Program-made: the position numbers and the translations under genes | Shown here: in pieces, positions 1-64,000 of the stretch | Numbering within the stretch: position 1 is the stretch's first letter | How the letters are laid out: every line of letters begins with the position of its first letter | The notes under the pieces: generated by a model | Told to the model about the DNA's origin: nothing | The model's database searches: none | The model's input: the letters and a program-made list of their open reading frames with translations, nothing else | Source: a virus | Virus record (IMG/VR): IMGVR_UViG_3300032235_000715 | Coordinates: 4,234 to 68,233 of that record | DNA: 64,000 nucleotides | Reading direction: 5' to 3' (one strand)

Positions 1-27
1 CAATTCGTTCTGCAACCTACTAGGTAA
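1..27 (+). CDS. gp25: 3' end of baseplate wedge protein gp25 (partial)
   Basis: Frame 1 reads QFVLQPTR-stop, abutting the gp6 ATG; this resembles the usual C-terminus and position of cyanophage gp25. Confidence 0.6.
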   Translation, partial: QFVLQPTR

Positions 28-1947
28 ATGCCGTTAGTAAATTTTTCAAATCTGGATTTCGACCAGATTAAAACAAGTCTTAGAGATTATCTAAGATCAA
101 ACTCAAATTTCACTGATTATGATTTTGAGGGATCTAATCTCTCAACTATTCTTGATGTATTGGCATATAATACCTACATCACTTCATATAATGCAAATAT
201 GGTTGCAAATGAAGTGTTTATCGATAGTGCAACATTAAGAGAGAACGTAGTTGCACTTGCAAGAAACATTGGTTACGTTCCAAGATCAAGAAAAGCATCT
301 ACGTCAACAATAAGTTTTTTTGTTGATACAACTAGTATTATACCAGCACCTGCATCACTAACCTTAAAAAAAGGTCCCGTAGCAACAACAACAGGATCTT
401 TCGGAAATCAATCATTTATATTTTCAATATTGGATGATATTACTGTACCAGTAGTTGATAATGTTGCATCTTTCAATGATATTAAAATTTATGAGGGAGT
501 ACTACTGAGTACTAATTTTACATACAATTCAAATAATCCAAATCAAAGATTTATTTTACCAAACTCGGGTATAGATACTGACTTAATTTCTGTAATGGTA
601 AAGGAAACCTCTGAATTTGTCAAATATAGACTCCAAGACAGTGTTTTTGATGTAAATAAAGATTCTAGAGTTTTCTATATTCAAGAAATTGAAGATGAGA
701 GATATGAATTAATTTTTGGAGATGGAGTTCTCTTCGGTAAAAAATTAGAAAATAACAATAATATAGAAATAAAGTATATTACATCCAATGGAGACAGTGG
801 AAACGGAATAAGTCAGTTTAGTTTCTCTGGTAGAATTTCATATACAAGAAATTCTACAGAATATATTGTTACTTCTGGTATATCACTCCTAACAACTGGT
901 ATCACTTCTCAGGGAGGAGAAAATATCGAGTCTGTTGAGTCTATTAAGAAATATGCCCCAAGAATTTATGCTTCTCAAAACAGAGCATTATCGGCAAATG
1001 ATTATGAGTCACTAGTTCCAAATAAAATATACCCAGAAACGGAGTCCATATCAGTTTTTGGTGGAGAAGAATTAGTTCCTCCACAGTATGGAAAAGTTTT
1101 TATAAGTATCAAACCAAGAAATGGAGACTTTTTGCCAAGTTTGATCAAAGAAAATATAAAAAGAGATCTTAAAAAATATGCCGTTGCTGGAATTGTGCCA
1201 GAGATTTTAGATCTCAAGTATTTGTATGTTGAAGCAAATTCAAAAGTTTATTATAATACAAATCTCGTACCAAGTTCTGCATATGTTTCTACAGTAATTC
1301 AAACAAATGCAAACAAATATGCAGAATCTACTGAATTAAATAAATATGGTGCGAGATTTAAGTATAGTAAGTTTTTAAAAATTATTGATGATAGTCATGA
1401 ATCAGTGACTTCAAATATAACAACCATCCAAATTAGAAGGGACTTAAGAGTTACATTAAATGCCTTTGCCGAATATCAGATTGGATTTGGCAATGAAATT
1501 CATATTAAAAGTATGGATGGATATAATATAAAATCCAGTGGTTTTAGAATTTCGGACTTTCAGGAAACCATATATCTTTCTGATATACCAGACACTAATA
1601 GAACAACTGGTTCTATTTTCTTTTTTACAGTTCCAAGCATAAATTCTACGACTTCAACTATTGTTAAAAGGAATGTTGGTAGAATTGATTATAAGAAAGG
1701 TATTATTACGCTCAATCCAATTCAGATTTTATCCGGAAAAGTAAAAGATGGGCAGTCTATAATTGAAATTTCAGCAGTGCCACAGTCCAATGATGTGATT
1801 GGATTACAGGATCTTTATCTTCAACTAGATATTAATAAGAGTGTGTTTGAAATGATCCCTGATGAAATTTCTTCAGGACTTGATCCTTCGGCATCTAACT
1901 ATATTGTAACATCAAGCTACAGCAACGGGAACCTAGTAAGATCATAA
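28..1947 (+). CDS. gp6: Baseplate wedge subunit gp6
   Basis: N-terminal LDFDQIKTSLRDYL...FTDYDFEGSNLSTILDVLAYNT...EVFIDSATLRENVV and later QNRALSANDY / PPQYGKVFISIKP motifs of T4 gp6. Confidence 0.95.
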   Translation: MPLVNFSNLDFDQIKTSLRDYLRSNSNFTDYDFEGSNLSTILDVLAYNTYITSYNANMVANEVFIDSATLRENVVALARNIGYVPRSRKASTSTISFFVDTTSIIPAPASLTLKKGPVATTTGSFGNQSFIFSILDDITVPVVDNVASFNDIKIYEGVLLSTNFTYNSNNPNQRFILPNSGIDTDLISVMVKETSEFVKYRLQDSVFDVNKDSRVFYIQEIEDERYELIFGDGVLFGKKLENNNNIEIKYITSNGDSGNGISQFSFSGRISYTRNSTEYIVTSGISLLTTGITSQGGENIESVESIKKYAPRIYASQNRALSANDYESLVPNKIYPETESISVFGGEELVPPQYGKVFISIKPRNGDFLPSLIKENIKRDLKKYAVAGIVPEILDLKYLYVEANSKVYYNTNLVPSSAYVSTVIQTNANKYAESTELNKYGARFKYSKFLKIIDDSHESVTSNITTIQIRRDLRVTLNAFAEYQIGFGNEIHIKSMDGYNIKSSGFRISDFQETIYLSDIPDTNRTTGSIFFFTVPSINSTTSTIVKRNVGRIDYKKGIITLNPIQILSGKVKDGQSIIEISAVPQSNDVIGLQDLYLQLDINKSVFEMIPDEISSGLDPSASNYIVTSSYSNGNLVRS

Positions 1948-1951
1948 TAAA

Positions 1952-4900
1952 ATGACAGAAAAAAGAATTCAGTTTAATAACATCATCCAGAATCAACTTC
2001 CAGCATATGTTAGGGAGGAGTTTCCGCTAGTTGCTGAGTTTTTAAAACAATACTATATTTCTCAAGAATTCCAGGGTGCTTCGACGGATCTTATTCAGAA
2101 TATTGATCAATATTTAAAGTTAGATAATATCAAGGCAAATATAGAAGTAACAACACTCACTGCAAATATTACATTTGCTGATGAAACGATACCTGTATTG
2201 AGTACCGTAGGGTTTCCGGATTCTTATGGATTGTTGCAGATTGATGACGAGATTATCACATATACGGGAAGAACTGCAACTTCTTTTACGGGATGTATAA
2301 GAGGATTTAGTGGAATTACCTCTCTCAGTGATCAAAATAAACCAGATGAACTAGTATTTGAGTCATCAGAGTCTGCAGATCACTCCAATAAAAATAGTGA
2401 TCAGACTGACAAGAAAGTTATTAATCTAAGTTATCTCTTCTTAGAAGAATTTTTTAATAAAATTAAATACCAATTAACTCCCGGATTTGAAAAAAGAGAG
2501 TTTTATAGTGGATTAGACAAATACTTGTTCCTCAAGCAATCAAAGGATTTTTATTCAACTAGAGGAACAGATCTTTCATTTAAAATTTTATTCAATGTTT
2601 TGTATGGTGAAGATGTTAAGATTATCAGACCTCAAGATTATTTGATTAAACCATCAGATGCTCATTATGAAATTACCAATGATTTGGTTGTAGAAAGTAT
2701 TTCCGGAAGCCCATATGATCTGGAGAGATCTACATTATATCAAGATGCTTATGGGGACATCACTAAGGGATATGTGCCAATATCCAGAGTAGAAAAAATT
2801 TTTACAGATTCAAGTAAGGAATACTATAAACTAAGTTTTGATGCTGGATATAACAGAGACATTAATGTTAATGGGTCTCTTTATGGAAATTTTTCGATTC
2901 ACCCAAAAACAAAACTAATTGGCGATGTAATTTCGGGAACAAATACTCTGGATGTAGATTCTACAGTAGGATTTCCTTCAGCAGGAGAATTATCAGTACT
3001 CTATAATGATGGAACTGAAAGTATAATTTCATATACTTCAAAAAGTTTAAATCAGTTTTTTGGATGCAAAAATATTACAAAAACGATTTTAGATAAAACT
3101 GATATTTGGTTAAATGTTTTTGCTTATGGAACATCAAATAAAAACTCAAACGAAATAATTAAAGTAAGAATTACCTCCGTTCTCAATAAAATTAATATCG
3201 TTGACGATTCTTATTATTACAACGCCGAAGACACGGCTATCATAAGAACATTAGGCGTAAATCCATCAGACGAATCAGTTTCAAATAATTGGTTTTTCAA
3301 TATTTCTCCAAGTATTGATGTATTGTCAATATCAGATAGAGGAAATCAAACTTATCAGTTAATTACAAAGATTGATCATAACCTTAGAATAGGAGATGAA
3401 ATAAACCTTACGATAAGTGATGGAACTAAAAGGTCTTCCACTGTTTCAAATATAATTTCCAGTGACATTGTAGAAATTAATGGTCAAGGTGCTTTAGATA
3501 TAAGTAGATTTTATTCAATCCAAAGGAATTTGCTTAAAGTAAATTCTCAAAAGTATTCTTATCTATCAAATCAAATAACAAACGTTCAAAATGTTTATAA
3601 GATTGATAATAAGACTTTGGTATCCTCTCCCTCATTGCCTTCTTACAATAAACAACCATTAGAAACCTATAATCGCACTGTAGAATTTAAGGGAGTTTTT
3701 CAAAATACTGAAATTTCCGGTTATCCTGGATTTACTGATTTAATTAATTTAAATGTAGATCATGGATTTTATACTGGGGATAGTGTATATTACACTCCAT
3801 CATCTGGAGATGATTCTCTATTTGAGGAGGGAATTTATTTTATCCAAAGGGTAAATCCAACTACTGTTAGATTTAGTAAGAGTAGAGCAAATCTCTATAA
3901 ATCAATTTTTGTTAGATTTAACAGTTTTATTGAATTAAAAAATAATAGTAAACTAGAAGATTCTGATTTTAATTTAAAGAAATTAGACTCACAAAAATTA
4001 TTAAGAGAAATTATCCATCCAATCAATGAAGGAATCCAATATCAAACGACTCCAGGTCCTGTTGGTATTTTAATAAACGGTGTTGAAATACTAAATTATA
4101 AATCAAAAGACACTATTTATTATGGTTCAGTGGAAAAAATTGATGTTATAAATCCAGGATCTGATTATGATGTTATTAACCCACCAACATTAGTAATTTC
4201 AGACTCTGTTGGAACCGGTGCAACAGGTTATTGCTCAGTTAAAGGGTCTCTCAGGGAAATTAGAATTATTGATTCGGGATTTGATTATCTCGAAACACCA
4301 AAAATTAATATTTCTGGGGGAAATGGAATCGGAGCAAAGGCAAGTGCATCGATGAAATTGATTGACCATCAATTATCCTTTAATTCAGAATCTAAATCTG
4401 CATTTGTTAGTATAACAAATAATACTATAGGGTTTTCAACATTCCATAAGTTTAGAAATGCAGAAAAGGTAGTGTATAGAACTAATGCACAGACAGCAGT
4501 TGGAGGAATCGTAACTAACTCTTCATATTATGTTTCAATTGAAGATTTATATACAATTAAATTGCATAAAACTTTTGATGATGCCCTAGTTGGAGTGAAT
4601 ACTGTAGTATTAACATCTTATGGTACAGGAAATCATATTTTAGAGTCATACAATAAAAAATCAGTAATATCTTCAATTAATATTGAAAGTAATGGGTCTA
4701 ATTATGAAAATAAAAAAAGAACAGTTAATTCTTCTGGAATCAGCACTTCTCTGGGATACGTCAACATAAAATCTCACGATTTCAAATCTGGTGAAATTGT
4801 AACATATTCCACCGATGGAACTGTAATTGGTGGGTTATCAAACAATACAAATTATTATGTAACTAAAGTTGATGAGGAAAACTTTAAACTTTCTTTAGTT

Positions 4901-7900
4901 GGAGTAGGAACTGATAATCAAGACTTTTATTATAAAACAAATCAGCAAATCCAGTTTAATTCGACTGGATCTGGAACGCACACGTTTAATTATCCACAAA
5001 TAGTAGTTGAAGTTGTTGGAAATATTGGTGTATCGACTTCTTTTAAAGCAGTAGTTCAACCAATTTTTAGGGGAGAAATTACATCAATACATTTGAACGA
5101 CAATGGTGTTGGATACGGATCTTCGGAAATTATTAATTTTAATAGAATTCCTAATGCAACTTTGAATAGTGGAGCAGATGCTCAACTTGTTCCGATAATT
5201 AATGATGGAAAAATTGTTGAAGTTTTAATTAACAATCCCGGAAGAAATTATAATTCGCCCCCAAATTTAAATATTTTAACAAATAATGAAGGAGTAGGTG
5301 CTATTCTAACTCCAATCATTGAAAATGGTCAAATAAAATCAATTAAGATTGTTGAAAGTGGTGGTGGATATAACCCAAATAGTACTTTTATTACAGTATC
5401 TGCTGCAGGAACTAAAGCAGAACTCAATCCCGTATTAAAATCTTGGACAGTAAATCTTTTTGCAAAATATTTTAATAAATTTGCAGATGATGATGGATTT
5501 ATTTTTTATAATTCAAATTCCAAATATGGGTTACAATACGCCCATTTATATACACCAAGAAAATTAAGAGAGAATGTATATGCCAAAGAAATTGGAGGAA
5601 AAACTCTTTATGGAAAATATGATCTCATAAAGTCTAATAATAATGAAGTCTCTTCTACAAACCATTCTCCAATAATCGGATGGTCTTACGATGGAAATCC
5701 AATATATGGACCATATGGACTTTTAAATAATGGATCTATTTCCAGAATGAAGTCTGGATATATTTTGAATTTGGCAACAGACAGACCTCCATTCCCTTCT
5801 GGGTTCTTTGTTGAAGACTATGAATATCAAAATGTCGATGATGAATCTGTCCTAGATGAATATAATGGAAGATTCTGCGTAACTCCAGATTTTCCTAATG
5901 GTACTTATGCATACTTTACAACAATCGACGGAACATCTTCAAGTTCTTTTGGTGGATATAGATTGCCAGTTTTTCCTTATATTATAGGAAACAAATTCAA
6001 GTCCACACCAAATCAATTCAATTTTGATAGAAAATCAAATCAAGATGATATTGATTTAAATAAAACAGATTGGTCTAGAAATACAACTCCATATAATCTA
6101 CTTAAAAAATACACTTCTTACTCTTACTTACAACTGCCAAATGATCTAGATCAAACAATCGATGTTAAATATGCTTCCCCCGGAGTTATTGAAAATATCG
6201 GTATTGTAACGGGAGGAATAAATTATAAAGTAAATGATAAAATTATTTTTGATGAAGAGGAAACTAGTGGTTTTGGATTTGCAGCAAAAGTTTCTAGAAT
6301 TGGTGGGAAAACTGTCAATTCAGTTAGTGTTGCAAGCACCACAGTTTATAATTTAGAAATTTATCCTTTGGAGGGGAGTAAAAATTCTTTTATTGCACAA
6401 TCAGATTTGCCACATAATTTTATTAATGTAGATATTGTTTCAATTTCTGGATTAAATACAACTTCTTCATTAATAGGCGGGTCATATACCATAGGTGTAT
6501 CTACAAATACTCTATCTGTTTCAAGTCCTTCTGGAATTGGATCTGTTGGAGTAACTGGAATTGTTACTTTTATTTCTGTTTCTGGAAATCTTTCACATCT
6601 TTCAGTTAGAGAAAATGATGTATATAAGATTGGAAATGAAAAGATTAAAGTATTGAACGTAGATAAAAATTCTTCTAGGATTAGAGTATTAAGATCTATT
6701 GATGGGACAGTTGGATCTGCGCATAGTTATACTAATGTTTTATATGAAACTTCAAGAAGATTTTCTATAAATGTTGGAAATACTACATCTTATGGATACT
6801 CAGTAAACAAAGAATTTTATTTTAATCCAAAAGAGTCTCTTGGTGTTGGAACTGTTTTTGGTGTTGGAATTGGAACGACACTTTCTTTTTCAAGTCCAGG
6901 TATTGGAGCGTCGCAAATCTTCATTCCAACAAAGACAATTTATATTCCAAATCATAATTTACAAACAGGAGATGTTTTAACATACTCCACAAATATAGGA
7001 ACTTCAATTTCAGTATCAAAGGATGGGATAACCTCATCACCTCTTGCAGATCAATCCGTTGTTTACGTTGCTAAAATTTCCAATGACTTAATTGGAATAT
7101 CAACTGTTAAGGTTGGTCTCGGAACAACTGGAACTTTTGTAGGAATTGCATCAACAACTTCATCTTTTAGTACATTATATTTTACTGGAATTGGAACAGG
7201 AACTTATCATAGTTTTAAGACAAACTATCCAAAATTAACTGCACAAGCATCCAAAAACATTGTAACTGTTTCAACTGCACAAACACACGGGATTACAAAC
7301 AATGATTATGTTTTTGTAAATGTAAATCCGGGAATTACTACATCAATTATAGTTAAGTATGATGATTATAATCGAAAAGTTTTAATCAATCCCAGGTCTT
7401 TTGTTTCTGGCGATATTAACATCTCTTCAAATTCTATAACAGTCTTAAATCATAATTTTGAAAATGGGCAGAAAGTTGTTTATACTTCATCATCTCCCTC
7501 AGGTGGATTAGTTAATAATAAAATTTATTATGTTGTTGTTTTCGATAAAAATACAATTAAGTTATCCCCATCATATTATAGTGCGACTAATTTAATTCCA
7601 GAGATAATTAATATAACTTCAGCATCAAGTGGTACATTATCTCCTGTAAATCCACCCATTAAACTTTATAAAGAATCCACTGCAATATTTGATCTTTCAG
7701 ACTCTTCTTTATCATATCTCAATGGATCTGTTAGATATTCTGCATTTGAATTGAATTTTTACATAGATTCAAATTATACCCAAATATTCGATAAGTCATT
7801 CTCTAGCAAAACTTTTGAAGTTATAAAGACTGGTATAGTTGGAGTAGATGCAAATGCGAAGGTTTCGTTAACAGTCAATGACAATATTCCACAAAAGTTA

Positions 7901-10900
7901 TACTATAAGTTAGATCCAGTATACAATAGTACTCTTCCACTGACAAAGAAAGAAGTAAATGTAGATACTTCTGTTATTGCAAATAATGAGATGCAGGTTG
8001 TTTACAGTGGATATAATGGAGAGCATAGAGTAACTTCTACTTCTTCCACTTCATTTACATACAATCTCGATAAAACACCCGAATCTCTTTCTTACAGTTC
8101 TTCTTCAAAGTTAAATTATGAAACAACATCTTTAAGTGCTTTGGGATCTGTTTCTAAAATTAATATAACCTCTAATGGACAACAGTATACAACACTTCCA
8201 AAGTTTTCGGAAATAAATTCTACATATGGAACTGGTGCTATTTTAGAAGCATCTAGTAAATCAATAGGAAACATCAAGAAAACAAAATTAAATAATATTG
8301 GATTTGATTTTTCGTGCGATTTTACTGTAAGACCAAATTTAATTTTCCCACAAATTTTAAAAATTGAACCTCTTAATTCGATTGATTATATTGGCATCAA
8401 TTCAAGAGGAAGAGGGTACCTCACAGCACCAAAACTTGTTGTATTAGATGGAAAATCCAGAGAAGTTCTTCCCGAATTAGATCTCAAATATTCCTTAACC
8501 GACAATTATGTTACAATTTTAAATAATACGTATAGACTTAATGATATAACTCCAATTATTGTCCCAACACAAAATTCAAATGGAGTTGGGATTAAATCAG
8601 TTTCATATAATTCTACTTCTAAAGATGTAACTATTGAATTATCAGTTGGATTTAGTACGTCAAGTTCTTTCCCATTTGCTATTAACGATAATGTATTAAT
8701 AGAAAATATCAGTGTAGGAATTGCATCGGCGGCAAAGGGGTTTAATTCGGAAAACTACAATTATCAATTATTTACAGTTACCTCAATTGATCCAAATATA
8801 GGTGGATATGGGTCTATAACTTATAACTTGGGCAATTTTCTGGAGTCAGGAGAAACTCCAGGAACTTATGACAACGTTAATTCCTCTGGAAGAATTATAC
8901 CAGAAAAATATTTTCCAAAATTTAATGTTGTATTAAAACCAAATGATTTCTTTGAAAATGAAAGAGTTAGATATCCCAATGAATCAATTTCATTGGGATA
9001 TGTCGAAAATTGGAATAAAGAAACTAAGTATCTTAAAGTTTCTTCAAGAGAAATTTTAAAAGAAGGGAATGTTATTGAAGGCGTCTCATCAAAGACTCAA
9101 GGAATAATTTTTTCTACAATTAAATCTACTGGTTTTATTGATGTTGGATCGTATTCAAAATCGGAAAATGGATGGATAACTGAAACTGGAGTCTTAAATA
9201 ATGAATTACAAAAAATTCAAGACAATTTCTATTACCAACTATTCTCATATTCACTTAAATCAAAAGTTCCTTATGATACGTGGGAAAATGCTGTTGGATC
9301 TTTAAATCACACTGCTGGATTTAAAAAGTTCAGTGATTATCAATTAGAATCTTTTGGTTATTCTGGAATTAGCACAGACGCTGCTTCTGTTTTAGATACA
9401 AACGCAGATATTATTGGATTTGCAAGTTTAAACTGCGTGTATGACTTTGATCTTGCAAGAGAAAATGCATTAGTTTTAGGATCAAAAACTTACTCGGATG
9501 AAATAACTTTTTCGAGTAGAATACTAACAGATTATTTTGAATCTGTAGGAAATAGAGTATTATCGATTGATAATATCAGCGATCAATTTAATAGTAATCC
9601 AAGATCAACAAGATTTTCTATTGTTCATCGTTTCTTCTTATCTGATGCTCGTGCTCAAAAGTACATTACTTATGTAAAAGACCAAAGATACACGTCAGAA
9701 AGACAACTGATGCTCTTTACATTACTTCACGACAATAACATGGGGTATTTAAATCAGTATGGAAGAGTTGAATCAGTTTATGATCTTGGATCTTTTGATT
9801 TTTCTATTAATGGAAATGAAGGTCTGATATTATTCTATCCAATAAAATATAGAGTAAATGATTATCAAGTTACAACATTATCATATAATCTAAAGGATAG
9901 TTTAGTTGGAGTAGGAAGCACTACAATAGGAGATATTGTAAGTGTAAATACAAATACTATTTTTGTTTCCAGCGGACCAACAACAATTATTAGTATTGGA
10001 TCCACTTATACTTCTTCTAAAATACTAGTGGAAGTATCTGCAAATAATGATCAATATCAGTTTAATGAGTTGAATTTAATTCATGATGGAACAAATATTG
10101 AACTTCTTGATTATGGTCAATTAACAAATCATTCAACAGATGCTTATTCAAGTTCTGGACTTGGCACATACTACCCATATTTTTCTGGATCAGACTTAAA
10201 AATTGATTTTATTCCCAATGTAGGAATAGCAGCGTCTATAAGTACAATTCAAGTTGCAATTTCAAATACTTCAATAACTGGAATAGGTACTTTTGATATT
10301 AAGTATGCAAGATTTGAGGCAAGATCCACTTCTATTGCATCCACCACGTCTCCAACTGCAAGTATAGTCGCAGAATATCCAGAGAAGTATGATGGTGGAT
10401 ACTATGTTGTTCAGGTTTCTGATATTACAAACAATAGACATCAACTTTCTGAAGTTATTGTTCTCGATGATGAAAATGAAGTGTATATCACGGAATTTGG
10501 AAACATTGAAACACATTCTGGTCTCGGAACCATAGGAGCAGTAAAAACTATAAATTCAACTAGATTGACATTTACTCCTCTTGCAAATATTGATACTCAA
10601 GTAAAAGTATACTTCAATTCTCTTGCAAACTTTGATGAAATCAATACTTCAACTCAATACAATAATAACACTGCAACTTCCGATTACAATGTTTATTATG
10701 GAACAGAAAGAGATGTTAAACGTTCTTTTGAACTCAAACATCAAGGAAATCCAATTTTCCAACGATATTTTGATGCAAGTGATTCGTCTACAGTGAGTAT
10801 TGGATCTAGTACCATTAGAATTCAAAATCACTTCTTTGTTACTGGAGAAAAAGTTTCATATTCTTCTGGTACACCAACTGCAATATCGTCACCTATAGGC

Positions 10901-13900
10901 ATTGCCTCAACCGATTTTGGTGTTGGCATTGGAACAACTGATAAACTTCCTTCATCAGTTTACATTATTAAAGTCGATGAAAATAATATTAAATTGGCAA
11001 GAAGTGTATCAGATGCATTGCGTGCTGCTCCAAAAATATTAAATATAACTTCTGTTGGAATTGGAACGAGACACGTATTTACTTCATTAAAGCAAAATAC
11101 AAAAACATTAGTTTCTATTGATAATGTTATTCAATCGCCAGTTGTATCAACTTCATTAACATCATATCTTTCAACAAATGTTCTTTCGGTTGATGATTTG
11201 ATCTATATTGATTCTACTGAAGGTCTAATTTCTGGAGATTTAATACGTATTGATAATGAGATAATGAAAATAGAAGCAATAGGTATCGGAAGTACAAATT
11301 CTATACGTGTTGCAAGACCTTGGTTAGGAACAAATCTTACAAGTCACTCTATTGGAACTTCTATTACTAAAGTAACTGGTAATTATAATATTGTCGAAAA
11401 TACAATTAACTTTGTTGAGGCACCATATGGAAATATTCCCATTGGAACTTCAACAAATCCACCCGACGAAAGGGATTGGGTTGGAATTACTTCATCTTCT
11501 TCTTTCCACGGAAGAGTCTTTATGAGGTCTGGTGTTACAGATTCTTCAAATGAATCATATTATAAGAATCATATCTTTGATGATATTTCTTCAAGATTTA
11601 CAGGGTCACAAAAAACTTTTACCTTAACTTCTAATGGGTCAAACATTTCTGATATGTATGAAGATAATGCGGTTGTATTGATCAATGAAATTTTCCAAGA
11701 ACCAGGACTAACAAATAATTATACTTTATCTGAGTCTGTTGGTGTAACATCAATTTCTTTTGTAGGATCTGCAACGTCTCAATCTTCTGATACCAATACA
11801 TCAAATCTCCCATCCGGTGGAATAATAGTTTCTGTCGGATCCACTAAAGGATTTGGATATCAACCTTTAGTTTCTGCTGGTGGAACTGCAATAGTATCGG
11901 TTGCTGGAACTATTTCATCAATCAGTATTGGAAATAGTGGTTCTGGTTATAGATCTTCAATTCAAACTTTAAGTGGAATTGCAACTGTCACAGTAAGAGT
12001 TGGTGTTGCAACATCTTCAACAGGGACTCCAAATATTGAATTTATTGGCACTGCGGCAGTCAGTAGGGGTAATATTGTAAGTATCGCTATAACTAATCCT
12101 GGAATTGGTTATACTACTTCTAACCCACCATATGTGATTATTGATGCTCCACTTTCTTACTCAGATATTCCTTTAATTTATAGTTCATCTTCTTCTGGAA
12201 TAGGAACTAGAGCAACAATAGATGTTATAGTTGGACAAGGATCCAGTGTTATTGAATTTGAAATTAAAAATACGGGATATGGATATGAAATTGGAGATAT
12301 TTTAACTATTCCTGTTGGGGGAGCAACTGGAATTCCAACAACACCAAATTCAACGATAAAAGAATTCCAAATCAGTGTTGATAATGTTGATCGTGATAAA
12401 TTCTCTGGATGGTCGATTGGAGAATTGGAAGCATTTGACAATATTCAAATATTGTTTGACGGAAAGAGAGTTATTTTCCCATTAACTTATAATGGAACTA
12501 CAACTTCTGTTTATGCAAAGAGAGGATCTTTAATAAACATACAAGATGTTCTTTTAGTATTTGTAAATGATATTCTTCAAGTTCCTGGTGAAGGATATAT
12601 CTTCAAAGGTGGAAGTAAAATTCAATTTACTGAACCACCAAAATCTGAAGATACTTGCAAGATTATATTCTACAAGGGGAGTGGAGATGGTGTGGATGTC
12701 ATATTCCGTGATGTTATTGATACAGTAAAAATTGGTGATGATTTACAACTAACTTATGACTCTTTTATTGGGCAATCTCCAAGTCTTTTGGAAGATGAGA
12801 GAAAAGTTGTAGACATTTTATCAATCGAAACTGTTGAAACTAATCCTTACTTTGGCCCAGGCAATACTGGAAACGAAACTCTCTCAAGACCATTAATTTG
12901 GTGTAGACAGACTGAAGATTTGATTATTAATGAAAAAGAGGTGGCAAAAAATAGAGAGTTTTATGAACCATTCATTTATCCATCAACTCATATAATTCAA
13001 TCAGTTGGAGTCGGTACATCGATAATTTATGTCGAAAATCTAAGACCATTCTTTAACCCATTAAATGAAAATAACATTTCCTTAGAATTCCAAAACAATA
13101 TTACTTTAATATCTCAGGATACTAAAGTTTCTGCAAGTGCCACTGCTATTGTATCAGTGGCGGGAACTATTTCTTCTATTAATATTTTAGATGGTGGTTC
13201 TGGATATGATTCTGCCCCTATAGTTACAATTCAAAATCCAATTGGCATAGGATCAACAACTTCTACTGCAATTTCATTTATAACTTCTGGAATTGTCACT
13301 TCAATTTCTATTACTGGAGTTGTTACTGGATATTCTTCAATGAATCCTCCGGTTGTATTAATTGAACCCCCAACAATTGATATTGAGAGTAACAAGGTCG
13401 CTTCATATGAAGGAGACTTTGGAATAATTAGTGGAATCTCTACAGTTTCTGTTGGAGTCGCTTCCACTGGAATTGTATTTGATTTCTTCATACCTCAAAA
13501 TTCACCTCTTCGTGAAGGGATGATTTCCGGAATTACAACAATAAGTGGAATACAAACTAATTACTATTTTGTTGTTTCAAACTCAAACGTTGGAAATGGC
13601 GTAACATCTCTTGATTCTCTACGTAAAATAGTTGGGTCGGGAAAAAGTTTTCTTGATGGAGTTTACCAAGTTTCTTCAGTATCAATTGCACAAACCTCGG
13701 TTGTAGGTTTAGGTATTACTTATGTTGCTAAAGTCATAGTGAGTGTTTCTGGTTACAACGGATTAAGTGGAATTGGATATAGCAATTATTATGGAAACTT
13801 TAGTTGGGGAAGAATTAAACTCAAATCCAGAACAAAATCTGAATCATATAATGCATATACAAATTCTGGTTATTCTGGAATTTCCACGGGAACACTTGTA

Positions 13901-13939
13901 ACTAGAACTACTCCATTAAAATACTCCAATTACCTATAA
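1952..13939 (+). CDS. gp7: Very large baseplate wedge initiator/structural protein (gp7-like, 3995 aa) with a YHYH-type domain and repeated beta modules
   Basis: Lies between gp6 and gp8; QLPAYVREEFP start; FYSTRGTDLSFKILF; HSPIIGWSYDGNPIYGPYG; repeated H-x-F-x-x-G-[DE]-x-V-x-Y and G-x-G-Y modules. Confidence 0.75.
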   Translation: MTEKRIQFNNIIQNQLPAYVREEFPLVAEFLKQYYISQEFQGASTDLIQNIDQYLKLDNIKANIEVTTLTANITFADETIPVLSTVGFPDSYGLLQIDDEIITYTGRTATSFTGCIRGFSGITSLSDQNKPDELVFESSESADHSNKNSDQTDKKVINLSYLFLEEFFNKIKYQLTPGFEKREFYSGLDKYLFLKQSKDFYSTRGTDLSFKILFNVLYGEDVKIIRPQDYLIKPSDAHYEITNDLVVESISGSPYDLERSTLYQDAYGDITKGYVPISRVEKIFTDSSKEYYKLSFDAGYNRDINVNGSLYGNFSIHPKTKLIGDVISGTNTLDVDSTVGFPSAGELSVLYNDGTESIISYTSKSLNQFFGCKNITKTILDKTDIWLNVFAYGTSNKNSNEIIKVRITSVLNKINIVDDSYYYNAEDTAIIRTLGVNPSDESVSNNWFFNISPSIDVLSISDRGNQTYQLITKIDHNLRIGDEINLTISDGTKRSSTVSNIISSDIVEINGQGALDISRFYSIQRNLLKVNSQKYSYLSNQITNVQNVYKIDNKTLVSSPSLPSYNKQPLETYNRTVEFKGVFQNTEISGYPGFTDLINLNVDHGFYTGDSVYYTPSSGDDSLFEEGIYFIQRVNPTTVRFSKSRANLYKSIFVRFNSFIELKNNSKLEDSDFNLKKLDSQKLLREIIHPINEGIQYQTTPGPVGILINGVEILNYKSKDTIYYGSVEKIDVINPGSDYDVINPPTLVISDSVGTGATGYCSVKGSLREIRIIDSGFDYLETPKINISGGNGIGAKASASMKLIDHQLSFNSESKSAFVSITNNTIGFSTFHKFRNAEKVVYRTNAQTAVGGIVTNSSYYVSIEDLYTIKLHKTFDDALVGVNTVVLTSYGTGNHILESYNKKSVISSINIESNGSNYENKKRTVNSSGISTSLGYVNIKSHDFKSGEIVTYSTDGTVIGGLSNNTNYYVTKVDEENFKLSLVGVGTDNQDFYYKTNQQIQFNSTGSGTHTFNYPQIVVEVVGNIGVSTSFKAVVQPIFRGEITSIHLNDNGVGYGSSEIINFNRIPNATLNSGADAQLVPIINDGKIVEVLINNPGRNYNSPPNLNILTNNEGVGAILTPIIENGQIKSIKIVESGGGYNPNSTFITVSAAGTKAELNPVLKSWTVNLFAKYFNKFADDDGFIFYNSNSKYGLQYAHLYTPRKLRENVYAKEIGGKTLYGKYDLIKSNNNEVSSTNHSPIIGWSYDGNPIYGPYGLLNNGSISRMKSGYILNLATDRPPFPSGFFVEDYEYQNVDDESVLDEYNGRFCVTPDFPNGTYAYFTTIDGTSSSSFGGYRLPVFPYIIGNKFKSTPNQFNFDRKSNQDDIDLNKTDWSRNTTPYNLLKKYTSYSYLQLPNDLDQTIDVKYASPGVIENIGIVTGGINYKVNDKIIFDEEETSGFGFAAKVSRIGGKTVNSVSVASTTVYNLEIYPLEGSKNSFIAQSDLPHNFINVDIVSISGLNTTSSLIGGSYTIGVSTNTLSVSSPSGIGSVGVTGIVTFISVSGNLSHLSVRENDVYKIGNEKIKVLNVDKNSSRIRVLRSIDGTVGSAHSYTNVLYETSRRFSINVGNTTSYGYSVNKEFYFNPKESLGVGTVFGVGIGTTLSFSSPGIGASQIFIPTKTIYIPNHNLQTGDVLTYSTNIGTSISVSKDGITSSPLADQSVVYVAKISNDLIGISTVKVGLGTTGTFVGIASTTSSFSTLYFTGIGTGTYHSFKTNYPKLTAQASKNIVTVSTAQTHGITNNDYVFVNVNPGITTSIIVKYDDYNRKVLINPRSFVSGDINISSNSITVLNHNFENGQKVVYTSSSPSGGLVNNKIYYVVVFDKNTIKLSPSYYSATNLIPEIINITSASSGTLSPVNPPIKLYKESTAIFDLSDSSLSYLNGSVRYSAFELNFYIDSNYTQIFDKSFSSKTFEVIKTGIVGVDANAKVSLTVNDNIPQKLYYKLDPVYNSTLPLTKKEVNVDTSVIANNEMQVVYSGYNGEHRVTSTSSTSFTYNLDKTPESLSYSSSSKLNYETTSLSALGSVSKINITSNGQQYTTLPKFSEINSTYGTGAILEASSKSIGNIKKTKLNNIGFDFSCDFTVRPNLIFPQILKIEPLNSIDYIGINSRGRGYLTAPKLVVLDGKSREVLPELDLKYSLTDNYVTILNNTYRLNDITPIIVPTQNSNGVGIKSVSYNSTSKDVTIELSVGFSTSSSFPFAINDNVLIENISVGIASAAKGFNSENYNYQLFTVTSIDPNIGGYGSITYNLGNFLESGETPGTYDNVNSSGRIIPEKYFPKFNVVLKPNDFFENERVRYPNESISLGYVENWNKETKYLKVSSREILKEGNVIEGVSSKTQGIIFSTIKSTGFIDVGSYSKSENGWITETGVLNNELQKIQDNFYYQLFSYSLKSKVPYDTWENAVGSLNHTAGFKKFSDYQLESFGYSGISTDAASVLDTNADIIGFASLNCVYDFDLARENALVLGSKTYSDEITFSSRILTDYFESVGNRVLSIDNISDQFNSNPRSTRFSIVHRFFLSDARAQKYITYVKDQRYTSERQLMLFTLLHDNNMGYLNQYGRVESVYDLGSFDFSINGNEGLILFYPIKYRVNDYQVTTLSYNLKDSLVGVGSTTIGDIVSVNTNTIFVSSGPTTIISIGSTYTSSKILVEVSANNDQYQFNELNLIHDGTNIELLDYGQLTNHSTDAYSSSGLGTYYPYFSGSDLKIDFIPNVGIAASISTIQVAISNTSITGIGTFDIKYARFEARSTSIASTTSPTASIVAEYPEKYDGGYYVVQVSDITNNRHQLSEVIVLDDENEVYITEFGNIETHSGLGTIGAVKTINSTRLTFTPLANIDTQVKVYFNSLANFDEINTSTQYNNNTATSDYNVYYGTERDVKRSFELKHQGNPIFQRYFDASDSSTVSIGSSTIRIQNHFFVTGEKVSYSSGTPTAISSPIGIASTDFGVGIGTTDKLPSSVYIIKVDENNIKLARSVSDALRAAPKILNITSVGIGTRHVFTSLKQNTKTLVSIDNVIQSPVVSTSLTSYLSTNVLSVDDLIYIDSTEGLISGDLIRIDNEIMKIEAIGIGSTNSIRVARPWLGTNLTSHSIGTSITKVTGNYNIVENTINFVEAPYGNIPIGTSTNPPDERDWVGITSSSSFHGRVFMRSGVTDSSNESYYKNHIFDDISSRFTGSQKTFTLTSNGSNISDMYEDNAVVLINEIFQEPGLTNNYTLSESVGVTSISFVGSATSQSSDTNTSNLPSGGIIVSVGSTKGFGYQPLVSAGGTAIVSVAGTISSISIGNSGSGYRSSIQTLSGIATVTVRVGVATSSTGTPNIEFIGTAAVSRGNIVSIAITNPGIGYTTSNPPYVIIDAPLSYSDIPLIYSSSSSGIGTRATIDVIVGQGSSVIEFEIKNTGYGYEIGDILTIPVGGATGIPTTPNSTIKEFQISVDNVDRDKFSGWSIGELEAFDNIQILFDGKRVIFPLTYNGTTTSVYAKRGSLINIQDVLLVFVNDILQVPGEGYIFKGGSKIQFTEPPKSEDTCKIIFYKGSGDGVDVIFRDVIDTVKIGDDLQLTYDSFIGQSPSLLEDERKVVDILSIETVETNPYFGPGNTGNETLSRPLIWCRQTEDLIINEKEVAKNREFYEPFIYPSTHIIQSVGVGTSIIYVENLRPFFNPLNENNISLEFQNNITLISQDTKVSASATAIVSVAGTISSINILDGGSGYDSAPIVTIQNPIGIGSTTSTAISFITSGIVTSISITGVVTGYSSMNPPVVLIEPPTIDIESNKVASYEGDFGIISGISTVSVGVASTGIVFDFFIPQNSPLREGMISGITTISGIQTNYYFVVSNSNVGNGVTSLDSLRKIVGSGKSFLDGVYQVSSVSIAQTSVVGLGITYVAKVIVSVSGYNGLSGIGYSNYYGNFSWGRIKLKSRTKSESYNAYTNSGYSGISTGTLVTRTTPLKYSNYL

Positions 13940-13963
13940 TAAATAGATAAAAAACTCCGTCAA

Positions 13964-15529
13964 ATGTCCGCAATTATAACTGATCAAATTAGAATATTAA
14001 ATGCAAAAAACTTTGTTGCTGGAGTAACCACCTCTACTAATTCATATTACACTTTTGTTGGACTTCCCAACCCATCAAATATTCAAATTGATTGGGATAC
14101 AAATCCTCCGGCACCAAGAGATAATTTTGATGAAGAAAATAATTATTGGGATACGATGATTGCTCTGAAGAAAATAAATTCTTCAGATGTTCGTCAGGTC
14201 ATTCAAAAGAGAATTTGGTCTTCTGGAACAACTTATGACTACTATAGGCACGATTATAGTAGATCAAAGGTTGCTCCAGTTTCTGGTGCTACAAGTTTAT
14301 ATTCTTCATCATACTATATTTTAAATAGTGACTACAGAGTTTACATATGCCTCCAAAATGGAACTAGTCCAGATTATCCAAGTGGTAGACCTTCTCTAGA
14401 TGAACCAACATTTGTGGATTTAGAACCAAGAGCAGCTGGAACAAGTGGAGATGGGTATATTTGGAAATATCTTTATACCATTAAACCAAGTGATATTGTA
14501 AAATTTGAATCAACAAATTTTATGCCGGTCCCATTAGATTGGGAAACAAGTGTAGATAATTCTTCAATAAGAAATAATGCTGTCGATGGATCAATTAAAA
14601 TAATTACTATCACAAATAGAGGAGTTGGTGTAGGAACAGCAAATAGAACTTATACTAGAGTTCCTATTAGAGGAGATGGAACTGGTGCAGAATGCACCAT
14701 TGTCGTTAACAATGACCAACAAGTAGAATCAATAGTTGTATCAAATCAAGGTTCTGGGTATACTTATGGTAATGTTGATTTAGTTGTAGGAAATGTCCCA
14801 ACGGGATCTGTTAAACCAACATTCGAAGTGATTATTTCCCCTAAAGGAGGTCACGGAGCAGATATCTATAGAGAGTTGGGTGCATATAATGTTTTACTTT
14901 ATTCTAGAATTGAAAATGATTCGGAAAATCCAGATTTTATAACAGGAAATCAAATTGCAAGAGTTGGTATTGTTGAAAATCCGAAACAATTCGAATCAAC
15001 GCAGTTATTAAACACAAATAAAGCAAGTGCAACATATGCAATAAGATTAACTGGCATTGGGTATAGTTCAGCAACATTTAATCCAGATTCATTGATCACT
15101 CAAACTGTTGGAACGGGAATTACTGCTTCAGGGAGAGTTATTAGTTATGATCAGACGACAGGAGTTCTTAAGTATTGGCAAGACAGAACTCTTGCTGGAT
15201 TTAGCACTGGAAGCACATCTGTTGGTATAGCACAAACTAACCCACAGTATGGATTTGATCTCGTTGAATTCACTAGTAATCCTACTGGAAGTGGAAGTTT
15301 AGTAATTGTTGGAAATACAGGTGCTACCTTATCAATTAGCACATCTTTTACAGGTATATCTACCGTAATAAATAGTAGGACCTACTATCTTGGTCAGTCT
15401 TTTGTAAATGGTCTAGCAAATCCAGAAGTCAAAAAGTATTCTGGAAATATCATTTATGTTGATAATAGACCAGCAATTACTAGATCATCAAACCAAAAAG
15501 AAGATATTAAAGTCATTTTGCAGTTCTAA
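13964..15529 (+). CDS. gp8: Baseplate wedge subunit gp8
   Basis: MSAIITDQIRILNAKNF start, YRVYICLQNG, DGYIWKYLYTI, and C-terminal SGNIIYVDNRPAITRSSNQKEDIKVILQF. Confidence 0.92.
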   Translation: MSAIITDQIRILNAKNFVAGVTTSTNSYYTFVGLPNPSNIQIDWDTNPPAPRDNFDEENNYWDTMIALKKINSSDVRQVIQKRIWSSGTTYDYYRHDYSRSKVAPVSGATSLYSSSYYILNSDYRVYICLQNGTSPDYPSGRPSLDEPTFVDLEPRAAGTSGDGYIWKYLYTIKPSDIVKFESTNFMPVPLDWETSVDNSSIRNNAVDGSIKIITITNRGVGVGTANRTYTRVPIRGDGTGAECTIVVNNDQQVESIVVSNQGSGYTYGNVDLVVGNVPTGSVKPTFEVIISPKGGHGADIYRELGAYNVLLYSRIENDSENPDFITGNQIARVGIVENPKQFESTQLLNTNKASATYAIRLTGIGYSSATFNPDSLITQTVGTGITASGRVISYDQTTGVLKYWQDRTLAGFSTGSTSVGIAQTNPQYGFDLVEFTSNPTGSGSLVIVGNTGATLSISTSFTGISTVINSRTYYLGQSFVNGLANPEVKKYSGNIIYVDNRPAITRSSNQKEDIKVILQF

Positions 15530-15535
15530 AGAATT

Positions 15536-18500
15536 ATGTCTCAAGTCACAAACCTCAATGTATCGCCATATTTTGACGATTTTGATGCAAATAATGACTA
15601 TCATAAAGTTCTTTTTAAGCCTGGATATCCAATTCAAGCAAGAGAACTGACCACTTTACAAACTATTCTACAAAATCAAGTAGAAAAATTTGGTCAGCAC
15701 TTTTTCAAAGAAGGTGCAAAAGTTATTCCGGGAAATACTTCATATAATCAATTTTACTATGCCGTAGAATTAAACAATACTTATTTGGGAGTTCCTTTAG
15801 ATGCTTATGTAGAGCAACTTGTTGGATCAAAGATTACCGGACAAACTTCAGGAATTACTGCAGTTGTAGAAAAGGTATTACTGTCTACAGACTCCGAAAG
15901 AGGAAACGTTACTTTATATGTAAACTATTTGAGTTCTAGTACTCAAAATAATTCAACAGTTCAGTTTTTAGATGGCGAAAGTATCTCTTCAAATGTCACT
16001 ATTACTTCTGGTCTGTTAGGAAACACCTCCATTTCTGCAGGAACTCCATTTGGTATTACTGTTACTAGCAATGCAACTTCAATTGGTTCAGCATTCTCAA
16101 TTACGGAAGGGGTTTATTTTATTAGAGGATACTTTGTAACTGTAAATACAGAGACTCTTATCTTAGACCAATATTCAAATACTCCAAATTATAGAGTTGG
16201 GTTATTTGTAAATGAGGAAATTATTAATTCTGATATTGATGAGACACTAAATGATAATTCTCAGGGATTTAACAATTATGCTGCTCCAGGTGCAGACAGA
16301 TTAAAAATTTCGGTTTCACTATTCAAAAAAGATCTGAACGATTTTAATGATAATAATTTTATCGAGTTAGCATCTATTGTAGATGGAGTAATAAAAACAG
16401 TTAGAACTCCTAAAGAATATAATTTAATTCAAGACGAATTAGCAAGAAGAACGTATGCAGAATCTGGAGATTATTATGTAACACCTTTTGATTTAAATAT
16501 CAAAGAGTCTCTGAATGATGGAGTAGGGAATAGAGGTATATTTAATACTGGACAATTTACTTATGGCGGTTCAACACCATCGGAAAATCTTGCCATTTAT
16601 CAGATTTCTCCAGGTAAAGCATTTGTAAGGGGATATGAAGTAGAAACTGTTTCGCCAGTCTTATTAGATTCTGAAAAACCAAGAACTGTCGCAACTCTTA
16701 ATGATCTTTCAATCAATTATAACACGGGATCATCACTCACACTAAACCGAGTATTTGGTTCTCCCCTTATTGGAATAGGAAATACTTACGTTTTAAGTTT
16801 AAGAGATTCTAGAGTTGGTACAGCATCAACAATAGCAGCAGGAAAAGAAATTGGTGTCGCAAGAGTTTATGATTTTAGATTAGAATCTGGATCGTATGAT
16901 ACAACAAATTCAGATTTAAACCAATGGAATATTTCTCTTTATGATGTTCAAACAACAACTGAAGTCACATTAAATCAACCAATTACACTTTCTGTTCCTA
17001 CTTTTATTAAGGGCAAAAATAGTGGCGCAACTGCTTTCTTAAAAAATTCAGTAACTAATAGTGCATCAATTGTTCTTTATCAAAAAAATGGCGAATTCAT
17101 TCCAAATGAATCATTTATTATTGATGGAATCAATAATAATAGAGTTGCAATAGCAATTACTTCATATGGAATTACTGATATAAAATCTGTCCACGGTATT
17201 GTAGGATCTGCAACAACTTTTAATGCAGATACAGTTCAATCTGATTATTTCAATGTAGGAATTGCTACTATTAGTGCTTCAAGTGGTGGCATTAGTACAA
17301 TTACCAGTTCAAATGAAAACTTCCCAGGTAAAATAGTTAAATCTGGCAATCTTGTTAGATTTAGTAATGGATCATCTTCTTTACCAGTATATGCAAGTGT
17401 AGTAAGCGTAGGAAAAACAACAATTTCAATTTCCGGTGTTGCTACGGTAACTGGTATTAATCAGGGTGGTTTACCAACATCACTTCTAAATGTTTCTGAT
17501 TTGAAAATTTTAGGAACTAAATTATCTAAATCTACAGATGATACTTTATATACAGTTTTACCTAGACCAAATATATCTTCAGTAGACTTAACTAATGCAT
17601 CTTTAACCATCAGAAAGACTTTTAATGTAACTATCGCTGATAATCAATTATCAACACCAGTTACTGCTGGAGAAAATGAAACCTTCTTACCTTTTGATGA
17701 AGAAAGATACACTTTAATGAGATCTGATGGAAGAACAGAGGTTCTTACTTCGGACAAATTTGATTTTATTAATGGATCAACTCAAATTCAAATTTATAAT
17801 TTGGGTTCTAATGGAAGCGCGACACTTGTTGCAACTTTAAGAAAGATTAAACCAAAATCAAAAATCAAGTTAAAAAATAGAGTTAATTCTATTCTTGTTG
17901 ATAAATCCAAGTACGAAGCATCTGGACTTGGCGCAACTACTCTGAACGATGGACTTACTTATGGAAATTATCCATATGGAACAAGAGTTCAAGACGAAAG
18001 CATTTCACTCAATGTTCCAGATATTGTTAATGTTTATGGCGTTTATGAATCAAGGACAACTGCAGATCCATCAGCACCTACTTTTGTTCTTTCTTCAATA
18101 AACGGTCCAACAACTAAAACCACCGATTTAATCATTGGTGAGCAATTTGTTGGTCAGTTAAGTGGTGCAATTGGTGTATATGCAGAAAGATTAACAGATT
18201 CTCAAATTTCGTTTATTCCATTAAATGAAAATACCTTCAAGGAAGGGGAAACGATTACTTTCGCAGAATCTAATATTCAAGCAATTATTACAACTATTGA
18301 TGCTTCTAGTTCCAGTATTTCATCAAACTTTAAGTTTGATAATGGACAAAAAGGATCCTTCTATGGATATGGTGCAATCAATAGAGTACCTTCATCACCA
18401 GAACCTTCTAAAAAAATAAAAGTATATTTTGCCAGTGGTTATTATCAAGGTTCAGACAATGGCGATATTACAACAGTAGAGTCTTATCGTGGTTTTGATT

Positions 18501-21500
18501 ATAAGAAAGACATTCAAATTATAAACTCAGTAAGAAACTCTGATATGATTGATATCAGACCAAGAGTTTCTCCTTATACAGTAGCGGTAAATTCGAGATC
18601 ACCACTTGAATTTTATGGAAGACTTTTTAATGGATCAGGAAATTCGTCGGCAAATATTTTAGCATCTGATGAGTCCATTGTTACTACATTTTCATATTAT
18701 CTCGGAAGAATTGATAGAATCTATGTACGTAAAGATGGAACATTCCAGGTTAAGTATGGAGTTCCTTCCGAAAAACCAGAAAAACCTGTTAATGTTGAGG
18801 ATGCACTGGAAATTGCAACTGTAACTTTACCTCCATATCTTTTTGATATATCTCAAGCTTCTGTTCAATTCCTTGAGCATAAGAGATATAGAATGGTTGA
18901 TATCAAACAACTTGAAAATAGAATTAAAAATCTTGAGTATTATACTGCATTATCAACCCTCGAATCAAGCACTGCAAACTTATTTGTTCCCGATTCAAGT
19001 GGATTAGATAGATTTAAATCTGGATTCTTTGTTGATAATTTTAGTTCATTAAATTCACAAGAAAGTGGTGTACCATTTGAAAATAGTATTGATCCTAAAA
19101 ATAAAGAACTAAGACCAAAACACTACACTACTGCCATTGATTTAATTGCAGGTCCTGTGGAAGGAGTAGATTCTCAAGCAGACCTTGCATTTGAAGCACC
19201 AGAAGGAAATAACATAAGAAAAACTGGAGATTTGATCACTCTTGATTATGCAGAAGTCGAATGGTTAAAGCAAATTTTTGCAACTAGAACTGAAAGTGTG
19301 ACCCCATTTATTATTAGTTTCTGGCAAGGAACTGTTGAACTTACTCCAGCAACAGATACTTGGATTGATACTGTAAGATTAGATGCAAAAATTATTAACG
19401 TTGAAGGAAATTATGCCCAAACAATGGCTCTTGCTCAACAACAATTCAATGTAGATCCACAAACTGGTTATTCACCAACCGTTTGGGGTGCTTGGGAAAC
19501 TAATTGGACTGGCAAAGAAGTTATTGAAACTGTTAAAACCAGAACAGATACTTCTTATAATTATGGATATTATGGAAATTGGTGGTGGGGATGGCCTTAT
19601 GGGTATGGTTATGGATATTGGGGGCACTATGGATATTATGGGTGGCGTAGAGGATATACAACAACTACAGTTACTCAAGATAATTACAGAGAAGTAAAAG
19701 AAACTGGCGTCCAATCAAGAACTGGCACAACAACTTTCGTTTCTGAACAGTTTGATAAAGAATCAATTGGAGATAAAGTTGTAAGCAGAGATCTGGTTCA
19801 ATATTTAAGGTCAAGAAACATTCAATTTGTTGCTAAAAATGTAAAACCATTAACTCAAATTTATGCATTCTTTGATGGCGTAGATGTAACTAAGTACTGT
19901 ACACCAAAACTATTAGAAATCACTATGGTTTCTGGTGTATTTGCAGTTGGTGAAACTGTTATTGGTACAATTCAAAAAACAGGTCTAAATGTAACTGTAA
20001 TTAACGAAAGTGATCCGCGAATTACATTTAGAATTGCGCAATCAAATCACAAAGAAGGTCCATATAATGTCCCATCATCAACATATCCTCTAAATCCGTA
20101 TACAAGTCAAACTCTCCCTGCAACATATTCTTCTACAAGCACTATTTTAAATGTAGACACATTTTCACTGTGTGCTCAATATCAAGGAGAATTTAGTGGT
20201 TGGGTTCAATCGGGAATGACTCTAGTTGGAAAAACAAGTGGTGCTCGTGCAACTATTGCTAATGTAAGACTAATTTCTGATGTTTATACCTCCTTAATTG
20301 GTAGTTTCTATATTCCAAATCCAAACATATCCGTAAATCCAAGATTTGAAAATGGTTCAAAAACCTTTACATTGATAAACAGTATTATCAATGATAGAAA
20401 TCTTGCTTCTACAGTATCTGAGGAAAAATTTATTTCAAGTGGAACTATTGAAACTGTTCAAGAAAATATTATTTCCACTAGAAATGCAAGGATTGAGCAA
20501 AAACAAGATCTTCAGCAGAATAATGTTTCCAGAACTACTGGAGCTCAATTAGTAAGTAGTAATGTTATTTCAAAAACAACTAATTGGAATAGATGTCCTT
20601 GGTGGGATCCTCTTGCACAATCATTCTTAGTCCAGGAAGAAAGTGGTATTTTCCTCACAAAATGTGATATTTTCTTCAAAACAAAGGATGATGCAGAAGT
20701 TCCAGTATTGTTCCAAATAAGAACAATGCAGGGAGGATACCCCACACAGACTGTTCTTCCATTCTCTGAGATTACGTTAGAACCTGATCAAGTTAATATT
20801 TCTAATGATGGATCTGTTCCGACTTCGTTTGTATTTAAATCACCAGTTTATCTAGAAGGCGGAAAGGAATATTCAATTGTTATTGGATCAAATTCAAACA
20901 AATATAATGTTTTTATCTCCAGATCTGGTGAAGTTGATATTCTCACACAGTCATATGTAAACCAACCTTATCTTGGATCACTATTCAAATCACAAAATGC
21001 ATCAACCTGGGAACCAAGTCAGTGGGAAGATTTGAAGTTTACCCTCTATAGGGCAGATTTCTTAACTTCTGGTAGTGTAGAGTTCTATAGTCCAGAATTA
21101 TCACTAGGAAATTCTCAAGTTCCAACATTATTACCAAATTCTCTTAATCTTAATTCAAGAAAAGTTAGAATTGGATTATCAAGTGCATTAAGTGATAATA
21201 ATCTAACCTTAGGAAATACAGTTCTCCAACAAGGGACTAATGCAACTGGCAATTATGTAGGAAATGCTGGAATCGCCACGGGAACACTTCAAGTTATTAA
21301 TGCTGGTATCGGTTACACTCCATCCTCTGGTAGTTTAACATTTAGTGGAGTTGATTTAGTAACAGTTACTGGAAGTGGTAGAAATGCAAAAGCAAATATT
21401 ACAATTTCAAACGGAGTTGCAATAGCAGCTACAGTTTCTGTGTCGGGAAATGGATATCAAGTTGGTGATGTGCTTGGCATTTCTACTTTAGGCGCATCTT

Positions 21501-23068
21501 CTGTTGGTAGAGATGCTCTGTTCTCTCTTGTTTCTATAGCAAGTACAAATGAACTTGTTCTAGATAATGTACAAGGTGATTTCTCAATTGCTGGAACTGG
21601 TAAAACAGTACAATACATTAATAATTCGGGATTAACAACCACTTTAAATTCAACTTCAGGTGGAAATGTACAAATTTCGGATATTAATGTAGAAAGCGAT
21701 GGTTTACATATCGTTGTAAATCATAAGAACCACGGAATGTATTTTAATGACAACTATGTAAGAATTTCTGGTGTAGAATCAGATGTACCACCAACTAAAT
21801 TAACCGTAGATTACTTATTGGAGAATACTATAACTGTTGAGAATAGCTCTAATTTCTCAACCTTCGAAGGAGTTGGTGTAGGAACAACTAATCCAGGTTA
21901 CGCATTAATTGGCAATAGATTATTTGAATATACTTCTGTCGAAAGCGGAGTTCTTAATGATGTAACTAATCTTGGATACATTGACCCAGTATTTACTAAT
22001 AATTTGTTGATTCAGTGTATTATACCATATCAAGCAGGAACTCCTGTTTACAAGTATGAATTGGGTGGAGTCTCTTTAAAAAGAATCAATGCTACGCATT
22101 ATCTTGCAAATACAAGTGTTACTGATCCAATATCATTTGATTCATACAACATTAAGGTTCAAATGGACTTGAATGGAATTGATCGATCTAATGGATCTAG
22201 TTTCCCCAAACTATACTTAAATCAAACTAAGTCTGCTGGTGGATTCAATACAAAAGCAACCCAAAATATACCATTTGAATTGATGACTCCTTCAGTGCAA
22301 AATATTACTGTACAAGGGACTACAATTAATGCAGAGGTTAGAACAATTACTGGATCAAGTATTAGTGGCAACGAAATTCCTTTTGTAAATAGTGGATTTG
22401 AACCAGTTACAATAAACAAAACTAACTATTTTACAACTCCAAGAATTATTGCATCCAAGATAAATGAAGATGCTAAGTTGGGATCATTGATGGGTAAAAA
22501 GTCTATGAATTTAAGACTTTTCTTAAATTCAGTAGATTCGAGAGTAAGTCCAGTTATTGATACTCAAAGAGTTAATGTAGTATTAACTTCAAATAGAATC
22601 AATAAGGTAATTACTAATTATGCGACTGATAATAGAGTGAATACAATTGGAACTGACCCATCATCATTCCAATATATCTCTAAAGAAATTGGTTTAGAAA
22701 ATCCAGCTACTTCTATTAAAATTCTATTAGATGCTCACATTAATAATTACTGTGATATAAGAGCATTTTACGCAATTGGCGAAAATCAAAACTTTATACC
22801 TATTTTTACACCTTATCCAGGATATAATAATCTTGATGCTAGAAAACAAATCATAAACTTTGAGAATAGTAATGGACTTCCTGATGTATTTGTTCAACCA
22901 TCACTGTCCTTTGGATTTGAAACTAACAATATTGATTTTAGAGAATATAGTTTTACTGCCGACCAATTGCCTTCATTCAGATTCTATAGAATTAAATTAG
23001 TTCTTACATCGACGAATCAAGTTTATCCACCAAGAATTAGAAACCTAAGAGTCATTGCATTAGCATAA
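15536..23068 (+). CDS. Large virion structural protein, VrlC/DUF4815-like (2510 aa)
   Basis: NLNVSPYFDDFD...KVLFKPGYPIQARELTTLQ, APGADRLKI, DRFKSGFFVDNF, DPLAQSF motifs; follows gp8 as in cyanophages. Confidence 0.85.
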   Translation: MSQVTNLNVSPYFDDFDANNDYHKVLFKPGYPIQARELTTLQTILQNQVEKFGQHFFKEGAKVIPGNTSYNQFYYAVELNNTYLGVPLDAYVEQLVGSKITGQTSGITAVVEKVLLSTDSERGNVTLYVNYLSSSTQNNSTVQFLDGESISSNVTITSGLLGNTSISAGTPFGITVTSNATSIGSAFSITEGVYFIRGYFVTVNTETLILDQYSNTPNYRVGLFVNEEIINSDIDETLNDNSQGFNNYAAPGADRLKISVSLFKKDLNDFNDNNFIELASIVDGVIKTVRTPKEYNLIQDELARRTYAESGDYYVTPFDLNIKESLNDGVGNRGIFNTGQFTYGGSTPSENLAIYQISPGKAFVRGYEVETVSPVLLDSEKPRTVATLNDLSINYNTGSSLTLNRVFGSPLIGIGNTYVLSLRDSRVGTASTIAAGKEIGVARVYDFRLESGSYDTTNSDLNQWNISLYDVQTTTEVTLNQPITLSVPTFIKGKNSGATAFLKNSVTNSASIVLYQKNGEFIPNESFIIDGINNNRVAIAITSYGITDIKSVHGIVGSATTFNADTVQSDYFNVGIATISASSGGISTITSSNENFPGKIVKSGNLVRFSNGSSSLPVYASVVSVGKTTISISGVATVTGINQGGLPTSLLNVSDLKILGTKLSKSTDDTLYTVLPRPNISSVDLTNASLTIRKTFNVTIADNQLSTPVTAGENETFLPFDEERYTLMRSDGRTEVLTSDKFDFINGSTQIQIYNLGSNGSATLVATLRKIKPKSKIKLKNRVNSILVDKSKYEASGLGATTLNDGLTYGNYPYGTRVQDESISLNVPDIVNVYGVYESRTTADPSAPTFVLSSINGPTTKTTDLIIGEQFVGQLSGAIGVYAERLTDSQISFIPLNENTFKEGETITFAESNIQAIITTIDASSSSISSNFKFDNGQKGSFYGYGAINRVPSSPEPSKKIKVYFASGYYQGSDNGDITTVESYRGFDYKKDIQIINSVRNSDMIDIRPRVSPYTVAVNSRSPLEFYGRLFNGSGNSSANILASDESIVTTFSYYLGRIDRIYVRKDGTFQVKYGVPSEKPEKPVNVEDALEIATVTLPPYLFDISQASVQFLEHKRYRMVDIKQLENRIKNLEYYTALSTLESSTANLFVPDSSGLDRFKSGFFVDNFSSLNSQESGVPFENSIDPKNKELRPKHYTTAIDLIAGPVEGVDSQADLAFEAPEGNNIRKTGDLITLDYAEVEWLKQIFATRTESVTPFIISFWQGTVELTPATDTWIDTVRLDAKIINVEGNYAQTMALAQQQFNVDPQTGYSPTVWGAWETNWTGKEVIETVKTRTDTSYNYGYYGNWWWGWPYGYGYGYWGHYGYYGWRRGYTTTTVTQDNYREVKETGVQSRTGTTTFVSEQFDKESIGDKVVSRDLVQYLRSRNIQFVAKNVKPLTQIYAFFDGVDVTKYCTPKLLEITMVSGVFAVGETVIGTIQKTGLNVTVINESDPRITFRIAQSNHKEGPYNVPSSTYPLNPYTSQTLPATYSSTSTILNVDTFSLCAQYQGEFSGWVQSGMTLVGKTSGARATIANVRLISDVYTSLIGSFYIPNPNISVNPRFENGSKTFTLINSIINDRNLASTVSEEKFISSGTIETVQENIISTRNARIEQKQDLQQNNVSRTTGAQLVSSNVISKTTNWNRCPWWDPLAQSFLVQEESGIFLTKCDIFFKTKDDAEVPVLFQIRTMQGGYPTQTVLPFSEITLEPDQVNISNDGSVPTSFVFKSPVYLEGGKEYSIVIGSNSNKYNVFISRSGEVDILTQSYVNQPYLGSLFKSQNASTWEPSQWEDLKFTLYRADFLTSGSVEFYSPELSLGNSQVPTLLPNSLNLNSRKVRIGLSSALSDNNLTLGNTVLQQGTNATGNYVGNAGIATGTLQVINAGIGYTPSSGSLTFSGVDLVTVTGSGRNAKANITISNGVAIAATVSVSGNGYQVGDVLGISTLGASSVGRDALFSLVSIASTNELVLDNVQGDFSIAGTGKTVQYINNSGLTTTLNSTSGGNVQISDINVESDGLHIVVNHKNHGMYFNDNYVRISGVESDVPPTKLTVDYLLENTITVENSSNFSTFEGVGVGTTNPGYALIGNRLFEYTSVESGVLNDVTNLGYIDPVFTNNLLIQCIIPYQAGTPVYKYELGGVSLKRINATHYLANTSVTDPISFDSYNIKVQMDLNGIDRSNGSSFPKLYLNQTKSAGGFNTKATQNIPFELMTPSVQNITVQGTTINAEVRTITGSSISGNEIPFVNSGFEPVTINKTNYFTTPRIIASKINEDAKLGSLMGKKSMNLRLFLNSVDSRVSPVIDTQRVNVVLTSNRINKVITNYATDNRVNTIGTDPSSFQYISKEIGLENPATSIKILLDAHINNYCDIRAFYAIGENQNFIPIFTPYPGYNNLDARKQIINFENSNGLPDVFVQPSLSFGFETNNIDFREYSFTADQLPSFRFYRIKLVLTSTNQVYPPRIRNLRVIALA

Positions 23069-23073
23069 TTGAA

Positions 23074-23301
23074 ATGGATTATTTAAGAGTTGAAGGTCAC
23101 AACAGTCTCCTTAGAGACCCAAATACGAATTCTATTATTAACACAAATATGTCAGAATATCAACAATACATTTCTAGAAGAAATGTAAAAACTGAAGAAG
23201 ATCAGAAATTGGAGAATTTGGAGTCTGATGTGACTAATATAAAAAATGATTTAAATGAAATAAAATCTTTACTTAGGAGTTTGATTGATGGATCCCGATA
23301 A
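23074..23301 (+). CDS. Conserved small hypothetical protein with C-terminal coiled coil
   Basis: VEGHNSLLRDPNTNSIIN followed by a heptad-like tail; tightly packed in the operon. Confidence 0.75.
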   Translation: MDYLRVEGHNSLLRDPNTNSIINTNMSEYQQYISRRNVKTEEDQKLENLESDVTNIKNDLNEIKSLLRSLIDGSR

Positions 23302-23467
23302 AATAGAACTTGAAAATTTGAGCAAAAGTTTCGAATACTTCAAAGTAGCAGCAGAAATTGATAGTATTGACAATTTAGATGATGCAAAAAACATCGCAAA
23401 GTGTTACTTTAAACTATATTTGAAGCAACAAGAAGTTGTTGCACAACTCATAACATTCAAACCCTAA
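23288..23467 (+). CDS. Small hypothetical protein
   Basis: MDPDKIELENLSKSFEY...KLYLKQQEVV; ATG at 23288 preferred to the TTG at 23285; ggag upstream. Confidence 0.65.
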   Translation: MDPDKIELENLSKSFEYFKVAAEIDSIDNLDDAKNIAKCYFKLYLKQQEVVAQLITFKP

Positions 23468-23490
23468 ATATTTTTAAAGAGTGTAGATAA

Positions 23491-24339
23491 ATGGCGCAAC
23501 CATCTACTAGACAAGAACTAATAGATTACTGCAAAAGAAAACTGGGAGCGCCAGTTTTGGAAATCAACGTTGCTGATGAGCAAATTGAAGATCTAGTAGA
23601 TGATGCTGTTCAATTCTTCCAAGAGCGTCATTTTGATGGTGTCTATCCAACATTCTACAAATATAAAGTAACTGCAGATGACATTGCTCGCGGAAAAGCG
23701 AAGGGAATAAATCCAAATAGTGTTGGAATTGTTACAACAACAGCAACTGCAAATATAGTAGGAACTGCTACAACTTTTTCATATTATGAAAATAGTAACT
23801 ATCTTCAAGTCCCACCAAATGTAATTGGAGTGAATAAGATTTTCACTTTTGATGGCGCTAATACCATTACACATAATATGTTTAGCGTTAAATATCAGTT
23901 ATTCTTAAACGATATTTACTATTGGGGGACAACTGAACTATTAAGTTACGCAATGGTTAAAACGTATTTGGAAGATTTGGACTTTCTTTTAAATACACAA
24001 AAACAAATTAGATTTAATAAGAGGCAAGACAGACTATACCTTGATATTGATTGGGGATCAGTTACAGAAAATCATTTTTTTGTTATTGACTGCTATTCTA
24101 CTTTAGATCCAAATGATTATTCTAGAGTTTGGAACGACTCCTTCATCAAACCATATTTAACTTCACTAATTAAAAAACAGTGGGGACAAAATATGATGAA
24201 ATTTACTGGTGTTAAGTTACCGGGCGGAGTTGAGTTAAATGGAAGACAAATGTATGATGATGCACAGAGGGAAATAGATATTTTAATGGAAAAAATGTCC
24301 AGTACATACGAACTTCCTCCCTACGATATGATCGGTTAA
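23491..24339 (+). CDS. gp13: Neck protein gp13
   Basis: RQELIDYCKRKLGAPVLEINV...KKQWGQNMMKFTGVKLPGGVELNG. Confidence 0.95.
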   Translation: MAQPSTRQELIDYCKRKLGAPVLEINVADEQIEDLVDDAVQFFQERHFDGVYPTFYKYKVTADDIARGKAKGINPNSVGIVTTTATANIVGTATTFSYYENSNYLQVPPNVIGVNKIFTFDGANTITHNMFSVKYQLFLNDIYYWGTTELLSYAMVKTYLEDLDFLLNTQKQIRFNKRQDRLYLDIDWGSVTENHFFVIDCYSTLDPNDYSRVWNDSFIKPYLTSLIKKQWGQNMMKFTGVKLPGGVELNGRQMYDDAQREIDILMEKMSSTYELPPYDMIG

Positions 24340-24342
24340 TCC

Positions 24343-25749
24343 ATGCTAAATCCATTTTTCTTACAAGGATCAAAATCAGAGCAAGGTCTTATTCAAGATT
24401 TGATTAACGAACAGTTGAGGATGTATGGCGTTGAGGTTTATTATTTGCCACGAAAATACATTACCGAAAAGACAGTAATAAGAGAATTAATAGAATCACA
24501 GTTCACTAATGCTTATCCAATAGAAGCATATGTTGATAGTTTTGATGGATATGGTGACAATCCGACAATACTTTCAAAATTTGGAATTCAGGCACTTAAT
24601 GAAATAACTCTAATAATTTCAAGAGAAAGATTTAAAAATTATATCTCTCCATTAATTGGCGGTCAACCAAACATTAAATTATCAACAAGACCAAAAGAAG
24701 GAGATTTGATTTGGTTTCCTCTGGGAGATAGACTATTTGAAATCAAGTATGTTGAACACGAAAAACCATTTTATCAACTACAAGGAATTTATACATATGA
24801 GTTAAGGTGCGAACTCTTTAGATATGAAGATGAAATTATTAATACCGGTATAGAAGATATTGATGATACAATCTCCGGTTCCGATAATCAAGATTCTGCT
24901 CCTGTTGGGAATATACAAAAACTTACAATGGTTGGGGTTGCGGTTACTGCTACTGCATCAGCAGGAATTGTCAATGGAGGAATTAGATTTATTACAGTAA
25001 CTAATCGTGGAGGGGGATACACGAGTGTTCCCACGGTTGGAATTTCTTCTGCTTCTTCTGGAGGAAAAACTGCAACTGCAATTGCTAAGATGATAGGTGG
25101 AATTGTTGTTTGTAATGATAATACAAATCCATCTGCACAGTCTGTTCAAAGTGTTGAGATAGTTAATCCAGGATATGGATACACTGTTGCACCTGGAATT
25201 AGATTCGTTGGCGGAGAAGGTAGTGGGGCAACGGCAACGGCAACTATCGGTGATGGAGTTGTTGGTATCATAACTGTTACAAATTCTGGGTCTGGATATG
25301 TAACTCCTCCCGCAATTACAATTAGCGGAATTTCTACAGTCTCTGCTGCTGCTACTGCTGTCGTTTCTGTCGCAGGTACTATTGCCCAAATCAGAATTAC
25401 AAATGCTGGACTTGGTTACAGTGTTGCCCCTACTATAACAATAGCATCACCAAGCGTTATTGGTATAGGTACATTTATATTTAACGAAGTGGTAACAGGA
25501 TCTCAAAGTGGTGTTACTGCAAGAGTTAGATCTTGGAATTCTGTAACTAATATTTTAGAAGTTTCTAATGTCAATGGACAATTTACTGCCGGCGAGAGTA
25601 TTGTTGGAGCAGCGTCAAGTGCTTCTTATAAATTGAGGTCTACAGATGTATTCGCTATGAAAGATGGATTTACTAATAATGAAGAAATTGAAAGTGAAGC
25701 AAATAAAATTGTAGATTTTAGTGAAAGAAATCCTTTTGGAATGCCATAA
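24343..25749 (+). CDS. gp14: Neck protein gp14 with inserted beta-repeat region
   Basis: LNPFF...EQLRMYGVEVYYLPR, RPKEGDLIWFP, PFYQL, C-terminal DFSERNPFG. Confidence 0.93.
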   Translation: MLNPFFLQGSKSEQGLIQDLINEQLRMYGVEVYYLPRKYITEKTVIRELIESQFTNAYPIEAYVDSFDGYGDNPTILSKFGIQALNEITLIISRERFKNYISPLIGGQPNIKLSTRPKEGDLIWFPLGDRLFEIKYVEHEKPFYQLQGIYTYELRCELFRYEDEIINTGIEDIDDTISGSDNQDSAPVGNIQKLTMVGVAVTATASAGIVNGGIRFITVTNRGGGYTSVPTVGISSASSGGKTATAIAKMIGGIVVCNDNTNPSAQSVQSVEIVNPGYGYTVAPGIRFVGGEGSGATATATIGDGVVGIITVTNSGSGYVTPPAITISGISTVSAAATAVVSVAGTIAQIRITNAGLGYSVAPTITIASPSVIGIGTFIFNEVVTGSQSGVTARVRSWNSVTNILEVSNVNGQFTAGESIVGAASSASYKLRSTDVFAMKDGFTNNEEIESEANKIVDFSERNPFGMP

Positions 25750-25801
25750 ACCATAAATAAAAGTTATTATGTTTAAATAATAACATAAAGGTTTATAAGA
25801 C

Positions 25802-26803
25802 ATGTTTGAGTATTTTTATCACGAAATTCTAAGAAGAACTGTTATTGCTTTCGGTTCTTTGTTCAATGAGATAAGTATAAAGCACACTAATAATAGTGGA
25901 GCTGTTACTAATGTCATTAAAGTTCCTCTTGCTTACGGACCAACGCAAAAATTTCTGGCAAGATTAGAACAATCTCCAGATTTAAGCAAACCAGTTCAAA
26001 TTACATTGCCAAGAATGTCATTTGAGTTCACTGGTTTAAATTATGATTCAACAAGGAAATCAACCACTACTCAAACATTTACTGCAAAATCAGCAGAAGA
26101 CGGAAAAGAAACTAAAAAGGTATATCTTCCAGTTCCATATAACATGCAATTTGAACTTAGCATTATGTCTAAGTTAAATGATGATGCTCTTCAAATTATT
26201 GAACAAATTTTACCATATTTTCAACCAGCATATACGATGAGTGTAGAGTTGGTTGATATTATTAATGAGAAGAGGGACATACCAGTTGTTCTTGAAAATA
26301 TTACAATGCAGGACGACTATGAAGGAAATTTCACTACAAGAAGAGTATTAATTTATACTTTAAGATTTACTGTTAAAACTTATCTGTTTGGTCCAGTTTC
26401 TTCTGCTTCCAAGGATATTATCAAGAAAACCACAATTGGTTACGTTGCTGGAGATACTACAAATACACCAACCAGAGAAATTGTATATTCGGCTCAACCA
26501 AGAGCTATCAAGAATTACACAGGAACAGTTGTTACAAATCTTACAAAAGATATTACCACGGAAGATATACTCATTACGGTAGACAATGCAAGTTCTATAT
26601 CAGTAAATACTTACTTAGATCTTGAGGGTGAGGAAGTATTCGTAAGGTCCAAGGCAGGAAATGTTCTTACTGTGGATAGAGGTAGAGATAATACAACGAT
26701 AACCTCACACTTAGCAGGATCTTCGGTCAAATCTATTACAACTACAGATAATACGTTAATTGAAGATGGCGATGACTTTGGATTTAATGGTATTAATTTA
26801 TGA
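25802..26803 (+). CDS. gp15: Tail sheath stabilizer/terminator gp15
   Basis: YFYHEILRRTVIAFGSLFN, VPLAYGPTQKFLARL, LPRMSFE, QIIEQILPYFQP. Confidence 0.95.
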   Translation: MFEYFYHEILRRTVIAFGSLFNEISIKHTNNSGAVTNVIKVPLAYGPTQKFLARLEQSPDLSKPVQITLPRMSFEFTGLNYDSTRKSTTTQTFTAKSAEDGKETKKVYLPVPYNMQFELSIMSKLNDDALQIIEQILPYFQPAYTMSVELVDIINEKRDIPVVLENITMQDDYEGNFTTRRVLIYTLRFTVKTYLFGPVSSASKDIIKKTTIGYVAGDTTNTPTREIVYSAQPRAIKNYTGTVVTNLTKDITTEDILITVDNASSISVNTYLDLEGEEVFVRSKAGNVLTVDRGRDNTTITSHLAGSSVKSITTTDNTLIEDGDDFGFNGINL

Positions 26804-27231
26804 AAATGACAAAAAAATTTGACAGTTTAAACGATGCCTTTAATGTTGAAGGTGAAATAGTTCCTATTGAAACTAAAAGTGAAATTGAAAAAATAGAGAC
26901 AATTGCCTCTACCGTTGATGATATTAAAAAAGATTATAACTATACAAGAGGAAATTTATATTCGTTAATAGAAAAAGGTCAAGAAGCAATTAATGGTATT
27001 CTTGAACTTGCTCAAGAAAGTGAGATGCCTCGTGCATATGAGGTTGCAGGACAACTTATCAAAAACGTTGCTGATGCCACGGATAAATTAATGGATCTCC
27101 AGAAGAAACTTAAAGATATTGAAGAAGAAAAACAAAAAGGACCAACAACAGTTAACAATGCACTTTTTGTTGGATCTACAGCAGAATTGGCAAAACTTCT
27201 AAAGCAACAAACTGAAGGAAGTGTAGAATAA
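26800..27231 (+). CDS. gp16: Terminase small subunit gp16
   Basis: DYNYTRGNLY...PRAYEVAGQLIK...NNALFVGSTAEL. Confidence 0.93.
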   Translation: MKMTKKFDSLNDAFNVEGEIVPIETKSEIEKIETIASTVDDIKKDYNYTRGNLYSLIEKGQEAINGILELAQESEMPRAYEVAGQLIKNVADATDKLMDLQKKLKDIEEEKQKGPTTVNNALFVGSTAELAKLLKQQTEGSVE

Positions 27232-27257
27232 TAAATATAAAAAGATATTCATTTTTT

Positions 27258-29135
27258 ATGCCCAAAATCAAGTCGCATAAAACCGTTGAGCAAATTGCAA
27301 AGAAGCATCGTCTTGATGTTTCTTTTATACAAAAGCAACTTGATATTGGAGAACCTATTGAACATGAGCACACTCAAGATCATGAACTTGCTCGTAATAT
27401 TGCTCTTCAACACTTAGATGAGATTCCAGACTATTATACTCGTTTGAAAAAAATGGAAGCAGATGCCAAGAAGCATCATAAAAAATTTAAAGATATTAAA
27501 GAAGAAGGTCTTCGTGATTGGTTTGGTAAATCTAAATCAAAAGATGGAAAATCTGGATGGGTGAACGTTGTAACTGGCGGAACTTGTGCAAGTGACGAGC
27601 CTGGGGAAGGAGTTCCAAAATGCGTATCCTCTTCCAAAAGAGCAAGCATGACTAAAGCAGAAAGACTTTCTGCGTCAAGAAGAAAAAAAGCAGCAGACTC
27701 TGATCAGCAACAAAAATCGAATGCTGCAAAACCAACTTATGTTTCTACCGATTCACCTAGAAATAAAATGAAAGAAGAAATGGACGTACAAGAAGCAAAA
27801 GATAAACCAAGTAAGGGTAGTGGTAAAAAGGATGCTTGTTACCATAAGGTAAAATCTAGATATTCTGTTTGGCCAAGTGCATATGCTTCTGGAGCACTTG
27901 TAAAATGTCGTAATGTTGGCGCAGATAACTGGGGAACTAAATCGGAGGAAACTATGCACGAAGAAGAAAGATACTGTCCTTTATGTGACAAGAGAGAAAC
28001 AAGATCCGAGTGCTCTTATGGAGAGAAAGCATGGGATAAGGTTTCTGTAAAGGATGAAGAGTACTCAATGGCAAGATCAGAACTCAAAACCATTGAAGAT
28101 GCAGTAAAAAGGATCAAATCAAAAGTTGGTAAAGGTGAGGGAGATCTAGAAGCATGGGTTCAGTCAAAAATTACTAAAGCAGCAGATTATATCGATACTG
28201 CAGCAGATTATATTGCAAGCGGAGAAATGGAAGAATCTTTTGGGTATGAGATAGATCCAGAAAAACATAAAAAAACTAAAATGTCATCCGCGGCAAAAAA
28301 AATTGATAATATGACAACCGCACAACAAGCACAATTACCACAAAAAGCAAAGAAAGTTGTTGGTGTTACTTTACCCAAATTTGAAGAAACTTTGGTTGAT
28401 AAAATTACAAGGGAAATATTAGATGAAAAATGTTGGCCAGGTTATAAAAGAAAAAAAGGAACTAAAGAGTTTGATAAAGGTTCTTGCGTAAAAGCAGAAG
28501 ATGTAACTATTGAAGATGCTGACGGAAATACTTTTGCTGAAGTAGTCGATATTATCAAACCAGAACCAATTAGAGGATTTAAGTCTCAAGTAAGTGAGGC
28601 AACAAGACTTCAAGCACAAACTGGAAATGTTATTGCAGTAACTCTTTCTTGGAGAGGAAAATATTATTCACTTAAGATGTTTTTCCCCCAAGTTAAGACT
28701 CCATCAAGAAAAGAAATTAATGATGAACTCCAAAAAGTTTATCCTGGATCTGTCGCAATTTACCATTCAGTTTCTGAAATTCAACCAGGACAACCACTCG
28801 TCCAAATGTGTGGACCTCAGGGGGGAAGTTCAGCAAAACCTGGACCAAATAAAAATTATGTTAAGACCATGGGAGAAGAAGTTGAGTTGGAAGAAGAAGG
28901 TCCCTCTCTGTCTGTAGGTAGAGGAGAAAAACTTCCTGTAAGTAAAGGTGGAGGTCTTACCAAAAAGGGGAGAGAAAAATATAATCGTGCTACGGGATCC
29001 AATTTGCAGGCACCAGTAACTGGAGATGTAGAACCAGGAAGTAAAGCAGCAAAACGACGTAAAGCATTTTGCTCTCGCAGTAGAAGTTGGAAAGGAGAAA
29101 GAGGATTAGCAGCAAGAAGACGTTGGAAGTGTTAA
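27258..29135 (+). CDS. Modular hypothetical protein (DUF5661-like N-terminus, DUF6321-like C-terminus); probable packaged head polyprotein
   Basis: EHEHT...IALQHLDEIPDYYTRL; basic Cys-containing modules separated by acidic linkers; late promoter core AATAAATA at 27230-27237. Confidence 0.7.
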   Translation: MPKIKSHKTVEQIAKKHRLDVSFIQKQLDIGEPIEHEHTQDHELARNIALQHLDEIPDYYTRLKKMEADAKKHHKKFKDIKEEGLRDWFGKSKSKDGKSGWVNVVTGGTCASDEPGEGVPKCVSSSKRASMTKAERLSASRRKKAADSDQQQKSNAAKPTYVSTDSPRNKMKEEMDVQEAKDKPSKGSGKKDACYHKVKSRYSVWPSAYASGALVKCRNVGADNWGTKSEETMHEEERYCPLCDKRETRSECSYGEKAWDKVSVKDEEYSMARSELKTIEDAVKRIKSKVGKGEGDLEAWVQSKITKAADYIDTAADYIASGEMEESFGYEIDPEKHKKTKMSSAAKKIDNMTTAQQAQLPQKAKKVVGVTLPKFEETLVDKITREILDEKCWPGYKRKKGTKEFDKGSCVKAEDVTIEDADGNTFAEVVDIIKPEPIRGFKSQVSEATRLQAQTGNVIAVTLSWRGKYYSLKMFFPQVKTPSRKEINDELQKVYPGSVAIYHSVSEIQPGQPLVQMCGPQGGSSAKPGPNKNYVKTMGEEVELEEEGPSLSVGRGEKLPVSKGGGLTKKGREKYNRATGSNLQAPVTGDVEPGSKAAKRRKAFCSRSRSWKGERGLAARRRWKC

Positions 29136-29176
29136 TTTATTCTTATATTTAAAAAAATAGAGGTTGATTTATTATC

Positions 29177-30823
29177 ATGTCAAATGATGTTTATTTGGGC
29201 AACCCTTTGCTCAAGAAGGCAAATACACCAATCGAATTTACTCAAGATCAAATTATTGAATTTGTTAAGTGTAAAGATGATCCAGTTTATTTTGCAAATA
29301 ATTATGTAAAAATTGTAACCCTTGATCATGGTCTACAAAATTTTAAACCATATCATTTCCAAGAAAAGTTAATCAATAACTTTCATAATCATAGATTTAA
29401 TATATGTAAGATGCCACGACAGACTGGTAAGTCTACAACTGTGGTGTCTTTTTTATTGCATTATGCAGTTTTCAACGATAACGTAAATATTGGTATTCTT
29501 GCAAACAAAGCAGCAACTGCTAGAGAACTTCTAGACCGTCTTCAGACTGCTTATGAGAATCTACCAAAGTGGATGCAACAAGGTATCATATCTTGGAACA
29601 AAGGTTCTCTAGAACTTGAGAATGGTTCAAAGATTTTAGCGGCATCCACTTCTGCATCTGCTGTTCGAGGAATGTCTTTTAACATTCTATTCTTGGACGA
29701 ATTTGCATTCGTTCCAAATCATATTGCAGATTCATTCTTTGCATCTGTTTATCCCACTATTACTTCTGGTAAACAAACCAAAGTTATTATAGTTTCTACA
29801 CCACACGGTATGAATCATTTCTACCGAATGTGGCACGATGCTGAAAAAGGTAAAAATGAATATGTATTTACTGACGTTCATTGGAGTGAAGTTCCGGGAA
29901 GAGACGAGGAATGGAAAAAACAAACTATTGCCAACACTTCCGATCAACAGTTTAAAGTTGAGTTTGAATGTGAATTCTTAGGTTCTGTTGATACTCTTAT
30001 TGCACCATCCAAACTTAGAACACTCGTCTACGATGCCCCTAAGACACGTAGCGCAGGTTTAGATGTTTATGTTGATCCAGAGGACAATCACGATTATCTA
30101 ATCACTGTAGACGTTGCTAGAGGCGTAGGAAATGACTATTCTGCATTTACTATTGTGGACATTACACAGTTTCCTCATAAAATAGTTGGAAAATATAGAA
30201 ATAATGAAATCAAACCAATGCTCTTTCCAAGTATAATTCAGGAAACAGCAACTGCATATAATAATGCTTATATTTTATGTGAGGTTAATGATGTTGGAGA
30301 CCAAGTAGCAAGCATTCTTCAATATGATTTAGAATATAATAATTTGCTAATGTGTTCTATGAGAGGTAGAGCAGGTCAAATCGTTGGACAAGGTTTTTCT
30401 GGAAAGAAAACTCAACTTGGTGTTAAGATGTCAAAAACTGTCAAAAAAGTTGGGTGCTTAAATCTTAAAACAATGATTGAAGAAAGTAAGTTAATATTAA
30501 ACGATTATGAGATTATTAGTGAACTTACTACATTTATCCAAAAACACAATTCATTTGAAGCAGAGGAAGGGTGCAATGATGATCTTGCAATGTGCTTAGT
30601 AATATATGCTTGGTTAGTTGCTCAGGATTATTTCAAAGAGCTTACGGATCAAGATGTTAGAAAAAGATTATATGAAGAGCAAAAAAACCAAATAGAACAA
30701 GACATGTCACCATTTGGTTTTATTTCTGACGGATTAGATAATAGCAGTTTTTTAGATGTCGATGGTGATCGATGGTATGTTGATGAATATGGAGATCGCG
30801 CTTATATGTGGGAATACATGTAA
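29177..30823 (+). CDS. gp17: Terminase large subunit gp17
   Basis: YLGNPLLKKAN, Walker A PRQTGKST, Walker B LFLDEFAF, VSTPHGMNHFY, nuclease motifs DVARG and NDDLAM; no intein seen. Confidence 0.98.
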   Translation: MSNDVYLGNPLLKKANTPIEFTQDQIIEFVKCKDDPVYFANNYVKIVTLDHGLQNFKPYHFQEKLINNFHNHRFNICKMPRQTGKSTTVVSFLLHYAVFNDNVNIGILANKAATARELLDRLQTAYENLPKWMQQGIISWNKGSLELENGSKILAASTSASAVRGMSFNILFLDEFAFVPNHIADSFFASVYPTITSGKQTKVIIVSTPHGMNHFYRMWHDAEKGKNEYVFTDVHWSEVPGRDEEWKKQTIANTSDQQFKVEFECEFLGSVDTLIAPSKLRTLVYDAPKTRSAGLDVYVDPEDNHDYLITVDVARGVGNDYSAFTIVDITQFPHKIVGKYRNNEIKPMLFPSIIQETATAYNNAYILCEVNDVGDQVASILQYDLEYNNLLMCSMRGRAGQIVGQGFSGKKTQLGVKMSKTVKKVGCLNLKTMIEESKLILNDYEIISELTTFIQKHNSFEAEEGCNDDLAMCLVIYAWLVAQDYFKELTDQDVRKRLYEEQKNQIEQDMSPFGFISDGLDNSSFLDVDGDRWYVDEYGDRAYMWEYM

Positions 30824-31054
30824 ATGGATTTAGATAAGCAGATAAAACTTGGACATTTGCTATTAGCAGATAGAAAATGTAGAGTCTGTGGTGAAACAAA
30901 AAACTTAATAGATGCATTTTATAGAACAAGAAAAGATCGTGGTCCAGTTGCATCTTCTTACTCTTATGAGTGCAAAGAGTGTACTATAAAAAGAATTATT
31001 GAACGTAAAAAAGACACACCCCCAGCGATAAACTGGGAATATCCTGATTGGTAG
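30824..31054 (+). CDS. Small zinc-ribbon protein (CRVC...CKEC)
   Basis: Two CxxC pairs, ends EYPDW; lies between gp17 and gp18. Confidence 0.75.
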   Translation: MDLDKQIKLGHLLLADRKCRVCGETKNLIDAFYRTRKDRGPVASSYSYECKECTIKRIIERKKDTPPAINWEYPDW

Positions 31055-31136
31055 ATATTCACGTCAGGTTTCCCCTGCGTAAAGTATCTTTTTAATAAAT
31101 ATTTTTTAGATAAACTGAGATTTCACGGAGAAAAAA

Positions 31137-33341
31137 ATGGCGACTCCTCAATTATCTCCAGGCGTACTCGTCAGGGAAGTTGATTTAACTGTAGGAAGAG
31201 CTGATAATGTTTTAGATAATATTGGCGCAATCGCTGGGCCCTTCCCAATTGGACCTGTTGATTTCCCAATTGATATTGCAACTGAACAGGATTTAATCAA
31301 TACTTTTGGCAAACCAATTTCAACGGACTCTCAGTATGAGTACTGGATGAGTGCTTCATCTTATCTCTCATATGGCGGTGTTCTTAAAGTTGTTAGAACT
31401 GGTGGATCAACTCTGAACAATGCTAACGCTGGAGTTGGTGCCGCATCGACATCATCTTTAGATATTGACAATTATGATGATTATATTAATAATCATTCAG
31501 AAGGAAATAACTTTACATTTGCTGCAAAGAATCCAGGTTCTTGGGCGAACAATCTGAAGGTATGTGTGATTGATGATTTGGGAGATCAAATCATCGGAAT
31601 CGCAACTACTAATGTAGGTGCTCTTGGTGCTCAAATTGGACTTGGTGTTACTACACCCCTCACTTCAGTAACTCTACCTGGTGCAGGATCTACTTCTTCA
31701 TTCACTGGTTATCTCAAGGGTATTATTACCGGCATTACTACAGATGCAACCAATAGCAACAGTACTATCACAGTAAAAATTACCTCTAGAGTTTCTTCAG
31801 CAGGAACAGAAACTCAGATTAATTATGCTGAAGGTACTTCTTTTGCAGCGTTTGCGGAATCTCAATCAGTAAGGTTCATCAATTCATCTGGTGGTTTTGC
31901 GGGAACTGCAACTGTCGCTTCTGTTTCTGATTGGTACAACCAACAAACTCTTGGATTAACCAATACTATAATCTATTGGAAGTCTATTGCACCTAAACCT
32001 GCAACAAATAGATATTCCTTAGATAGAAATGGAAAGAATGATGCTATTCACGTTGTTGTAGTTGATGATCTTGGAACAATTACTGGAAATCAAGGAACTA
32101 TTCTTGAAAAGCACGTAAGTCTTTCTAAGGCTCTTGATTCTGTTTCTGCGGTTAATTCTCCACAGAAAATTTGGTATGAACAATATCTTGCAGATTTCTC
32201 ATCACAAGTTTATGCTGGCGGAAATCCATCAAGTGCTGCAGATGCTTACTGGGGTACTGCACCAAGAGCAACTGGATTTACCACATATTCTGGTGTTCCT
32301 TCTACTTCCTTTACACCAATTTCTACACCAAATGGTCTTTGGGGTCTAACTGCCCAAGATGTAACTTTTAGTGCAATTGGAAACAAAACCTACACCTTAT
32401 CTGGTGGTGTTGATTATTCCGCTTCTGGTGGAATGAAAGCAACTCTCGGCGATCTAATTACTTCATATGACAAGTTCTCAAACAAAGATGAAGTTCAAGT
32501 TGACTATTTAATTATGGGCCCAGGTATGGACAATGTTTCCAATTCTCAAGCAAAGGCAAGTTACTTAATTTCTCTTGCAGAGCAAAGAAAGGATTGTGTA
32601 GCGACTGTTGGACCTCACAAATCTGATCTAGTTGGAATTACAAATACTACAACTCAAACAACAAACCTCGTTAAGTATTTTAGTTCACTATCATCTTCTT
32701 CATATGCAGTCTTTGATAGTGGATATAAGTACACTTATGATAGATTCAATAACAAGTTTGTTTACGTTCCATGCAATGCTGATGTTGCGGGTCTAATGTG
32801 TCGCACCAATATTGTTGCATATCCTTGGTTCTCTCCTGCAGGTCAGCAGAGAGGCATTATCAACAATGCAATCAAACTTGCATATAATCCAAATAAAGCA
32901 CAGAGAGATCAACTTTATCCTCAGAGAGTTAATGCAATTGTAACTCAACCTGGCATAGGTACTCTGCTGTTTGGCGACAAAACTGCTCTAGGTTATGCAT
33001 CGGCATTTGACAGAATTAATGTTCGTCGTCTGTTCCTTACCATCGAACAAGCACTCCAAAGAGCTGCTCAGGCACAACTCTTTGAATTGAACGATGAACT
33101 GACAAGAGCAAACTTTAAGAACATTGTTGAACCTTATCTACGTGATGTTCAGGCAAAGAGGGGTCTCTATGGATTCCTTGTAGTCTGCGACACAACTAAT
33201 AACACTCCTGACGTTATTGATAATAATGAGTTTAGAGCGGACATCTTCCTGAAACCTGCCAAGTCTATTAACTATGTAACTCTCACCTTTGTTGCTACAC
33301 GCACTGGTGTAAGTTTTGAAGAAGTTGCAGGTACTGTTTGA
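31137..33341 (+). CDS. gp18: Tail sheath protein gp18
   Basis: LSPGVLVREVDLT, PWFSPAGQQRG, FDRINVRRLF, KPAKSINYVTLTFVATRTG. Confidence 0.98.
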   Translation: MATPQLSPGVLVREVDLTVGRADNVLDNIGAIAGPFPIGPVDFPIDIATEQDLINTFGKPISTDSQYEYWMSASSYLSYGGVLKVVRTGGSTLNNANAGVGAASTSSLDIDNYDDYINNHSEGNNFTFAAKNPGSWANNLKVCVIDDLGDQIIGIATTNVGALGAQIGLGVTTPLTSVTLPGAGSTSSFTGYLKGIITGITTDATNSNSTITVKITSRVSSAGTETQINYAEGTSFAAFAESQSVRFINSSGGFAGTATVASVSDWYNQQTLGLTNTIIYWKSIAPKPATNRYSLDRNGKNDAIHVVVVDDLGTITGNQGTILEKHVSLSKALDSVSAVNSPQKIWYEQYLADFSSQVYAGGNPSSAADAYWGTAPRATGFTTYSGVPSTSFTPISTPNGLWGLTAQDVTFSAIGNKTYTLSGGVDYSASGGMKATLGDLITSYDKFSNKDEVQVDYLIMGPGMDNVSNSQAKASYLISLAEQRKDCVATVGPHKSDLVGITNTTTQTTNLVKYFSSLSSSSYAVFDSGYKYTYDRFNNKFVYVPCNADVAGLMCRTNIVAYPWFSPAGQQRGIINNAIKLAYNPNKAQRDQLYPQRVNAIVTQPGIGTLLFGDKTALGYASAFDRINVRRLFLTIEQALQRAAQAQLFELNDELTRANFKNIVEPYLRDVQAKRGLYGFLVVCDTTNNTPDVIDNNEFRADIFLKPAKSINYVTLTFVATRTGVSFEEVAGTV

Positions 33342-33379
33342 TTATTATTCAATAAATAACCTTAAGGAGGTAACGAATC

Positions 33380-33964
33380 GTGGCAAGACTCAAGACAATC
33401 TCTCAATTTAAGAGTGCTTTAAGTGGTGGTGGTGCTCGCCCCAATCTATTTGAAGTTGAGTTAACGACTTTCCCATCTGGAATTTCATGGGATGCAGATA
33501 AATTCAAATATCTTTGCAAAGCAGCCGCACTTCCAGCATCAAATATTTCACCAATTGATGTTCCTTTTAGAGGAAGAATCTTTAAGGTTGCTGGGGACAG
33601 AACAATTGATACTTGGACTGTAACCATCATCAACGATGAAGACTTCAGACTCAGAAGAGCATTTGAAGCTTGGACTGAACTGATTGCAAAACTTGATAAC
33701 AATTTGGGCGCAACTCAACCAGCTGCGTATATGAGCAATGCAACTGTTTATCAACTCGGAAGAGGTGCTACAGTAAACAGCACAACTAATGCTGGATCTG
33801 ATAGTTCAATTCTAGCTGCATATAAGTTTGTTGATATTTTCCCAACGTCAGTTTCAAACATTGATCTTTCGTATGATAGTGGCGACACTATTGAGGAATT
33901 CACCGTTGAATTCCAAGTTCAATCTTACGAAATCATTAGTGGAACTACGGCAGCTAAAGTCTAA
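33380..33964 (+). CDS. gp19: Tail tube protein gp19 (GTG start)
   Basis: GGGARPNLFEV, VPFRGRIFKVAGDRT, IEEFTVEFQVQ; AAGGAGG ribosome-binding site upstream. Confidence 0.96.
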   Translation: MARLKTISQFKSALSGGGARPNLFEVELTTFPSGISWDADKFKYLCKAAALPASNISPIDVPFRGRIFKVAGDRTIDTWTVTIINDEDFRLRRAFEAWTELIAKLDNNLGATQPAAYMSNATVYQLGRGATVNSTTNAGSDSSILAAYKFVDIFPTSVSNIDLSYDSGDTIEEFTVEFQVQSYEIISGTTAAKV

Positions 33965-34000
33965 TAAATAGACAAAAGGCAAAAGAACAAAAAATAAATT

Positions 34001-35680
34001 ATGGCAAGATTGTTTGGATTTTCTATTGAAGATAGCGAACCATTATCTCCAGGTGTAGTCAGTCCAGTTCCTCAAAATAATGAGGACGGGACTGACCACT
34101 ACCTGAGTAGTGGTTTTTTTGGTTCGTATGTTGATATTGAAGGAGTTTATAGAACAGAGTTTGATTTAATCAAAAGATATCGAGAAATGGCACTTCATCC
34201 TGAGTGTGACAGTGCTATTGAAGATATTGTTAATGAAGCAATTGTATCAGATACTAATGATACTCCTGTAGAAATTGAACTTTCCAACTTGAATGCGAGT
34301 GATGGAATCAAGAAGAAGATCAGACAGGAATTTAAATATATTCTTTCTCTTTTAGATTTTGATAAAAAGTCTCACGAAATTTATAGAAATTGGTATGTGG
34401 ATGGTAGGTTATATTATCACAAAGTAATTGATTTAAAGAATCCACACGAAGGAATTCAAGAACTGCGTTACATAGACCCAATGAAAATGCGGTATGTAAG
34501 GCAGCAAAAAAAGAGCGAAAAGGACAAATATAGATTGTCTAATATTAACTCGGATAATCCAATGGATTTTGAGTTTCCTGAAATTGAGGAATATTTCATT
34601 TATAATCCAAAACTGACATACCCAGCAAGTAACCCATCATCTCTTGGTGGAACTGCTGGAATCAAAATGTCGAAAGATTCTATCACATACTGCACATCAG
34701 GTCTAGTAGATAGAAATAAAGGATCAACTCTCTCATATCTCCATAAGGCAATTAAATCACTCAATCAACTTCGCATGATTGAGGATAGTCTTGTTATCTA
34801 TAGATTATCTCGTGCTCCAGAAAGAAGAATTTTCTACATTGATGTAGGCAATCTCCCTAAAGTAAAAGCAGAACAATATCTTCGCGATGTTATGATGCGT
34901 TATCGCAATAAACTTGTATATGATGCAAATACAGGTGAAATTCGCGATGATAAAAAATTTATGTCAATGCTTGAGGATTTTTGGCTTCCAAGAAGAGAAG
35001 GTGGAAGAGGTACTGAAATCTCAACACTTCCTGGCGGACAAAACCTTGGAGAGATTACTGACATTAATTATTTCCAAGAAAAACTTTATAGATCTTTAAA
35101 TGTACCTACAACAAGAATTGGTGGAGATGGTGGATTTAATCTCGGCAGATCCTCAGAGATTCTTCGCGATGAAGTTAAGTTCAGCAAGTTTGTTGCTCGC
35201 CTTAGAAAGAGATTCTCATATATGTTCCACGATATGTTGAGAACTCAACTTATTCTTAAAAATATTATTACTCCAGAGGATTGGAGTATTATGGAAGAAC
35301 ATATTCAATATGACTTCCTTTATGACAATCATTTTGCAGAACTTAAGGATGCCGAACTTCTAAATGAAAGATTAAATATGGTTCAAATAGCAGAACCATA
35401 TGTCGGAAAGTATTTTTCACAAGATTATTTGAGAAGAAAGATTCTTCGCCAAACTGACGAGGAAATTGTCGAGCAAGATAAGATTATGAAGAAAGAAATT
35501 AAAGATGGTATTATTCCAGATCCAAGTATCCCAGTGGATCCAACAACAGGTATGCCTTTAGATCAAACTTCGCAGATGGATCTTGGACAACCAGTAATGG
35601 AACCCAATCTTGATGCCCAAGGTGCTGCAACTGAAGCAAGCGGTAAGATTGCAGAAATGCCCAAGGGTGGCGAGATATAA
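34001..35680 (+). CDS. gp20: Portal protein gp20
   Basis: YRLSRAPERRIFYIDVGNLPKVKAEQYL, EDFWLPRREGGRGTEISTLPGGQNLG. Confidence 0.98.
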   Translation: MARLFGFSIEDSEPLSPGVVSPVPQNNEDGTDHYLSSGFFGSYVDIEGVYRTEFDLIKRYREMALHPECDSAIEDIVNEAIVSDTNDTPVEIELSNLNASDGIKKKIRQEFKYILSLLDFDKKSHEIYRNWYVDGRLYYHKVIDLKNPHEGIQELRYIDPMKMRYVRQQKKSEKDKYRLSNINSDNPMDFEFPEIEEYFIYNPKLTYPASNPSSLGGTAGIKMSKDSITYCTSGLVDRNKGSTLSYLHKAIKSLNQLRMIEDSLVIYRLSRAPERRIFYIDVGNLPKVKAEQYLRDVMMRYRNKLVYDANTGEIRDDKKFMSMLEDFWLPRREGGRGTEISTLPGGQNLGEITDINYFQEKLYRSLNVPTTRIGGDGGFNLGRSSEILRDEVKFSKFVARLRKRFSYMFHDMLRTQLILKNIITPEDWSIMEEHIQYDFLYDNHFAELKDAELLNERLNMVQIAEPYVGKYFSQDYLRRKILRQTDEEIVEQDKIMKKEIKDGIIPDPSIPVDPTTGMPLDQTSQMDLGQPVMEPNLDAQGAATEASGKIAEMPKGGEI

Positions 35681-35683
35681 ATA
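35676..35683 (+). promoter_or_regulatory. gp55-dependent late promoter (representative)
   Basis: TATAAATA here and at 37515, 38759, 48909 and 50277; variants [AC]ATAAATA at 13938, 25752, 27230, 31094, 33351, 33963, 42495 and 59745, nearly all just upstream of late genes. Confidence 0.85.
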
Positions 35684-35709
35684 AAGAAAAATATTATTAG
35701 GTATTAAAA

Positions 35710-35871
35710 ATGGATGACCTTTTAGATATGATTGCTGCTGACGAATCTCCTTCGCAGATTAGTGATAAAATTAAAGACCTTTTGTTTGCAAAAGCAGCAG
35801 AAAAAGTCGATGATTTTCGTCCTGCAGTAGCAAACGCATTGTTCAATAACGAAACCGTAGAAGAAGAATGA
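35710..35871 (+). CDS. Small acidic protein, probable prohead core protein (gp67-like); not in the ORF track
   Basis: Hand-translated MDDLLDMIAADESPSQISDKIKDLLFAKAAEKVDDFRPAVANALFNNETVEEE (53 aa); late promoter TATAAATA at 35676-35683; directly after the portal gene. Confidence 0.7.
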   Translation: MDDLLDMIAADESPSQISDKIKDLLFAKAAEKVDDFRPAVANALFNNETVEEE

Positions 35872-36188
35872 AATCCTTTAGACAGTTCATCTCAGAGTCT
35901 GTAAATATTTCTGGAGACTTTACCGGAAATCTTTACATTAATTCTTCTCAACCAGAGCAACAATCGGTTGGTGAGGAATATGTTGCAGATGTTCTGTGGA
36001 ACGGAAGTCTCTATAGAATGGAATTAATTACTAAAAACGGAATTCCTTCTCCGAGAGACCTTGGCGAGCAACTGCAATCTGATTATCCTGGAGCAGTTGT
36101 TCATCAGATTTATCCAGTTACAGAAAAAAATTTAAACATCAAAAACGCACAAAGATATCACCCATCAAAGTTAGAATGGATTGATTGA
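35868..36188 (+). CDS. Hypothetical protein with a capsid-targeting-sequence-like N-terminus
   Basis: Begins MKSFRQFISE, like the T4 IPII/IPIII leader MKTYQEFIAE; ATGA overlap with the upstream ORF. Confidence 0.75.
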   Translation: MKSFRQFISESVNISGDFTGNLYINSSQPEQQSVGEEYVADVLWNGSLYRMELITKNGIPSPRDLGEQLQSDYPGAVVHQIYPVTEKNLNIKNAQRYHPSKLEWID

Positions 36189-36191
36189 TAA

Positions 36192-37505
36192 ATGGCACAA
36201 TGGAATATAACTACTCAGGATTATTTAAATCAGGAAAGATCATTATTTGAAGTCAATAATATTGCAACTAGAGACGGAAAAATTGTTGATAATATCAATA
36301 GATTTCCCGTAAGTGTAAATCCAGATGCTTTTGGTAGAACAAGAGTATCAAATCCACTTACTCTATTTGATAGTTCCCACAGATATAGGGACAATAATCT
36401 TTGGGAGAGTTTAATCGTAGGAACTGGTTCTACTGTTGGATTTGCAACTACTCAAGGATTAGTAAATATTGGTATTGGAACTACAAGTGGCGATTCAGTT
36501 ATTAGAGAAACTACAAAAACATTCTCATACCAACCAGGAAAATCTTTACTTGTTTTAAATACCTTTGTTCCTGCTACACCAAAAACAAACTTAAGACAGA
36601 GGGTCGGTTATTTTGGTGCTGATAATGGAATGTATTTTGAAATTAATGATACAACACCTTATTTTGTAGAAAGAAGTTTATCTACTGGAACTTCAACTTC
36701 AGTTGCACAATCTGATTGGAATATTGATAAATTAGATGGAACTGGAGTTTCTGGTATTACATTAGATATCACCAAAGCACAAATTCTTTGGATGGATATT
36801 GAGTGGTTGGGACTTGGTACAGTCAGAATGGGATTTGTAATTGATGGGAAATTTATTCACGCACATTCATTCCATCACGCAAATATAATCCAATCAACTT
36901 ATATTACAACAGCATCTCTTCCTTTGAGATATGAGATTGCTAATACTGGAATTACAACTAGTGCAAGCACACTCAAACAAGTTTGCTCTAGTGTAATTTC
37001 AGAAGGTGGTTATGAATTGCGAGGATTGCAGCAGGCAGTAAATACCCCAATTACAGCACCAGTAGATTTACCAACTCCCGCTGGAACTTATCATCCAGTG
37101 CTTTCTATTCGTCTCAAATCTTCTCCAAATAGATTAGATGCGATTGTAATTTTGACCGCGCTTTCATTAATGGGGACTGGAAATGGACCACAATACAATT
37201 GGCAGGTGAGAGCATCAGCAACTACTAGTGGAGGAACTTGGGTCAGTGCTGGTGTTGATAGTGCTGTAGAATATAAGATTGATGGAGGAACTGTGAGTGG
37301 TGGAAGAATTCTAGCATCTGGGTTTTTCTCATCAAATAATCAATCTTCTGCATCAGTAGATATTCTGAAAGAAGCACTATTTAAGTTTCAGTTAGAAAGA
37401 AATGGACTGACTGGAACTCCTTATGAACTAACACTTGTATGTGCATCTAATACTGCTGGTGCTGATGTTTTTGCATCATTAGATTGGGAAGAAATTAGTA
37501 GGTAA
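36192..37505 (+). CDS. Hypothetical virion structural protein
   Basis: 437 aa, T/S/G-rich; DAFGRTRVS, YQPGKS, DIEWLGLGTVRMGF motifs; lies within the head gene cluster. Confidence 0.65.
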   Translation: MAQWNITTQDYLNQERSLFEVNNIATRDGKIVDNINRFPVSVNPDAFGRTRVSNPLTLFDSSHRYRDNNLWESLIVGTGSTVGFATTQGLVNIGIGTTSGDSVIRETTKTFSYQPGKSLLVLNTFVPATPKTNLRQRVGYFGADNGMYFEINDTTPYFVERSLSTGTSTSVAQSDWNIDKLDGTGVSGITLDITKAQILWMDIEWLGLGTVRMGFVIDGKFIHAHSFHHANIIQSTYITTASLPLRYEIANTGITTSASTLKQVCSSVISEGGYELRGLQQAVNTPITAPVDLPTPAGTYHPVLSIRLKSSPNRLDAIVILTALSLMGTGNGPQYNWQVRASATTSGGTWVSAGVDSAVEYKIDGGTVSGGRILASGFFSSNNQSSASVDILKEALFKFQLERNGLTGTPYELTLVCASNTAGADVFASLDWEEISR

Positions 37506-37546
37506 TTCGCAATTTATAAATAACTAAAAGTGTTGTATTTAAAATA

Positions 37547-38098
37547 ATGGCTCATAGACCAGTTGGGGCAGGTTCCTCATTTACATTTACTGCAGGTGCT
37601 GCAACAACTTCATCTGCCTTTTCAGTACAATCTAGTGTTTTGAGAGTAGTTGCAGTTGGTGGTGCTGCCCACGTTGCAATTGGAGTTAATCCTACTGCAA
37701 CTAATACTGATTACTATGTCCCTGCAGGCGATACTGTAACTTTAGGTTTAACTAAAGCATCAAATAGAGTTGTTGGAGTAACAACAGGAACAACAACTAT
37801 TGTTACTGTTCCAGAAGGAACCCAAGTCCCATTTGGAATTGGTGACTATGTAACTCTAACAGTAACAGGTCAGTCATATTATAATTTTACACATCAACAA
37901 GTTTTATCAATTGATACTTCTGCTGGTGTTGGTGGTTATTACCAGACTAGAATGACCGTAAATTATAATTCAAGTGGAATTGCAACTGCATTCTCTGCAA
38001 CAGATGCGTCTGTTGTTGTTTCAAATAAGATTTCTGCCTACGGAGTCGGATCGGGAACACTTTATTTCCAACAAGTACAAATCACAGGACAAGCATAA
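37547..38098 (+). CDS. Hypothetical structural protein
   Basis: T/V/G-rich 183 aa; late promoter TATAAATA at 37515-37522; coupled to gp21 through TAATG. Confidence 0.7.
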   Translation: MAHRPVGAGSSFTFTAGAATTSSAFSVQSSVLRVVAVGGAAHVAIGVNPTATNTDYYVPAGDTVTLGLTKASNRVVGVTTGTTTIVTVPEGTQVPFGIGDYVTLTVTGQSYYNFTHQQVLSIDTSAGVGGYYQTRMTVNYNSSGIATAFSATDASVVVSNKISAYGVGSGTLYFQQVQITGQA

Positions 38099-38748
38099 TG
38101 AAACTTATTACCGAAGAAATCGAATCAGTAGAAGTTCTTACCGAAACGGTCAATGGTAAGAAGACTCTTTATATTCAAGGACCTTTCCTTCAAACAGAGA
38201 CAACAAACCGCAACAATAGGCGTTATGGTCGTGTTGTAATGGAAAGAGAGGTAAAGCGTTATACTGAACAATATATTTGCAAAGGTCGCGCTCTTGGAGA
38301 ACTTGGACACCCAGATGGACCAACTGTAAATCTTGACCGTGTTTCTCACAAAATTATTTCACTTGAGCAAAGAGGAAATGATTTTATTGGAAAGGCACAA
38401 ATTCTTTCCACACCAATGGGAAAAATTGTAGAGTCACTTCTCAAAGATGGAGTTTGTTTGGGAGTTTCTTCTCGTGGTATTGGTTCTGTTAGGCAAAATC
38501 CTGCAGGTTATATGGAAGTTGGCGAAGACTTTATGCTTGCAACTGCTGCTGATATTGTTGCAGATCCTTCTGCTCCTGATGCGTTCGTTCAGGGAATTAT
38601 GGAAGGAAAAGAATGGATATGGGATGGTGGAATGCTTCGCGAAAAAATGGCAGAACAAACTCAAAGGAGAATTAATACTCTCGTAGATGAAAAACTACTC
38701 GAAGAGTATAAGTTGAGCTTATTCAATGAATTTTTAAATTCATTGTAA
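38098..38748 (+). CDS. gp21: Prohead protease gp21
   Basis: MKLITEE, ALGELGHP, GVSSRGIGS, DIVADPSAPDAFVQGIMEGKEW. Confidence 0.96.
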   Translation: MKLITEEIESVEVLTETVNGKKTLYIQGPFLQTETTNRNNRRYGRVVMEREVKRYTEQYICKGRALGELGHPDGPTVNLDRVSHKIISLEQRGNDFIGKAQILSTPMGKIVESLLKDGVCLGVSSRGIGSVRQNPAGYMEVGEDFMLATAADIVADPSAPDAFVQGIMEGKEWIWDGGMLREKMAEQTQRRINTLVDEKLLEEYKLSLFNEFLNSL

Positions 38749-38804
38749 TTTATTAAATTATAAATAAATATAGTTTATAACGTAAGGTTAAACGGAGAGT
38801 TCAA

Positions 38805-39956
38805 ATGTCTCGTGGAGATTTACAAGAAATGGAAGTAGGCACTAAACCATCCAAAACCGCTGTTAATGCTAATGCTAAAGCAGCGGATGCAATGCCAAGT
38901 CTATCTGGCGCAACACCAGGACAGACTGGTGGGTGGGAAGATCTTGGAGGTCCTGATCCTTCTAACTATCGTCCAGACGATGATTCGGCAAAACTGAAAA
39001 CACCTGGACAATCACTTAAGCAAGTTAAGGATGTCGTAAATAAAGGTGCTTCTGCAGCAGAAGCAATGAAAGGTGTTAAGGAAGATGAAGAGTTTGAGTA
39101 TGATGAGGACGAAGAACTTCTAGAAGCTAAGCACGAAGAAGAAGACGGCGAAGAAGAAGAGGAAGGCGGTAAGAAAAAGGGTAAAAAAGAAGACGAAGAC
39201 GAAGACGAGGACGAAGAAGAAATGAAGGAAGAGTTTAACATCGATGAAGATGTTAATGCTCTTCTAGAAGGTGAAGATCTTTCTGAGGAATTCCAAGAGA
39301 AAGCACGCACCATCTTTGAAGCCGCTCTTCGCTCTAAGGTTTCTGAAATTCAAGAATCTCTTGAAGAGCAATATGCAGTTGCTCTTGCAGAAGAAGTTGA
39401 AGAAATTAAAACTGAACTTGCAGAGCGCGTAGACGCTTATCTTGAGTATGTTGCCGGCGAGTGGATGGAAGAAAATTCACTTGTCGTAGAGCAAGGTCTT
39501 AAAACTGAAATGACTGAATCATTCCTCCAAGGAATGAAGGGTCTTTTTGAAGAACATTATGTATCAATCCCTGAAGATAAATATGATGTGCTTGAGAGCA
39601 TGGTAGAAAAACTTGATGAAATGGAGACAAAACTCAACGAGCAGATTGAGAAAAACGTTTCACTCAACAAGCGTCTCGCAGAGTCGGTTGCTGATGGAAT
39701 CTTTGAACAGGTCGCTGATGGTCTTGCAGACACTCAGAAAGACAAGCTCGCTTCACTTGCCGAAAGTGTTGAGTTTGAAAGTGAAGAAGAATATCGTGAA
39801 AAACTGGAGACTTTAAAGGAATCATATTTTCCTTCAAGAGTAGTTTCTCCATCTGCAAGAACTGAAACTCTGTCTGAAGGTGTAGACAATTCGATGGAAG
39901 CAATTTCCGGACCAATGGCTGCTTATCTGAAGACTCTTTCAGCATTCCGCAAATAA
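38805..39956 (+). CDS. gp22: Prohead core scaffolding protein gp22
   Basis: Acidic coiled coil; LSEEFQEKARTIFEAA, VDAYLEYVAGEWMEEN; directly before gp23. Confidence 0.94.
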   Translation: MSRGDLQEMEVGTKPSKTAVNANAKAADAMPSLSGATPGQTGGWEDLGGPDPSNYRPDDDSAKLKTPGQSLKQVKDVVNKGASAAEAMKGVKEDEEFEYDEDEELLEAKHEEEDGEEEEEGGKKKGKKEDEDEDEDEEEMKEEFNIDEDVNALLEGEDLSEEFQEKARTIFEAALRSKVSEIQESLEEQYAVALAEEVEEIKTELAERVDAYLEYVAGEWMEENSLVVEQGLKTEMTESFLQGMKGLFEEHYVSIPEDKYDVLESMVEKLDEMETKLNEQIEKNVSLNKRLAESVADGIFEQVADGLADTQKDKLASLAESVEFESEEEYREKLETLKESYFPSRVVSPSARTETLSEGVDNSMEAISGPMAAYLKTLSAFRK

Positions 39957-40012
39957 TTGAATTTAATATAATTCAAACACAAAAACAAACACTTAGTAAA
40001 AGGTAAAAGCAA

Positions 40013-41440
40013 ATGTTCCAATCCGAGCATCTGCAGGAAAAGTGGGCACCTCTTCTCAACTATGAGGGTCTTGATTCAATCAAAGATTCGCATCGTAAAG
40101 CGGTAACCGCAGTCCTGCTCGAAAACCAAGAAAGATTTTTAAGAGAAGAATCAGCATTCAGTACAGGTGGTATTACCAACCTGATGGAAGCACCAACAAT
40201 GAGCACTGGTTCAGGTGCTAATGCTGGTTTTAGTGGTGGTGCCGCTGCTGGTGGCCCTACCGCAGGTTTCGATCCCGTACTGATCTCACTGATCCGTCGT
40301 TCGATGCCTAACCTGATCGCCTATGATATCGCAGGCGTTCAACCAATGAGCGGTCCTACTGGACTCATTTTCGCAATGCGTTCGCGTTATCAGAACCAGA
40401 GTGGTGCTGAGACTTTCTACAACGAAGTAGATTCTGCATTCTCAGGTCAACCCGCTGGTCGCAATGACCCTAATGGATTTAGTGATACTGCTGCTGGTAT
40501 GGGTACTACCGCACAAGGTGGAACCAATCCTTCAGTCCTAAATCCTGTAGGTACTGCTGCTTCGACTGGCTATAACGTTGGTCAGGGTATGCGTACCGAC
40601 TCTGCAGAGGACCTTGATGGTACTGGTGCAGATGCTTTCAACCAGATGGCATTCTCAATCGAGAAAGTCACCGTTACTGCAAAGTCACGCGCACTGAAAG
40701 CTGAGTACTCACTTGAGCTTGCTCAAGACCTCAAGGCAATCCACGGTCTGAATGCTGAAGCGGAACTAGCAAATATTCTCTCAACTGAGATTCTTGCTGA
40801 AATCAACCGCGAAGTTATTCGTACCATCTATAAGGTTGCTGAGCAAGGTGCTGTACAAAACGTTGCAACTCCTGGTATCTTCGACCTCGACGTTGACTCC
40901 AACGGTCGTTGGTCTGTTGAGAAGTTCAAGGGTCTCCTCTTCCAAATCGAGCGTGATGCTAACGCAATCGCACAAAGAACTCGTCGTGGAAAGGGCAACA
41001 TCATCCTATGCTCTGCTGACGTTGCTTCAGCACTGACCATGGCTGGTGTTCTTGACTATACCCCTGCACTGAACGCTAACCTCCAGGTAGACGACACCGG
41101 CAATACTTTTGCTGGTACTCTAATGGGCAAGTTCCGCGTTTACATCGATCCATATGCTGCTAACCTGACCTCTGCTAACGCAACCCCAGGCAACCAGTAC
41201 TATGTTGTCGGTTATAAGGGTTCTTCACCTTATGACGCTGGACTCTTCTATTGTCCTTATGTTCCTCTCCAAATGGTTCGTGCCGTTGGTGAGAACAGCT
41301 TCCAGCCTAAGATCGGATTTAAGACCCGTTATGGAATGGTTGCAAACCCATTCGCTGAGGGTACTAATCAAGGTCTTGGTGGACTCAATGTTAACCAGAA
41401 CCGCTACTATCGTAGAGTTGCGGTTAGAAACCTCATGTGA
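40013..41440 (+). CDS. gp23: Major capsid protein gp23
   Basis: KWAPLL, GVQPMSGPTGLIFAMR, KSRALKAEYSLELAQDLKAIHGL, FYCPYVPLQM, QPKIGFKTRYG. Confidence 0.99.
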   Translation: MFQSEHLQEKWAPLLNYEGLDSIKDSHRKAVTAVLLENQERFLREESAFSTGGITNLMEAPTMSTGSGANAGFSGGAAAGGPTAGFDPVLISLIRRSMPNLIAYDIAGVQPMSGPTGLIFAMRSRYQNQSGAETFYNEVDSAFSGQPAGRNDPNGFSDTAAGMGTTAQGGTNPSVLNPVGTAASTGYNVGQGMRTDSAEDLDGTGADAFNQMAFSIEKVTVTAKSRALKAEYSLELAQDLKAIHGLNAEAELANILSTEILAEINREVIRTIYKVAEQGAVQNVATPGIFDLDVDSNGRWSVEKFKGLLFQIERDANAIAQRTRRGKGNIILCSADVASALTMAGVLDYTPALNANLQVDDTGNTFAGTLMGKFRVYIDPYAANLTSANATPGNQYYVVGYKGSSPYDAGLFYCPYVPLQMVRAVGENSFQPKIGFKTRYGMVANPFAEGTNQGLGGLNVNQNRYYRRVAVRNLM

Positions 41441-41461
41441 GTCTTTCTCACATATTTTCAG

Positions 41462-41487
41462 AGGTCCCAAATTGGGACCTTTTTTTT
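41462..41487 (+). terminator. Intrinsic terminator after gp23
   Basis: AGGTCCCA-aat-TGGGACCT stem followed by a T-tract. Confidence 0.9.
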
Positions 41488-41509
41488 ATCTAAATATTTA
41501 AAAAATGTC

Positions 41510-42061
41510 ATGGTCGCCGGACAACCTGAAAATAGAAATTTTTTATCCCCAACAGGATTCAAATTTACCTTAAAAAGAACACCTAAGGTTGCATTTTTTT
41601 GCAACTCAGCAAATATTCCAGATTTAAATCTTGGTGTTGCAATCCAACCATCATATCTTAAAGATATTGATACTCCTGGAGATAAAATTGTTTTTGGTGA
41701 TTTAAACTTAAGATTTCTTGTAGATGAGAATCTTGAGAATTATATGGAAATTCAAAACTGGATAAGAGGTTTGGGATATCCAGAAAGTCTAGAGCAAATT
41801 TATGATTTTCAGCAAACGGGATATATTACGCCAAAAATAGAAGCACAAAAGCAATTGGGTTTATACTCCGACGGAACTCTTCAGGTTTTAACAAGCTCAT
41901 CAATACCAAACTTCCAAATCGTTTTTAAAGATTTATTTCCATATTCTTTAGGAACTTTAGATTTTGATGCAACACAGACGGACATACAATACTTTACAGC
42001 AGACGTAAGTTTCAAGTATACTATTTACAATATAGTAGATCTTGGCGGCAATCCTTTATGA
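41510..42061 (+). CDS. gp3: Tail tube terminator / tail completion protein gp3
   Basis: NRNFLSPTGFKF, FLVDENLENYMEIQNW, FKDLFPYSL. Confidence 0.88.
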   Translation: MVAGQPENRNFLSPTGFKFTLKRTPKVAFFCNSANIPDLNLGVAIQPSYLKDIDTPGDKIVFGDLNLRFLVDENLENYMEIQNWIRGLGYPESLEQIYDFQQTGYITPKIEAQKQLGLYSDGTLQVLTSSSIPNFQIVFKDLFPYSLGTLDFDATQTDIQYFTADVSFKYTIYNIVDLGGNPL

Positions 42062-42495
42062 GTTTAGACCTTGATATGATTCAAAAGATGTGGGAGCAAG
42101 ATTCTAAAATTGATATGGATAATCTTCACACAGAATCAACAAATATTCCAACTCTTCATGCAAAATATTTTGAATTATATAATACTATTTTTCTACTAAG
42201 AAAAAAAGCAGAGCAACAAAAAAGGAATATCAGACATGAAAGATATGAATATTATTCTGGCAAATCAGACCCAGAGGTATATGTAGAAAATCCATTTCCA
42301 AAAAAGATTCGCGATAAAGATACGATGCAAAAGTATCTTGATGCAGACGAAAAACTTTCAACAGTTTGCTTGAAGATTGATTATTACGACACAATGCTTA
42401 CTTATATTGAAAGTATTTTGAAGATGATTCAGAACAGAACGTTTCAGATCAAAAATGCTATTGAGTTTATGAGATTTAACGCTGGATTGGGGTAA
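42058..42495 (+). CDS. uvsY: Recombination mediator UvsY
   Basis: IPTLHAKY, YYSGK, RTFQIKNAIEF; directly upstream of uvsW. Confidence 0.9.
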   Translation: MSLDLDMIQKMWEQDSKIDMDNLHTESTNIPTLHAKYFELYNTIFLLRKKAEQQKRNIRHERYEYYSGKSDPEVYVENPFPKKIRDKDTMQKYLDADEKLSTVCLKIDYYDTMLTYIESILKMIQNRTFQIKNAIEFMRFNAGLG

Positions 42496-42522
42496 ATAAA
42501 TACTCATAGCAATCATAATGTT

Positions 42523-43986
42523 ATGAGTGACGTAATCATTGAAAAGAAGAATGAGATTTACATTAAACTACATTGCGAATCTCATATTTTATACGAACTT
42601 CAACCATATTTTACATTTGAAGTCGAATCTGCAAAATTTATGTCCCAGTATAGGAGCAGACACTGGGACGGCAAGATTCGTTTGTTAAGTACTCATACTG
42701 GAGAAATCTATGCTGGTTTGTTGGATAAAATTATCGACAAACTGAAACTGCATAACTACACGTATGAATTTAAAGAAAACAAATTTTATGGATTGCCTTT
42801 TGAAATAAATGAAGGCATTTCATATGAAGGCGTTAAAGATTATATGAAATCTATTTGTACTCATTCTCCACGAGAGTATCAAGTGGAGGGAGTATACGAT
42901 GCTCTAAGACATAATAGAAAATTATTGATATCACCCACAGCCTCAGGTAAATCCTTAATGATTTACTCCCTTGTAAGGTATTACGTAGATAAAGGACAAA
43001 AAATTCTTTTAGTTGTTCCAACGACATCTCTTGTAGAGCAGATGTACAAGGATTTTGAAGATTATGGTTGGGATGCTGAGTCATATTGCCACAAGATTTA
43101 TTCGGGTAGGGAAAAAACAAACGAACATTCTGTAACTATTACTACCTGGCAATCTATCTATAAACTTGAACGTTCGTTCTTTGAAGACTATAGAGTAGTT
43201 ATAGGAGATGAGGCTCATCTTTTTAAAAGCAAATCTCTTATTGAGATTATGTCAAAACTTCATCATGCAAAATATCGTTTTGGATTCACAGGTACTCTTG
43301 ATGGAACTCAAACTCACAAATGGGTTCTTGAAGGACTCTTTGGACCATCATATAAGGTAACAAGAACTTATGAGTTGATGCAACAAGGTCACATTTCCCA
43401 ATTAGATATTCGTTGTCTTGTTCTCAAACACTCGCCACAAAAGTTTGAAACATATGAGGATGAAATTCAATATCTAATTTCACACGATCAAAGAAATAAA
43501 TTTATAACTAATCTTTCTTTGGATTTAAAAGGAAATACTCTTGTTTTGTTTTCTCGCGTAGAAGCACACGGAGCAATCTTATATGAAAAGATAAATAATA
43601 TCAAGCGAGGTGATCGTAAAGTATTTTTTATTCATGGTGGAGTTGATACTGAAGAAAGAGAATTAGTTAGAGAAATTACGGAAAGGGAAAACAACGCAAT
43701 TATTGTTGCTTCCTATGGAACTTTTTCTACTGGTATCAATATTAAAAATCTCCATAATGTTATCTTCGCATCTCCAAGCAAATCACGTATTAGAAATCTA
43801 CAGTCAATTGGACGAGTCCTTAGAAAGGGAAAAAATAAAGTAAAAGCAGTGCTTTACGATATTTCTGATGATTGTACTCACAACTCAAGAAAAAATTATA
43901 CTTTAAACCATTTAATAGAAAGAATCAAGATCTATAATGAAGAAAATTTTAACTATGAAATAATCACGGTACAACTAAAAAAATGA
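42523..43986 (+). CDS. uvsW: SF2 RNA-DNA/DNA helicase UvsW
   Basis: WDGKIRL, SPTASGKS, GDEAH, GFTGTL, QSIGRVLR. Confidence 0.96.
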   Translation: MSDVIIEKKNEIYIKLHCESHILYELQPYFTFEVESAKFMSQYRSRHWDGKIRLLSTHTGEIYAGLLDKIIDKLKLHNYTYEFKENKFYGLPFEINEGISYEGVKDYMKSICTHSPREYQVEGVYDALRHNRKLLISPTASGKSLMIYSLVRYYVDKGQKILLVVPTTSLVEQMYKDFEDYGWDAESYCHKIYSGREKTNEHSVTITTWQSIYKLERSFFEDYRVVIGDEAHLFKSKSLIEIMSKLHHAKYRFGFTGTLDGTQTHKWVLEGLFGPSYKVTRTYELMQQGHISQLDIRCLVLKHSPQKFETYEDEIQYLISHDQRNKFITNLSLDLKGNTLVLFSRVEAHGAILYEKINNIKRGDRKVFFIHGGVDTEERELVREITERENNAIIVASYGTFSTGINIKNLHNVIFASPSKSRIRNLQSIGRVLRKGKNKVKAVLYDISDDCTHNSRKNYTLNHLIERIKIYNEENFNYEIITVQLKK

Positions 43987-44375
43987 TTGAGGAAGATTTT
44001 TACTGCACTCTCAAATTAAAAACAGGCGAAGAAGTCTTTGCTAAGGTAGCTGCATCTGAAGAGGAAGACAGGACGATATTAATAGTATCGAATCCAATTA
44101 TCGTAAATGAGATAAAAGGTAGAAGTGGTGTAGTTGGTTATAAAATAGAACCTTGGCTAAAAACAACCACAGAGGACATGTTTATTATAAACTTAGAAGA
44201 CGTTCTTACCCTATCTGAGTCTTCAGACATTGAAATGATTATGATGTATCAGACTTATATACGTCAATCTACGAAGGATGGAACAAATCAATCAAAGATT
44301 AATCGTAGAATGGGATATATTGCCAATGTCAATGATGCCAAAGAGATCTTAGAGAAGATCTTTAAGAGTAGCTAA
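43983..44375 (+). CDS. Conserved hypothetical protein (possibly Sm-like fold)
   Basis: KLKTGEEVFAKV...EPWL...RRMGYIANVNDAKEILEKIF; lies between uvsW and gp55. Confidence 0.75.
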   Translation: MIEEDFYCTLKLKTGEEVFAKVAASEEEDRTILIVSNPIIVNEIKGRSGVVGYKIEPWLKTTTEDMFIINLEDVLTLSESSDIEMIMMYQTYIRQSTKDGTNQSKINRRMGYIANVNDAKEILEKIFKSS

Positions 44376-44402
44376 GCCTTGACCTTCAAACCCAACAAAG
44401 GT

Positions 44403-44431
44403 ATTCTATCGAAGTTTAGATACCTTGTCAA
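44403..44431 (-). promoter_or_regulatory. Divergent (antisense) sigma70-type promoter
   Basis: Minus strand reads TTGACA-17 nt-TAGAAT and overlaps the plus-strand -35 element. Confidence 0.55.
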
Positions 44432-44453
44432 GTATTTGCATAAGTGCTATAAT
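44425..44453 (+). promoter_or_regulatory. Sigma70-type promoter for the gp55-gp47-gp46 operon
   Basis: TTGTCA-17 nt-TATAAT with a TG extended -10. Confidence 0.75.
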
Positions 44454-44477
44454 TCATACATATTATGAGTTAACTTA

Positions 44478-44975
44478 ATGATAACCACAGCAGTTATGAC
44501 CAAGAGAAAAAGGTCAGAGCATTACGTCAATAATAAAGAGTTTCTTGCTGCACTGATTAAATACCGTGAAGATAAAGAGATTGCGGTATTGCAGAACAAA
44601 CCAAAACCTCCCATCCCACGCTATATTGGAGAGTGTTTTCTGAAGATTGCTAATCACTTATCGTTTAAACCAAACTTCGTAAACTACATGTTTAAGGAAG
44701 ATATGATTTCTGATGGTATTGAAAACTGTGTTCAGTATATTCATAACTTCAATCCTGAGAAGTCACAAAACCCTTTTGCATACTTCACTCAAATCATTCA
44801 TTACGCTTTCCTCCGCAGAATCCAAAGAGAGAAGCGTCAATTGGAAATCAAAAACAAAATCCTTGAGCGTTCTGGGTACTCTGAAGTGTTTGCAGATGAT
44901 AATTCAGTTGACGGTGGCAATTATTCCGATTATAATTCTATTAAGGACGGAGTTCACAGCAAACTGCGATATTGA
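44478..44975 (+). CDS. gp55: Late-transcription sigma factor gp55
   Basis: HYVNNKEFL, PNFVNYMFKEDMISDGIENC, NPFAYFTQIIHYAFLRRI. Confidence 0.97.
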   Translation: MITTAVMTKRKRSEHYVNNKEFLAALIKYREDKEIAVLQNKPKPPIPRYIGECFLKIANHLSFKPNFVNYMFKEDMISDGIENCVQYIHNFNPEKSQNPFAYFTQIIHYAFLRRIQREKRQLEIKNKILERSGYSEVFADDNSVDGGNYSDYNSIKDGVHSKLRY

Positions 44976-46016
44976 ATGAAAGTAGCAATTATTACAGACC
45001 AGCACTTTGGAGCAAGAAAGAATTCTAAACTCTTTCACGATTATTTCCTAAAGTTCTATAACGACGTATTTTTCCCAACGCTCGAAGAGTATGGGATTAC
45101 TACTGTTGTGGATATGGGAGATACTTTTGATAGTCGTAAAGGAATTGATTTCTCTGCTCTATCGTGGGCTAAAAGTAATTATTATGACCGTCTCCAAGAA
45201 ATGGGTGTAAATGTTCATACAATTGTAGGAAATCATACTGCATATTATAAGAATACTAATAATGTAAACGCAGTAGATCTTCTTCTGCGTGAATATAATA
45301 ACGTAACAGTTTATTCTGAACCAACTGAAGTGATGTTGGGTCAACTACCTATACTTTTTATTCCGTGGATCAATCAAGAAAATGAAGAAAAAACTCTTAA
45401 ACTTATTGAAAAGACAACTTGCTCGTGCGCGATGGGGCATCTTGAACTCCAAGGATTTAGAGTTAATAAACAAATCGTCATGGAGCATGGTTTGGAGGGC
45501 AAACTATTTGGTAAGTTCACCAAAGTCTACTCGGGACACTATCACACTAGATCGAATGATGGAACAGTTTTCTATCTAGGAAATCCATATGAGATTTATT
45601 GGACTGATGTAGGTGATACTCGTGGTTTCTCGATTTTTGACACTGAAACAATAACTCATGAGTATGTAAATAACCCTTACAAAATGTTCTATAATATTTA
45701 CTATGAAGATACCAATCATCAAACTTTTGATGCTCGCGAGTATGAGAATAAAATTGTAAAAATTGTTGTTCGAAAGAAAACCGATACCAAAAAGTTTGAA
45801 AAGTTTGTTGACAAACTCTATGCTTCAAATATTGCAGAACTCAAGATTATTGAAAACTTTGATATTCAGGAACCTCAAAACTTTGAAGCATTTGAAAGTG
45901 AGGATACTATTTCTATCTTGAATAGATATATTGAGGAGGCAGAAATTAATCTTGATAAATCTATTATTCAAAAGATGATGCAAGAAATATATCAAGAAGC
46001 TTGCGAACTAGTTTAA
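44976..46016 (+). CDS. gp47: Recombination endonuclease subunit gp47 (Mre11/SbcD-like)
   Basis: ITDQHFG, MGDTFD, VGNH, SGHYH metallophosphoesterase motifs. Confidence 0.96.
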   Translation: MKVAIITDQHFGARKNSKLFHDYFLKFYNDVFFPTLEEYGITTVVDMGDTFDSRKGIDFSALSWAKSNYYDRLQEMGVNVHTIVGNHTAYYKNTNNVNAVDLLLREYNNVTVYSEPTEVMLGQLPILFIPWINQENEEKTLKLIEKTTCSCAMGHLELQGFRVNKQIVMEHGLEGKLFGKFTKVYSGHYHTRSNDGTVFYLGNPYEIYWTDVGDTRGFSIFDTETITHEYVNNPYKMFYNIYYEDTNHQTFDAREYENKIVKIVVRKKTDTKKFEKFVDKLYASNIAELKIIENFDIQEPQNFEAFESEDTISILNRYIEEAEINLDKSIIQKMMQEIYQEACELV

Positions 46017-46289
46017 ATGTTTATTCTAACAATCAATGGTAGAGAAACTGAAGGTGCTTATTCTGTAGTTGATGATGAAGGCGAACATATTCTATATCTC
46101 TTTCAAGAAGAAGATGATGCGACTCGATATGCTATGATGTTAGAAGAAGATGGATATCCAGAAATGCATGTAATTGAAATTGAAGATGAAGTAATGATAA
46201 AAACCTGCGACTTGCATGGTTATCAATATACAATTATTACACCTGATGATATTGTAATTCCACCAGATACTGATTATGATTTTATTTAA
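46017..46289 (+). CDS. DUF3110-like small acidic protein
   Basis: LYLFQEEDDATRYAMML resembles the cyanobacterial DUF3110 motif (recalled, not searched). Confidence 0.6.
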   Translation: MFILTINGRETEGAYSVVDDEGEHILYLFQEEDDATRYAMMLEEDGYPEMHVIEIEDEVMIKTCDLHGYQYTIITPDDIVIPPDTDYDFI

Positions 46290-47988
46290 AAAAATAAGAT
46301 TTAAAAACTTTCTTTCTACTGGAAATCAATATACAGAAATTGATTTTACTAAAAGTAGTACCAATTTGATTGTTGGCAATAACGGCGCTGGGAAAAGCAC
46401 TCTTTTAGATGCTTTATGCTTTTCTTTGTATGGACGTGGGTTTAGGAAGATTAATAAACCACAACTTATCAATTCGGTAAATGAGAAGGATTGTAGGGTT
46501 GAGGTTGAATTTTCTATTGGAAATATTGAATGGAAAATTGCAAGAGGAATTAAACCGTCTATATTTGAAGTTTATAGAAATGGTTCTGTACTAGATCAAT
46601 CTGCTGCTGCATTGGATCAGCAAAAATGGATAGAGCAGAATGTGATTAAAATGAATTATAAAAGTTTTACTCAAATCGTAATTTTAGGTTCAAGTACTTT
46701 TGTTCCTTTTATGCAACTTTCTACTACTCATCGTAGAGAAGTGATTGAAGATTTGCTTGATATTAAAATTTTTTCTTCGATGAATATGGTAATCAAGGAG
46801 AAGATTCGTCAGTCAAAAGAAGAAATTAAAGTTCTTGGCCTAAAGAAAGAATCCCTTCTTGATAAAGTTAAGATGCAGCAGAGTTTTATTGAAGAACTTG
46901 AAAATAGGGGGAAGAAAGATATTGATAATAATAATCGTAAAATTTCCGATTTGGATAAAGAAATCGAACATCATTTAAACGAAAATACTTGTCTAGAGGA
47001 ACCTCTTAGGGAATATATTAAAGAACAGGATAATCTAATAGGATATGCAGATAAACTTCGTAAGTTGGGAAACTTGAAAGGTAAGATCTCGCAAAAAGTA
47101 TCTACCATTACTAAAGAACACAAATTTTTTACAGAGAATACTGTTTGCCCTACTTGTACACAGTCAATTGAAGAGACCTTTAGAATAAATAGAATTACTG
47201 ACGCTCAAAATAAAGCAAAGGAGTTGCAATCTGGTTATAAAGAACTAGAGGAGGCAATTAAAGAGGAAGAGGAGCGAGAGCGTCAATTCAACGCTCTATC
47301 GAAGGAGATTTCAAAACTAACGAATGGCATTTCTCAAAACAATATTAAGATTAACGGATTACAAAAGCAAATCCGAAATCTTGAACATGAAATTCAAGTT
47401 CTTACCGAGAACCTTGCAAACAGAAATACTGAACATGGAAAGTTAGAATCCTTCAAAGACAATCTAAAAACTACATACGACGACCTCGCTTCTAAAAAAG
47501 ACACAATCAACTATTACGATTTTTCATATAGTTTGCTTAAAGACGGTGGAGTAAAATCCAAAATCATTAAGAAGTATCTACCGCTGATAAATCAGCAAGT
47601 TAACCGTTATCTTCAGATGATGGATTTCTATATTAACTTCACTCTTGATGAGGAGTTTAACGAAACCGTCCAGTCGCCAATTCACGAAGATTTTTCTTAT
47701 GCTTCTTTTAGTGAAGGAGAAAAAATGAGAATTGACCTCGCACTACTCTTTACTTGGAGAGAAGTTGCAAGAATGAAAAACTCAGTCAACACCAACCTTC
47801 TTATTATGGATGAAGTGTTTGATAGTTCTCTTGATGGATTTGGAACTGAAGAATTTTTGAAAATCATTCGTTATGTTATTAAAGATGCAAATATTTTTGT
47901 CATTTCTCACAAGACGGGACTAGAAGATAGATTCGAGAGTGTTATTAAATTTGAAAAAGTAAAAGGATTTAGTAGGATCGTTGTATGA
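46276..47988 (+). CDS. gp46: Recombination ATPase subunit gp46 (Rad50/SbcC-like)
   Basis: GNNGAGKST, zinc hook CPTC, signature FSEGEKMRIDL, LLIMDEVFD, ISHK. Confidence 0.97.
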   Translation: MILFKKIRFKNFLSTGNQYTEIDFTKSSTNLIVGNNGAGKSTLLDALCFSLYGRGFRKINKPQLINSVNEKDCRVEVEFSIGNIEWKIARGIKPSIFEVYRNGSVLDQSAAALDQQKWIEQNVIKMNYKSFTQIVILGSSTFVPFMQLSTTHRREVIEDLLDIKIFSSMNMVIKEKIRQSKEEIKVLGLKKESLLDKVKMQQSFIEELENRGKKDIDNNNRKISDLDKEIEHHLNENTCLEEPLREYIKEQDNLIGYADKLRKLGNLKGKISQKVSTITKEHKFFTENTVCPTCTQSIEETFRINRITDAQNKAKELQSGYKELEEAIKEEEERERQFNALSKEISKLTNGISQNNIKINGLQKQIRNLEHEIQVLTENLANRNTEHGKLESFKDNLKTTYDDLASKKDTINYYDFSYSLLKDGGVKSKIIKKYLPLINQQVNRYLQMMDFYINFTLDEEFNETVQSPIHEDFSYASFSEGEKMRIDLALLFTWREVARMKNSVNTNLLIMDEVFDSSLDGFGTEEFLKIIRYVIKDANIFVISHKTGLEDRFESVIKFEKVKGFSRIVV

Positions 47989-48773
47989 TTGGAATCGTTG
48001 GAAATGGTTTTGTTGGCAATGCAGTGTATCAAAATCTAAGGGATAAAGTTTCCTGTAAAGTCTTTGATGTAGATAAAAATAAATCTCTTAATACTTTAGA
48101 AGAAGTATTGCGACAAAAATTTATTTTTGTTTGCTTACCTACTCCTATGAGGTCAACTGGAGAGTGTGACACTTTCATTCTAGAAAAGTTTTTTTCAAAT
48201 CTCCCTTCCTTCATTGAAGGGACATTTGTTATTAAATCTACAGTTCCTATCGGCACAACAAAGAAGTTTGCACAAAAATATAATGTTATTCATAATCCAG
48301 AATTTCTTACTGCGCGAAATGCCGTAGAGGATTTTAGAAATTCTGAAAGAAATGTGGTTGGCGGAAATCGAAATCTATGTAATCAATTCGTCGAATTCTT
48401 TAGTGAAATTTTTCCAACGATTCCGAGTGTAATCACTACTTCTGACGAAAGTGAGGCAATAAAGTATTTTGCAAATAGTTTTCTTGCCTGCAAAGTTGCA
48501 TACTTCAATAAAATGTATGACCTTTGCCAATCAGTTGGAATGAATTATGAAACTGTCTGTTCAGGTGTAACCTCAGACAGTAGAATTGGAACATCACATA
48601 CTCAAGTTCCTGGTATTGATAATGATCGTGGTTTTGGTGGAACTTGTTTCCCCAAAGATTTAAATTCTCTTATAAATCAGATGGAGGCGCACGGTATCGA
48701 CGCTGGTATGCTAAAATCTGTATGGTCTTACAATCAGCAAATTCGCACGGTCATCGATTGGTCCGTAACCTAA
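47985..48773 (+). CDS. UDP-glucose/GDP-mannose dehydrogenase family protein (short form)
   Basis: GIVGNGFVG Rossmann motif, FVCLPTP, IKSTVPIGTT, NPEFL, catalytic GFGGTCFPKD. Confidence 0.88.
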   Translation: MIGIVGNGFVGNAVYQNLRDKVSCKVFDVDKNKSLNTLEEVLRQKFIFVCLPTPMRSTGECDTFILEKFFSNLPSFIEGTFVIKSTVPIGTTKKFAQKYNVIHNPEFLTARNAVEDFRNSERNVVGGNRNLCNQFVEFFSEIFPTIPSVITTSDESEAIKYFANSFLACKVAYFNKMYDLCQSVGMNYETVCSGVTSDSRIGTSHTQVPGIDNDRGFGGTCFPKDLNSLINQMEAHGIDAGMLKSVWSYNQQIRTVIDWSVT

Positions 48774-48774
48774 A

Positions 48775-48921
48775 ATGAACACTCCAAATTGGCAGCATCA
48801 TTCTAAGAAACAGCAAAAACGAAAATTAAAACCGCAAGCACTTCGACAAGCAAAAGCGCGAAGGCAAGCATTCAAGAAGCGTCTTAATTCTATAGACGCT
48901 TCTTTTTTTATAAATAACTAA
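48775..48921 (+). CDS. Small basic protein (48 aa); not in the ORF track
   Basis: Hand-translated MNTPNWQHHSKKQQKRKLKPQALRQAKARRQAFKKRLNSIDASFFINN; starts 1 nt after the upstream stop codon. Confidence 0.65.
   Translation: MNTPNWQHHSKKQQKRKLKPQALRQAKARRQAFKKRLNSIDASFFINN
48874..48909 (+). terminator. Intrinsic terminator lying inside the 48775 ORF
   Basis: AAGAAGCGTCT-9 nt loop-AGACGCTTCTT perfect 11-bp stem plus T-tract. Confidence 0.85.
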
Positions 48922-48938
48922 AAAAGTATTTGTAACAA

Positions 48939-50228
48939 ATGGAACCAAAAGAATTAGTTGGACTTTATGAAGCCTATCAACAGATTTATGAACCTCAAGA
49001 ACTGACCGAGGAAGTAGAAATTGCTACTGAATATTTCTATGAAATGGGTTTAAATGAGAATGGAATTGATATTCTTATTGAAGAACTTGGAGAAGAAGAA
49101 TTTGTTAATTGGGTATATGATATTTCTGAAGAATATACTCTGAGTGAGGCGAGAGCAGGTGGAGTAAGAGTAGAACCAGTAACAAAAACTGGCAAGTCAA
49201 TTGGATCTCTGAAAGGTGGTGCTAGAACTTCTGCTATTAGATCTAGACAAAAAGAAAAGGCAGCAAGAAAGGAAGCAGAAACATCTGCATCAGCAGCAAA
49301 ACCATCGGGAATGACTGCTGCTCTTAGAAGTCAAGCAGCATATTCTGCTACTCAAAAACAAACACCTACTAAGAAACAAACATCATCTCCGCAGCAAACT
49401 AAAAAAGGCATTGGTGGATTGATTGGATCTATTGTACAAAGAGCAAAACAAGATACTGAACTTCTTGGTAAATCAATTCAGACTGCAAGAGATGTTGCAT
49501 CACGTAGAGGTGCTGAAGTTGCGGCGGGTTATGGTGCATTAAGAGCAAAAGGCAGAGAAGCAGAAAAATCTGCAGCAGCAACCAGAGCAAGAAGAGTTGC
49601 AACTGTTGCAACTGGTAGAGCAGCACAGGCAGCTGGAAGAACTGCTATTAAGGCAGCGGGCGCTGCAGGTGCTGCTGCAGGAGCTGGAGTTACTGCCAGA
49701 AGAGGGGGAGCAACGCCAGCACAAACTGCTGGTAGAGTTGCGGGAACTTTTGTTCGCAAAATGACTAGAGAAGAATATAATTATATTCTTGAGCATCTTC
49801 TTGATGAGGGGTATGCAAATAGCATTGAAAATGCCGAAAAGATTGTAATGAACATGAGTGAGCAGTGGTTAGAAAGTATTGTTGGGGAACTTCTAGATGA
49901 GGCAGATATTATGTCTGTTCACAGAAAACCAAGTAAAACTGATAAAGGTGGTATGGTTTATATGAAAAATCCTAATATAATAAGATTGCAAAATGCTGCT
50001 GGCAGAGAAAGACAAGGAAGACAAGAAAGAGAAAAAGAATCAAAAAATAGAGAAAATGCTGCACGATATGACCAAGCACTAAGGAAAGGAATTAATAGAG
50101 CAACTAATAGAAGTGAACCTCAAGATCAGTATGCTGGTTATGGTGAGATAGAAGCACTTTCTCCTCGTGCTGATGGTGGAGCACATTCTGGTAGAAAACG
50201 TCTTGCAAGAAGAGCATCTGGTAGATAA
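48939..50228 (+). CDS. Hypothetical protein, probable packaged internal head protein with alternating acidic and basic Ala/Arg-rich blocks
   Basis: Late promoter TATAAATA at 48909-48916; L-x-E sites (LTE, LSE, LDE) flank the basic segments. Confidence 0.65.
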   Translation: MEPKELVGLYEAYQQIYEPQELTEEVEIATEYFYEMGLNENGIDILIEELGEEEFVNWVYDISEEYTLSEARAGGVRVEPVTKTGKSIGSLKGGARTSAIRSRQKEKAARKEAETSASAAKPSGMTAALRSQAAYSATQKQTPTKKQTSSPQQTKKGIGGLIGSIVQRAKQDTELLGKSIQTARDVASRRGAEVAAGYGALRAKGREAEKSAAATRARRVATVATGRAAQAAGRTAIKAAGAAGAAAGAGVTARRGGATPAQTAGRVAGTFVRKMTREEYNYILEHLLDEGYANSIENAEKIVMNMSEQWLESIVGELLDEADIMSVHRKPSKTDKGGMVYMKNPNIIRLQNAAGRERQGRQEREKESKNRENAARYDQALRKGINRATNRSEPQDQYAGYGEIEALSPRADGGAHSGRKRLARRASGR

Positions 50229-50248
50229 TTTTGTAATAAAACTTACTC

Positions 50249-50284
50249 AACCACTCATTTACCAGTGAGTGGTTTTTATAAATA
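50249..50284 (+). terminator. Terminator hairpin fused to a late promoter
   Basis: AACCACTCA-8 nt-TGAGTGGTT plus TTT, running into TATAAATA at 50277-50284. Confidence 0.7.
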
Positions 50285-50298
50285 ATAGTGTATAGTGC

Positions 50299-50976
50299 AT
50301 GACCAAAATGAATAATCAATATTATACTTATGCTTGGTTGAGAGAAGATATGACTCCTTATTACATTGGAAAAGGTATTCGTGATAGAGCATATCGTCCT
50401 CATAGGAGAGGTAATACTTATATGTCTGCTCCACCGAAAGAAAGAGTTTTATTTCTAAAGAAAAATTTAACAGAATTTGATGCTTATAAACACGAAAACT
50501 ATATTATTAGTATTTTAGGATTAAAAAGTGAAGGTGGTATATTAATTAATATGTCCTATGGTGGTGAAGGAAGTTCTGGAAGAAAACCAAGTCAATATTG
50601 CATCCAAAGAACAAAAGAAACTAATATTGGAAAAATTCTTAATGAGGAACATAAAAAATCAATTTCTAAACAAGTATCTCAGAGAAGATGGTGGAATAAT
50701 GGAGAAGTGGATAAACATACTATTGAATGTCCTGGCGAAGGATGGGTTCTTGGTAGATTGTATAATGTAAAAAGTGAAAAATATAAAACAAAAGAATTTT
50801 CTGAAAAATCTAGAAAAAATAATCTTGGTAAAAATGTTAGCGACGAAACAAGAAAGAAACAAAGTAAAGTGAGAAAAGGAAGAAGATGGTGGAATAATGG
50901 AGAAAAAACTAAGTTGTCTTATGAATGTCCTGGAGATGGTTGGGTACTGGGAAGACCTGGACACTTGATAAACTGA
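50299..50976 (+). mobile_element. Free-standing GIY-YIG-family homing endonuclease with tandem C-terminal DNA-binding repeats
   Basis: YYTYAWLRED..PYYIGKG..R, E..I and LINMSYGGEG catalytic-domain motifs; duplicated RRWWNNGE...ECPGxGWVLGR units. Confidence 0.8.
50683..50904 (+). repeat. Internal 198-bp-period direct repeat in the endonuclease gene
   Basis: AGAAGATGGTGGAATAATGGAGAA is identical at 50683-50706 and 50881-50904. Confidence 0.85.
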
Positions 50977-51015
50977 CCCACACCACAAACTTTGGTGGAT
51001 TTCGTGTACTATAAT
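50960..51015 (+). promoter_or_regulatory. Putative early promoter: degenerate palindrome plus TATAAT
   Basis: GACACTTG-at-AAACTGAC (50960-50977), then TATAAT at 51010-51015; same layout as upstream of the cobS-like gene. Confidence 0.55.
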
Positions 51016-51037
51016 ATGAACATAACGCACAAGCAAA

Positions 51038-53221
51038 ATGCACGTTAATCACGAAATCAAAGGAATGCTTGCCAAACTTCTGGCATCAGAAGATATTATT
51101 GTAGAGCATAAAAAAGTTTCTACTGCCAGTTTCAATGTCCATACTCGTGTTCTTACCTTGCCAATGTGGAATGCGAGCAATACAGTGGTGGACCTTTTGA
51201 TTGCACACGAATGTGGTCATAGCATTTTTACCCCAGATGAAGATTGGACTGAGACTGTAAAGGTCCCTCAACAGTTTGTGAATGTAGTTGAGGATGCTCG
51301 CATTGAAAAACTGATGAAACGTAAGTATGCTGGACTTGCAAAGACTTTTTTCAATGGATATAAGGAACTGAACGAAGAAGATTTCTTTCAACTTGGAGAT
51401 GAAGATATTTCTACTTTCAATCTTGCAGATCGTGCAAACCTTTATTTCAAGGTTGGTAACTTTATTACTCTTGATTTCAATCCAGAGGAACAAGAAATTA
51501 TCAATCTGATTGGTGCTTGTGAAAGTTTTGCAGATGCTCTAATTGCTGCTGAGGAGCTTTACAAGTACTGTAAGAAAGAAAAAGAACAACAGCAGAAAGT
51601 CTCTGACTTTGATTCTCATGAAACTCAAGGGAACTCTCAGTCTCCTGCAAGTGATTTTGTGGAGACTAATGACTCCTCTTCTGATCAAGAAGGAGAGAGT
51701 GATAACTCTTCTGAAAAAGAGTCTTCTGAATCCTATGGTGGAACTGCTCAGGGTGATGAAACTCATGTAAAGTCTTCTACAGTTGAAGAAGAACCTGAGG
51801 TTCGTACTGCAGAATCTCTGGAAGATAAGATTCGTGACCTAGTTGGTAATGATGAATATGAGAATACTTACATTGAAGTTCCTCAAGTGAATTTGGACAC
51901 GATTATTGGTAAGAACTCTGAGGTTCATAAAGATATTGATGATTCATTTAATCACCAACAGAAATTGCATAATGAGTGTGCTAAAGATAAAGGATTTACT
52001 CCCACAAATCTTTATAAAGAATCTGATATTGATTTTAAAAAGTTCAAGTCCTCTGCTCAAAAAGAAGTTAACTATCTGGTAAAAGAATTTGAATGTCGTA
52101 AGGCAGCAGACCAATATGCTCGTGCATCAACCGCTCGCACCGGAGTTCTTGATACAACTCGTCTTCATACTTACAAATATAATGAAGACCTCTTTAAAAA
52201 GGTTTCTGTGATTCCTGATGGAAAAAATCATGGTCTAGTGTTTGTACTGGACTGGAGTGGTTCTATGTGTGATGTGATGCTTGATACTTGCAAGCAATTA
52301 TTCAATCTTGTTTGGTTCTGTAAGAAAGTCTCTATTCCTTTTGAGGTTTATGCTTTCACAAATGAATGGCGTCGTGGCGAATATGATTATGAAAATGATC
52401 GTTATCTTGCCGCAGATCGCACTCCCCATTATCAAAAGAAAGACGGACTTATGGTTGTAGATGAAACATTTGCTATGATGAATATTCTTACTAGCAAAGT
52501 TTCTGGTAGCATACTTGAGCATCAAATGCTTAACATTTGGCGTCTTGCTTATTGTTTTGGTAGGACTTATAGTTCTCCTTATACTTACTCCAATCGTCTT
52601 GGACTTTCTGGAACTCCTTTGAATGAAGCACTCATTACTCTTCATCAAATTCTTCCTAAGTTTCAGAAAGAAAACAAACTTCAAAAAGTTCAGTGTATTG
52701 TTCTGACTGATGGTGAAGCAAATCAACTCGTTCATCATAAAGAAGTCAAACGCCAGTGGGAAAAGAATCCATTCCTTGGAACTGGATACATTAATCCAAT
52801 GAGCACATTTCTTCGCGATCGTAAGTTGGGAACTACCTATAAAATTGGATATGGGTATCATGAATTTACTGATGTTCTTCTCAGGAATCTGAAGGATAAA
52901 TTTTCTTCTATGAACTTTATTGGTATTCGTGTACTTGAAAGTCGCAACTTTAGTCGGTTTGTTCAAATGTATCATTCACAACTTGACAAACAGTATGAAA
53001 AAATTCAAAGTGATTGGAAAAAAGTGAAGAGTTTTACTATCACAAAGTCTGGTTATGATGCGTACTTTGGAATGTCTGCGACAGCACTATCTCAGGATAC
53101 TGAGTTTGAAGTTGCTGAAGATGCAACCAAGTCTCAAATCAAATCTGCATTTGTAAAGTCTCTTAAGACTAAAAAACTAAATAAAAGGGTATTAGGAGAA
53201 TTTATCTCTTTAGTTGCATGA
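51038..53221 (+). CDS. CobT-like protein: N-terminal HExxH metallopeptidase-like domain plus VWA domain
   Basis: AHECGH, NVVEDARIE, MIDAS motif DWSGS, GTPLNE, LTDGE. Confidence 0.85.
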   Translation: MHVNHEIKGMLAKLLASEDIIVEHKKVSTASFNVHTRVLTLPMWNASNTVVDLLIAHECGHSIFTPDEDWTETVKVPQQFVNVVEDARIEKLMKRKYAGLAKTFFNGYKELNEEDFFQLGDEDISTFNLADRANLYFKVGNFITLDFNPEEQEIINLIGACESFADALIAAEELYKYCKKEKEQQQKVSDFDSHETQGNSQSPASDFVETNDSSSDQEGESDNSSEKESSESYGGTAQGDETHVKSSTVEEEPEVRTAESLEDKIRDLVGNDEYENTYIEVPQVNLDTIIGKNSEVHKDIDDSFNHQQKLHNECAKDKGFTPTNLYKESDIDFKKFKSSAQKEVNYLVKEFECRKAADQYARASTARTGVLDTTRLHTYKYNEDLFKKVSVIPDGKNHGLVFVLDWSGSMCDVMLDTCKQLFNLVWFCKKVSIPFEVYAFTNEWRRGEYDYENDRYLAADRTPHYQKKDGLMVVDETFAMMNILTSKVSGSILEHQMLNIWRLAYCFGRTYSSPYTYSNRLGLSGTPLNEALITLHQILPKFQKENKLQKVQCIVLTDGEANQLVHHKEVKRQWEKNPFLGTGYINPMSTFLRDRKLGTTYKIGYGYHEFTDVLLRNLKDKFSSMNFIGIRVLESRNFSRFVQMYHSQLDKQYEKIQSDWKKVKSFTITKSGYDAYFGMSATALSQDTEFEVAEDATKSQIKSAFVKSLKTKKLNKRVLGEFISLVA

Positions 53222-53514
53222 GAACATACAAAGAGTTTATTAATGAATCTGGTGATTGGTGGCATCCAGACCCCAAAAAAGATGCCGCTATTAGTGGACC
53301 GGGAAATAAAATGAGATCCCGTGAAAACCGTGGTCAAGATATCTCAGCGCAAACAAAACCAGATTATAGTAATCGTCTAAAACCTGGTGAGACTTACATG
53401 CAATTTGCTAAGCGTAAAGGTAAAGTTACTGTTCCATCAACAAAACCATCAATTAAAGATAGGATAAAAAGTAAACTTGGTAGTGTAATTGATAAAGTTG
53501 CTGGTATCAAATAA
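53218..53514 (+). CDS. Small basic protein with a capsid-targeting-sequence-like leader
   Basis: Begins MRTYKEFINE; TAAATA core at 53178-53183 inside the upstream gene. Confidence 0.75.
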   Translation: MRTYKEFINESGDWWHPDPKKDAAISGPGNKMRSRENRGQDISAQTKPDYSNRLKPGETYMQFAKRKGKVTVPSTKPSIKDRIKSKLGSVIDKVAGIK

Positions 53515-53527
53515 GCAAAGCACTGAG

Positions 53528-53582
53528 GACAGTTTGGAAACTGTCTATGGGGTCCTAAACGGACCCCTTTTTGTTCTATAAT
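53528..53582 (+). promoter_or_regulatory. Palindromic operator, terminator hairpin and -10 box upstream of the cobS-like gene
   Basis: GACAGTTT-gg-AAACTGTC perfect inverted repeat (53528-53545); GGGGTCC-taaac-GGACCCC-TTTTT; TATAAT at 53577-53582. Confidence 0.75.
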
Positions 53583-53607
53583 GACTGAGTTGAAACAAAG
53601 CAAACGA

Positions 53608-54723
53608 ATGGCACTCTCCTCTGACTACATCCGCACTTCCCTTCAGAACCTATATGGAAACACCATCACCGGTGCTGATATTCGTGCCTGGTGTAATCTG
53701 AACGATGCTAACTATCAAACCGTAACTAAGAAACTTGATCAATTCAAAGTTGGTCGCGGTAAATGGAATCTTGAAGTGACTCAACAAAAAGTAGAAGAAA
53801 TCGAACGTACTTTCCAAGCACCGTCTGTGGTTCCCCCTGTAGAGCAAAATCTTATCCCTGATAAAGATGATACCTTCGTCAAGTTTGGTAATTTTGGCGA
53901 TATTTACAAAATTATCAAGTCCCATCTTTTTTACCCTACGTTCATTACGGGTCTGTCGGGTAATGGCAAAACGTTTTCTGTTGAGCAAGCGTGTGCTCAA
54001 CTTAAGCGCGAATTGATTCGCGTAAACATTACAATCGAAACTGATGAGGATGATTTGATTGGTGGTTTTCGCCTTGTTGATGGTAACACTGCTTGGCACA
54101 ATGGTCCTGTTATTGAGGCACTGGAGCGAGGAGCAATCCTTCTTCTTGATGAGATTGACCTTGCTTCTAACAAGATTCTGTGCCTTCAATCTATCCTTGA
54201 AGGAAAAGGTGTCTTCCTGAAAAAGATTGGTCGTTGGGTGAAACCTTCTGCTGGTTTCAACGTGATTGCCACTGCCAACACCAAAGGTAAGGGTTCTGAT
54301 GATGGTCGCTTCATCGGCACCAACGTGCTCAATGAGGCATTCCTAGAACGCTTCCCCGTGACCTTTGAGCAGTCTTATCCTGCCCCTGCTACGGAGCAGA
54401 AGATCCTGGAAGGCATCGCTCTGGACCTTGGCGTGGAAGAACGTGACTTCTGCAAGCGTCTGGTGGATTGGGCAGACATCATTCGCAAGACCTTCTACGA
54501 TGGTGGTATTGAAGAAATCATCAGTACACGCCGTCTGGTCCACATCATTCGTGCCTATAGCATCTTCCAAGATAAGGCAAAGGCAATTCAAGTGTGTGTG
54601 AATCGTTTTGATGACGAAACCAAGCAAGCATTCCTTGAACTGTATGACAAGGTGGATGCTGACTTTAAAATGCCTGAAGGCGAGTATGTAACTTACGACC
54701 TTGACCAACTACCTCAATCCTGA
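53608..54723 (+). CDS. cobS: CobS-like/MoxR AAA+ ATPase
   Basis: GLSGNGKT, LLLDEID, TANTKGKG, NEAFLERF, ISTRRL; ATG at 53608 preferred because the 53581 ATG overlaps the -10 box. Confidence 0.88.
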   Translation: MALSSDYIRTSLQNLYGNTITGADIRAWCNLNDANYQTVTKKLDQFKVGRGKWNLEVTQQKVEEIERTFQAPSVVPPVEQNLIPDKDDTFVKFGNFGDIYKIIKSHLFYPTFITGLSGNGKTFSVEQACAQLKRELIRVNITIETDEDDLIGGFRLVDGNTAWHNGPVIEALERGAILLLDEIDLASNKILCLQSILEGKGVFLKKIGRWVKPSAGFNVIATANTKGKGSDDGRFIGTNVLNEAFLERFPVTFEQSYPAPATEQKILEGIALDLGVEERDFCKRLVDWADIIRKTFYDGGIEEIISTRRLVHIIRAYSIFQDKAKAIQVCVNRFDDETKQAFLELYDKVDADFKMPEGEYVTYDLDQLPQS

Positions 54724-54729
54724 TAGAAT
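54701..54729 (+). promoter_or_regulatory. Sigma70-type promoter for the gp45 operon
   Basis: TTGACC-17 nt-TAGAAT with a TG extension. Confidence 0.7.
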
Positions 54730-54731
54730 GT

Positions 54732-54758
54732 GAGGAGATAAAACTATCTCCTCTTTTT
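54732..54758 (+). terminator. Intrinsic terminator after cobS
   Basis: GAGGAGATA-aaac-TATCTCCTC plus TTTTT. Confidence 0.8.
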
Positions 54759-54761
54759 ATT

Positions 54762-55139
54762 ATGGATGAGCATCCTTATAATGAGTTTACTTTTTTGGTA
54801 AACTCAAATGACACGATTGAAATTAAAAAAACACCTGTGAGTATGAACGAACAAAACTCCAATCATTTTTGGAAATATAATGAGGATAAAATCCTCAAAC
54901 AACTTGAAGAGTATATTGCTAGCACTTATAGGCAACATTATGTTGATAGGACTGGTGGTGGAACAGAGCAAACAATTGATAAGATCAAACACAATCGTCG
55001 CGAAGGATTTTGTGCAGGTAATGTGACGAAATACATTGATCGATACGATACTAAAGGTACTCCTCGCGCTGATCTGTTTAAAGTTCTACACTACACAATC
55101 CTCTTGATCAACCATCTCAATCTTATTGAAAACAAGTGA
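54762..55139 (+). CDS. DUF3310-like protein
   Basis: STYRQHY...GFCAGNVTKYIDRY..KG..RADLFKVLHY. Confidence 0.7.
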   Translation: MDEHPYNEFTFLVNSNDTIEIKKTPVSMNEQNSNHFWKYNEDKILKQLEEYIASTYRQHYVDRTGGGTEQTIDKIKHNRREGFCAGNVTKYIDRYDTKGTPRADLFKVLHYTILLINHLNLIENK

Positions 55140-55141
55140 TT

Positions 55142-55807
55142 ATGAAACTCTCTGATAAAACTCTCACTCTTCTCAAGAATTTCTCTTCTATCAACCAGTC
55201 CATTTTGTTTAAGGAAGGTAGTTCGCTACGGACAATTAGTGTCATGAAGAATATACTGGCAGAAGCAACAATTGAAGAAGAACTGCCCAAGGATTTTGGT
55301 ATCTATGATCTCAACCAGTTTCTGAATGGACTTAATCTTCACCAAAATGCCGAACTTGATTTTCAGAACGATGGTTATGTAGTTATTAAAGAAGGTCGGT
55401 CTCGCTCAAAATATTTTTTTGCTGATCCTAATGTAATTGTCACACCTCCTGATAAATCTATTACCCTTCCTTCAGAAGATGTTTGTTTCATTCTTGATAC
55501 CAAGGAACTTGATAAACTCCTTAAAGCTGCTGCTGTGTATCAACTTCCTGACCTGTCTGTGGTTGGTGAAACAGGTGTGGTGAAACTAGTTGTTCGTGAC
55601 AAAAAGAACGATACTTCCAATGATTTCTCTGTGATTGTTGGTGAGACTGATGGAGTATTCACCTTCAACTTCAAGGTAGAGAACATCAAAATTATTCCTG
55701 GTTCTTATGAGGTTGTAATTTCTTCCAAACTACTTTCTCAATTTAAAAATACATCTTATGATGTAACTTACTGGATTGCTTTGGAACCTGACAGCACTTT
55801 TGGGTGA
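55142..55807 (+). CDS. gp45: Sliding clamp gp45
   Basis: MKLSDKTLTLLKNFSSINQSILF, FGIYDLNQFL, YWIALEPDS. Confidence 0.96.
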   Translation: MKLSDKTLTLLKNFSSINQSILFKEGSSLRTISVMKNILAEATIEEELPKDFGIYDLNQFLNGLNLHQNAELDFQNDGYVVIKEGRSRSKYFFADPNVIVTPPDKSITLPSEDVCFILDTKELDKLLKAAAVYQLPDLSVVGETGVVKLVVRDKKNDTSNDFSVIVGETDGVFTFNFKVENIKIIPGSYEVVISSKLLSQFKNTSYDVTYWIALEPDSTFG

Positions 55808-55837
55808 ATATACTATTAATGAGTTGAGGAACCTACC

Positions 55838-56353
55838 ATCAATATCTTTGTGACTTCTCCCTGGCCTGCAGAGAGTGCCATTTGCCTTCCCGACAAACAC
55901 ATTGTTAAGATGCCCCTAGAGTGCTGTCAGATGCTCTCTATCGTGGCTTCCGAGAAGTGGGGTTATGGGTACGGCACTCTCCCCAAGGCAGATGGAACCC
56001 CTTACAAGACCGAGAAAGGAGCATTCCGCAATCATCCCTGTACCAAGTGGGCAATGGAAAGTATCCACAATGCCTACTGGTTAATTAAGTGGGGACTGAA
56101 CTTGTCTGACGAATATTGCCTGCGGTATAATAAAACTCACTCTTGTTATAAAACTCTTGTGGAGGCATATTACTTGTTTCCAAAGGGTAAGATTACAGAA
56201 GTGACTCCATTTGCTCGTGCTATGCCCGAGGAGTGGAAGTTTGACGACACTATTGACACATTTGAAGCATACAAAAGGTACATCGCATCCAAACCTTGGG
56301 TGTCCGATAATTATCTTAAAATGCCTGAAAGAAAACCTTCGTGGATAAATTAA
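55838..56353 (+). CDS. Pyrimidine-dimer DNA glycosylase-like protein; start codon uncertain (ATC at 55838 or GTG at 55850)
   Basis: (I)NIFVTSP...DKHIVKMPLECCQMLS...NHPCTKW...RY.KTHSC...FARAMP...AYKRY. Confidence 0.7.
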   Translation: MNIFVTSPWPAESAICLPDKHIVKMPLECCQMLSIVASEKWGYGYGTLPKADGTPYKTEKGAFRNHPCTKWAMESIHNAYWLIKWGLNLSDEYCLRYNKTHSCYKTLVEAYYLFPKGKITEVTPFARAMPEEWKFDDTIDTFEAYKRYIASKPWVSDNYLKMPERKPSWIN

Positions 56354-56356
56354 ATT

Positions 56357-57301
56357 ATGGCAAGTGAATTTCTCCTCACTGAAAAATACCGTCCTCAAGT
56401 AATTGATGATTGTATTCTTCCTGATGAAACTAAAAAAACGTTTAAGGAGTTTGTGGCAAGGGGGGAGATTCCCAATCTTCTTCTTGCAGGACCTCCTGGT
56501 ATTGGTAAAACGACTATTGCAAAAGCACTATGCAATGAACTGGGCGCAGATTATTATGTAATTAATGGATCAGATGAAGGGCGTTTCTTGGATACTGTAA
56601 GAAACCAAGCAAAGAACTTTGCTTCGACCGTCTCACTTACGGGATCTTCTAAACACAAGGTCATCATTATCGACGAAGCAGACAATACCGGTAATGATGT
56701 TCAACTCCTACTACGTGCGAATATTGAGGCATTTTATAACAACTGCCGCTTCATCTTCACCTGTAACTACAAGAACAAGATTATTGAACCTCTTCACTCT
56801 CGATGCGCAGTTATCGATTTCACAATCAAAGGGAAGCAAAGAGTTCAACTTGCAGGAAGTTTCTTTCAACGACTTCAAACAATCTTGGATGCGGAAAAGA
56901 TTGAATACGATCAAAAAGTCGTTGCGGAACTTGTTACAAAACACTTCCCGGATTTTCGTAGGGTTCTAAACGAGATTCAACGATACTCTACTGGTGGTAA
57001 AATTGATTCTGGTATTCTTGCATCCTTCTCTGACGTTTCTGTAAATGAACTCATCAAGAACCTTAAAGACAAGAACTTTACAGAGGTTCGTAAGTGGGTG
57101 GTCTCCAACCTGGATAACGATGCTAGTAACCTACTTCGCAGGATTTATGACGCCTCTTTTGATAACCTTTCACCCCAATCTATCCCTGCTGCCGTTCTTA
57201 TTATTGCTAAGTATCAATATCAATGTGCGTTCGTTGCTGATCAAGAAATAAATCTTCTTGCTGCTCTTACCGAAATTATGGTAGAGTGTTCTTTTATTTA
57301 A
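56357..57301 (+). CDS. gp44: Clamp loader large subunit gp44
   Basis: EKYRP, GPPGIGKTT, IIIDEAD, PLHSRC, FPDFRR, ADQEIN. Confidence 0.97.
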   Translation: MASEFLLTEKYRPQVIDDCILPDETKKTFKEFVARGEIPNLLLAGPPGIGKTTIAKALCNELGADYYVINGSDEGRFLDTVRNQAKNFASTVSLTGSSKHKVIIIDEADNTGNDVQLLLRANIEAFYNNCRFIFTCNYKNKIIEPLHSRCAVIDFTIKGKQRVQLAGSFFQRLQTILDAEKIEYDQKVVAELVTKHFPDFRRVLNEIQRYSTGGKIDSGILASFSDVSVNELIKNLKDKNFTEVRKWVVSNLDNDASNLLRRIYDASFDNLSPQSIPAAVLIIAKYQYQCAFVADQEINLLAALTEIMVECSFI

Positions 57302-57335
57302 AGTTTGTATTTTATTTTTGATTTTTTTTATTATT

Positions 57336-57872
57336 ATGATTGACATTGAACAAATTAATCTTAAAGAATTTTTTGGTTGCGTTGAGGCGACTAATACTCC
57401 TCAAATGAAATCAAATGCATTTAAAACATTTCGCACGTACTTGCAAGAGAAATCATTTGCTAAATGGTCTAACGGACAATTGCAATATGTGGGAGATTAT
57501 GAGGACGGCAGAGACTTCGTTGGTAGTGATGGAACTTTTTATGAAATGAAAGGTTCTTTAGGGATCTTCAATAAAAATGGGTCATGTAAAAGGGTAGTCC
57601 TTATTAATAAAAGACCTGGAAAGAATAAAAAACAATTGGCAAAAGAGGATATTAAAAAAACATTTGACTATATGCTATTGGTTGATACTAAAAAAATGTC
57701 GATAGCATACACGACATGGGAAACGGTTTATTCTAGGGCAGAGTGTGATGGTGCAGGAGCAACATTTAAGTTGGAACCAGGTGATTATGAATTTTTGGCA
57801 AGAGATATTGTTCCTCTAACTAAAAAAATAACATCAACAGAATTGTTGAGTTCAATGGAAGAAATTTTATAA
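57336..57872 (+). CDS. Hypothetical protein, possible PD-(D/E)xK nuclease
   Basis: E(K)...GRDF.....FYEMKG spacing resembles a restriction-endonuclease-like active site; ATG at 57336 preferred. Confidence 0.5.
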   Translation: MIDIEQINLKEFFGCVEATNTPQMKSNAFKTFRTYLQEKSFAKWSNGQLQYVGDYEDGRDFVGSDGTFYEMKGSLGIFNKNGSCKRVVLINKRPGKNKKQLAKEDIKKTFDYMLLVDTKKMSIAYTTWETVYSRAECDGAGATFKLEPGDYEFLARDIVPLTKKITSTELLSSMEEIL

Positions 57873-57873
57873 T

Positions 57874-58932
57874 ATGTTATCTCAAGAGCAAGCAATTTGG
57901 GCAGCAGATCAATTTATTGATTATTATTCAAAATTTAATAGAATTGATGACTATTTGAGATTTGTAAAAAGTAGTAGAATTCAAGATTCGTCTGGAAAAT
58001 TATTTGGTTCAGAAGATGAAATATTTTGTAATTTCAATCTTCATCCAAATGATATGAAATTTTCTATTCATATTGTAGATACTTCTCCAAAACCAAAAAC
58101 AAAATATAATCAAGAATTATATTCTAATATTTTGAATGAAACCGCTTCAAATCCTATTGAAGAAGCAATCCCCGGAAGAACAATTAAATGGATAGTTACT
58201 GAGGACACTGCAAATAAAATTATAGGGGTTATTAGATTTGGTTCACCAACTATTAACTCCAAACCAAGAAATGATTACTTTGGCGAAGTTCTTCCTTTGT
58301 CAAAGATTAATAATGAGTTTGTGATGGGATTTAATATTGTCCCAGTACAACCATTTGGGTATAACTATCTTGGTGGAAAACTTTTAGCATTATTGGCATC
58401 TTCTAATGAACTCAAACGACAATTTGATGCAAAGTATGAAACTGATCTTCATTACTTTGAAACAACTTCATTATACGGTACGACAAAAGGAGTATCCATG
58501 TATGATGGTCTTAAACCTTATCTTAGACACATAGGAGATACTGAAAGTAATTTTCTTCCATTATTTCATGATGATTATTTTCGCGAAATGTTCTGGTGGT
58601 TTAATAATAATGCCAATGGCGGAGAAAGATTAATCTCAGCAGATAAGTCTTCAAAAAAACTTAAAATTCAAACTAAGATGATTTCAATTATCACAAAGTC
58701 ACTTAAAGATACTTCAAAACTGCTTGAGTTTAAAAAATGTATTGAACATGCTAAGTCTCTAACCGAAAAGAAAAGGTATTATATTTCTAAATTTGGATAT
58801 GAACCTGATGAAGTGATTAAATGGTGGAAATCTAAAGCAACACGAAGATATGAAAAGTTGCTTCAAGATAACAAACTTAGGACTGAACTTGAATTATGGA
58901 AACCTGGAGTTGATTTGGAGATTATTCGATGA
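57874..58932 (+). CDS. DUF4338 (Druantia DruA-like) domain protein
   Basis: IPGR..KWIV.E....IIGVIRFGSP, VPVQPFGYNYLGGKLLALL, ETTSLYG...SMYDG. Confidence 0.7.
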   Translation: MLSQEQAIWAADQFIDYYSKFNRIDDYLRFVKSSRIQDSSGKLFGSEDEIFCNFNLHPNDMKFSIHIVDTSPKPKTKYNQELYSNILNETASNPIEEAIPGRTIKWIVTEDTANKIIGVIRFGSPTINSKPRNDYFGEVLPLSKINNEFVMGFNIVPVQPFGYNYLGGKLLALLASSNELKRQFDAKYETDLHYFETTSLYGTTKGVSMYDGLKPYLRHIGDTESNFLPLFHDDYFREMFWWFNNNANGGERLISADKSSKKLKIQTKMISIITKSLKDTSKLLEFKKCIEHAKSLTEKKRYYISKFGYEPDEVIKWWKSKATRRYEKLLQDNKLRTELELWKPGVDLEIIR

Positions 58933-59312
58933 GTATTGAACTTAAAGATTGGTTGAACTCAATAAATTTTTCAAAAGAAAATTTAATTGAGGATTCTAGT
59001 AGTATTAAAGACTATTCTCCGTACGTTATTAATCGTTGTTTGTCGGGTGAAATTGATTGTGTTCTCTTCGCCAATGAAATGAACCTAAATCACCACCTGG
59101 ACAAAGATATGCAATATTCTTTTTTTCTAAATACTATAAGAAAAAGGAAGAGATATTCTCCCTGGCTCCGTAAAGATAAAATTAAAGACTTAGAGTGTGT
59201 GAAACGTTATTATGGATATAGTAACGAAAAGGCATCTCAAGCATTGAAAATTTTGTCAAAAGAGCAAATCGACTTTATTAAACAAAGACTTGAAATTGGC
59301 GGAACAAAATGA
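58929..59312 (+). CDS. gp62: Clamp loader small subunit gp62
   Basis: LKDWLNSIN, YSPYVINRCLS, RKRKRYSPW, VKRYYGYSNEKA. Confidence 0.94.
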   Translation: MSIELKDWLNSINFSKENLIEDSSSIKDYSPYVINRCLSGEIDCVLFANEMNLNHHLDKDMQYSFFLNTIRKRKRYSPWLRKDKIKDLECVKRYYGYSNEKASQALKILSKEQIDFIKQRLEIGGTK

Positions 59313-59749
59313 CAATTCAAACAATTGAACCACAGGTAAATTGGTCTCAAGACCAAATGGTTGAAGTTATCCTAAACGAACCAGATGATTTTCTAAAAGT
59401 AAGGGAAACTTTAACTCGTATTGGGGTTGCATCCAGGAAAGAGAAAAAACTCTATCAATCTTGCCACATCTTACACAAGCAAGGTAGATATTACATTGTT
59501 CATTTTAAGGAGTTGTTTGCTCTTGATGGTAAGCACGCCAACTTGACCGTGAATGATGTTCAACGACGCAATCGCATTGTTCGCCTTCTTGCAGACTGGG
59601 GACTTATTACGGTTCTAAATCAAGATAAAGTATCTGATATTGCTCCTTTGAATCAAATCAAAGTTCTTGCTTATAAGGATAAGGGAGACTGGATTCTTGA
59701 ACAAAAGTATAACATTGGTAAAAAAGGAAAAGCAGTAGAAACCGAATAA
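59309..59749 (+). CDS. regA: Translational repressor RegA
   Basis: PDDFLKVRETLTRIGVASRK..LYQSCHILHKQGRYYIVHFKELFALDG. Confidence 0.98.
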   Translation: MTIQTIEPQVNWSQDQMVEVILNEPDDFLKVRETLTRIGVASRKEKKLYQSCHILHKQGRYYIVHFKELFALDGKHANLTVNDVQRRNRIVRLLADWGLITVLNQDKVSDIAPLNQIKVLAYKDKGDWILEQKYNIGKKGKAVETE

Positions 59750-59753
59750 ATAA

Positions 59754-59833
59754 GTATGGGACCTTTCGTGCGGTCTCTACAAAAGTCGGAACACCCTAAA
59801 GAGAAGTTCGGTTTTTACTGTTCTTCTCTTTTT
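59754..59833 (+). ncRNA. Candidate small RNA (or structured regA 3' UTR) with split complementarity to 23S rRNA
   Basis: Late core AATAAATA at 59745-59752; hairpin GGGACC-tttcgtgc-GGTCTC; tail GTCGGAACACCC; terminator AAAGAGAAG...CTTCTCTTTTT; no ORF. Confidence 0.6.
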
Positions 59834-59929
59834 CGTTTCTTGTATTTTATAAGTATATGAAAAACATCTTAAAAACAATGTAGTAGAAACCACACTTTAA
59901 AAATAATACAAACTATTATAAATTATTAA

Positions 59930-59986
59930 TGATCGCCTTATTGGGATCACACAAACAAACTCGCTTTTAAAGGAGATACTATAATG
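59930..59986 (+). promoter_or_regulatory. Structured hsp20 leader, ROSE-like RNA thermometer
   Basis: Hairpin TGATC(G)CC-ttatt-GGGATCA, then CTCGCTT-tta-AAGGAG in which UCGCU pairs the Shine-Dalgarno with a bulged G; TATAAAT at 59917-59923. Confidence 0.6.
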
Positions 59987-60418
59987 ACTAATCTGATGAA
60001 GTATCAGGCTGCGGATCTTCCTGCTTTGCTGGAAAGAATTAATCGCAATACGATTGGTATGGATGAATACTTTGATCGTATTTTTAAAATTCACGAAACA
60101 ACTTCCAATTATCCGCCATATAATCTTGTTCAAGTAAGCAACGTAGAATCTCGTCTTGAACTTGCACTTGCTGGATTTAAAAAGAAAGAAGTTTATGTCT
60201 ACACGCAAGATGGTAAACTTTTTGTTGAGGGTCAAAAAGAAGATAAAGAAACGGAGTCCAACTATATCCACAAGGGTTTGGCACAACGAAGTTTTAAGAG
60301 AGCGTGGACACTCTCTGATGATACGGAAGTTAGATCAGTTGATTTTGAAGATGGTCTTTTGACTGTGACTCTTGGTAGAATTGTTCCAGATCATCATAAG
60401 AGAAAAGATTACCTCTAA
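59984..60418 (+). CDS. hsp20: Small heat-shock protein Hsp20
   Basis: NYPPYNL, ELALAGF, YIHKGLAQRSF.R.W.L, FEDGLL alpha-crystallin motifs. Confidence 0.97.
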   Translation: MTNLMKYQAADLPALLERINRNTIGMDEYFDRIFKIHETTSNYPPYNLVQVSNVESRLELALAGFKKKEVYVYTQDGKLFVEGQKEDKETESNYIHKGLAQRSFKRAWTLSDDTEVRSVDFEDGLLTVTLGRIVPDHHKRKDYL

Positions 60419-60431
60419 ATAAAAATAAAAA

Positions 60432-60590
60432 ATGAAAACCTTCCGTGAATTTAATGCTATTTTAAGAGAAATGAAAGGTGACTTTGGTGCAAATGCAAAA
60501 CCACCTAAAGCAAAGTGTGGTTGGGATGGAACAACAACTTACGCTATGCTTCCTGGAAAGAAGGTTTGTAAGTTTAAAAGAAAGAGATAA
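60432..60590 (+). CDS. Small basic protein with a capsid-targeting-sequence-like leader (52 aa); not in the ORF track
   Basis: Hand-translated MKTFREFNAILREMKGDFGANAKPPKAKCGWDGTTTYAMLPGKKVCKFKRKR; TAAATA at 60416-60421. Confidence 0.65.
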   Translation: MKTFREFNAILREMKGDFGANAKPPKAKCGWDGTTTYAMLPGKKVCKFKRKR

Positions 60591-60613
60591 ATATAATTGA
60601 ATATCGTCGGCGC

Positions 60614-60655
60614 GAGGAGCACCTGGCAAAATCCAGGTTGACTCCTCCTTTTTTT
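60614..60655 (+). terminator. Long terminator hairpin
   Basis: GAGGAG-c-ACCTGG-caaaat-CCAGGT-tga-CTCCTC followed by C and a T-tract. Confidence 0.8.
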
Positions 60656-60666
60656 GTTGGTAGAAT
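60638..60666 (+). promoter_or_regulatory. Sigma70-type promoter for the gp43 operon, embedded in the terminator
   Basis: TTGACT-17 nt-TAGAAT with a TG extension. Confidence 0.75.
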
Positions 60667-60687
60667 ACTGAGAGACATGGAGTGCAA

Positions 60688-61074
60688 ATGACTGTAAAAC
60701 TTTTACTTTTAAAGTCTGGAGAAGATATTATTGCAGACGTAAAAGAGATGGTAGTTGGTAAAGAAGAAAATGTGAGGGTTGTTGGATATTTTCTCCACAA
60801 ACCTTGCGTTGTTAAGATGACCCCCCCATCTAATGTTCCCGAAGAATTTAAAGAAGAAATTGACCCACAGAAAGCATCTTTTCAGGTAACTCTTTTCCCG
60901 TGGATGCCTTTGTCCAAAGACAACACTATTCCAATTTCTACTGATTGGGTTGTTACTATGGTAACTCCAAGCGACAAACTAAATGACATGTATACTGAGG
61001 ATGTAATGAACTATGGAAAAGACAATCAAAGTGTTGGCACTGACCAACAATCTAATTCTAATAACCAAAATTGA
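60688..61074 (+). CDS. Conserved hypothetical protein
   Basis: KLLLLKSGEDIIADV...FPWMPLSKD...DWVVTMVTP; GGAG upstream. Confidence 0.8.
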   Translation: MTVKLLLLKSGEDIIADVKEMVVGKEENVRVVGYFLHKPCVVKMTPPSNVPEEFKEEIDPQKASFQVTLFPWMPLSKDNTIPISTDWVVTMVTPSDKLNDMYTEDVMNYGKDNQSVGTDQQSNSNNQN

Positions 61075-61273
61075 AGAAGTCGGTGCTGATATTGGAGAAC
61101 CAGATTGTAAACTCATATCACCATTTGTTGTAAAAAGTGATAAAACTTTAGAACCATTTCTTTGTGGATATACAAAAGAAAAAACTTTTATGATGAGTTC
61201 GGAAAAGATTCTTACTCTTGTGGATCCAACACCAACTCTACTTGAAAAATATGAGGACTTGATTAAAGAATGA
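61013..61273 (+). CDS. Conserved hypothetical protein
   Basis: EEVGADIGEPDCKLISPF...SEKILTLVDP; GAGG upstream; coupled to gp43 through ATGA. Confidence 0.78.
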   Translation: MEKTIKVLALTNNLILITKIEEVGADIGEPDCKLISPFVVKSDKTLEPFLCGYTKEKTFMMSSEKILTLVDPTPTLLEKYEDLIKE

Positions 61274-63771
61274 TGCAACGCTTTTATACTAACATTCAAC
61301 TGATTGGAAATCAAATTCTTGTTCGTGGAGTTGAAAATGGAAAGAGATTTGAAACCAGAGATGAATTTTATCCAACTCTTTTCGTAAAAAGTAAAAAAGA
61401 TTCAAAGTACCAAACCTTAAGTGGAGAATTTGTAGAACCAATAAAACCAGGAACTATCCGAGATTGTCGTGATTTTTATAAAAAGTATGAAAGCGTAGAT
61501 GGGTTTGAGATTTATGGAAATGACAGGTACATTTGCCAATACATTTCTGAAAAATATCCAGAGGATGAAATTAAGTTTGATATTAGTAAAATTAAACTTT
61601 TAACTTTAGATATTGAAGTTGCCTCAGAATCTGGTTTCCCAGATGTGGAAACTTGTTCGGAAGAAATTCTTGCTATTACTATTCAAGATTATACAACTAA
61701 AGAAATTATTACTTGGGGTATAAAACCATTCAATTATAATCGTAAGGATTTGACTTATTATCACTGTCCTTCTGAATATGAACTTCTGAATCATTTCATT
61801 AATTACTGGATGGTGAATGTTCCTGATGTTATTACTGGATGGAACATTCAACTTTATGACATTCCTTATATTTGTAAAAGATTGAATAGAGTTCTTGGTG
61901 AGAAACTAATGAAACGTTTCTCTAACTGGGGATTAGTTACTGAAGGTGAAATCCATATTAATGGACGTAAGCATACTGTTTTTGATGTCGGTGGTTTGAC
62001 TCAACTTGATTACTTAGATCTTTACAAGAAATTTACTTATAAAGCGCAGGAATCTTACCGTCTAGACTATATTGCCGAAGTAGAACTTGGACAGAAGAAA
62101 CTTGACCACTCTGAGTTTGATACTTTTAAAGACTTTTATACAAAAGGTTGGCAAAAGTTTATTGAATATAACATCGTTGACGTAGAACTTGTTGATCGTT
62201 TGGAAGACAAGATGAAGTTAATCGAACTTGCTTTGACGATGGCATATGACGCTAAGGTGAACTATGCAGATGTCTTCTATCAAGTACGTATGTGGGATAA
62301 TATCATCTACACATACCTCAAGAAAAGAAACATTGTTATTCCACCAAAGAACAAGACTCAAAAAGATGAAAAGTATGCTGGCGCTTATGTAAAAGAACCA
62401 ATTCCTGGGATGTATGATTGGGTTGTGAGTTTTGACCTTAACTCGCTATATCCACACTTGATTATGATGTATAATATTTCGCCCGAAACTCTTCTGGAAG
62501 AAAAACATCCAACAGTGACTGTTGATAAAATTCTCAATAAGGAAATTACTTTTGAGTTGTATAAGGATTATGCGGTATGCGCAAATGGTGCGATGTTTCG
62601 CAAGGATGTTCGCGGATTTCTTCCAGAACTAATGGAGAAGATTTATAATGAACGTGTAATCTTTAAAAAGAAAATGCTTGCTGCAGAGCAAGAATATGAG
62701 AAAACAAAAAACAAGGAGTTAGTTAAAGAAATTTCTAGGTGCAATAATATTCAGATGGCACGTAAGATTCAACTCAACTCTGCTTATGGTGCTATTGGTA
62801 ATCAGTATTTTCGTTACTATAAACTTGCAAATGCTGAAGCGATTACTCTATCTGGGCAAGTTGCTATTCAGTGGATTATGAACAAAGTGAATACTTATTT
62901 GAACAAAATTCTAAAAACTGAAAGTGAAGATTATGTTATTGCTTCAGATACTGATTCTTTGTATATTAATATGGGTCCTTTGGTTGAAAATGTATTCAAA
63001 GGAAGAGAGAAAACTACTCAAGGCGTTGTTTCGTTCCTTGATAAGGTCTGTCAGGTGGAATTTGAAAAGTATATTGAAAGTTCTTACCAAGAATTGTCTG
63101 ACTATGTAAATGCTTACGAACAAAAAATGTATATGAAGCGTGAGTGTATTGCTGAACGTGGCATTTGGACTGCGAAGAAACGATATATTTTAAGTGTCTG
63201 GGATAGTGAAGGAGTTCGTTACGAAGAACCCAAACTTAAGATTAAAGGTATTGAGGCAATCAAATCTTCTACTCCAGCACCTTGTCGCAGGATGTTGAAA
63301 GAATCCTTTAACCTAATGATGAGCGGAACTGAAGATGATGTAATTAATTTTATTGATAAGTGTAGGAAAGAGTTTAAAAATCTTTCCCCAGAACAGATTG
63401 CATTTCCACGTTCTGCCTCAGATGTTCAGAAATATTATTCATCATCTATGATTTATTCCAAAGGAACTCCCATTCACGTAAGAGGGGCACTTCTGTTTAA
63501 TCATTATATAAAACAGAATAAACTTAATGGTAAATATTCTCTTATTCAAAACGGGGAAAAGATTAAATACATCTTTTTAAAAAAACCGAATGTTATTCAC
63601 GAAAATGTAATTTCATTTATTCAAGATTTTCCCAAGGAACTTAACCTTGACAAATATATTGATTATGAACTACAATTTGAAAAGGCATTTTTAGAACCAC
63701 TCAAAATTATTCTTGACGCAATTGGGTGGAACGTAGAAAAGACTGCAAACCTTGATTTATTTTTTTCCTAA
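61270..63771 (+). CDS. gp43: Family B DNA polymerase gp43
   Basis: Exonuclease motifs DIE, GWN..YD, YNIVD; polymerase motifs SFDLNSLYP, KIQLNSAYG, SDTDS, KKRY; no intein or intron seen. Confidence 0.99.
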   Translation: MMQRFYTNIQLIGNQILVRGVENGKRFETRDEFYPTLFVKSKKDSKYQTLSGEFVEPIKPGTIRDCRDFYKKYESVDGFEIYGNDRYICQYISEKYPEDEIKFDISKIKLLTLDIEVASESGFPDVETCSEEILAITIQDYTTKEIITWGIKPFNYNRKDLTYYHCPSEYELLNHFINYWMVNVPDVITGWNIQLYDIPYICKRLNRVLGEKLMKRFSNWGLVTEGEIHINGRKHTVFDVGGLTQLDYLDLYKKFTYKAQESYRLDYIAEVELGQKKLDHSEFDTFKDFYTKGWQKFIEYNIVDVELVDRLEDKMKLIELALTMAYDAKVNYADVFYQVRMWDNIIYTYLKKRNIVIPPKNKTQKDEKYAGAYVKEPIPGMYDWVVSFDLNSLYPHLIMMYNISPETLLEEKHPTVTVDKILNKEITFELYKDYAVCANGAMFRKDVRGFLPELMEKIYNERVIFKKKMLAAEQEYEKTKNKELVKEISRCNNIQMARKIQLNSAYGAIGNQYFRYYKLANAEAITLSGQVAIQWIMNKVNTYLNKILKTESEDYVIASDTDSLYINMGPLVENVFKGREKTTQGVVSFLDKVCQVEFEKYIESSYQELSDYVNAYEQKMYMKRECIAERGIWTAKKRYILSVWDSEGVRYEEPKLKIKGIEAIKSSTPAPCRRMLKESFNLMMSGTEDDVINFIDKCRKEFKNLSPEQIAFPRSASDVQKYYSSSMIYSKGTPIHVRGALLFNHYIKQNKLNGKYSLIQNGEKIKYIFLKKPNVIHENVISFIQDFPKELNLDKYIDYELQFEKAFLEPLKIILDAIGWNVEKTANLDLFFS

Positions 63772-64000
63772 TGAAAAAACTATGTAGAATTTTTAACAGA
63801 CTGACAGCGTGGATGGTAAAAGATACTGACGTAATGGTCAGGAATAGTGATGGGTGGGCAGATGATGTTTTCTATCAAATTAAGATGGCAACTCCATCTC
63901 CAGAAACTAAAACTATTTCTTATATTGATAAAGACACAAATATTATGAGTCCATTTCCAGAAGTATCTGGAACTACTACTATTGGTGGAATTAGTACTGA
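63771..64000 (+). CDS. Hypothetical protein, partial (runs off the window)
   Basis: TAATG coupling to gp43; open frame MKKLCRIFNRLTAWMVKD... to the end of the window. Confidence 0.55.
   Translation, partial: MKKLCRIFNRLTAWMVKDTDVMVRNSDGWADDVFYQIKMATPSPETKTISYIDKDTNIMSPFPEVSGTTTIGGIST

Follow-up and report, generated by a model that had tools for sequence, protein, structure and literature searches.

Judged from its sequence, a 48-codon micro-gene found across marine and freshwater cyanophages has the layout of the bacterial genes arfA and brfA, in which a terminator-like hairpin lies inside the reading frame and the stop codon comes after it, and it encodes a peptide unrelated to the products of those genes. 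The layout is real, strongly enriched and not universal. A hairpin or terminator within the open reading frame (ORF) and ahead of the stop, which is the hallmark of the ArfA/BrfA kind, is present in the window (the entire 64,000-nucleotide stretch of viral DNA that was analysed) and in 188 of 234 unique ORFs of the family, and it is also carried by the isolates P-SSM2 and S-SRM01. The reading that we prefer, tentatively and with somewhat less than even confidence, is that the peptide is expressed from terminated, non-stop messages and is in this way gated by trans-translation.

To our knowledge, the genes deliberately expressed from stop-less messages are those of two bacterial ribosome-rescue factors. 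Within the titles and opening parts of abstracts of the cyanophage and phage literature, no such non-stop gene and no link to ribosome rescue was found. Few viruses on Earth are as abundant as cyanophages. A functional layout would link the early gene expression of a phage to the ribosome-rescue state of its host, and even a dull outcome would be of use in showing to what extent non-stop messages are tolerated by a compact phage genome. The layout is also unusually testable, with isolates that carry it, relatives that have the stop in the hairpin loop, and the isolate S-SM2 with an ordinary stop.

Results

The operon and the terminator-like hairpin in the window

The micro-gene is the last cistron of a head-to-tail gp55-gp47-gp46 operon. 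The features of the operon and of the late gene that follows it are listed below.

44425..44453, + strand: sigma-70-like promoter candidate (TTGTCA, 17 nt, TATAAT with TG; on 11 of 12 consensus matches only)
44478..44975, + strand: gp55-like late sigma factor, first gene of the operon (phrog_234, E 7.7e-68)
44976..46016, + strand: gp47 (SbcD-like) recombination nuclease subunit (phrog_100, E 1.3e-117)
46017..46289, + strand: 90-aa protein with no assigned function (phrog_470, E 7.5e-31)
46276..47988, + strand: gp46 (SbcC-like) recombination nuclease subunit (phrog_77, E 7.5e-189)
47985..48773, + strand: UDP-glucose dehydrogenase-like gene (PF00984, E 6.4e-24; PF03721, E 3.6e-15; phrog_9148)
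48775..48921, + strand: micro-gene of 48 codons, ATG at 48775 and TAA at 48919-48921 (phrog_3309, codon-position test, alignment)
48874..48909, + strand: terminator-like hairpin and 7-T run inside the micro-ORF (perfect stem of 11 bp, 9-nt loop; stem changes on both sides within the family)
48909..48916, + strand: TATAAATA, T4-type late-promoter motif for the next gene, which supplies micro-ORF codons 46-47
48939..50228, + strand: 429-aa late gene (phrog_3477, no assigned function)

The ATG of the micro-gene lies 1 nt past the TAA of the UDP-glucose dehydrogenase-like gene, which sits in a variable slot that is occupied in P-SSM2 by a 2OG-Fe(II) oxygenase. Within the micro-ORF, residues 1-37 are a conserved basic peptide, codons 34-44 double as the hairpin, and codons 45-48 together with the stop fall within the T run and the late-promoter motif. 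A sequence-only reading of this DNA had described a 48-codon ORF holding an 11-bp hairpin and a T tract that end about 10 nt before the TAA; the ORF, its sequence and these coordinates were all confirmed.

The left arm of the hairpin, AAGAAGCGTCT, occupies positions 48874-48884, and most of it is made up of codons 34-37 (AAG AAG CGT CTT). The loop follows at 48885-48893, the right arm, AGACGCTTCTT, at 48894-48904, and the 7-T run at 48903-48909. The predicted folding energy of the 66-nt segment was -16.4 kcal/mol, as compared with -6.8 +/- 2.0 kcal/mol for 200 shuffled sequences (z -4.7), none of which was as stable. The element thus has both marks of an intrinsic terminator, a G+C-containing stem-loop and a T run after it; a simple terminator scan did not list it because its loop of 9 nt exceeds the limit of 8 in that scan. 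Three canonical terminators that the scan did list nearby (41460, 53549 and 54732) all start beyond the stop of the preceding ORF. In intrinsic termination, the RNA is normally released within the U run. The first base of the micro-ORF stop is 14 nt past the end of the stem and 9 nt past the T run, so a terminated transcript would end at about codon 44-45 and have no stop codon. If the hairpin terminates, the terminated messages are therefore non-stop for the micro-ORF.

The late-promoter motif TATAAATA adjoins the T run and is situated 23 nt before the ATG at 48939, and the last codons of the micro-ORF (I N N stop) are this motif and the bases that follow, read in frame. Five copies of the motif occur in the window, all on the plus strand, a number not above chance (7.4 expected), and four of the five lie 15-39 nt ahead of an ORF of at least 90 aa. 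The related NATAAATA has been described upstream of late genes in cyanomyoviruses (PMC2984593, in excerpt), and positions 48909-48916 match the T4-type late promoter as a putative start site. RNA contigs cover genes both upstream and downstream of the micro-gene, with none over 48638-48927. In two runs of one study, contigs start at 48928 and 48940 and extend over the gene for the 429-aa protein at a contig depth of 20-42, and a third run gives thin coverage of the genes upstream of the micro-gene. Those two contig starts hint, weakly at best, that a transcript begins just past the promoter motif.

A protein gene of a cyanophage family

The micro-gene is a real protein gene under purifying selection at the protein level. 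In 64 unique sequences, the entropy was 0.78 at the third codon position, as compared with 0.26 at the first and 0.12 at the second. Codon changes relative to the consensus in the same sequences were 418 synonymous and 126 non-synonymous, against a single-change expectation of 69 and 255, respectively. The 30 nt upstream of the ORF are not conserved (entropy 1.53), and conservation begins exactly at the ATG.

The gene product is a member of PHROG 3309 (E 2.9e-16, 60.7 bits), with residues 1-38 aligned to positions 1-39 of the 42 in the profile; the family has no assigned function and, in the sources searched, no remark on a terminator overlap. The gene had been called unannotated. That description has to be given up for PHROG and for phage S-SM2, in which a CDS is annotated on the micro-gene under the mistaken name gp5, and it stands for Pfam, NCBIfam, PADLOC and PDB, in which no relative was found. 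The Pfam search returned no family for the micro-protein, the only match being a chance one to FAM199X (E 0.16), and NCBIfam none at E values up to 10; PADLOC likewise held no relative. A search of the PDB chain sequences with a 41-member profile, at E values up to 10, gave one chance match (E 0.68), the entries for ArfA, BrfA, ArfB and SmpB being among those searched.

Searches of sequence collections returned at least 577 matching stretches in IMG/VR (from 600 candidates) and 399 protein clusters matching the micro-protein. By blastn, 106 phage records were matched, all of them cyanophages or marine single-cell viruses by name. An exhaustive HMM search yielded 144 clusters at 50% identity, nearly all with proteins of 33-121 aa and with the match at the N-terminus. 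When one genome per prokaryote species was searched, three matches were obtained, all on MAG contigs not labelled as cyanobacteria (L247 is another protein in our own reading), and no host homologue was seen at that sampling. By these sequence matches the family looks phage-only. A search of the ESM Atlas returned only unnamed clusters of the same kind as the micro-protein.

One could also suppose that there is no protein gene at all and that only an RNA or DNA element is conserved. In the blastn comparison, the first ~80 nt of the ORF are 74-85% conserved across genera and the flanks have no match, and in one of the two hairpin classes described below (class 1) the synonymous sites of codons 17-32 are nearly invariant, as such an element would require. 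The three-base periodicity, the large synonymous excess and the start of conservation at the ATG speak against it, as does the Rfam search, in which nothing came near any gathering score, and we find this explanation hardly credible. A second RNA element within codons 17-32 was considered and dropped, as class 2 does not share the conservation of synonymous sites.

Conservation of the layout

A first set was assembled from the window, from four isolates and from relatives in IMG/VR of three types of query; with 26 duplicates and 13 loci too close to a contig end removed, it contained 133 unique loci. In each of these the ORF and its stop were located, together with the best hairpin that has a T-rich tail. 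In 61 of the 133 loci the start codon lies right at the upstream stop, overlapping or abutting it (-4 or -1 nt), and in 92 it is no more than 19 nt away. A hairpin with a T-rich tail was present in 127 of the 133, starting at nt 98-120 of the ORF, whereas the same finder reported one in 86 of 1000 control windows of 100 nt taken from the same loci (8.6%). The stop lies past the end of the stem in all 127 loci with a hairpin, at a distance of 3-368 nt (median 17).

The hairpins fall into two classes. Class 1 comprises 68 loci, including the window and S-SRM01, and uses the codons of KKRL as the left arm. Its T tract has 6-9 T's in 11 nt in all 68 loci, and in 61 of them NATAAATA follows within 20 nt of the stem, the next ATG being mostly 19-22 nt farther on. 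Class 2 comprises 59 P-SSM2-like loci with an unrelated G+C-rich hairpin at codons 39-41. The T tract of class 2 is weaker (5-6 T's in 11 nt in 41 of the 59 loci), so that these hairpins may terminate poorly. A conserved box is found past the class 2 hairpin in 47 of the 59 loci, and the tail of the ORF extends into the beginning of the gene that follows ('peptidase' T4-GC146), which it reads in a different frame.

Among the 70 distinct hairpin sequences, many stem positions have changed on both sides, although the pair counts lean towards structure since the hairpin finder demands pairing. The loops vary freely in both sequence and length. RNAalifold, applied to MAFFT alignments, called no structure in either class because differences in loop length misaligned the right arms. 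We conclude that the hairpin is selected as an RNA structure at the place where the operon ends and a new promoter begins.

What lies past the hairpin is variable. The tail ranges from 0 to more than 30 codons, and one additional T in the T run is enough to turn a tail that reads FL-stop into FFINI-stop. In P0071, P0104 and P0120 the right arm itself is read in another frame. The stop is supplied by the TAA within TATAAATA in 16 of the 127 loci. The residues that are invariant or nearly so in the family alignment all fall within 1-35, with the exception of F44. The ORF is thus divided into three parts: residues up to about 37 are under constraint at the protein level, the next stretch is under constraint at the RNA level, and the rest is free. 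The expectation that the C-termini diverge beyond the hairpin was borne out by these unconstrained tails across two large clades.

Exceptions and controls

A pooled set added the DNA of two groups of divergent members that end 2-8 residues past the conserved part. Among its 234 unique ORFs, which are related sequences sampled by query choice and not phylogenetically independent, as are those behind all counts given here, the stop lies after the stem in 188 and inside or before the hairpin in 6; a further 29 end in an ordinary stop and lack a hairpin within about 130 nt, and the other 11, at 100 aa or more, are long or fused. These counts are approximate by a few, as the threshold of seven pairs misfiles L112, L304 and L305 as 'no hairpin' and L248 as 'ordinary stop'. 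Clustering at 85% identity of the 84-nt core gave 77 clusters, of which 43 contain only members with the stop after the stem, 22 only ordinary stops, 5 only stops inside or before the hairpin, and 3 only long forms. The remaining 4 are mixed, none of them combining a stop after the stem with a stop inside it.

It had been proposed that the terminator would always fall in frame before the stop. Whereas this was true of every one of the 127 hairpin loci in the two large clades, it failed as a general rule in that 35 of the 234 ORFs have an ordinary stop. The proposal had also named a homologue with its stop ahead of the hairpin as evidence against it, and such evidence is present in part in these 35, which belong to other lineages and three of which place the stop in the terminator loop. 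The ordinary stops mean that the layout is not needed for the peptide to work. The members concerned are 38-57 aa long and mostly lie inside operons, where some overlap the next start; the S-SM2 isolate, with no hairpin, has its ordinary stop at 45 aa. Some ordinary-stop members are followed by what appear, by look, to be tRNA genes. In L248, L253 and L255, all IMG/VR contigs, the left arm is coding and the stop is located in the loop of the terminator, and a normal compact solution is therefore available to the micro-gene.

The control set consisted of the other ORFs of 60 aa or more in all frames of the same DNA, 1,809 in number and some of them spurious, and 130 of these have a strong hairpin and T tract near the stop. 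The stop precedes the hairpin in 102 of the 130, lies inside it in 8 and comes after the stem in 20. The ratio is thus 188 to about 6 for the micro-gene, as compared with 20 to 110 for other ORFs. The stop-after members have 113 distinct hairpins, within which stop triplets occur 8 times in the +1 frame, 17 times in the +2 frame and 0 times in the frame of the ORF, 22 of them touching the loops, although the in-frame count is partly circular because an in-frame stop shifts a sequence to the other category. At the level of clusters, an in-frame stop in the hairpin is absent from every stop-after cluster. In our own reading of the hairpins, the layout holds across several mutually unalignable types, which start at nt 89-126.

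These figures bear on the possibility that the layout is incidental. A terminator could have been built from the A/G-rich last codons of a gene that happens to be last in its operon, after which the stop drifted without consequence, either because termination is leaky or because a few non-stop messages are tolerated. That the conserved KKRL codons also serve as the left arm could reflect no more than genome compaction, and the stop, where it does come, is taken from whatever follows, be it the TAA of the late-promoter motif or an out-of-frame reading of the next gene. Where the micro-gene lies inside an operon its stop is ordinary, in some cases overlapping the next start, and from this the layout would track position rather than function. 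The 20 other ORFs among the 130 that also stop past a nearby stem show that the arrangement can arise elsewhere. Nevertheless, the micro-gene reverses the ratio seen in those other ORFs. A stop in the loop is workable, as the three lineages show, and yet none of the 113 hairpins from the stop-after clades has one, even though their loops are touched 22 times by stop triplets in other frames. The persistence of the layout over hairpin types that cannot be aligned with one another also speaks against drift. We consider an incidental origin unlikely, if still to be reckoned with.

Discussion

Comparison with arfA and brfA

The rescue of non-stop ribosomes in bacteria is mainly performed by tmRNA-SmpB, which tags the product for degradation (excerpts of PMC6881298 and PMC8012679). 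The brfA gene (yqkK) of B. subtilis is expressed from non-stop mRNA, a Rho-independent terminator being located within the coding sequence, and the likeness extends to the position of the terminator, a few codons before the stop in both genes (PMC6881298, in excerpt). In size, brfA has 71 codons and a product of ~62 aa, as compared with 48 codons and a predicted product of ~44-45 aa for the micro-gene (same excerpt). Whereas brfA is a host gene, the micro-gene is borne by phages and shares no sequence similarity with it. It also differs from brfA in being the last cistron of a long operon, in having a terminator that doubles as the terminator of the operon and abuts a late promoter, and in having lineages with ordinary stops.

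The arfA gene of E. coli is expressed from non-stop mRNA owing to a hairpin in its ORF, and the residues past that hairpin are poorly conserved (PMC8012679, in excerpt); the tails of the micro-gene are likewise free. There are two differences. The hairpin of E. coli arfA is mainly cut by RNase III, and the micro-peptide, in our own reading of the alignment, has no conserved KH motif in the equivalent part.

Proposed expression from non-stop messages

How, then, might the layout act? Under our preferred reading, the gp55-gp47-gp46-(variable gene) operon would be an early or middle operon, and translation of the micro-gene would probably start by coupling to the stop of the preceding gene. The reading frame appears to be held open across the intrinsic terminator of the operon, and the ORF would end only by accident, in or past the late promoter of the next gene. 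Transcription would end at the hairpin, and the micro-ORF would be translated on the terminated transcripts, so that a ribosome might run to the 3' end after ~44-45 codons and need rescue. Trans-translation would presumably act on the product, with tagging by tmRNA-SmpB and degradation unless trans-translation is saturated. Control of this kind has been demonstrated by experiment for arfA and brfA.

The same arrangement may be turned around, with the ribosome controlling the terminator in the manner of the pyrBI leader. A closely following ribosome would melt the left arm and permit read-through into the downstream genes, a lagging one would let the operon end, and the non-stop messages would be a by-product and not the purpose. 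The frame that is open through every hairpin, the free position of the later stop and the tight coupling of the start to the upstream ORF are all what such a device needs. In E. coli, intrinsic terminators in or near a translated frame are repressed by ribosomes, a translating ribosome within ~27 nt being sufficient, and the 135-bp gene for the pyrBI leader peptide contains the attenuator (PMC4824070, in excerpt). With tight coupling, few transcripts might then end at the hairpin. The likeness to pyrBI consists of a terminator inside a short translated ORF, where the position of the ribosome decides whether the hairpin forms (same excerpt).

In other respects the two systems diverge. The micro-ORF is at the end of an operon, conservation of its peptide is strong, and a promoter motif of its own precedes the next gene. 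The pyrBI leader, in contrast, is upstream of the genes under its control, and the leader peptide is not known to have a function in itself. Attenuator leader peptides are not usually conserved over 37 residues, whereas the micro-peptide is subject to strong purifying selection, and some members of the family are ordinary internal cistrons that end in a normal stop. The promoter motif 19-22 nt before the ATG of the next gene means that read-through is not needed, and pause or regulatory codons have not been identified. For these reasons we regard control of the terminator by the ribosome as distinctly unlikely to be what the layout serves. It and expression from non-stop messages are not mutually exclusive: a close ribosome would allow read-through, and its peptide would end at the stop with a junk tail, whereas a lagging ribosome would lead to termination and a non-stop message.

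The peptide and its possible target

AlphaFold2, with an alignment of 41 rows, predicted a coil for residues 1-19 and a single helix for residues 20-46 (mean pLDDT 75). A basic peptide modelled in this way, as a coil and then one long R/K-rich helix, suits RNA or ribosome binding. The sequence-only reading had proposed a sensor of trans-translation capacity or a peptide that binds ribosomes, which may be kept as a reasonable hypothesis. By analogy with ArfA and BrfA, it might be an alternative ribosome-rescue factor of the phage or a binder of the empty mRNA channel. Its gene layout is the same as that of arfA and brfA, and the peptide is small and very basic, with the predicted coil and long helix. 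The sequence-only reading had seen no similarity to ArfA, and we agree, with no match to ArfA (PF03889) at E values up to 1 in the Pfam search and none in the PDB chain search. ArfA, BrfA and ArfT share no mutual sequence similarity (PMC8012679, in excerpt), and so the lack of similarity does not exclude a rescue function and is weak evidence.

Several observations argue against a rescue factor all the same. The micro-peptide has no relation to the solved ArfA, BrfA, ArfB and SmpB chains or to Pfam and NCBIfam models, and nothing ties it to these four proteins beyond size, charge and layout. Lineages with ordinary stops would express the peptide constitutively. Forms in which it is fused ahead of a signal peptide fit badly with a C-terminal tail that enters the ribosome. 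We therefore see a slim chance that the peptide is such a factor. The same slim chance applies to the most far-reaching version of the idea, in which T4-like cyanophages would carry the first viral counterpart of the non-stop-encoded rescue factors. The early peptide would then accumulate only once the trans-translation of the host is overloaded, which degradation of host messages by the phage may bring about, and would enter the empty mRNA channel of stalled ribosomes, either freeing them for phage translation or blocking tmRNA-SmpB.

A Tat (twin-arginine) signal was considered for the fused forms and dropped, as no Tat model matched in Pfam or NCBIfam. In S-RIM2 and its relatives, the first ~35 residues of the micro-peptide precede a signal peptide and a glycine-zipper protein in a single fusion; in other phages, proteins related to the glycine-zipper one lack the micro-peptide. 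Similar fusions of the micro-peptide to histidine-rich secreted proteins are also found.

Possible constraint on the nucleic acid within the micro-gene

Among the class-1 relatives, those in which the KKRL codons form the left arm of the hairpin, synonymous sites are nearly invariant at codons 17, 19, 22, 24-26, 28, 31 and 32 of the micro-gene (window 48823-48870), whereas the third positions of codons 2-16 are free to vary. The hexamer CAAGCA is present three times within the codon 17-32 stretch of this class. Class 2, the P-SSM2-like loci with an unrelated hairpin, is without this invariance. The synonymous invariance at codons 17-32 may reflect a second constraint at the level of nucleic acid.

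A divergent member of the family keeps the N-terminal MNTPNWQHHSKK and differs in the middle.

L246:1440-1700, divergent micro-gene member

It is isolated, flanked on either side by a canonical terminator and preceded by a promoter-like TATACT; in this arrangement its transcript would be about 150 nt long and would lack a stop codon.

Fused forms of the micro-peptide

At several loci the first ~35 residues of the micro-peptide continue, in the same reading frame, into a segment resembling a signal peptide and a protein of secreted appearance.

L003:1501-2025, fused form of S-RIM2
L166, L168-L170, L332, L335, L341, L348, L355, further fused forms

There are two types of fusion partner, a glycine-zipper 2TM protein (PF05433, E 5.5e-5, narrowly below the cut-off) and a histidine-rich one. 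Other phages have relatives of the glycine-zipper partner that do not carry the micro-peptide. The S-RIM2 fused gene is positioned after gp32 rather than gp46, and its residue 23 is Met where Leu is usual. A conserved RRQALK or RRAALK lies directly ahead of the hydrophobic segment in the fused forms, corresponding to window 48859-48879 (residues 29-35). This sequence resembles the twin-arginine export motif; the fused forms had no match to a Tat-signal model in Pfam and NCBIfam.

In the public records, the 45-aa ORF of S-SM2 (L002:1505-1642) is labelled 'gp5: baseplate hub + tail lysozyme' and the S-RIM2 fusion (L003) 'cAMP phosphodiesterase class-II precursor', the latter label being backed by no Pfam or NCBIfam match. 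Both names look wrong. The micro-ORF is without annotation in P-SSM2 (NC_006883) and S-SRM01.

Neighbouring genes

Which accessory gene separates gp46 from the micro-gene differs between phages, and this slot is empty in S-SM2 and S-SRM01.

window 47985-48773, UDP-glucose dehydrogenase-like gene in the slot
L001:918-1505, 2OG-Fe(II) oxygenase in the slot of P-SSM2
window 48939-50228, 429-aa gene downstream of the micro-gene, phrog_3477
window 50277-50976, 225-aa ORF between this late gene and the 'peptidase'

The 429-aa protein is acidic in its N-terminal part, and its long middle is rich in Ala, Arg and Lys; its gene is well covered by RNA contigs. The 225-aa ORF is preceded, at 15 nt, by a TATAAATA of its own, and the encoded protein weakly matches a homing endonuclease family (phrog_314, E 2.8e-8); by eye, its N-terminus appears GIY-YIG-like. 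DNA of tRNA-like appearance directly follows the micro-ORF stop at L322, L325, L374, L383 and L384, ordinary-stop lineages in which the stop does not follow a terminator stem. Elsewhere in the window, the ORF list holds two very long frames.

window 1952-13939, + strand, ORF of 3995 aa
window 15536-23068, + strand, ORF of 2510 aa

What the first reader, a model, noticed from the sequence alone, without database searches (positions are those of the whole stretch)
59745..59833. Candidate phage small RNA antisense to host 23S rRNA helix 71 region, directly behind regA
Seen in sequence: the regA stop overlaps a late-promoter core (AATAAATA, 59745-59752). It is followed by a hairpin (GTA.GGGACC-TTTCGTGC-GGTCTC.TAC), an A4 linker, the tail GTCGGAACACCC and an intrinsic terminator (59798-59833), giving a self-contained ORF-less unit of about 75 nt. 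From recalled rRNA sequence: cyanobacterial/plastid 23S reads GGGUAAGUUCCGACCCGCACGAAAGG at E. coli positions about 1948-1973, whose reverse complement is CCTTTCGTGCGG-GTCGGAAC-TT-ACCC. The phage has CCTTTCGTGCGG (59762-59773), an 11-nt insert, GTCGGAAC (59785-59792) and ACCC (59793-59796). That covers 24 of 26 target bases in order, and it fits the cyanobacterial variant (CCCGCACGAAAGG) rather than E. coli (CCUGCACGAAUGG). The hairpin loop displays the anti-1964-1971 bases, the tail could invade helix 71 (intersubunit bridge B3), and the two main arms meet at the C1961/C1962 junction (m5C1962 in E. coli). Inference: a bipartite guide-like RNA that binds free or assembling 50S subunits to block subunit joining or biogenesis, to direct a modification or cleavage, or to shield this region from host rRNA-cutting toxins (MazF-mt6 cuts nearby helix/loop 70). 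I know of no described phage RNA with this property.
Basis: partly seen in the sequence, partly recalled or inferred. Interest (0 to 1): 0.93.

Follow-up and report, generated by a model that had tools for sequence, protein, structure and literature searches.

The report
Cyanophage small RNA antisense to 23S
A small non-coding RNA gene kept by many T4-like cyanophages carries two exposed stretches that are the mirror image of adjoining bases of the host's large ribosomal RNA, so the phage may act on ribosomes directly with an RNA, which has not yet been tested.

Summary
Window 59745-59839 is a self-contained, ORF-less unit: late-promoter-like TAAATA, a 5' hairpin, a single-stranded tail and a terminator hairpin with a U run.

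It is conserved. A loop-anchored IMG/VR scan gave 97 real elements among 116 complete hits. blastn hit 251 phage records, once per record. It lies behind regA, gp32, psbA or an outer-membrane-like gene. In P-HM2 the next genes converge on it, so it cannot be a leader there.

The recalled rRNA sequence is correct. Real Prochlorococcus 23S reads GGGTAAGTTCCGACCCGCACGAAAGG, equal to E. coli 1948-1973. The window pairs with 24 of these 26 bases. This site is the best predicted target in a complete 1.9-Mb host genome. The two-block match beats 400 of 400 shuffles.

Against the reading:
- UCUCUAC is invariant but not complementary.
- Compensatory stem changes suggest that only the loop and the tail meet a target.
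- The 23S variant also occurs in Firmicutes.
- No transcript or binding is shown.

A chromosomal homologue exists in 13 of 301 host-family genomes. This scan had already noted the element, and other phage RNAs antisense to 23S H69-H71, on other DNA. My literature searches found no description.

The parts
59745..59752 (+). Late-promoter-like core AATAAATA, overlapping the regA stop codon (59747-59749)
   Evidence: Sequence. In the loop-anchored set of 91 unique homologues, TAAATA is present in 87 and TATATA in 4. The spacing to the stem is 5 nt in 82 of 91. That this motif is the T4-type late promoter comes from the literature (PMC3037559 methods passage), not from a test here.
59758..59777 (+). 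5' hairpin: stem GGGACC/GGTCTC, 8-nt loop TTTCGTGC (59764-59771). The predicted 5' end of the RNA lies at or near 59758.
   Evidence: RNAfold. The core TCGTG is invariant in a scan anchored outside the loop. Compensatory stem variants are GAGTCT..AGACTC and GTGT..GCAC.
59762..59773 (+). Arm A, CCTTTCGTGCGG, complementary to 23S CCGCACGAAAGG (E. coli 1962-1973). It reaches 13 nt with the A at 59761 where the host 23S reads GGUG.
   Evidence: It occurs once in the window.
59778..59784 (+). Linker TACAAAA. TAC is nearly invariant; the rest varies in length and sequence between homologues. It is not complementary to 23S.
   Evidence: Alignment A2 and linker classes.
59785..59796 (+). Arms B and C, GTCGGAAC plus ACCC. 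They are complementary to 23S GUUCCGAC (E. coli 1954-1961, the 3' strand of helix 71 and part of its loop) and GGGU (1948-1951). A1952 and A1953 are left unpaired.
   Evidence: CGGAAC is near-invariant (five exceptions among 148 hits). The bases after it vary as partial versions of the perfect complement TTACCC.
59798..59839 (+). Intrinsic-terminator-like hairpin (59798-59831, with a UU/GU internal loop) and a U-rich run
   Evidence: RNAfold. The simple consensus scan did not call it. In homologues a run of five or more T follows in 89 of 91. A hairpin abuts that run in at least 72 of 91, with 24 different stem starts.
59309..59749 (+). regA (translational repressor), the upstream neighbour. 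It is not part of the RNA.
   Evidence: Pfam Translat_reg, E 3.5e-43.
59917..60418 (+). hsp20 with its own late-promoter-like TATAAAT (59917-59923) and a 5' hairpin (59930-59949). It is a separate unit downstream.
   Evidence: Pfam HSP20, E 1.1e-14. The promoter-like motif and a covarying hairpin recur in homologues. Metatranscriptome contigs begin at 59962-59989.

Best explanation
Window 59758 to about 59835 (+) encodes a small RNA of about 67-80 nt. It would be made from a gp55-type late promoter and ended by its own terminator.

Shown here:
- It is a single-copy, ORF-less unit with strong sequence conservation across T4-like cyanophages.
- It moves between genomic contexts as a whole.

Inferred:
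- It acts in trans by base pairing.
- Its hairpin loop (UUUCGUGC) and its single-stranded tail (GUCGGAAC plus ACCC) pair with adjoining bases of host 23S rRNA: E. coli 1964-1971 and 1948-1961.
- That target is the 3' strand of helix 71 and the strand that follows it, at the subunit interface.

Most likely the RNA binds 23S that is not locked in a 70S ribosome, meaning nascent or assembling 50S or free 50S. There it would compete with formation of helix 71. The consequence for the phage is not known. Candidates are fewer new or joining large subunits, marking rRNA for breakdown, or covering the site. The cyanophage RNA appears to be one member of a wider, undescribed set of phage RNAs complementary to 23S helices 69-71.
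For: Stand-alone gene:
- The loop-anchored IMG/VR scan gave 120 loci and 116 complete hits, of which 97 are real elements and 91 are unique.
- Of the 91, 87 have TAAATA, 82 have 5-nt spacing, and 89 have a run of five or more T. Length is 57-79 nt.
- Terminator stems differ, with 24 different starts, while the core is constant.
- blastn found 251 phage records and 251 places, so one copy per record.
- Core identity is 88-94%, while the flanking genes are about 70% identical.
- Contexts differ. Among 141 elements the upstream gene is regA in 51, Phage_OMP in 42 and psbA in 12. The downstream gene is hsp20 in 64, glutaredoxin in 18 and transaldolase in 6.
- In P-HM2 the element follows gp32 and the next genes are on the other strand.
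- Compensatory stem changes occur.
- There is no Rfam match at E up to 10.

rRNA pairing:
- The real 23S matches as recalled.
- The 26-nt target is held by 125 of 201 host-family genomes, and 148 of the 150 listed places are exact.
- Among 4,900 seeded windows of a complete 1.9-Mb host genome, the 23S site is best at -41.4 kcal/mol, apart from the homologue's own antisense. The next best sites are -35.8 and -34.3.
- The two-block chain scores 21, against a maximum of 20 in 400 shuffles.
- No site in the 64-kb phage window is better than -32.3.
- For 72 of 85 variants this site is the best in the rrn operon.
- Variable flanks tend to keep pairing in different ways. Tails UUAC, AUACCC, AAACCC and ACCC are all partial complements of GGGUAA. 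Loop insertions read CA[UC]C-N-UUCGUGCGG, opposite GGUG.
- The host homologue has longer arms, CACCUUUCGUGCGG and GGUCGGAAC.

Recurrence:
- A 17-mer of 23S H69-70 gave 13 short islands among 20 IMG/VR loci.
- A strong terminator follows on the antisense strand in 5 of the 13, and on the sense strand in 0.
Against: - No transcript is shown. RNA contigs of four freshwater metatranscriptomes cover hsp20 but not 59780-59960.
- No binding is shown.
- UCUCUAC (59774-59780) is invariant yet not complementary to 23S.
- Compensatory changes keep the stem closed and, in those variants, cost a pair with C1963.
- The 12 contigs with the loop AUCGUUCGUGCG have a mismatch inside arm A.
- The strictly invariant bases are only a short loop core and a 6-mer tail. 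By my own arithmetic these would match adjoining sites somewhere in a 2-Mb transcriptome with probability about 0.2.
- The energy z-score is only -3.0, and one shuffle reached -40.9.
- For 13 of 85 variants another rrn site scores better.
- The chain statistic was chosen after seeing the data.
- In mature ribosomes this rRNA stretch is folded. This is my knowledge and was not tested.
- Syn9, S-PM2 and P-SSM2 lack the element, so it is dispensable.
- An origin as an inverted rRNA fragment with another present function would give the same pattern.
Confidence: 0.5

Rival explanations
1. It is a trans-acting small RNA whose real partners are host or phage mRNAs or a protein. The 23S complementarity would be a relic of descent from an inverted rRNA fragment, or chance.
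For: - UCUCUAC is invariant outside the complementary arms.
- The stem is kept by compensatory changes.
- A single 12- or 13-nt block is common by chance (159 of 400 shuffles). A second 12-mer match lies elsewhere in the host genome.
- The host homologue sits in a region rich in small RNAs, 0.8 kb from a Cyano-1/Yfr2-family RNA.
Against: - No host or phage site comes near the 23S site. The next best are -35.8 in the host and -32.3 in the window.
- The two-block adjacency beats 400 of 400 shuffles.
- Divergent tails and loop insertions still pair with the same 23S bases.
- Other phage RNAs aim at the same rRNA region.
- A relic without selection would have drifted, since the flanking genes are only about 70% identical.
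Confidence: 0.27
2. It is a cis-acting leader or attenuator, possibly a small pseudoknot or riboswitch-like sensor, that gates read-through into the downstream gene.
For: - In glutaredoxin-type contexts the terminator is followed at once by the ribosome-binding site and ATG, with no second promoter visible.
- The loop UUUCG can pair with the tail CGGAA (my reading of the sequence).
- In hsp20-type copies the tail can pair with the terminator interior GUUCGG. This was noted by earlier readers and is present in 33 of 91.
Against: - In P-HM2 no gene follows on the same strand.
- hsp20 has its own promoter-like motif and leader after the terminator.
- Downstream genes are unrelated: Hsp20, glutaredoxin, transaldolase, aldolase, deformylase.
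- Terminators of 24 different stem types follow one constant core, and 34 of 91 lack any TTCGG-like interior.
- There is no covariation for the pseudoknot. There is no Rfam riboswitch match.
Confidence: 0.1
3. It is a DNA-level or cassette element, such as a recombination junction like the promoter-stem-loop cassettes of T4-type phages, a replication or packaging signal, or simply a strong terminator with a hitch-hiking promoter.
For: It lies at borders between gene modules and moves between contexts. It is single-copy and highly conserved as DNA.
Against: - One copy per genome does not fit a dispersed recombination cassette.
- Strand-specific features (promoter motif, spacing, terminator with a U run) are conserved together.
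- Stem changes are compensatory at the RNA level and include G-U pairs.
- Such a role does not explain the rRNA match.
Confidence: 0.05

Closest known systems
Trans-encoded base-pairing small RNAs of bacteria and phages (own promoter, exposed seed, intrinsic terminator)
   Same: The unit runs from promoter to terminator, is about 70 nt and has no ORF. Conserved bases sit in a loop and a single-stranded stretch, and the terminator is variable.
   Different: The best and recurrent complement is rRNA, not an mRNA start region. The 2025 review of phage small RNAs does not contain the term rRNA; I read term-search passages only (PMC12197685).
Loop-presenting antisense RNAs (CopA/CopT of R1 and RNA I/RNA II of ColE1; names recalled and also used by earlier agents)
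   Same: A stable hairpin presents a 7-8-nt loop that can start pairing, and an adjoining single strand can extend the duplex. The loop holds UUCG, which fits the YUNR pattern (recalled motif).
   Different: Those RNAs are cis-encoded and fully complementary to their target. This RNA is trans-encoded and complementary in two or three short blocks.
Phage RNAs antisense to 23S helices 69-71, noted earlier in this scan and found in no paper searched here (for example e1-6155672, e1-6086671, e1-5684466)
   Same: They are small phage RNA genes in T4-like or large phages, some beside gp32, with conserved bases complementary to 23S domain IV. I confirmed 13 such islands among 20 loci. L499 shares the block GUCGGAAC.
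   Different: Most of those target 1925-1945 (H69-70) contiguously. This RNA targets 1948-1973 in split blocks. Sequence homology between the families was not tested.
snoRNA-type guide RNAs of archaea and eukaryotes (C/D and H/ACA)
   Same: They are small RNAs that pair with rRNA, and in H/ACA the guide is bipartite.
   Different: There are no C/D or H/ACA boxes and no pseudouridylation pocket. No target base is left unpaired between the arms (read).
CfrI antisense RNA of cyanophage S-PM2
   Same: It is a non-coding RNA of a T4-like cyanophage.
   Different: CfrI is about 225 nt and cis-antisense to the 3' end of psbA (review passages). S-PM2 has no match to the present element.

Membership tests
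Trans-encoded base-pairing sRNA | Own promoter | tested here: met
   TAAATA or TATATA lies 4-8 nt before the stem in 91 of 91 unique homologues of the loop-anchored set. Promoter activity itself was not tested.
Trans-encoded base-pairing sRNA | Intrinsic terminator directly after the conserved body | tested here: met
   RNAfold for the window. A run of five or more T follows in 89 of 91, and a hairpin abuts it in at least 72 of 91. The simple scan missed the window's own terminator.
Trans-encoded base-pairing sRNA | No conserved reading frame | tested here: met
   The start codon is not conserved. Linker lengths of 1-7 nt and loop insertions of 1-3 nt break any frame.
Trans-encoded base-pairing sRNA | A discrete transcript is made | tested here: inconclusive
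   Only assembled RNA contigs were on hand. One low-depth contig of a relative reaches 59778, and none covers 59780-59960.
Trans-encoded base-pairing sRNA | Pairing with a defined target changes that target | not testable with these tools
   Only prediction is available: the 23S site ranks first in the host genome.
Riboswitch or attenuator leader | Always lies in the 5' leader of a gene on the same strand, with a coherent set of regulated genes | tested here: not met
   In P-HM2 the next genes converge on it. Downstream genes are unrelated. hsp20 has its own promoter-like motif.
Riboswitch or attenuator leader | Conserved alternative pairing between the sensor and the terminator | tested here: inconclusive
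   A GUUCGG-like terminator interior occurs in 33 of 91, and 34 of 91 have none.
C/D or H/ACA guide RNA | Box motifs and a guide pocket that leaves the target base unpaired | tested here: not met
   No such boxes can be read in 59758-59839 (the box consensus is recalled). The arms abut on the target with no unpaired base between them.
Any Rfam family | Match to a curated covariance model | tested here: not met
   Only two chance-level hits at E 4.5 and 6.7, far below gathering scores.
Dispersed promoter-stem-loop cassettes of T4-type phages (recalled) | Many copies per genome | tested here: not met
   251 places in 251 records. One copy in the 68-kb record that holds the window.
Phage RNAs antisense to 23S H69-H71 (earlier notes of this scan) | Conserved exposed bases complementary to 23S domain IV, on the transcribed strand | tested here: met
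   The strand is given by the promoter motif and the terminator.
Phage RNAs antisense to 23S H69-H71 (earlier notes of this scan) | Common descent with the other members | not tested
   I only saw that L499 shares GUCGGAAC.

The most novel reading that the evidence does not exclude
T4-like phages of several host phyla, among them the abundant marine and freshwater cyanophages, encode late small RNAs that pair directly with host 23S rRNA at the subunit interface (helices 69-71). They would use this to control how many large subunits are assembled, joined or destroyed during infection. That would be a virus-encoded, rRNA-targeting antisense RNA, a class for which no bacterial or phage example is in print as far as my searches reach.
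Probability: 0.45. Interest if true: 0.92.

Novelty: new variant of a known kind. Interest (0 to 1): 0.82.

Why it matters
Cyanomyoviruses are among the most abundant viruses in the sea, and they shape the turnover of Prochlorococcus and Synechococcus. A conserved phage RNA that meets the ribosome itself would be a new way for a virus to handle host translation or to reclaim the cell's largest nucleotide store.

The idea is directly testable. The element is present in cultured systems: P-HM2 on MED4, P-TIM68, Syn1, S-CAM4, S-CAM8 and S-RIM44. Strand-specific RNA-seq of P-HM2 infection already exists (PMC5082946, passages read). Syn9, S-PM2 and P-SSM2 lack the element and could serve as natural controls.

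Even if the rRNA reading fails, this is a widespread, uncatalogued cyanophage small RNA gene with a host-chromosome homologue.

Tried and rejected
- Rfam at E up to 10: nothing relevant.
- ARAGORN: no tRNA or tmRNA in the window.
- Small-ORF reading: rejected.
- Expression: 22 runs were listed, 17 of them on record as RNA, and none holds half or more of the sampled words. Four freshwater metatranscriptomes were laid. hsp20 is covered to depth about 78 and regA weakly. For the sRNA only one contig of a relative reaches it (59635-59778, 13 differences), and nothing lies over 59780-59960. These are assembled contigs, so this gives no verdict on transcription.
- Host-type covariation: not achievable. 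The target is invariant in the host family, and the hosts of variant-bearing contigs are unknown. L454 reads CAUUCGUGCAG, the E. coli-type complement. L255 and L273 read CAUUCGUGCGG, and one host genome (G107) has GAAUGG. I treat these as anecdotes.
- Scan for E. coli-type arms: 83 loci, nearly all chance matches in coding DNA. Only 7 were real elements (L410, L412, L413, L444, L455, L447, L454).
- Contiguous 20-mer of the target: 4 loci. L491 and L502 also came up in the earlier 17-mer scan and continue rRNA-like beyond the match, L502 on both sides and L491 downstream only. There is also one island (L506) and one GC-rich stretch (L507).
- Covariance model R1: built without structure, because MAFFT misplaced the 5' stem.
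- Duplex energy alone: a weak discriminator, z -3.0.
- Literature: no paper holds the motif strings. Searches gave no description. One search was badly framed and useless. For PMC10690425, PMC12197685, PMC3037559, PMC5931967 and PMC5082946 I read term-search passages only, not whole texts. Supplements are closed, and the intergenic read counts of PMC5082946 or the motif lists of PMC10690425 could hold this element.
Full report
**What is there**

The window is part of a 68-kb IMG/VR record of a T4-like cyanophage, GC 34.8%. regA occupies 59309-59749 (Pfam Translat_reg). hsp20 occupies 59984-60418 (Pfam HSP20).

- AATAAATA at 59745-52, overlapping the regA stop.
- Five bases of spacer.
- A hairpin, GGGACC / TTTCGTGC / GGTCTC, at 59758-77.
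- TAC plus AAAA.
- GTCGGAAC at 59785-92 and ACCC at 59793-96.
- A long hairpin at 59798-59831, followed by a U-rich run.

RNAfold gives -29.7 kcal/mol, z -4.58. The simple terminator scan missed the hairpin because of its internal loop. A 34-aa ORF starts inside the hairpin. Its start codon is not conserved, and homologues differ by indels that are not multiples of three, so it is not a gene.

**Conservation**

blastn of 111 nt hit 251 phage records, one place each. Of these, 243 are named Synechococcus phage, Cyanophage, Prochlorococcus phage or marine virus. The core is 88-94% identical, while the neighbouring genes are about 70% identical.

Of 116 complete hits, 97 are the element and 19 are unrelated. 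The 97 collapse to 91 unique sequences:
- 87 have TAAATA and 4 have TATATA.
- 82 have the motif exactly 5 nt before the stem.
- 89 have a run of five or more T after a hairpin.
- The implied RNA is 57-79 nt long, median 67.

Terminator stems come in at least 24 sequence types.

That scan fixed the loop sequence by construction. I therefore ran a second scan anchored on the promoter motif and the stem. It shows which loop bases are truly constant, namely TCGTG. The loop variants are CTTTCGTGCG (59), ATCGTTCGTGCG (12), TCTTTTCGTGCG (9), TTTCGTGCG (8), TCCTTTCGTGCG (8) and rarer ones. Three of the 124 hits were unrelated.

In the tail, CGGAAC is near-invariant. One TGGAAC and a few CGGAAA or CGGGAC occur. 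The linker before it is 1-7 nt long. The bases after it vary.

The stem is maintained by compensatory changes. GAGACC..GGTCTC becomes GAGTCT..AGACTC in five contigs and GTGT..GCAC in one, and G-U variants also occur.

**Context**

Among 141 elements the upstream gene is regA (51), a cyanophage outer-membrane-like protein (42), psbA (12) or gp32. The downstream gene is hsp20 (64), a glutaredoxin (18), transaldolase (6), class I aldolase, peptide deformylase or others.

hsp20 carries its own late-promoter-like motif and a covarying 5' hairpin after the terminator.

A covariance-model search of five model phages found the element in two:
- P-HM2 at 5897-5932, just after gp32. The next genes are on the opposite strand.
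- P-TIM68 at 173,614.

It was not found in Syn9, S-PM2 or P-SSM2.

A unit that moves as a whole, is single-copy, and in one phage has no gene to lead into is best read as a stand-alone small RNA gene. Earlier first-stage notes of this scan reached the same reading on at least seven other genomes.

**The rRNA match**

A real Prochlorococcus 23S (L158, Rfam LSU 2580 bits) reads GGGTAAGTTCCGACCCGCACGAAAGG. Aligned with E. coli rrlH, this is positions 1948-1973.

The window pairs as follows:
- 12 nt with 1962-1973. This becomes 13 nt where the host reads GGUG.
- 8 nt with 1954-1961.
- 4 nt with 1948-1951.
- A1952 and A1953 are left out.

That makes 24 of 26 bases. The 26-mer is held by 125 of 201 genomes of the host family. 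The rest are mostly incomplete assemblies. Of the 150 listed places, 148 are exact.

The variant is not peculiar to cyanobacteria. The 18-nt pattern also occurs in Bacillus, Clostridia, Streptococcus and other records.

**Is it more than chance?**

I fetched a complete 1,898,947-bp host-family genome and scanned both strands.
- Exact blocks: apart from the antisense of a host homologue (below), the longest exact complement is the 13-mer in 23S. A second 12-mer lies elsewhere.
- Duplex energy: of 4,900 windows with a seed of at least 7 nt, the 23S site is best at -41.4 kcal/mol. The next are -35.8 (in 16S) and -34.3.
- Two-block chain: I chained two exact blocks that abut on the target. The real score is 21. 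In 400 dinucleotide shuffles the maximum is 20 and the mean 15.6.

A single block of 13 is ordinary (159 of 400 shuffles). Against the rrn operon alone the energy z-score is only -3.0. I chose the chain statistic after seeing the data. In the 64-kb phage window nothing beats -32.3.

**Does variation respect the pairing?**

Partly.
- Tails after CGGAAC read ACCC, UUAC, UUACC, AUACCC, AAACCC, AACCC and UAC. All are partial forms of UUACCC, the perfect complement of GGGUAA.
- P-HM2 and many contigs have UCGGAACUUAC, which gives 11 contiguous pairs.
- Loop insertions read CA[UC]C-N-UUCGUGCGG, which pairs with GGUG beyond the arm.
- For 72 of 85 variants this site is the best in the rrn operon. The variants are related, so this count is not independent.

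Four things weigh against it:
- The common AUCGUUCG loop has an internal mismatch.
- The compensatory stem variants place A opposite C1963.
- UCUCUAC is invariant without any rRNA partner.
- Stem conservation implies that the closing CC/GG stay paired within the RNA.

I therefore favour contact through the loop (7-8 nt) and the tail (6-12 nt), not through a fully opened 12-nt arm.

**A host homologue**

In 13 of 301 genomes of the host family (1.7-1.9 Mb), a syntenic chromosomal locus holds a related sequence. It has longer arms (CACCUUUCGUGCGG and GGUCGGAAC), an extra 5' hairpin and its own terminator.
- It is not in Rfam.
- It lies 0.8 kb from a Cyano-1/Yfr2-family RNA.
- It sits between two TPR-protein genes, near a DUF1651 gene.
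- The covariance model found it in 3 of 151 genomes, with a fourth weak hit.

Given its narrow spread in hosts and wide spread in phages, transfer from phage to host seems the more economical direction. This is an inference.

**Recurrence elsewhere**

Notes of this scan report other phage RNAs antisense to 23S H69-H71. These are AI notes, so I made my own check.

A 17-mer of 23S H69-70 occurs in 20 IMG/VR loci:
- 2 continue as rRNA-like sequence.
- 5 look like chance or coding matches.
- 13 are short 23S-like islands in otherwise unrelated phage DNA.

A strong terminator follows on the antisense strand in 5 of the 13 and on the sense strand in none. One island (L503) looks like a sense copy. 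L499 joins an anti-1927-1945 block to an anti-1954-1965 block and shares GUCGGAAC with the present RNA. L506 holds a contiguous 23-nt island of 1952-1974.

This recurrence is the main reason I put the rRNA reading at about one half and not lower.

**Expression**

Parts of the stretch occur in freshwater metatranscriptomes. hsp20 is well covered, including one 273-nt contig with no differences. The sRNA is not covered. These are assembled contigs, so this says nothing about a 70-nt RNA.

**Literature**

No held paper contains the motif strings. Searches on cyanophage non-coding RNAs, phage small RNAs and sRNA-23S pairing found no description. I read term-search passages only, and supplements were closed.

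**Verdict**

It is a real, widespread, uncatalogued cyanophage small RNA gene (about 0.85). Its conserved exposed bases are complementary to 23S 1948-1973 beyond chance. Whether it acts by pairing with 23S is plausible (about 0.5) but untested. The physiological effect is open.

Noticed in passing
L287 about 1400-1540 (-), equal to G062:C1 about 1,378,820-1,378,960; also L286 and L288-L294: A chromosomal homologue of the phage RNA occurs in 13 of 301 host-family genomes. It has longer 23S-complementary arms and an extra 5' hairpin (AAGGAGG..CCUCCU). It is not in Rfam. It lies 0.8 kb from a Cyano-1/Yfr2-family RNA, between two TPR-protein genes.
   Followed up: partly
window 59917-59983: hsp20 has its own late-promoter-like TATAAAT and a 5' hairpin (59930-59949). 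In homologues the hairpin covaries: GGATGCC/GGGTCC, GGTTGCC/GGGACC, GAACGCC/GGGTTC, GATCGCC/GGGATC. I did not test that.
   Followed up: no
L488-L505 (IMG/VR loci): Thirteen phage contigs hold short islands identical to 23S H69-70 (UAAGGUAGCGAAAUUCCUUG and more). A strong terminator follows on the antisense strand in 5. L503 instead looks like a 45-nt sense copy followed by a terminator.
   Followed up: partly
L506 about 10,500-10,560: A contiguous 23-nt island equal to 23S 1952-1974 (cyanobacterial/Firmicutes type) sits inside a stem (AGACA..TGTCT) in an unrelated viral contig. The transcribed strand is unknown.
   Followed up: no
L454 3489-3511 (-): A close relative of the window's locus has the arm CAUUCGUGCAG, the exact complement of the E. 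coli-type 23S (U1963, U1971), and a re-paired stem GUGU/GCAC. Its host is unknown.
   Followed up: no
window 59962-60450: hsp20 of this phage or near relatives is well represented in freshwater metatranscriptome contigs (depth up to about 78; one 273-nt contig is identical). regA is weakly represented. The phage is probably a freshwater one.
   Followed up: partly
L399 1490-1560 (P-HM2 5886-5956) and L400 1490-1570 (P-TIM68): The element is present in two cultured Prochlorococcus phages. In P-TIM68 the tail reads AGGAAC instead of CGGAAC.
   Followed up: partly
G107:C10:27722-27747: One genome of the host family has 23S GAAUGG instead of GAAAGG in the target. Phage variants L255 and L273 have the matching loop CAUUCGUGCGG. 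No link between them is known.
   Followed up: no
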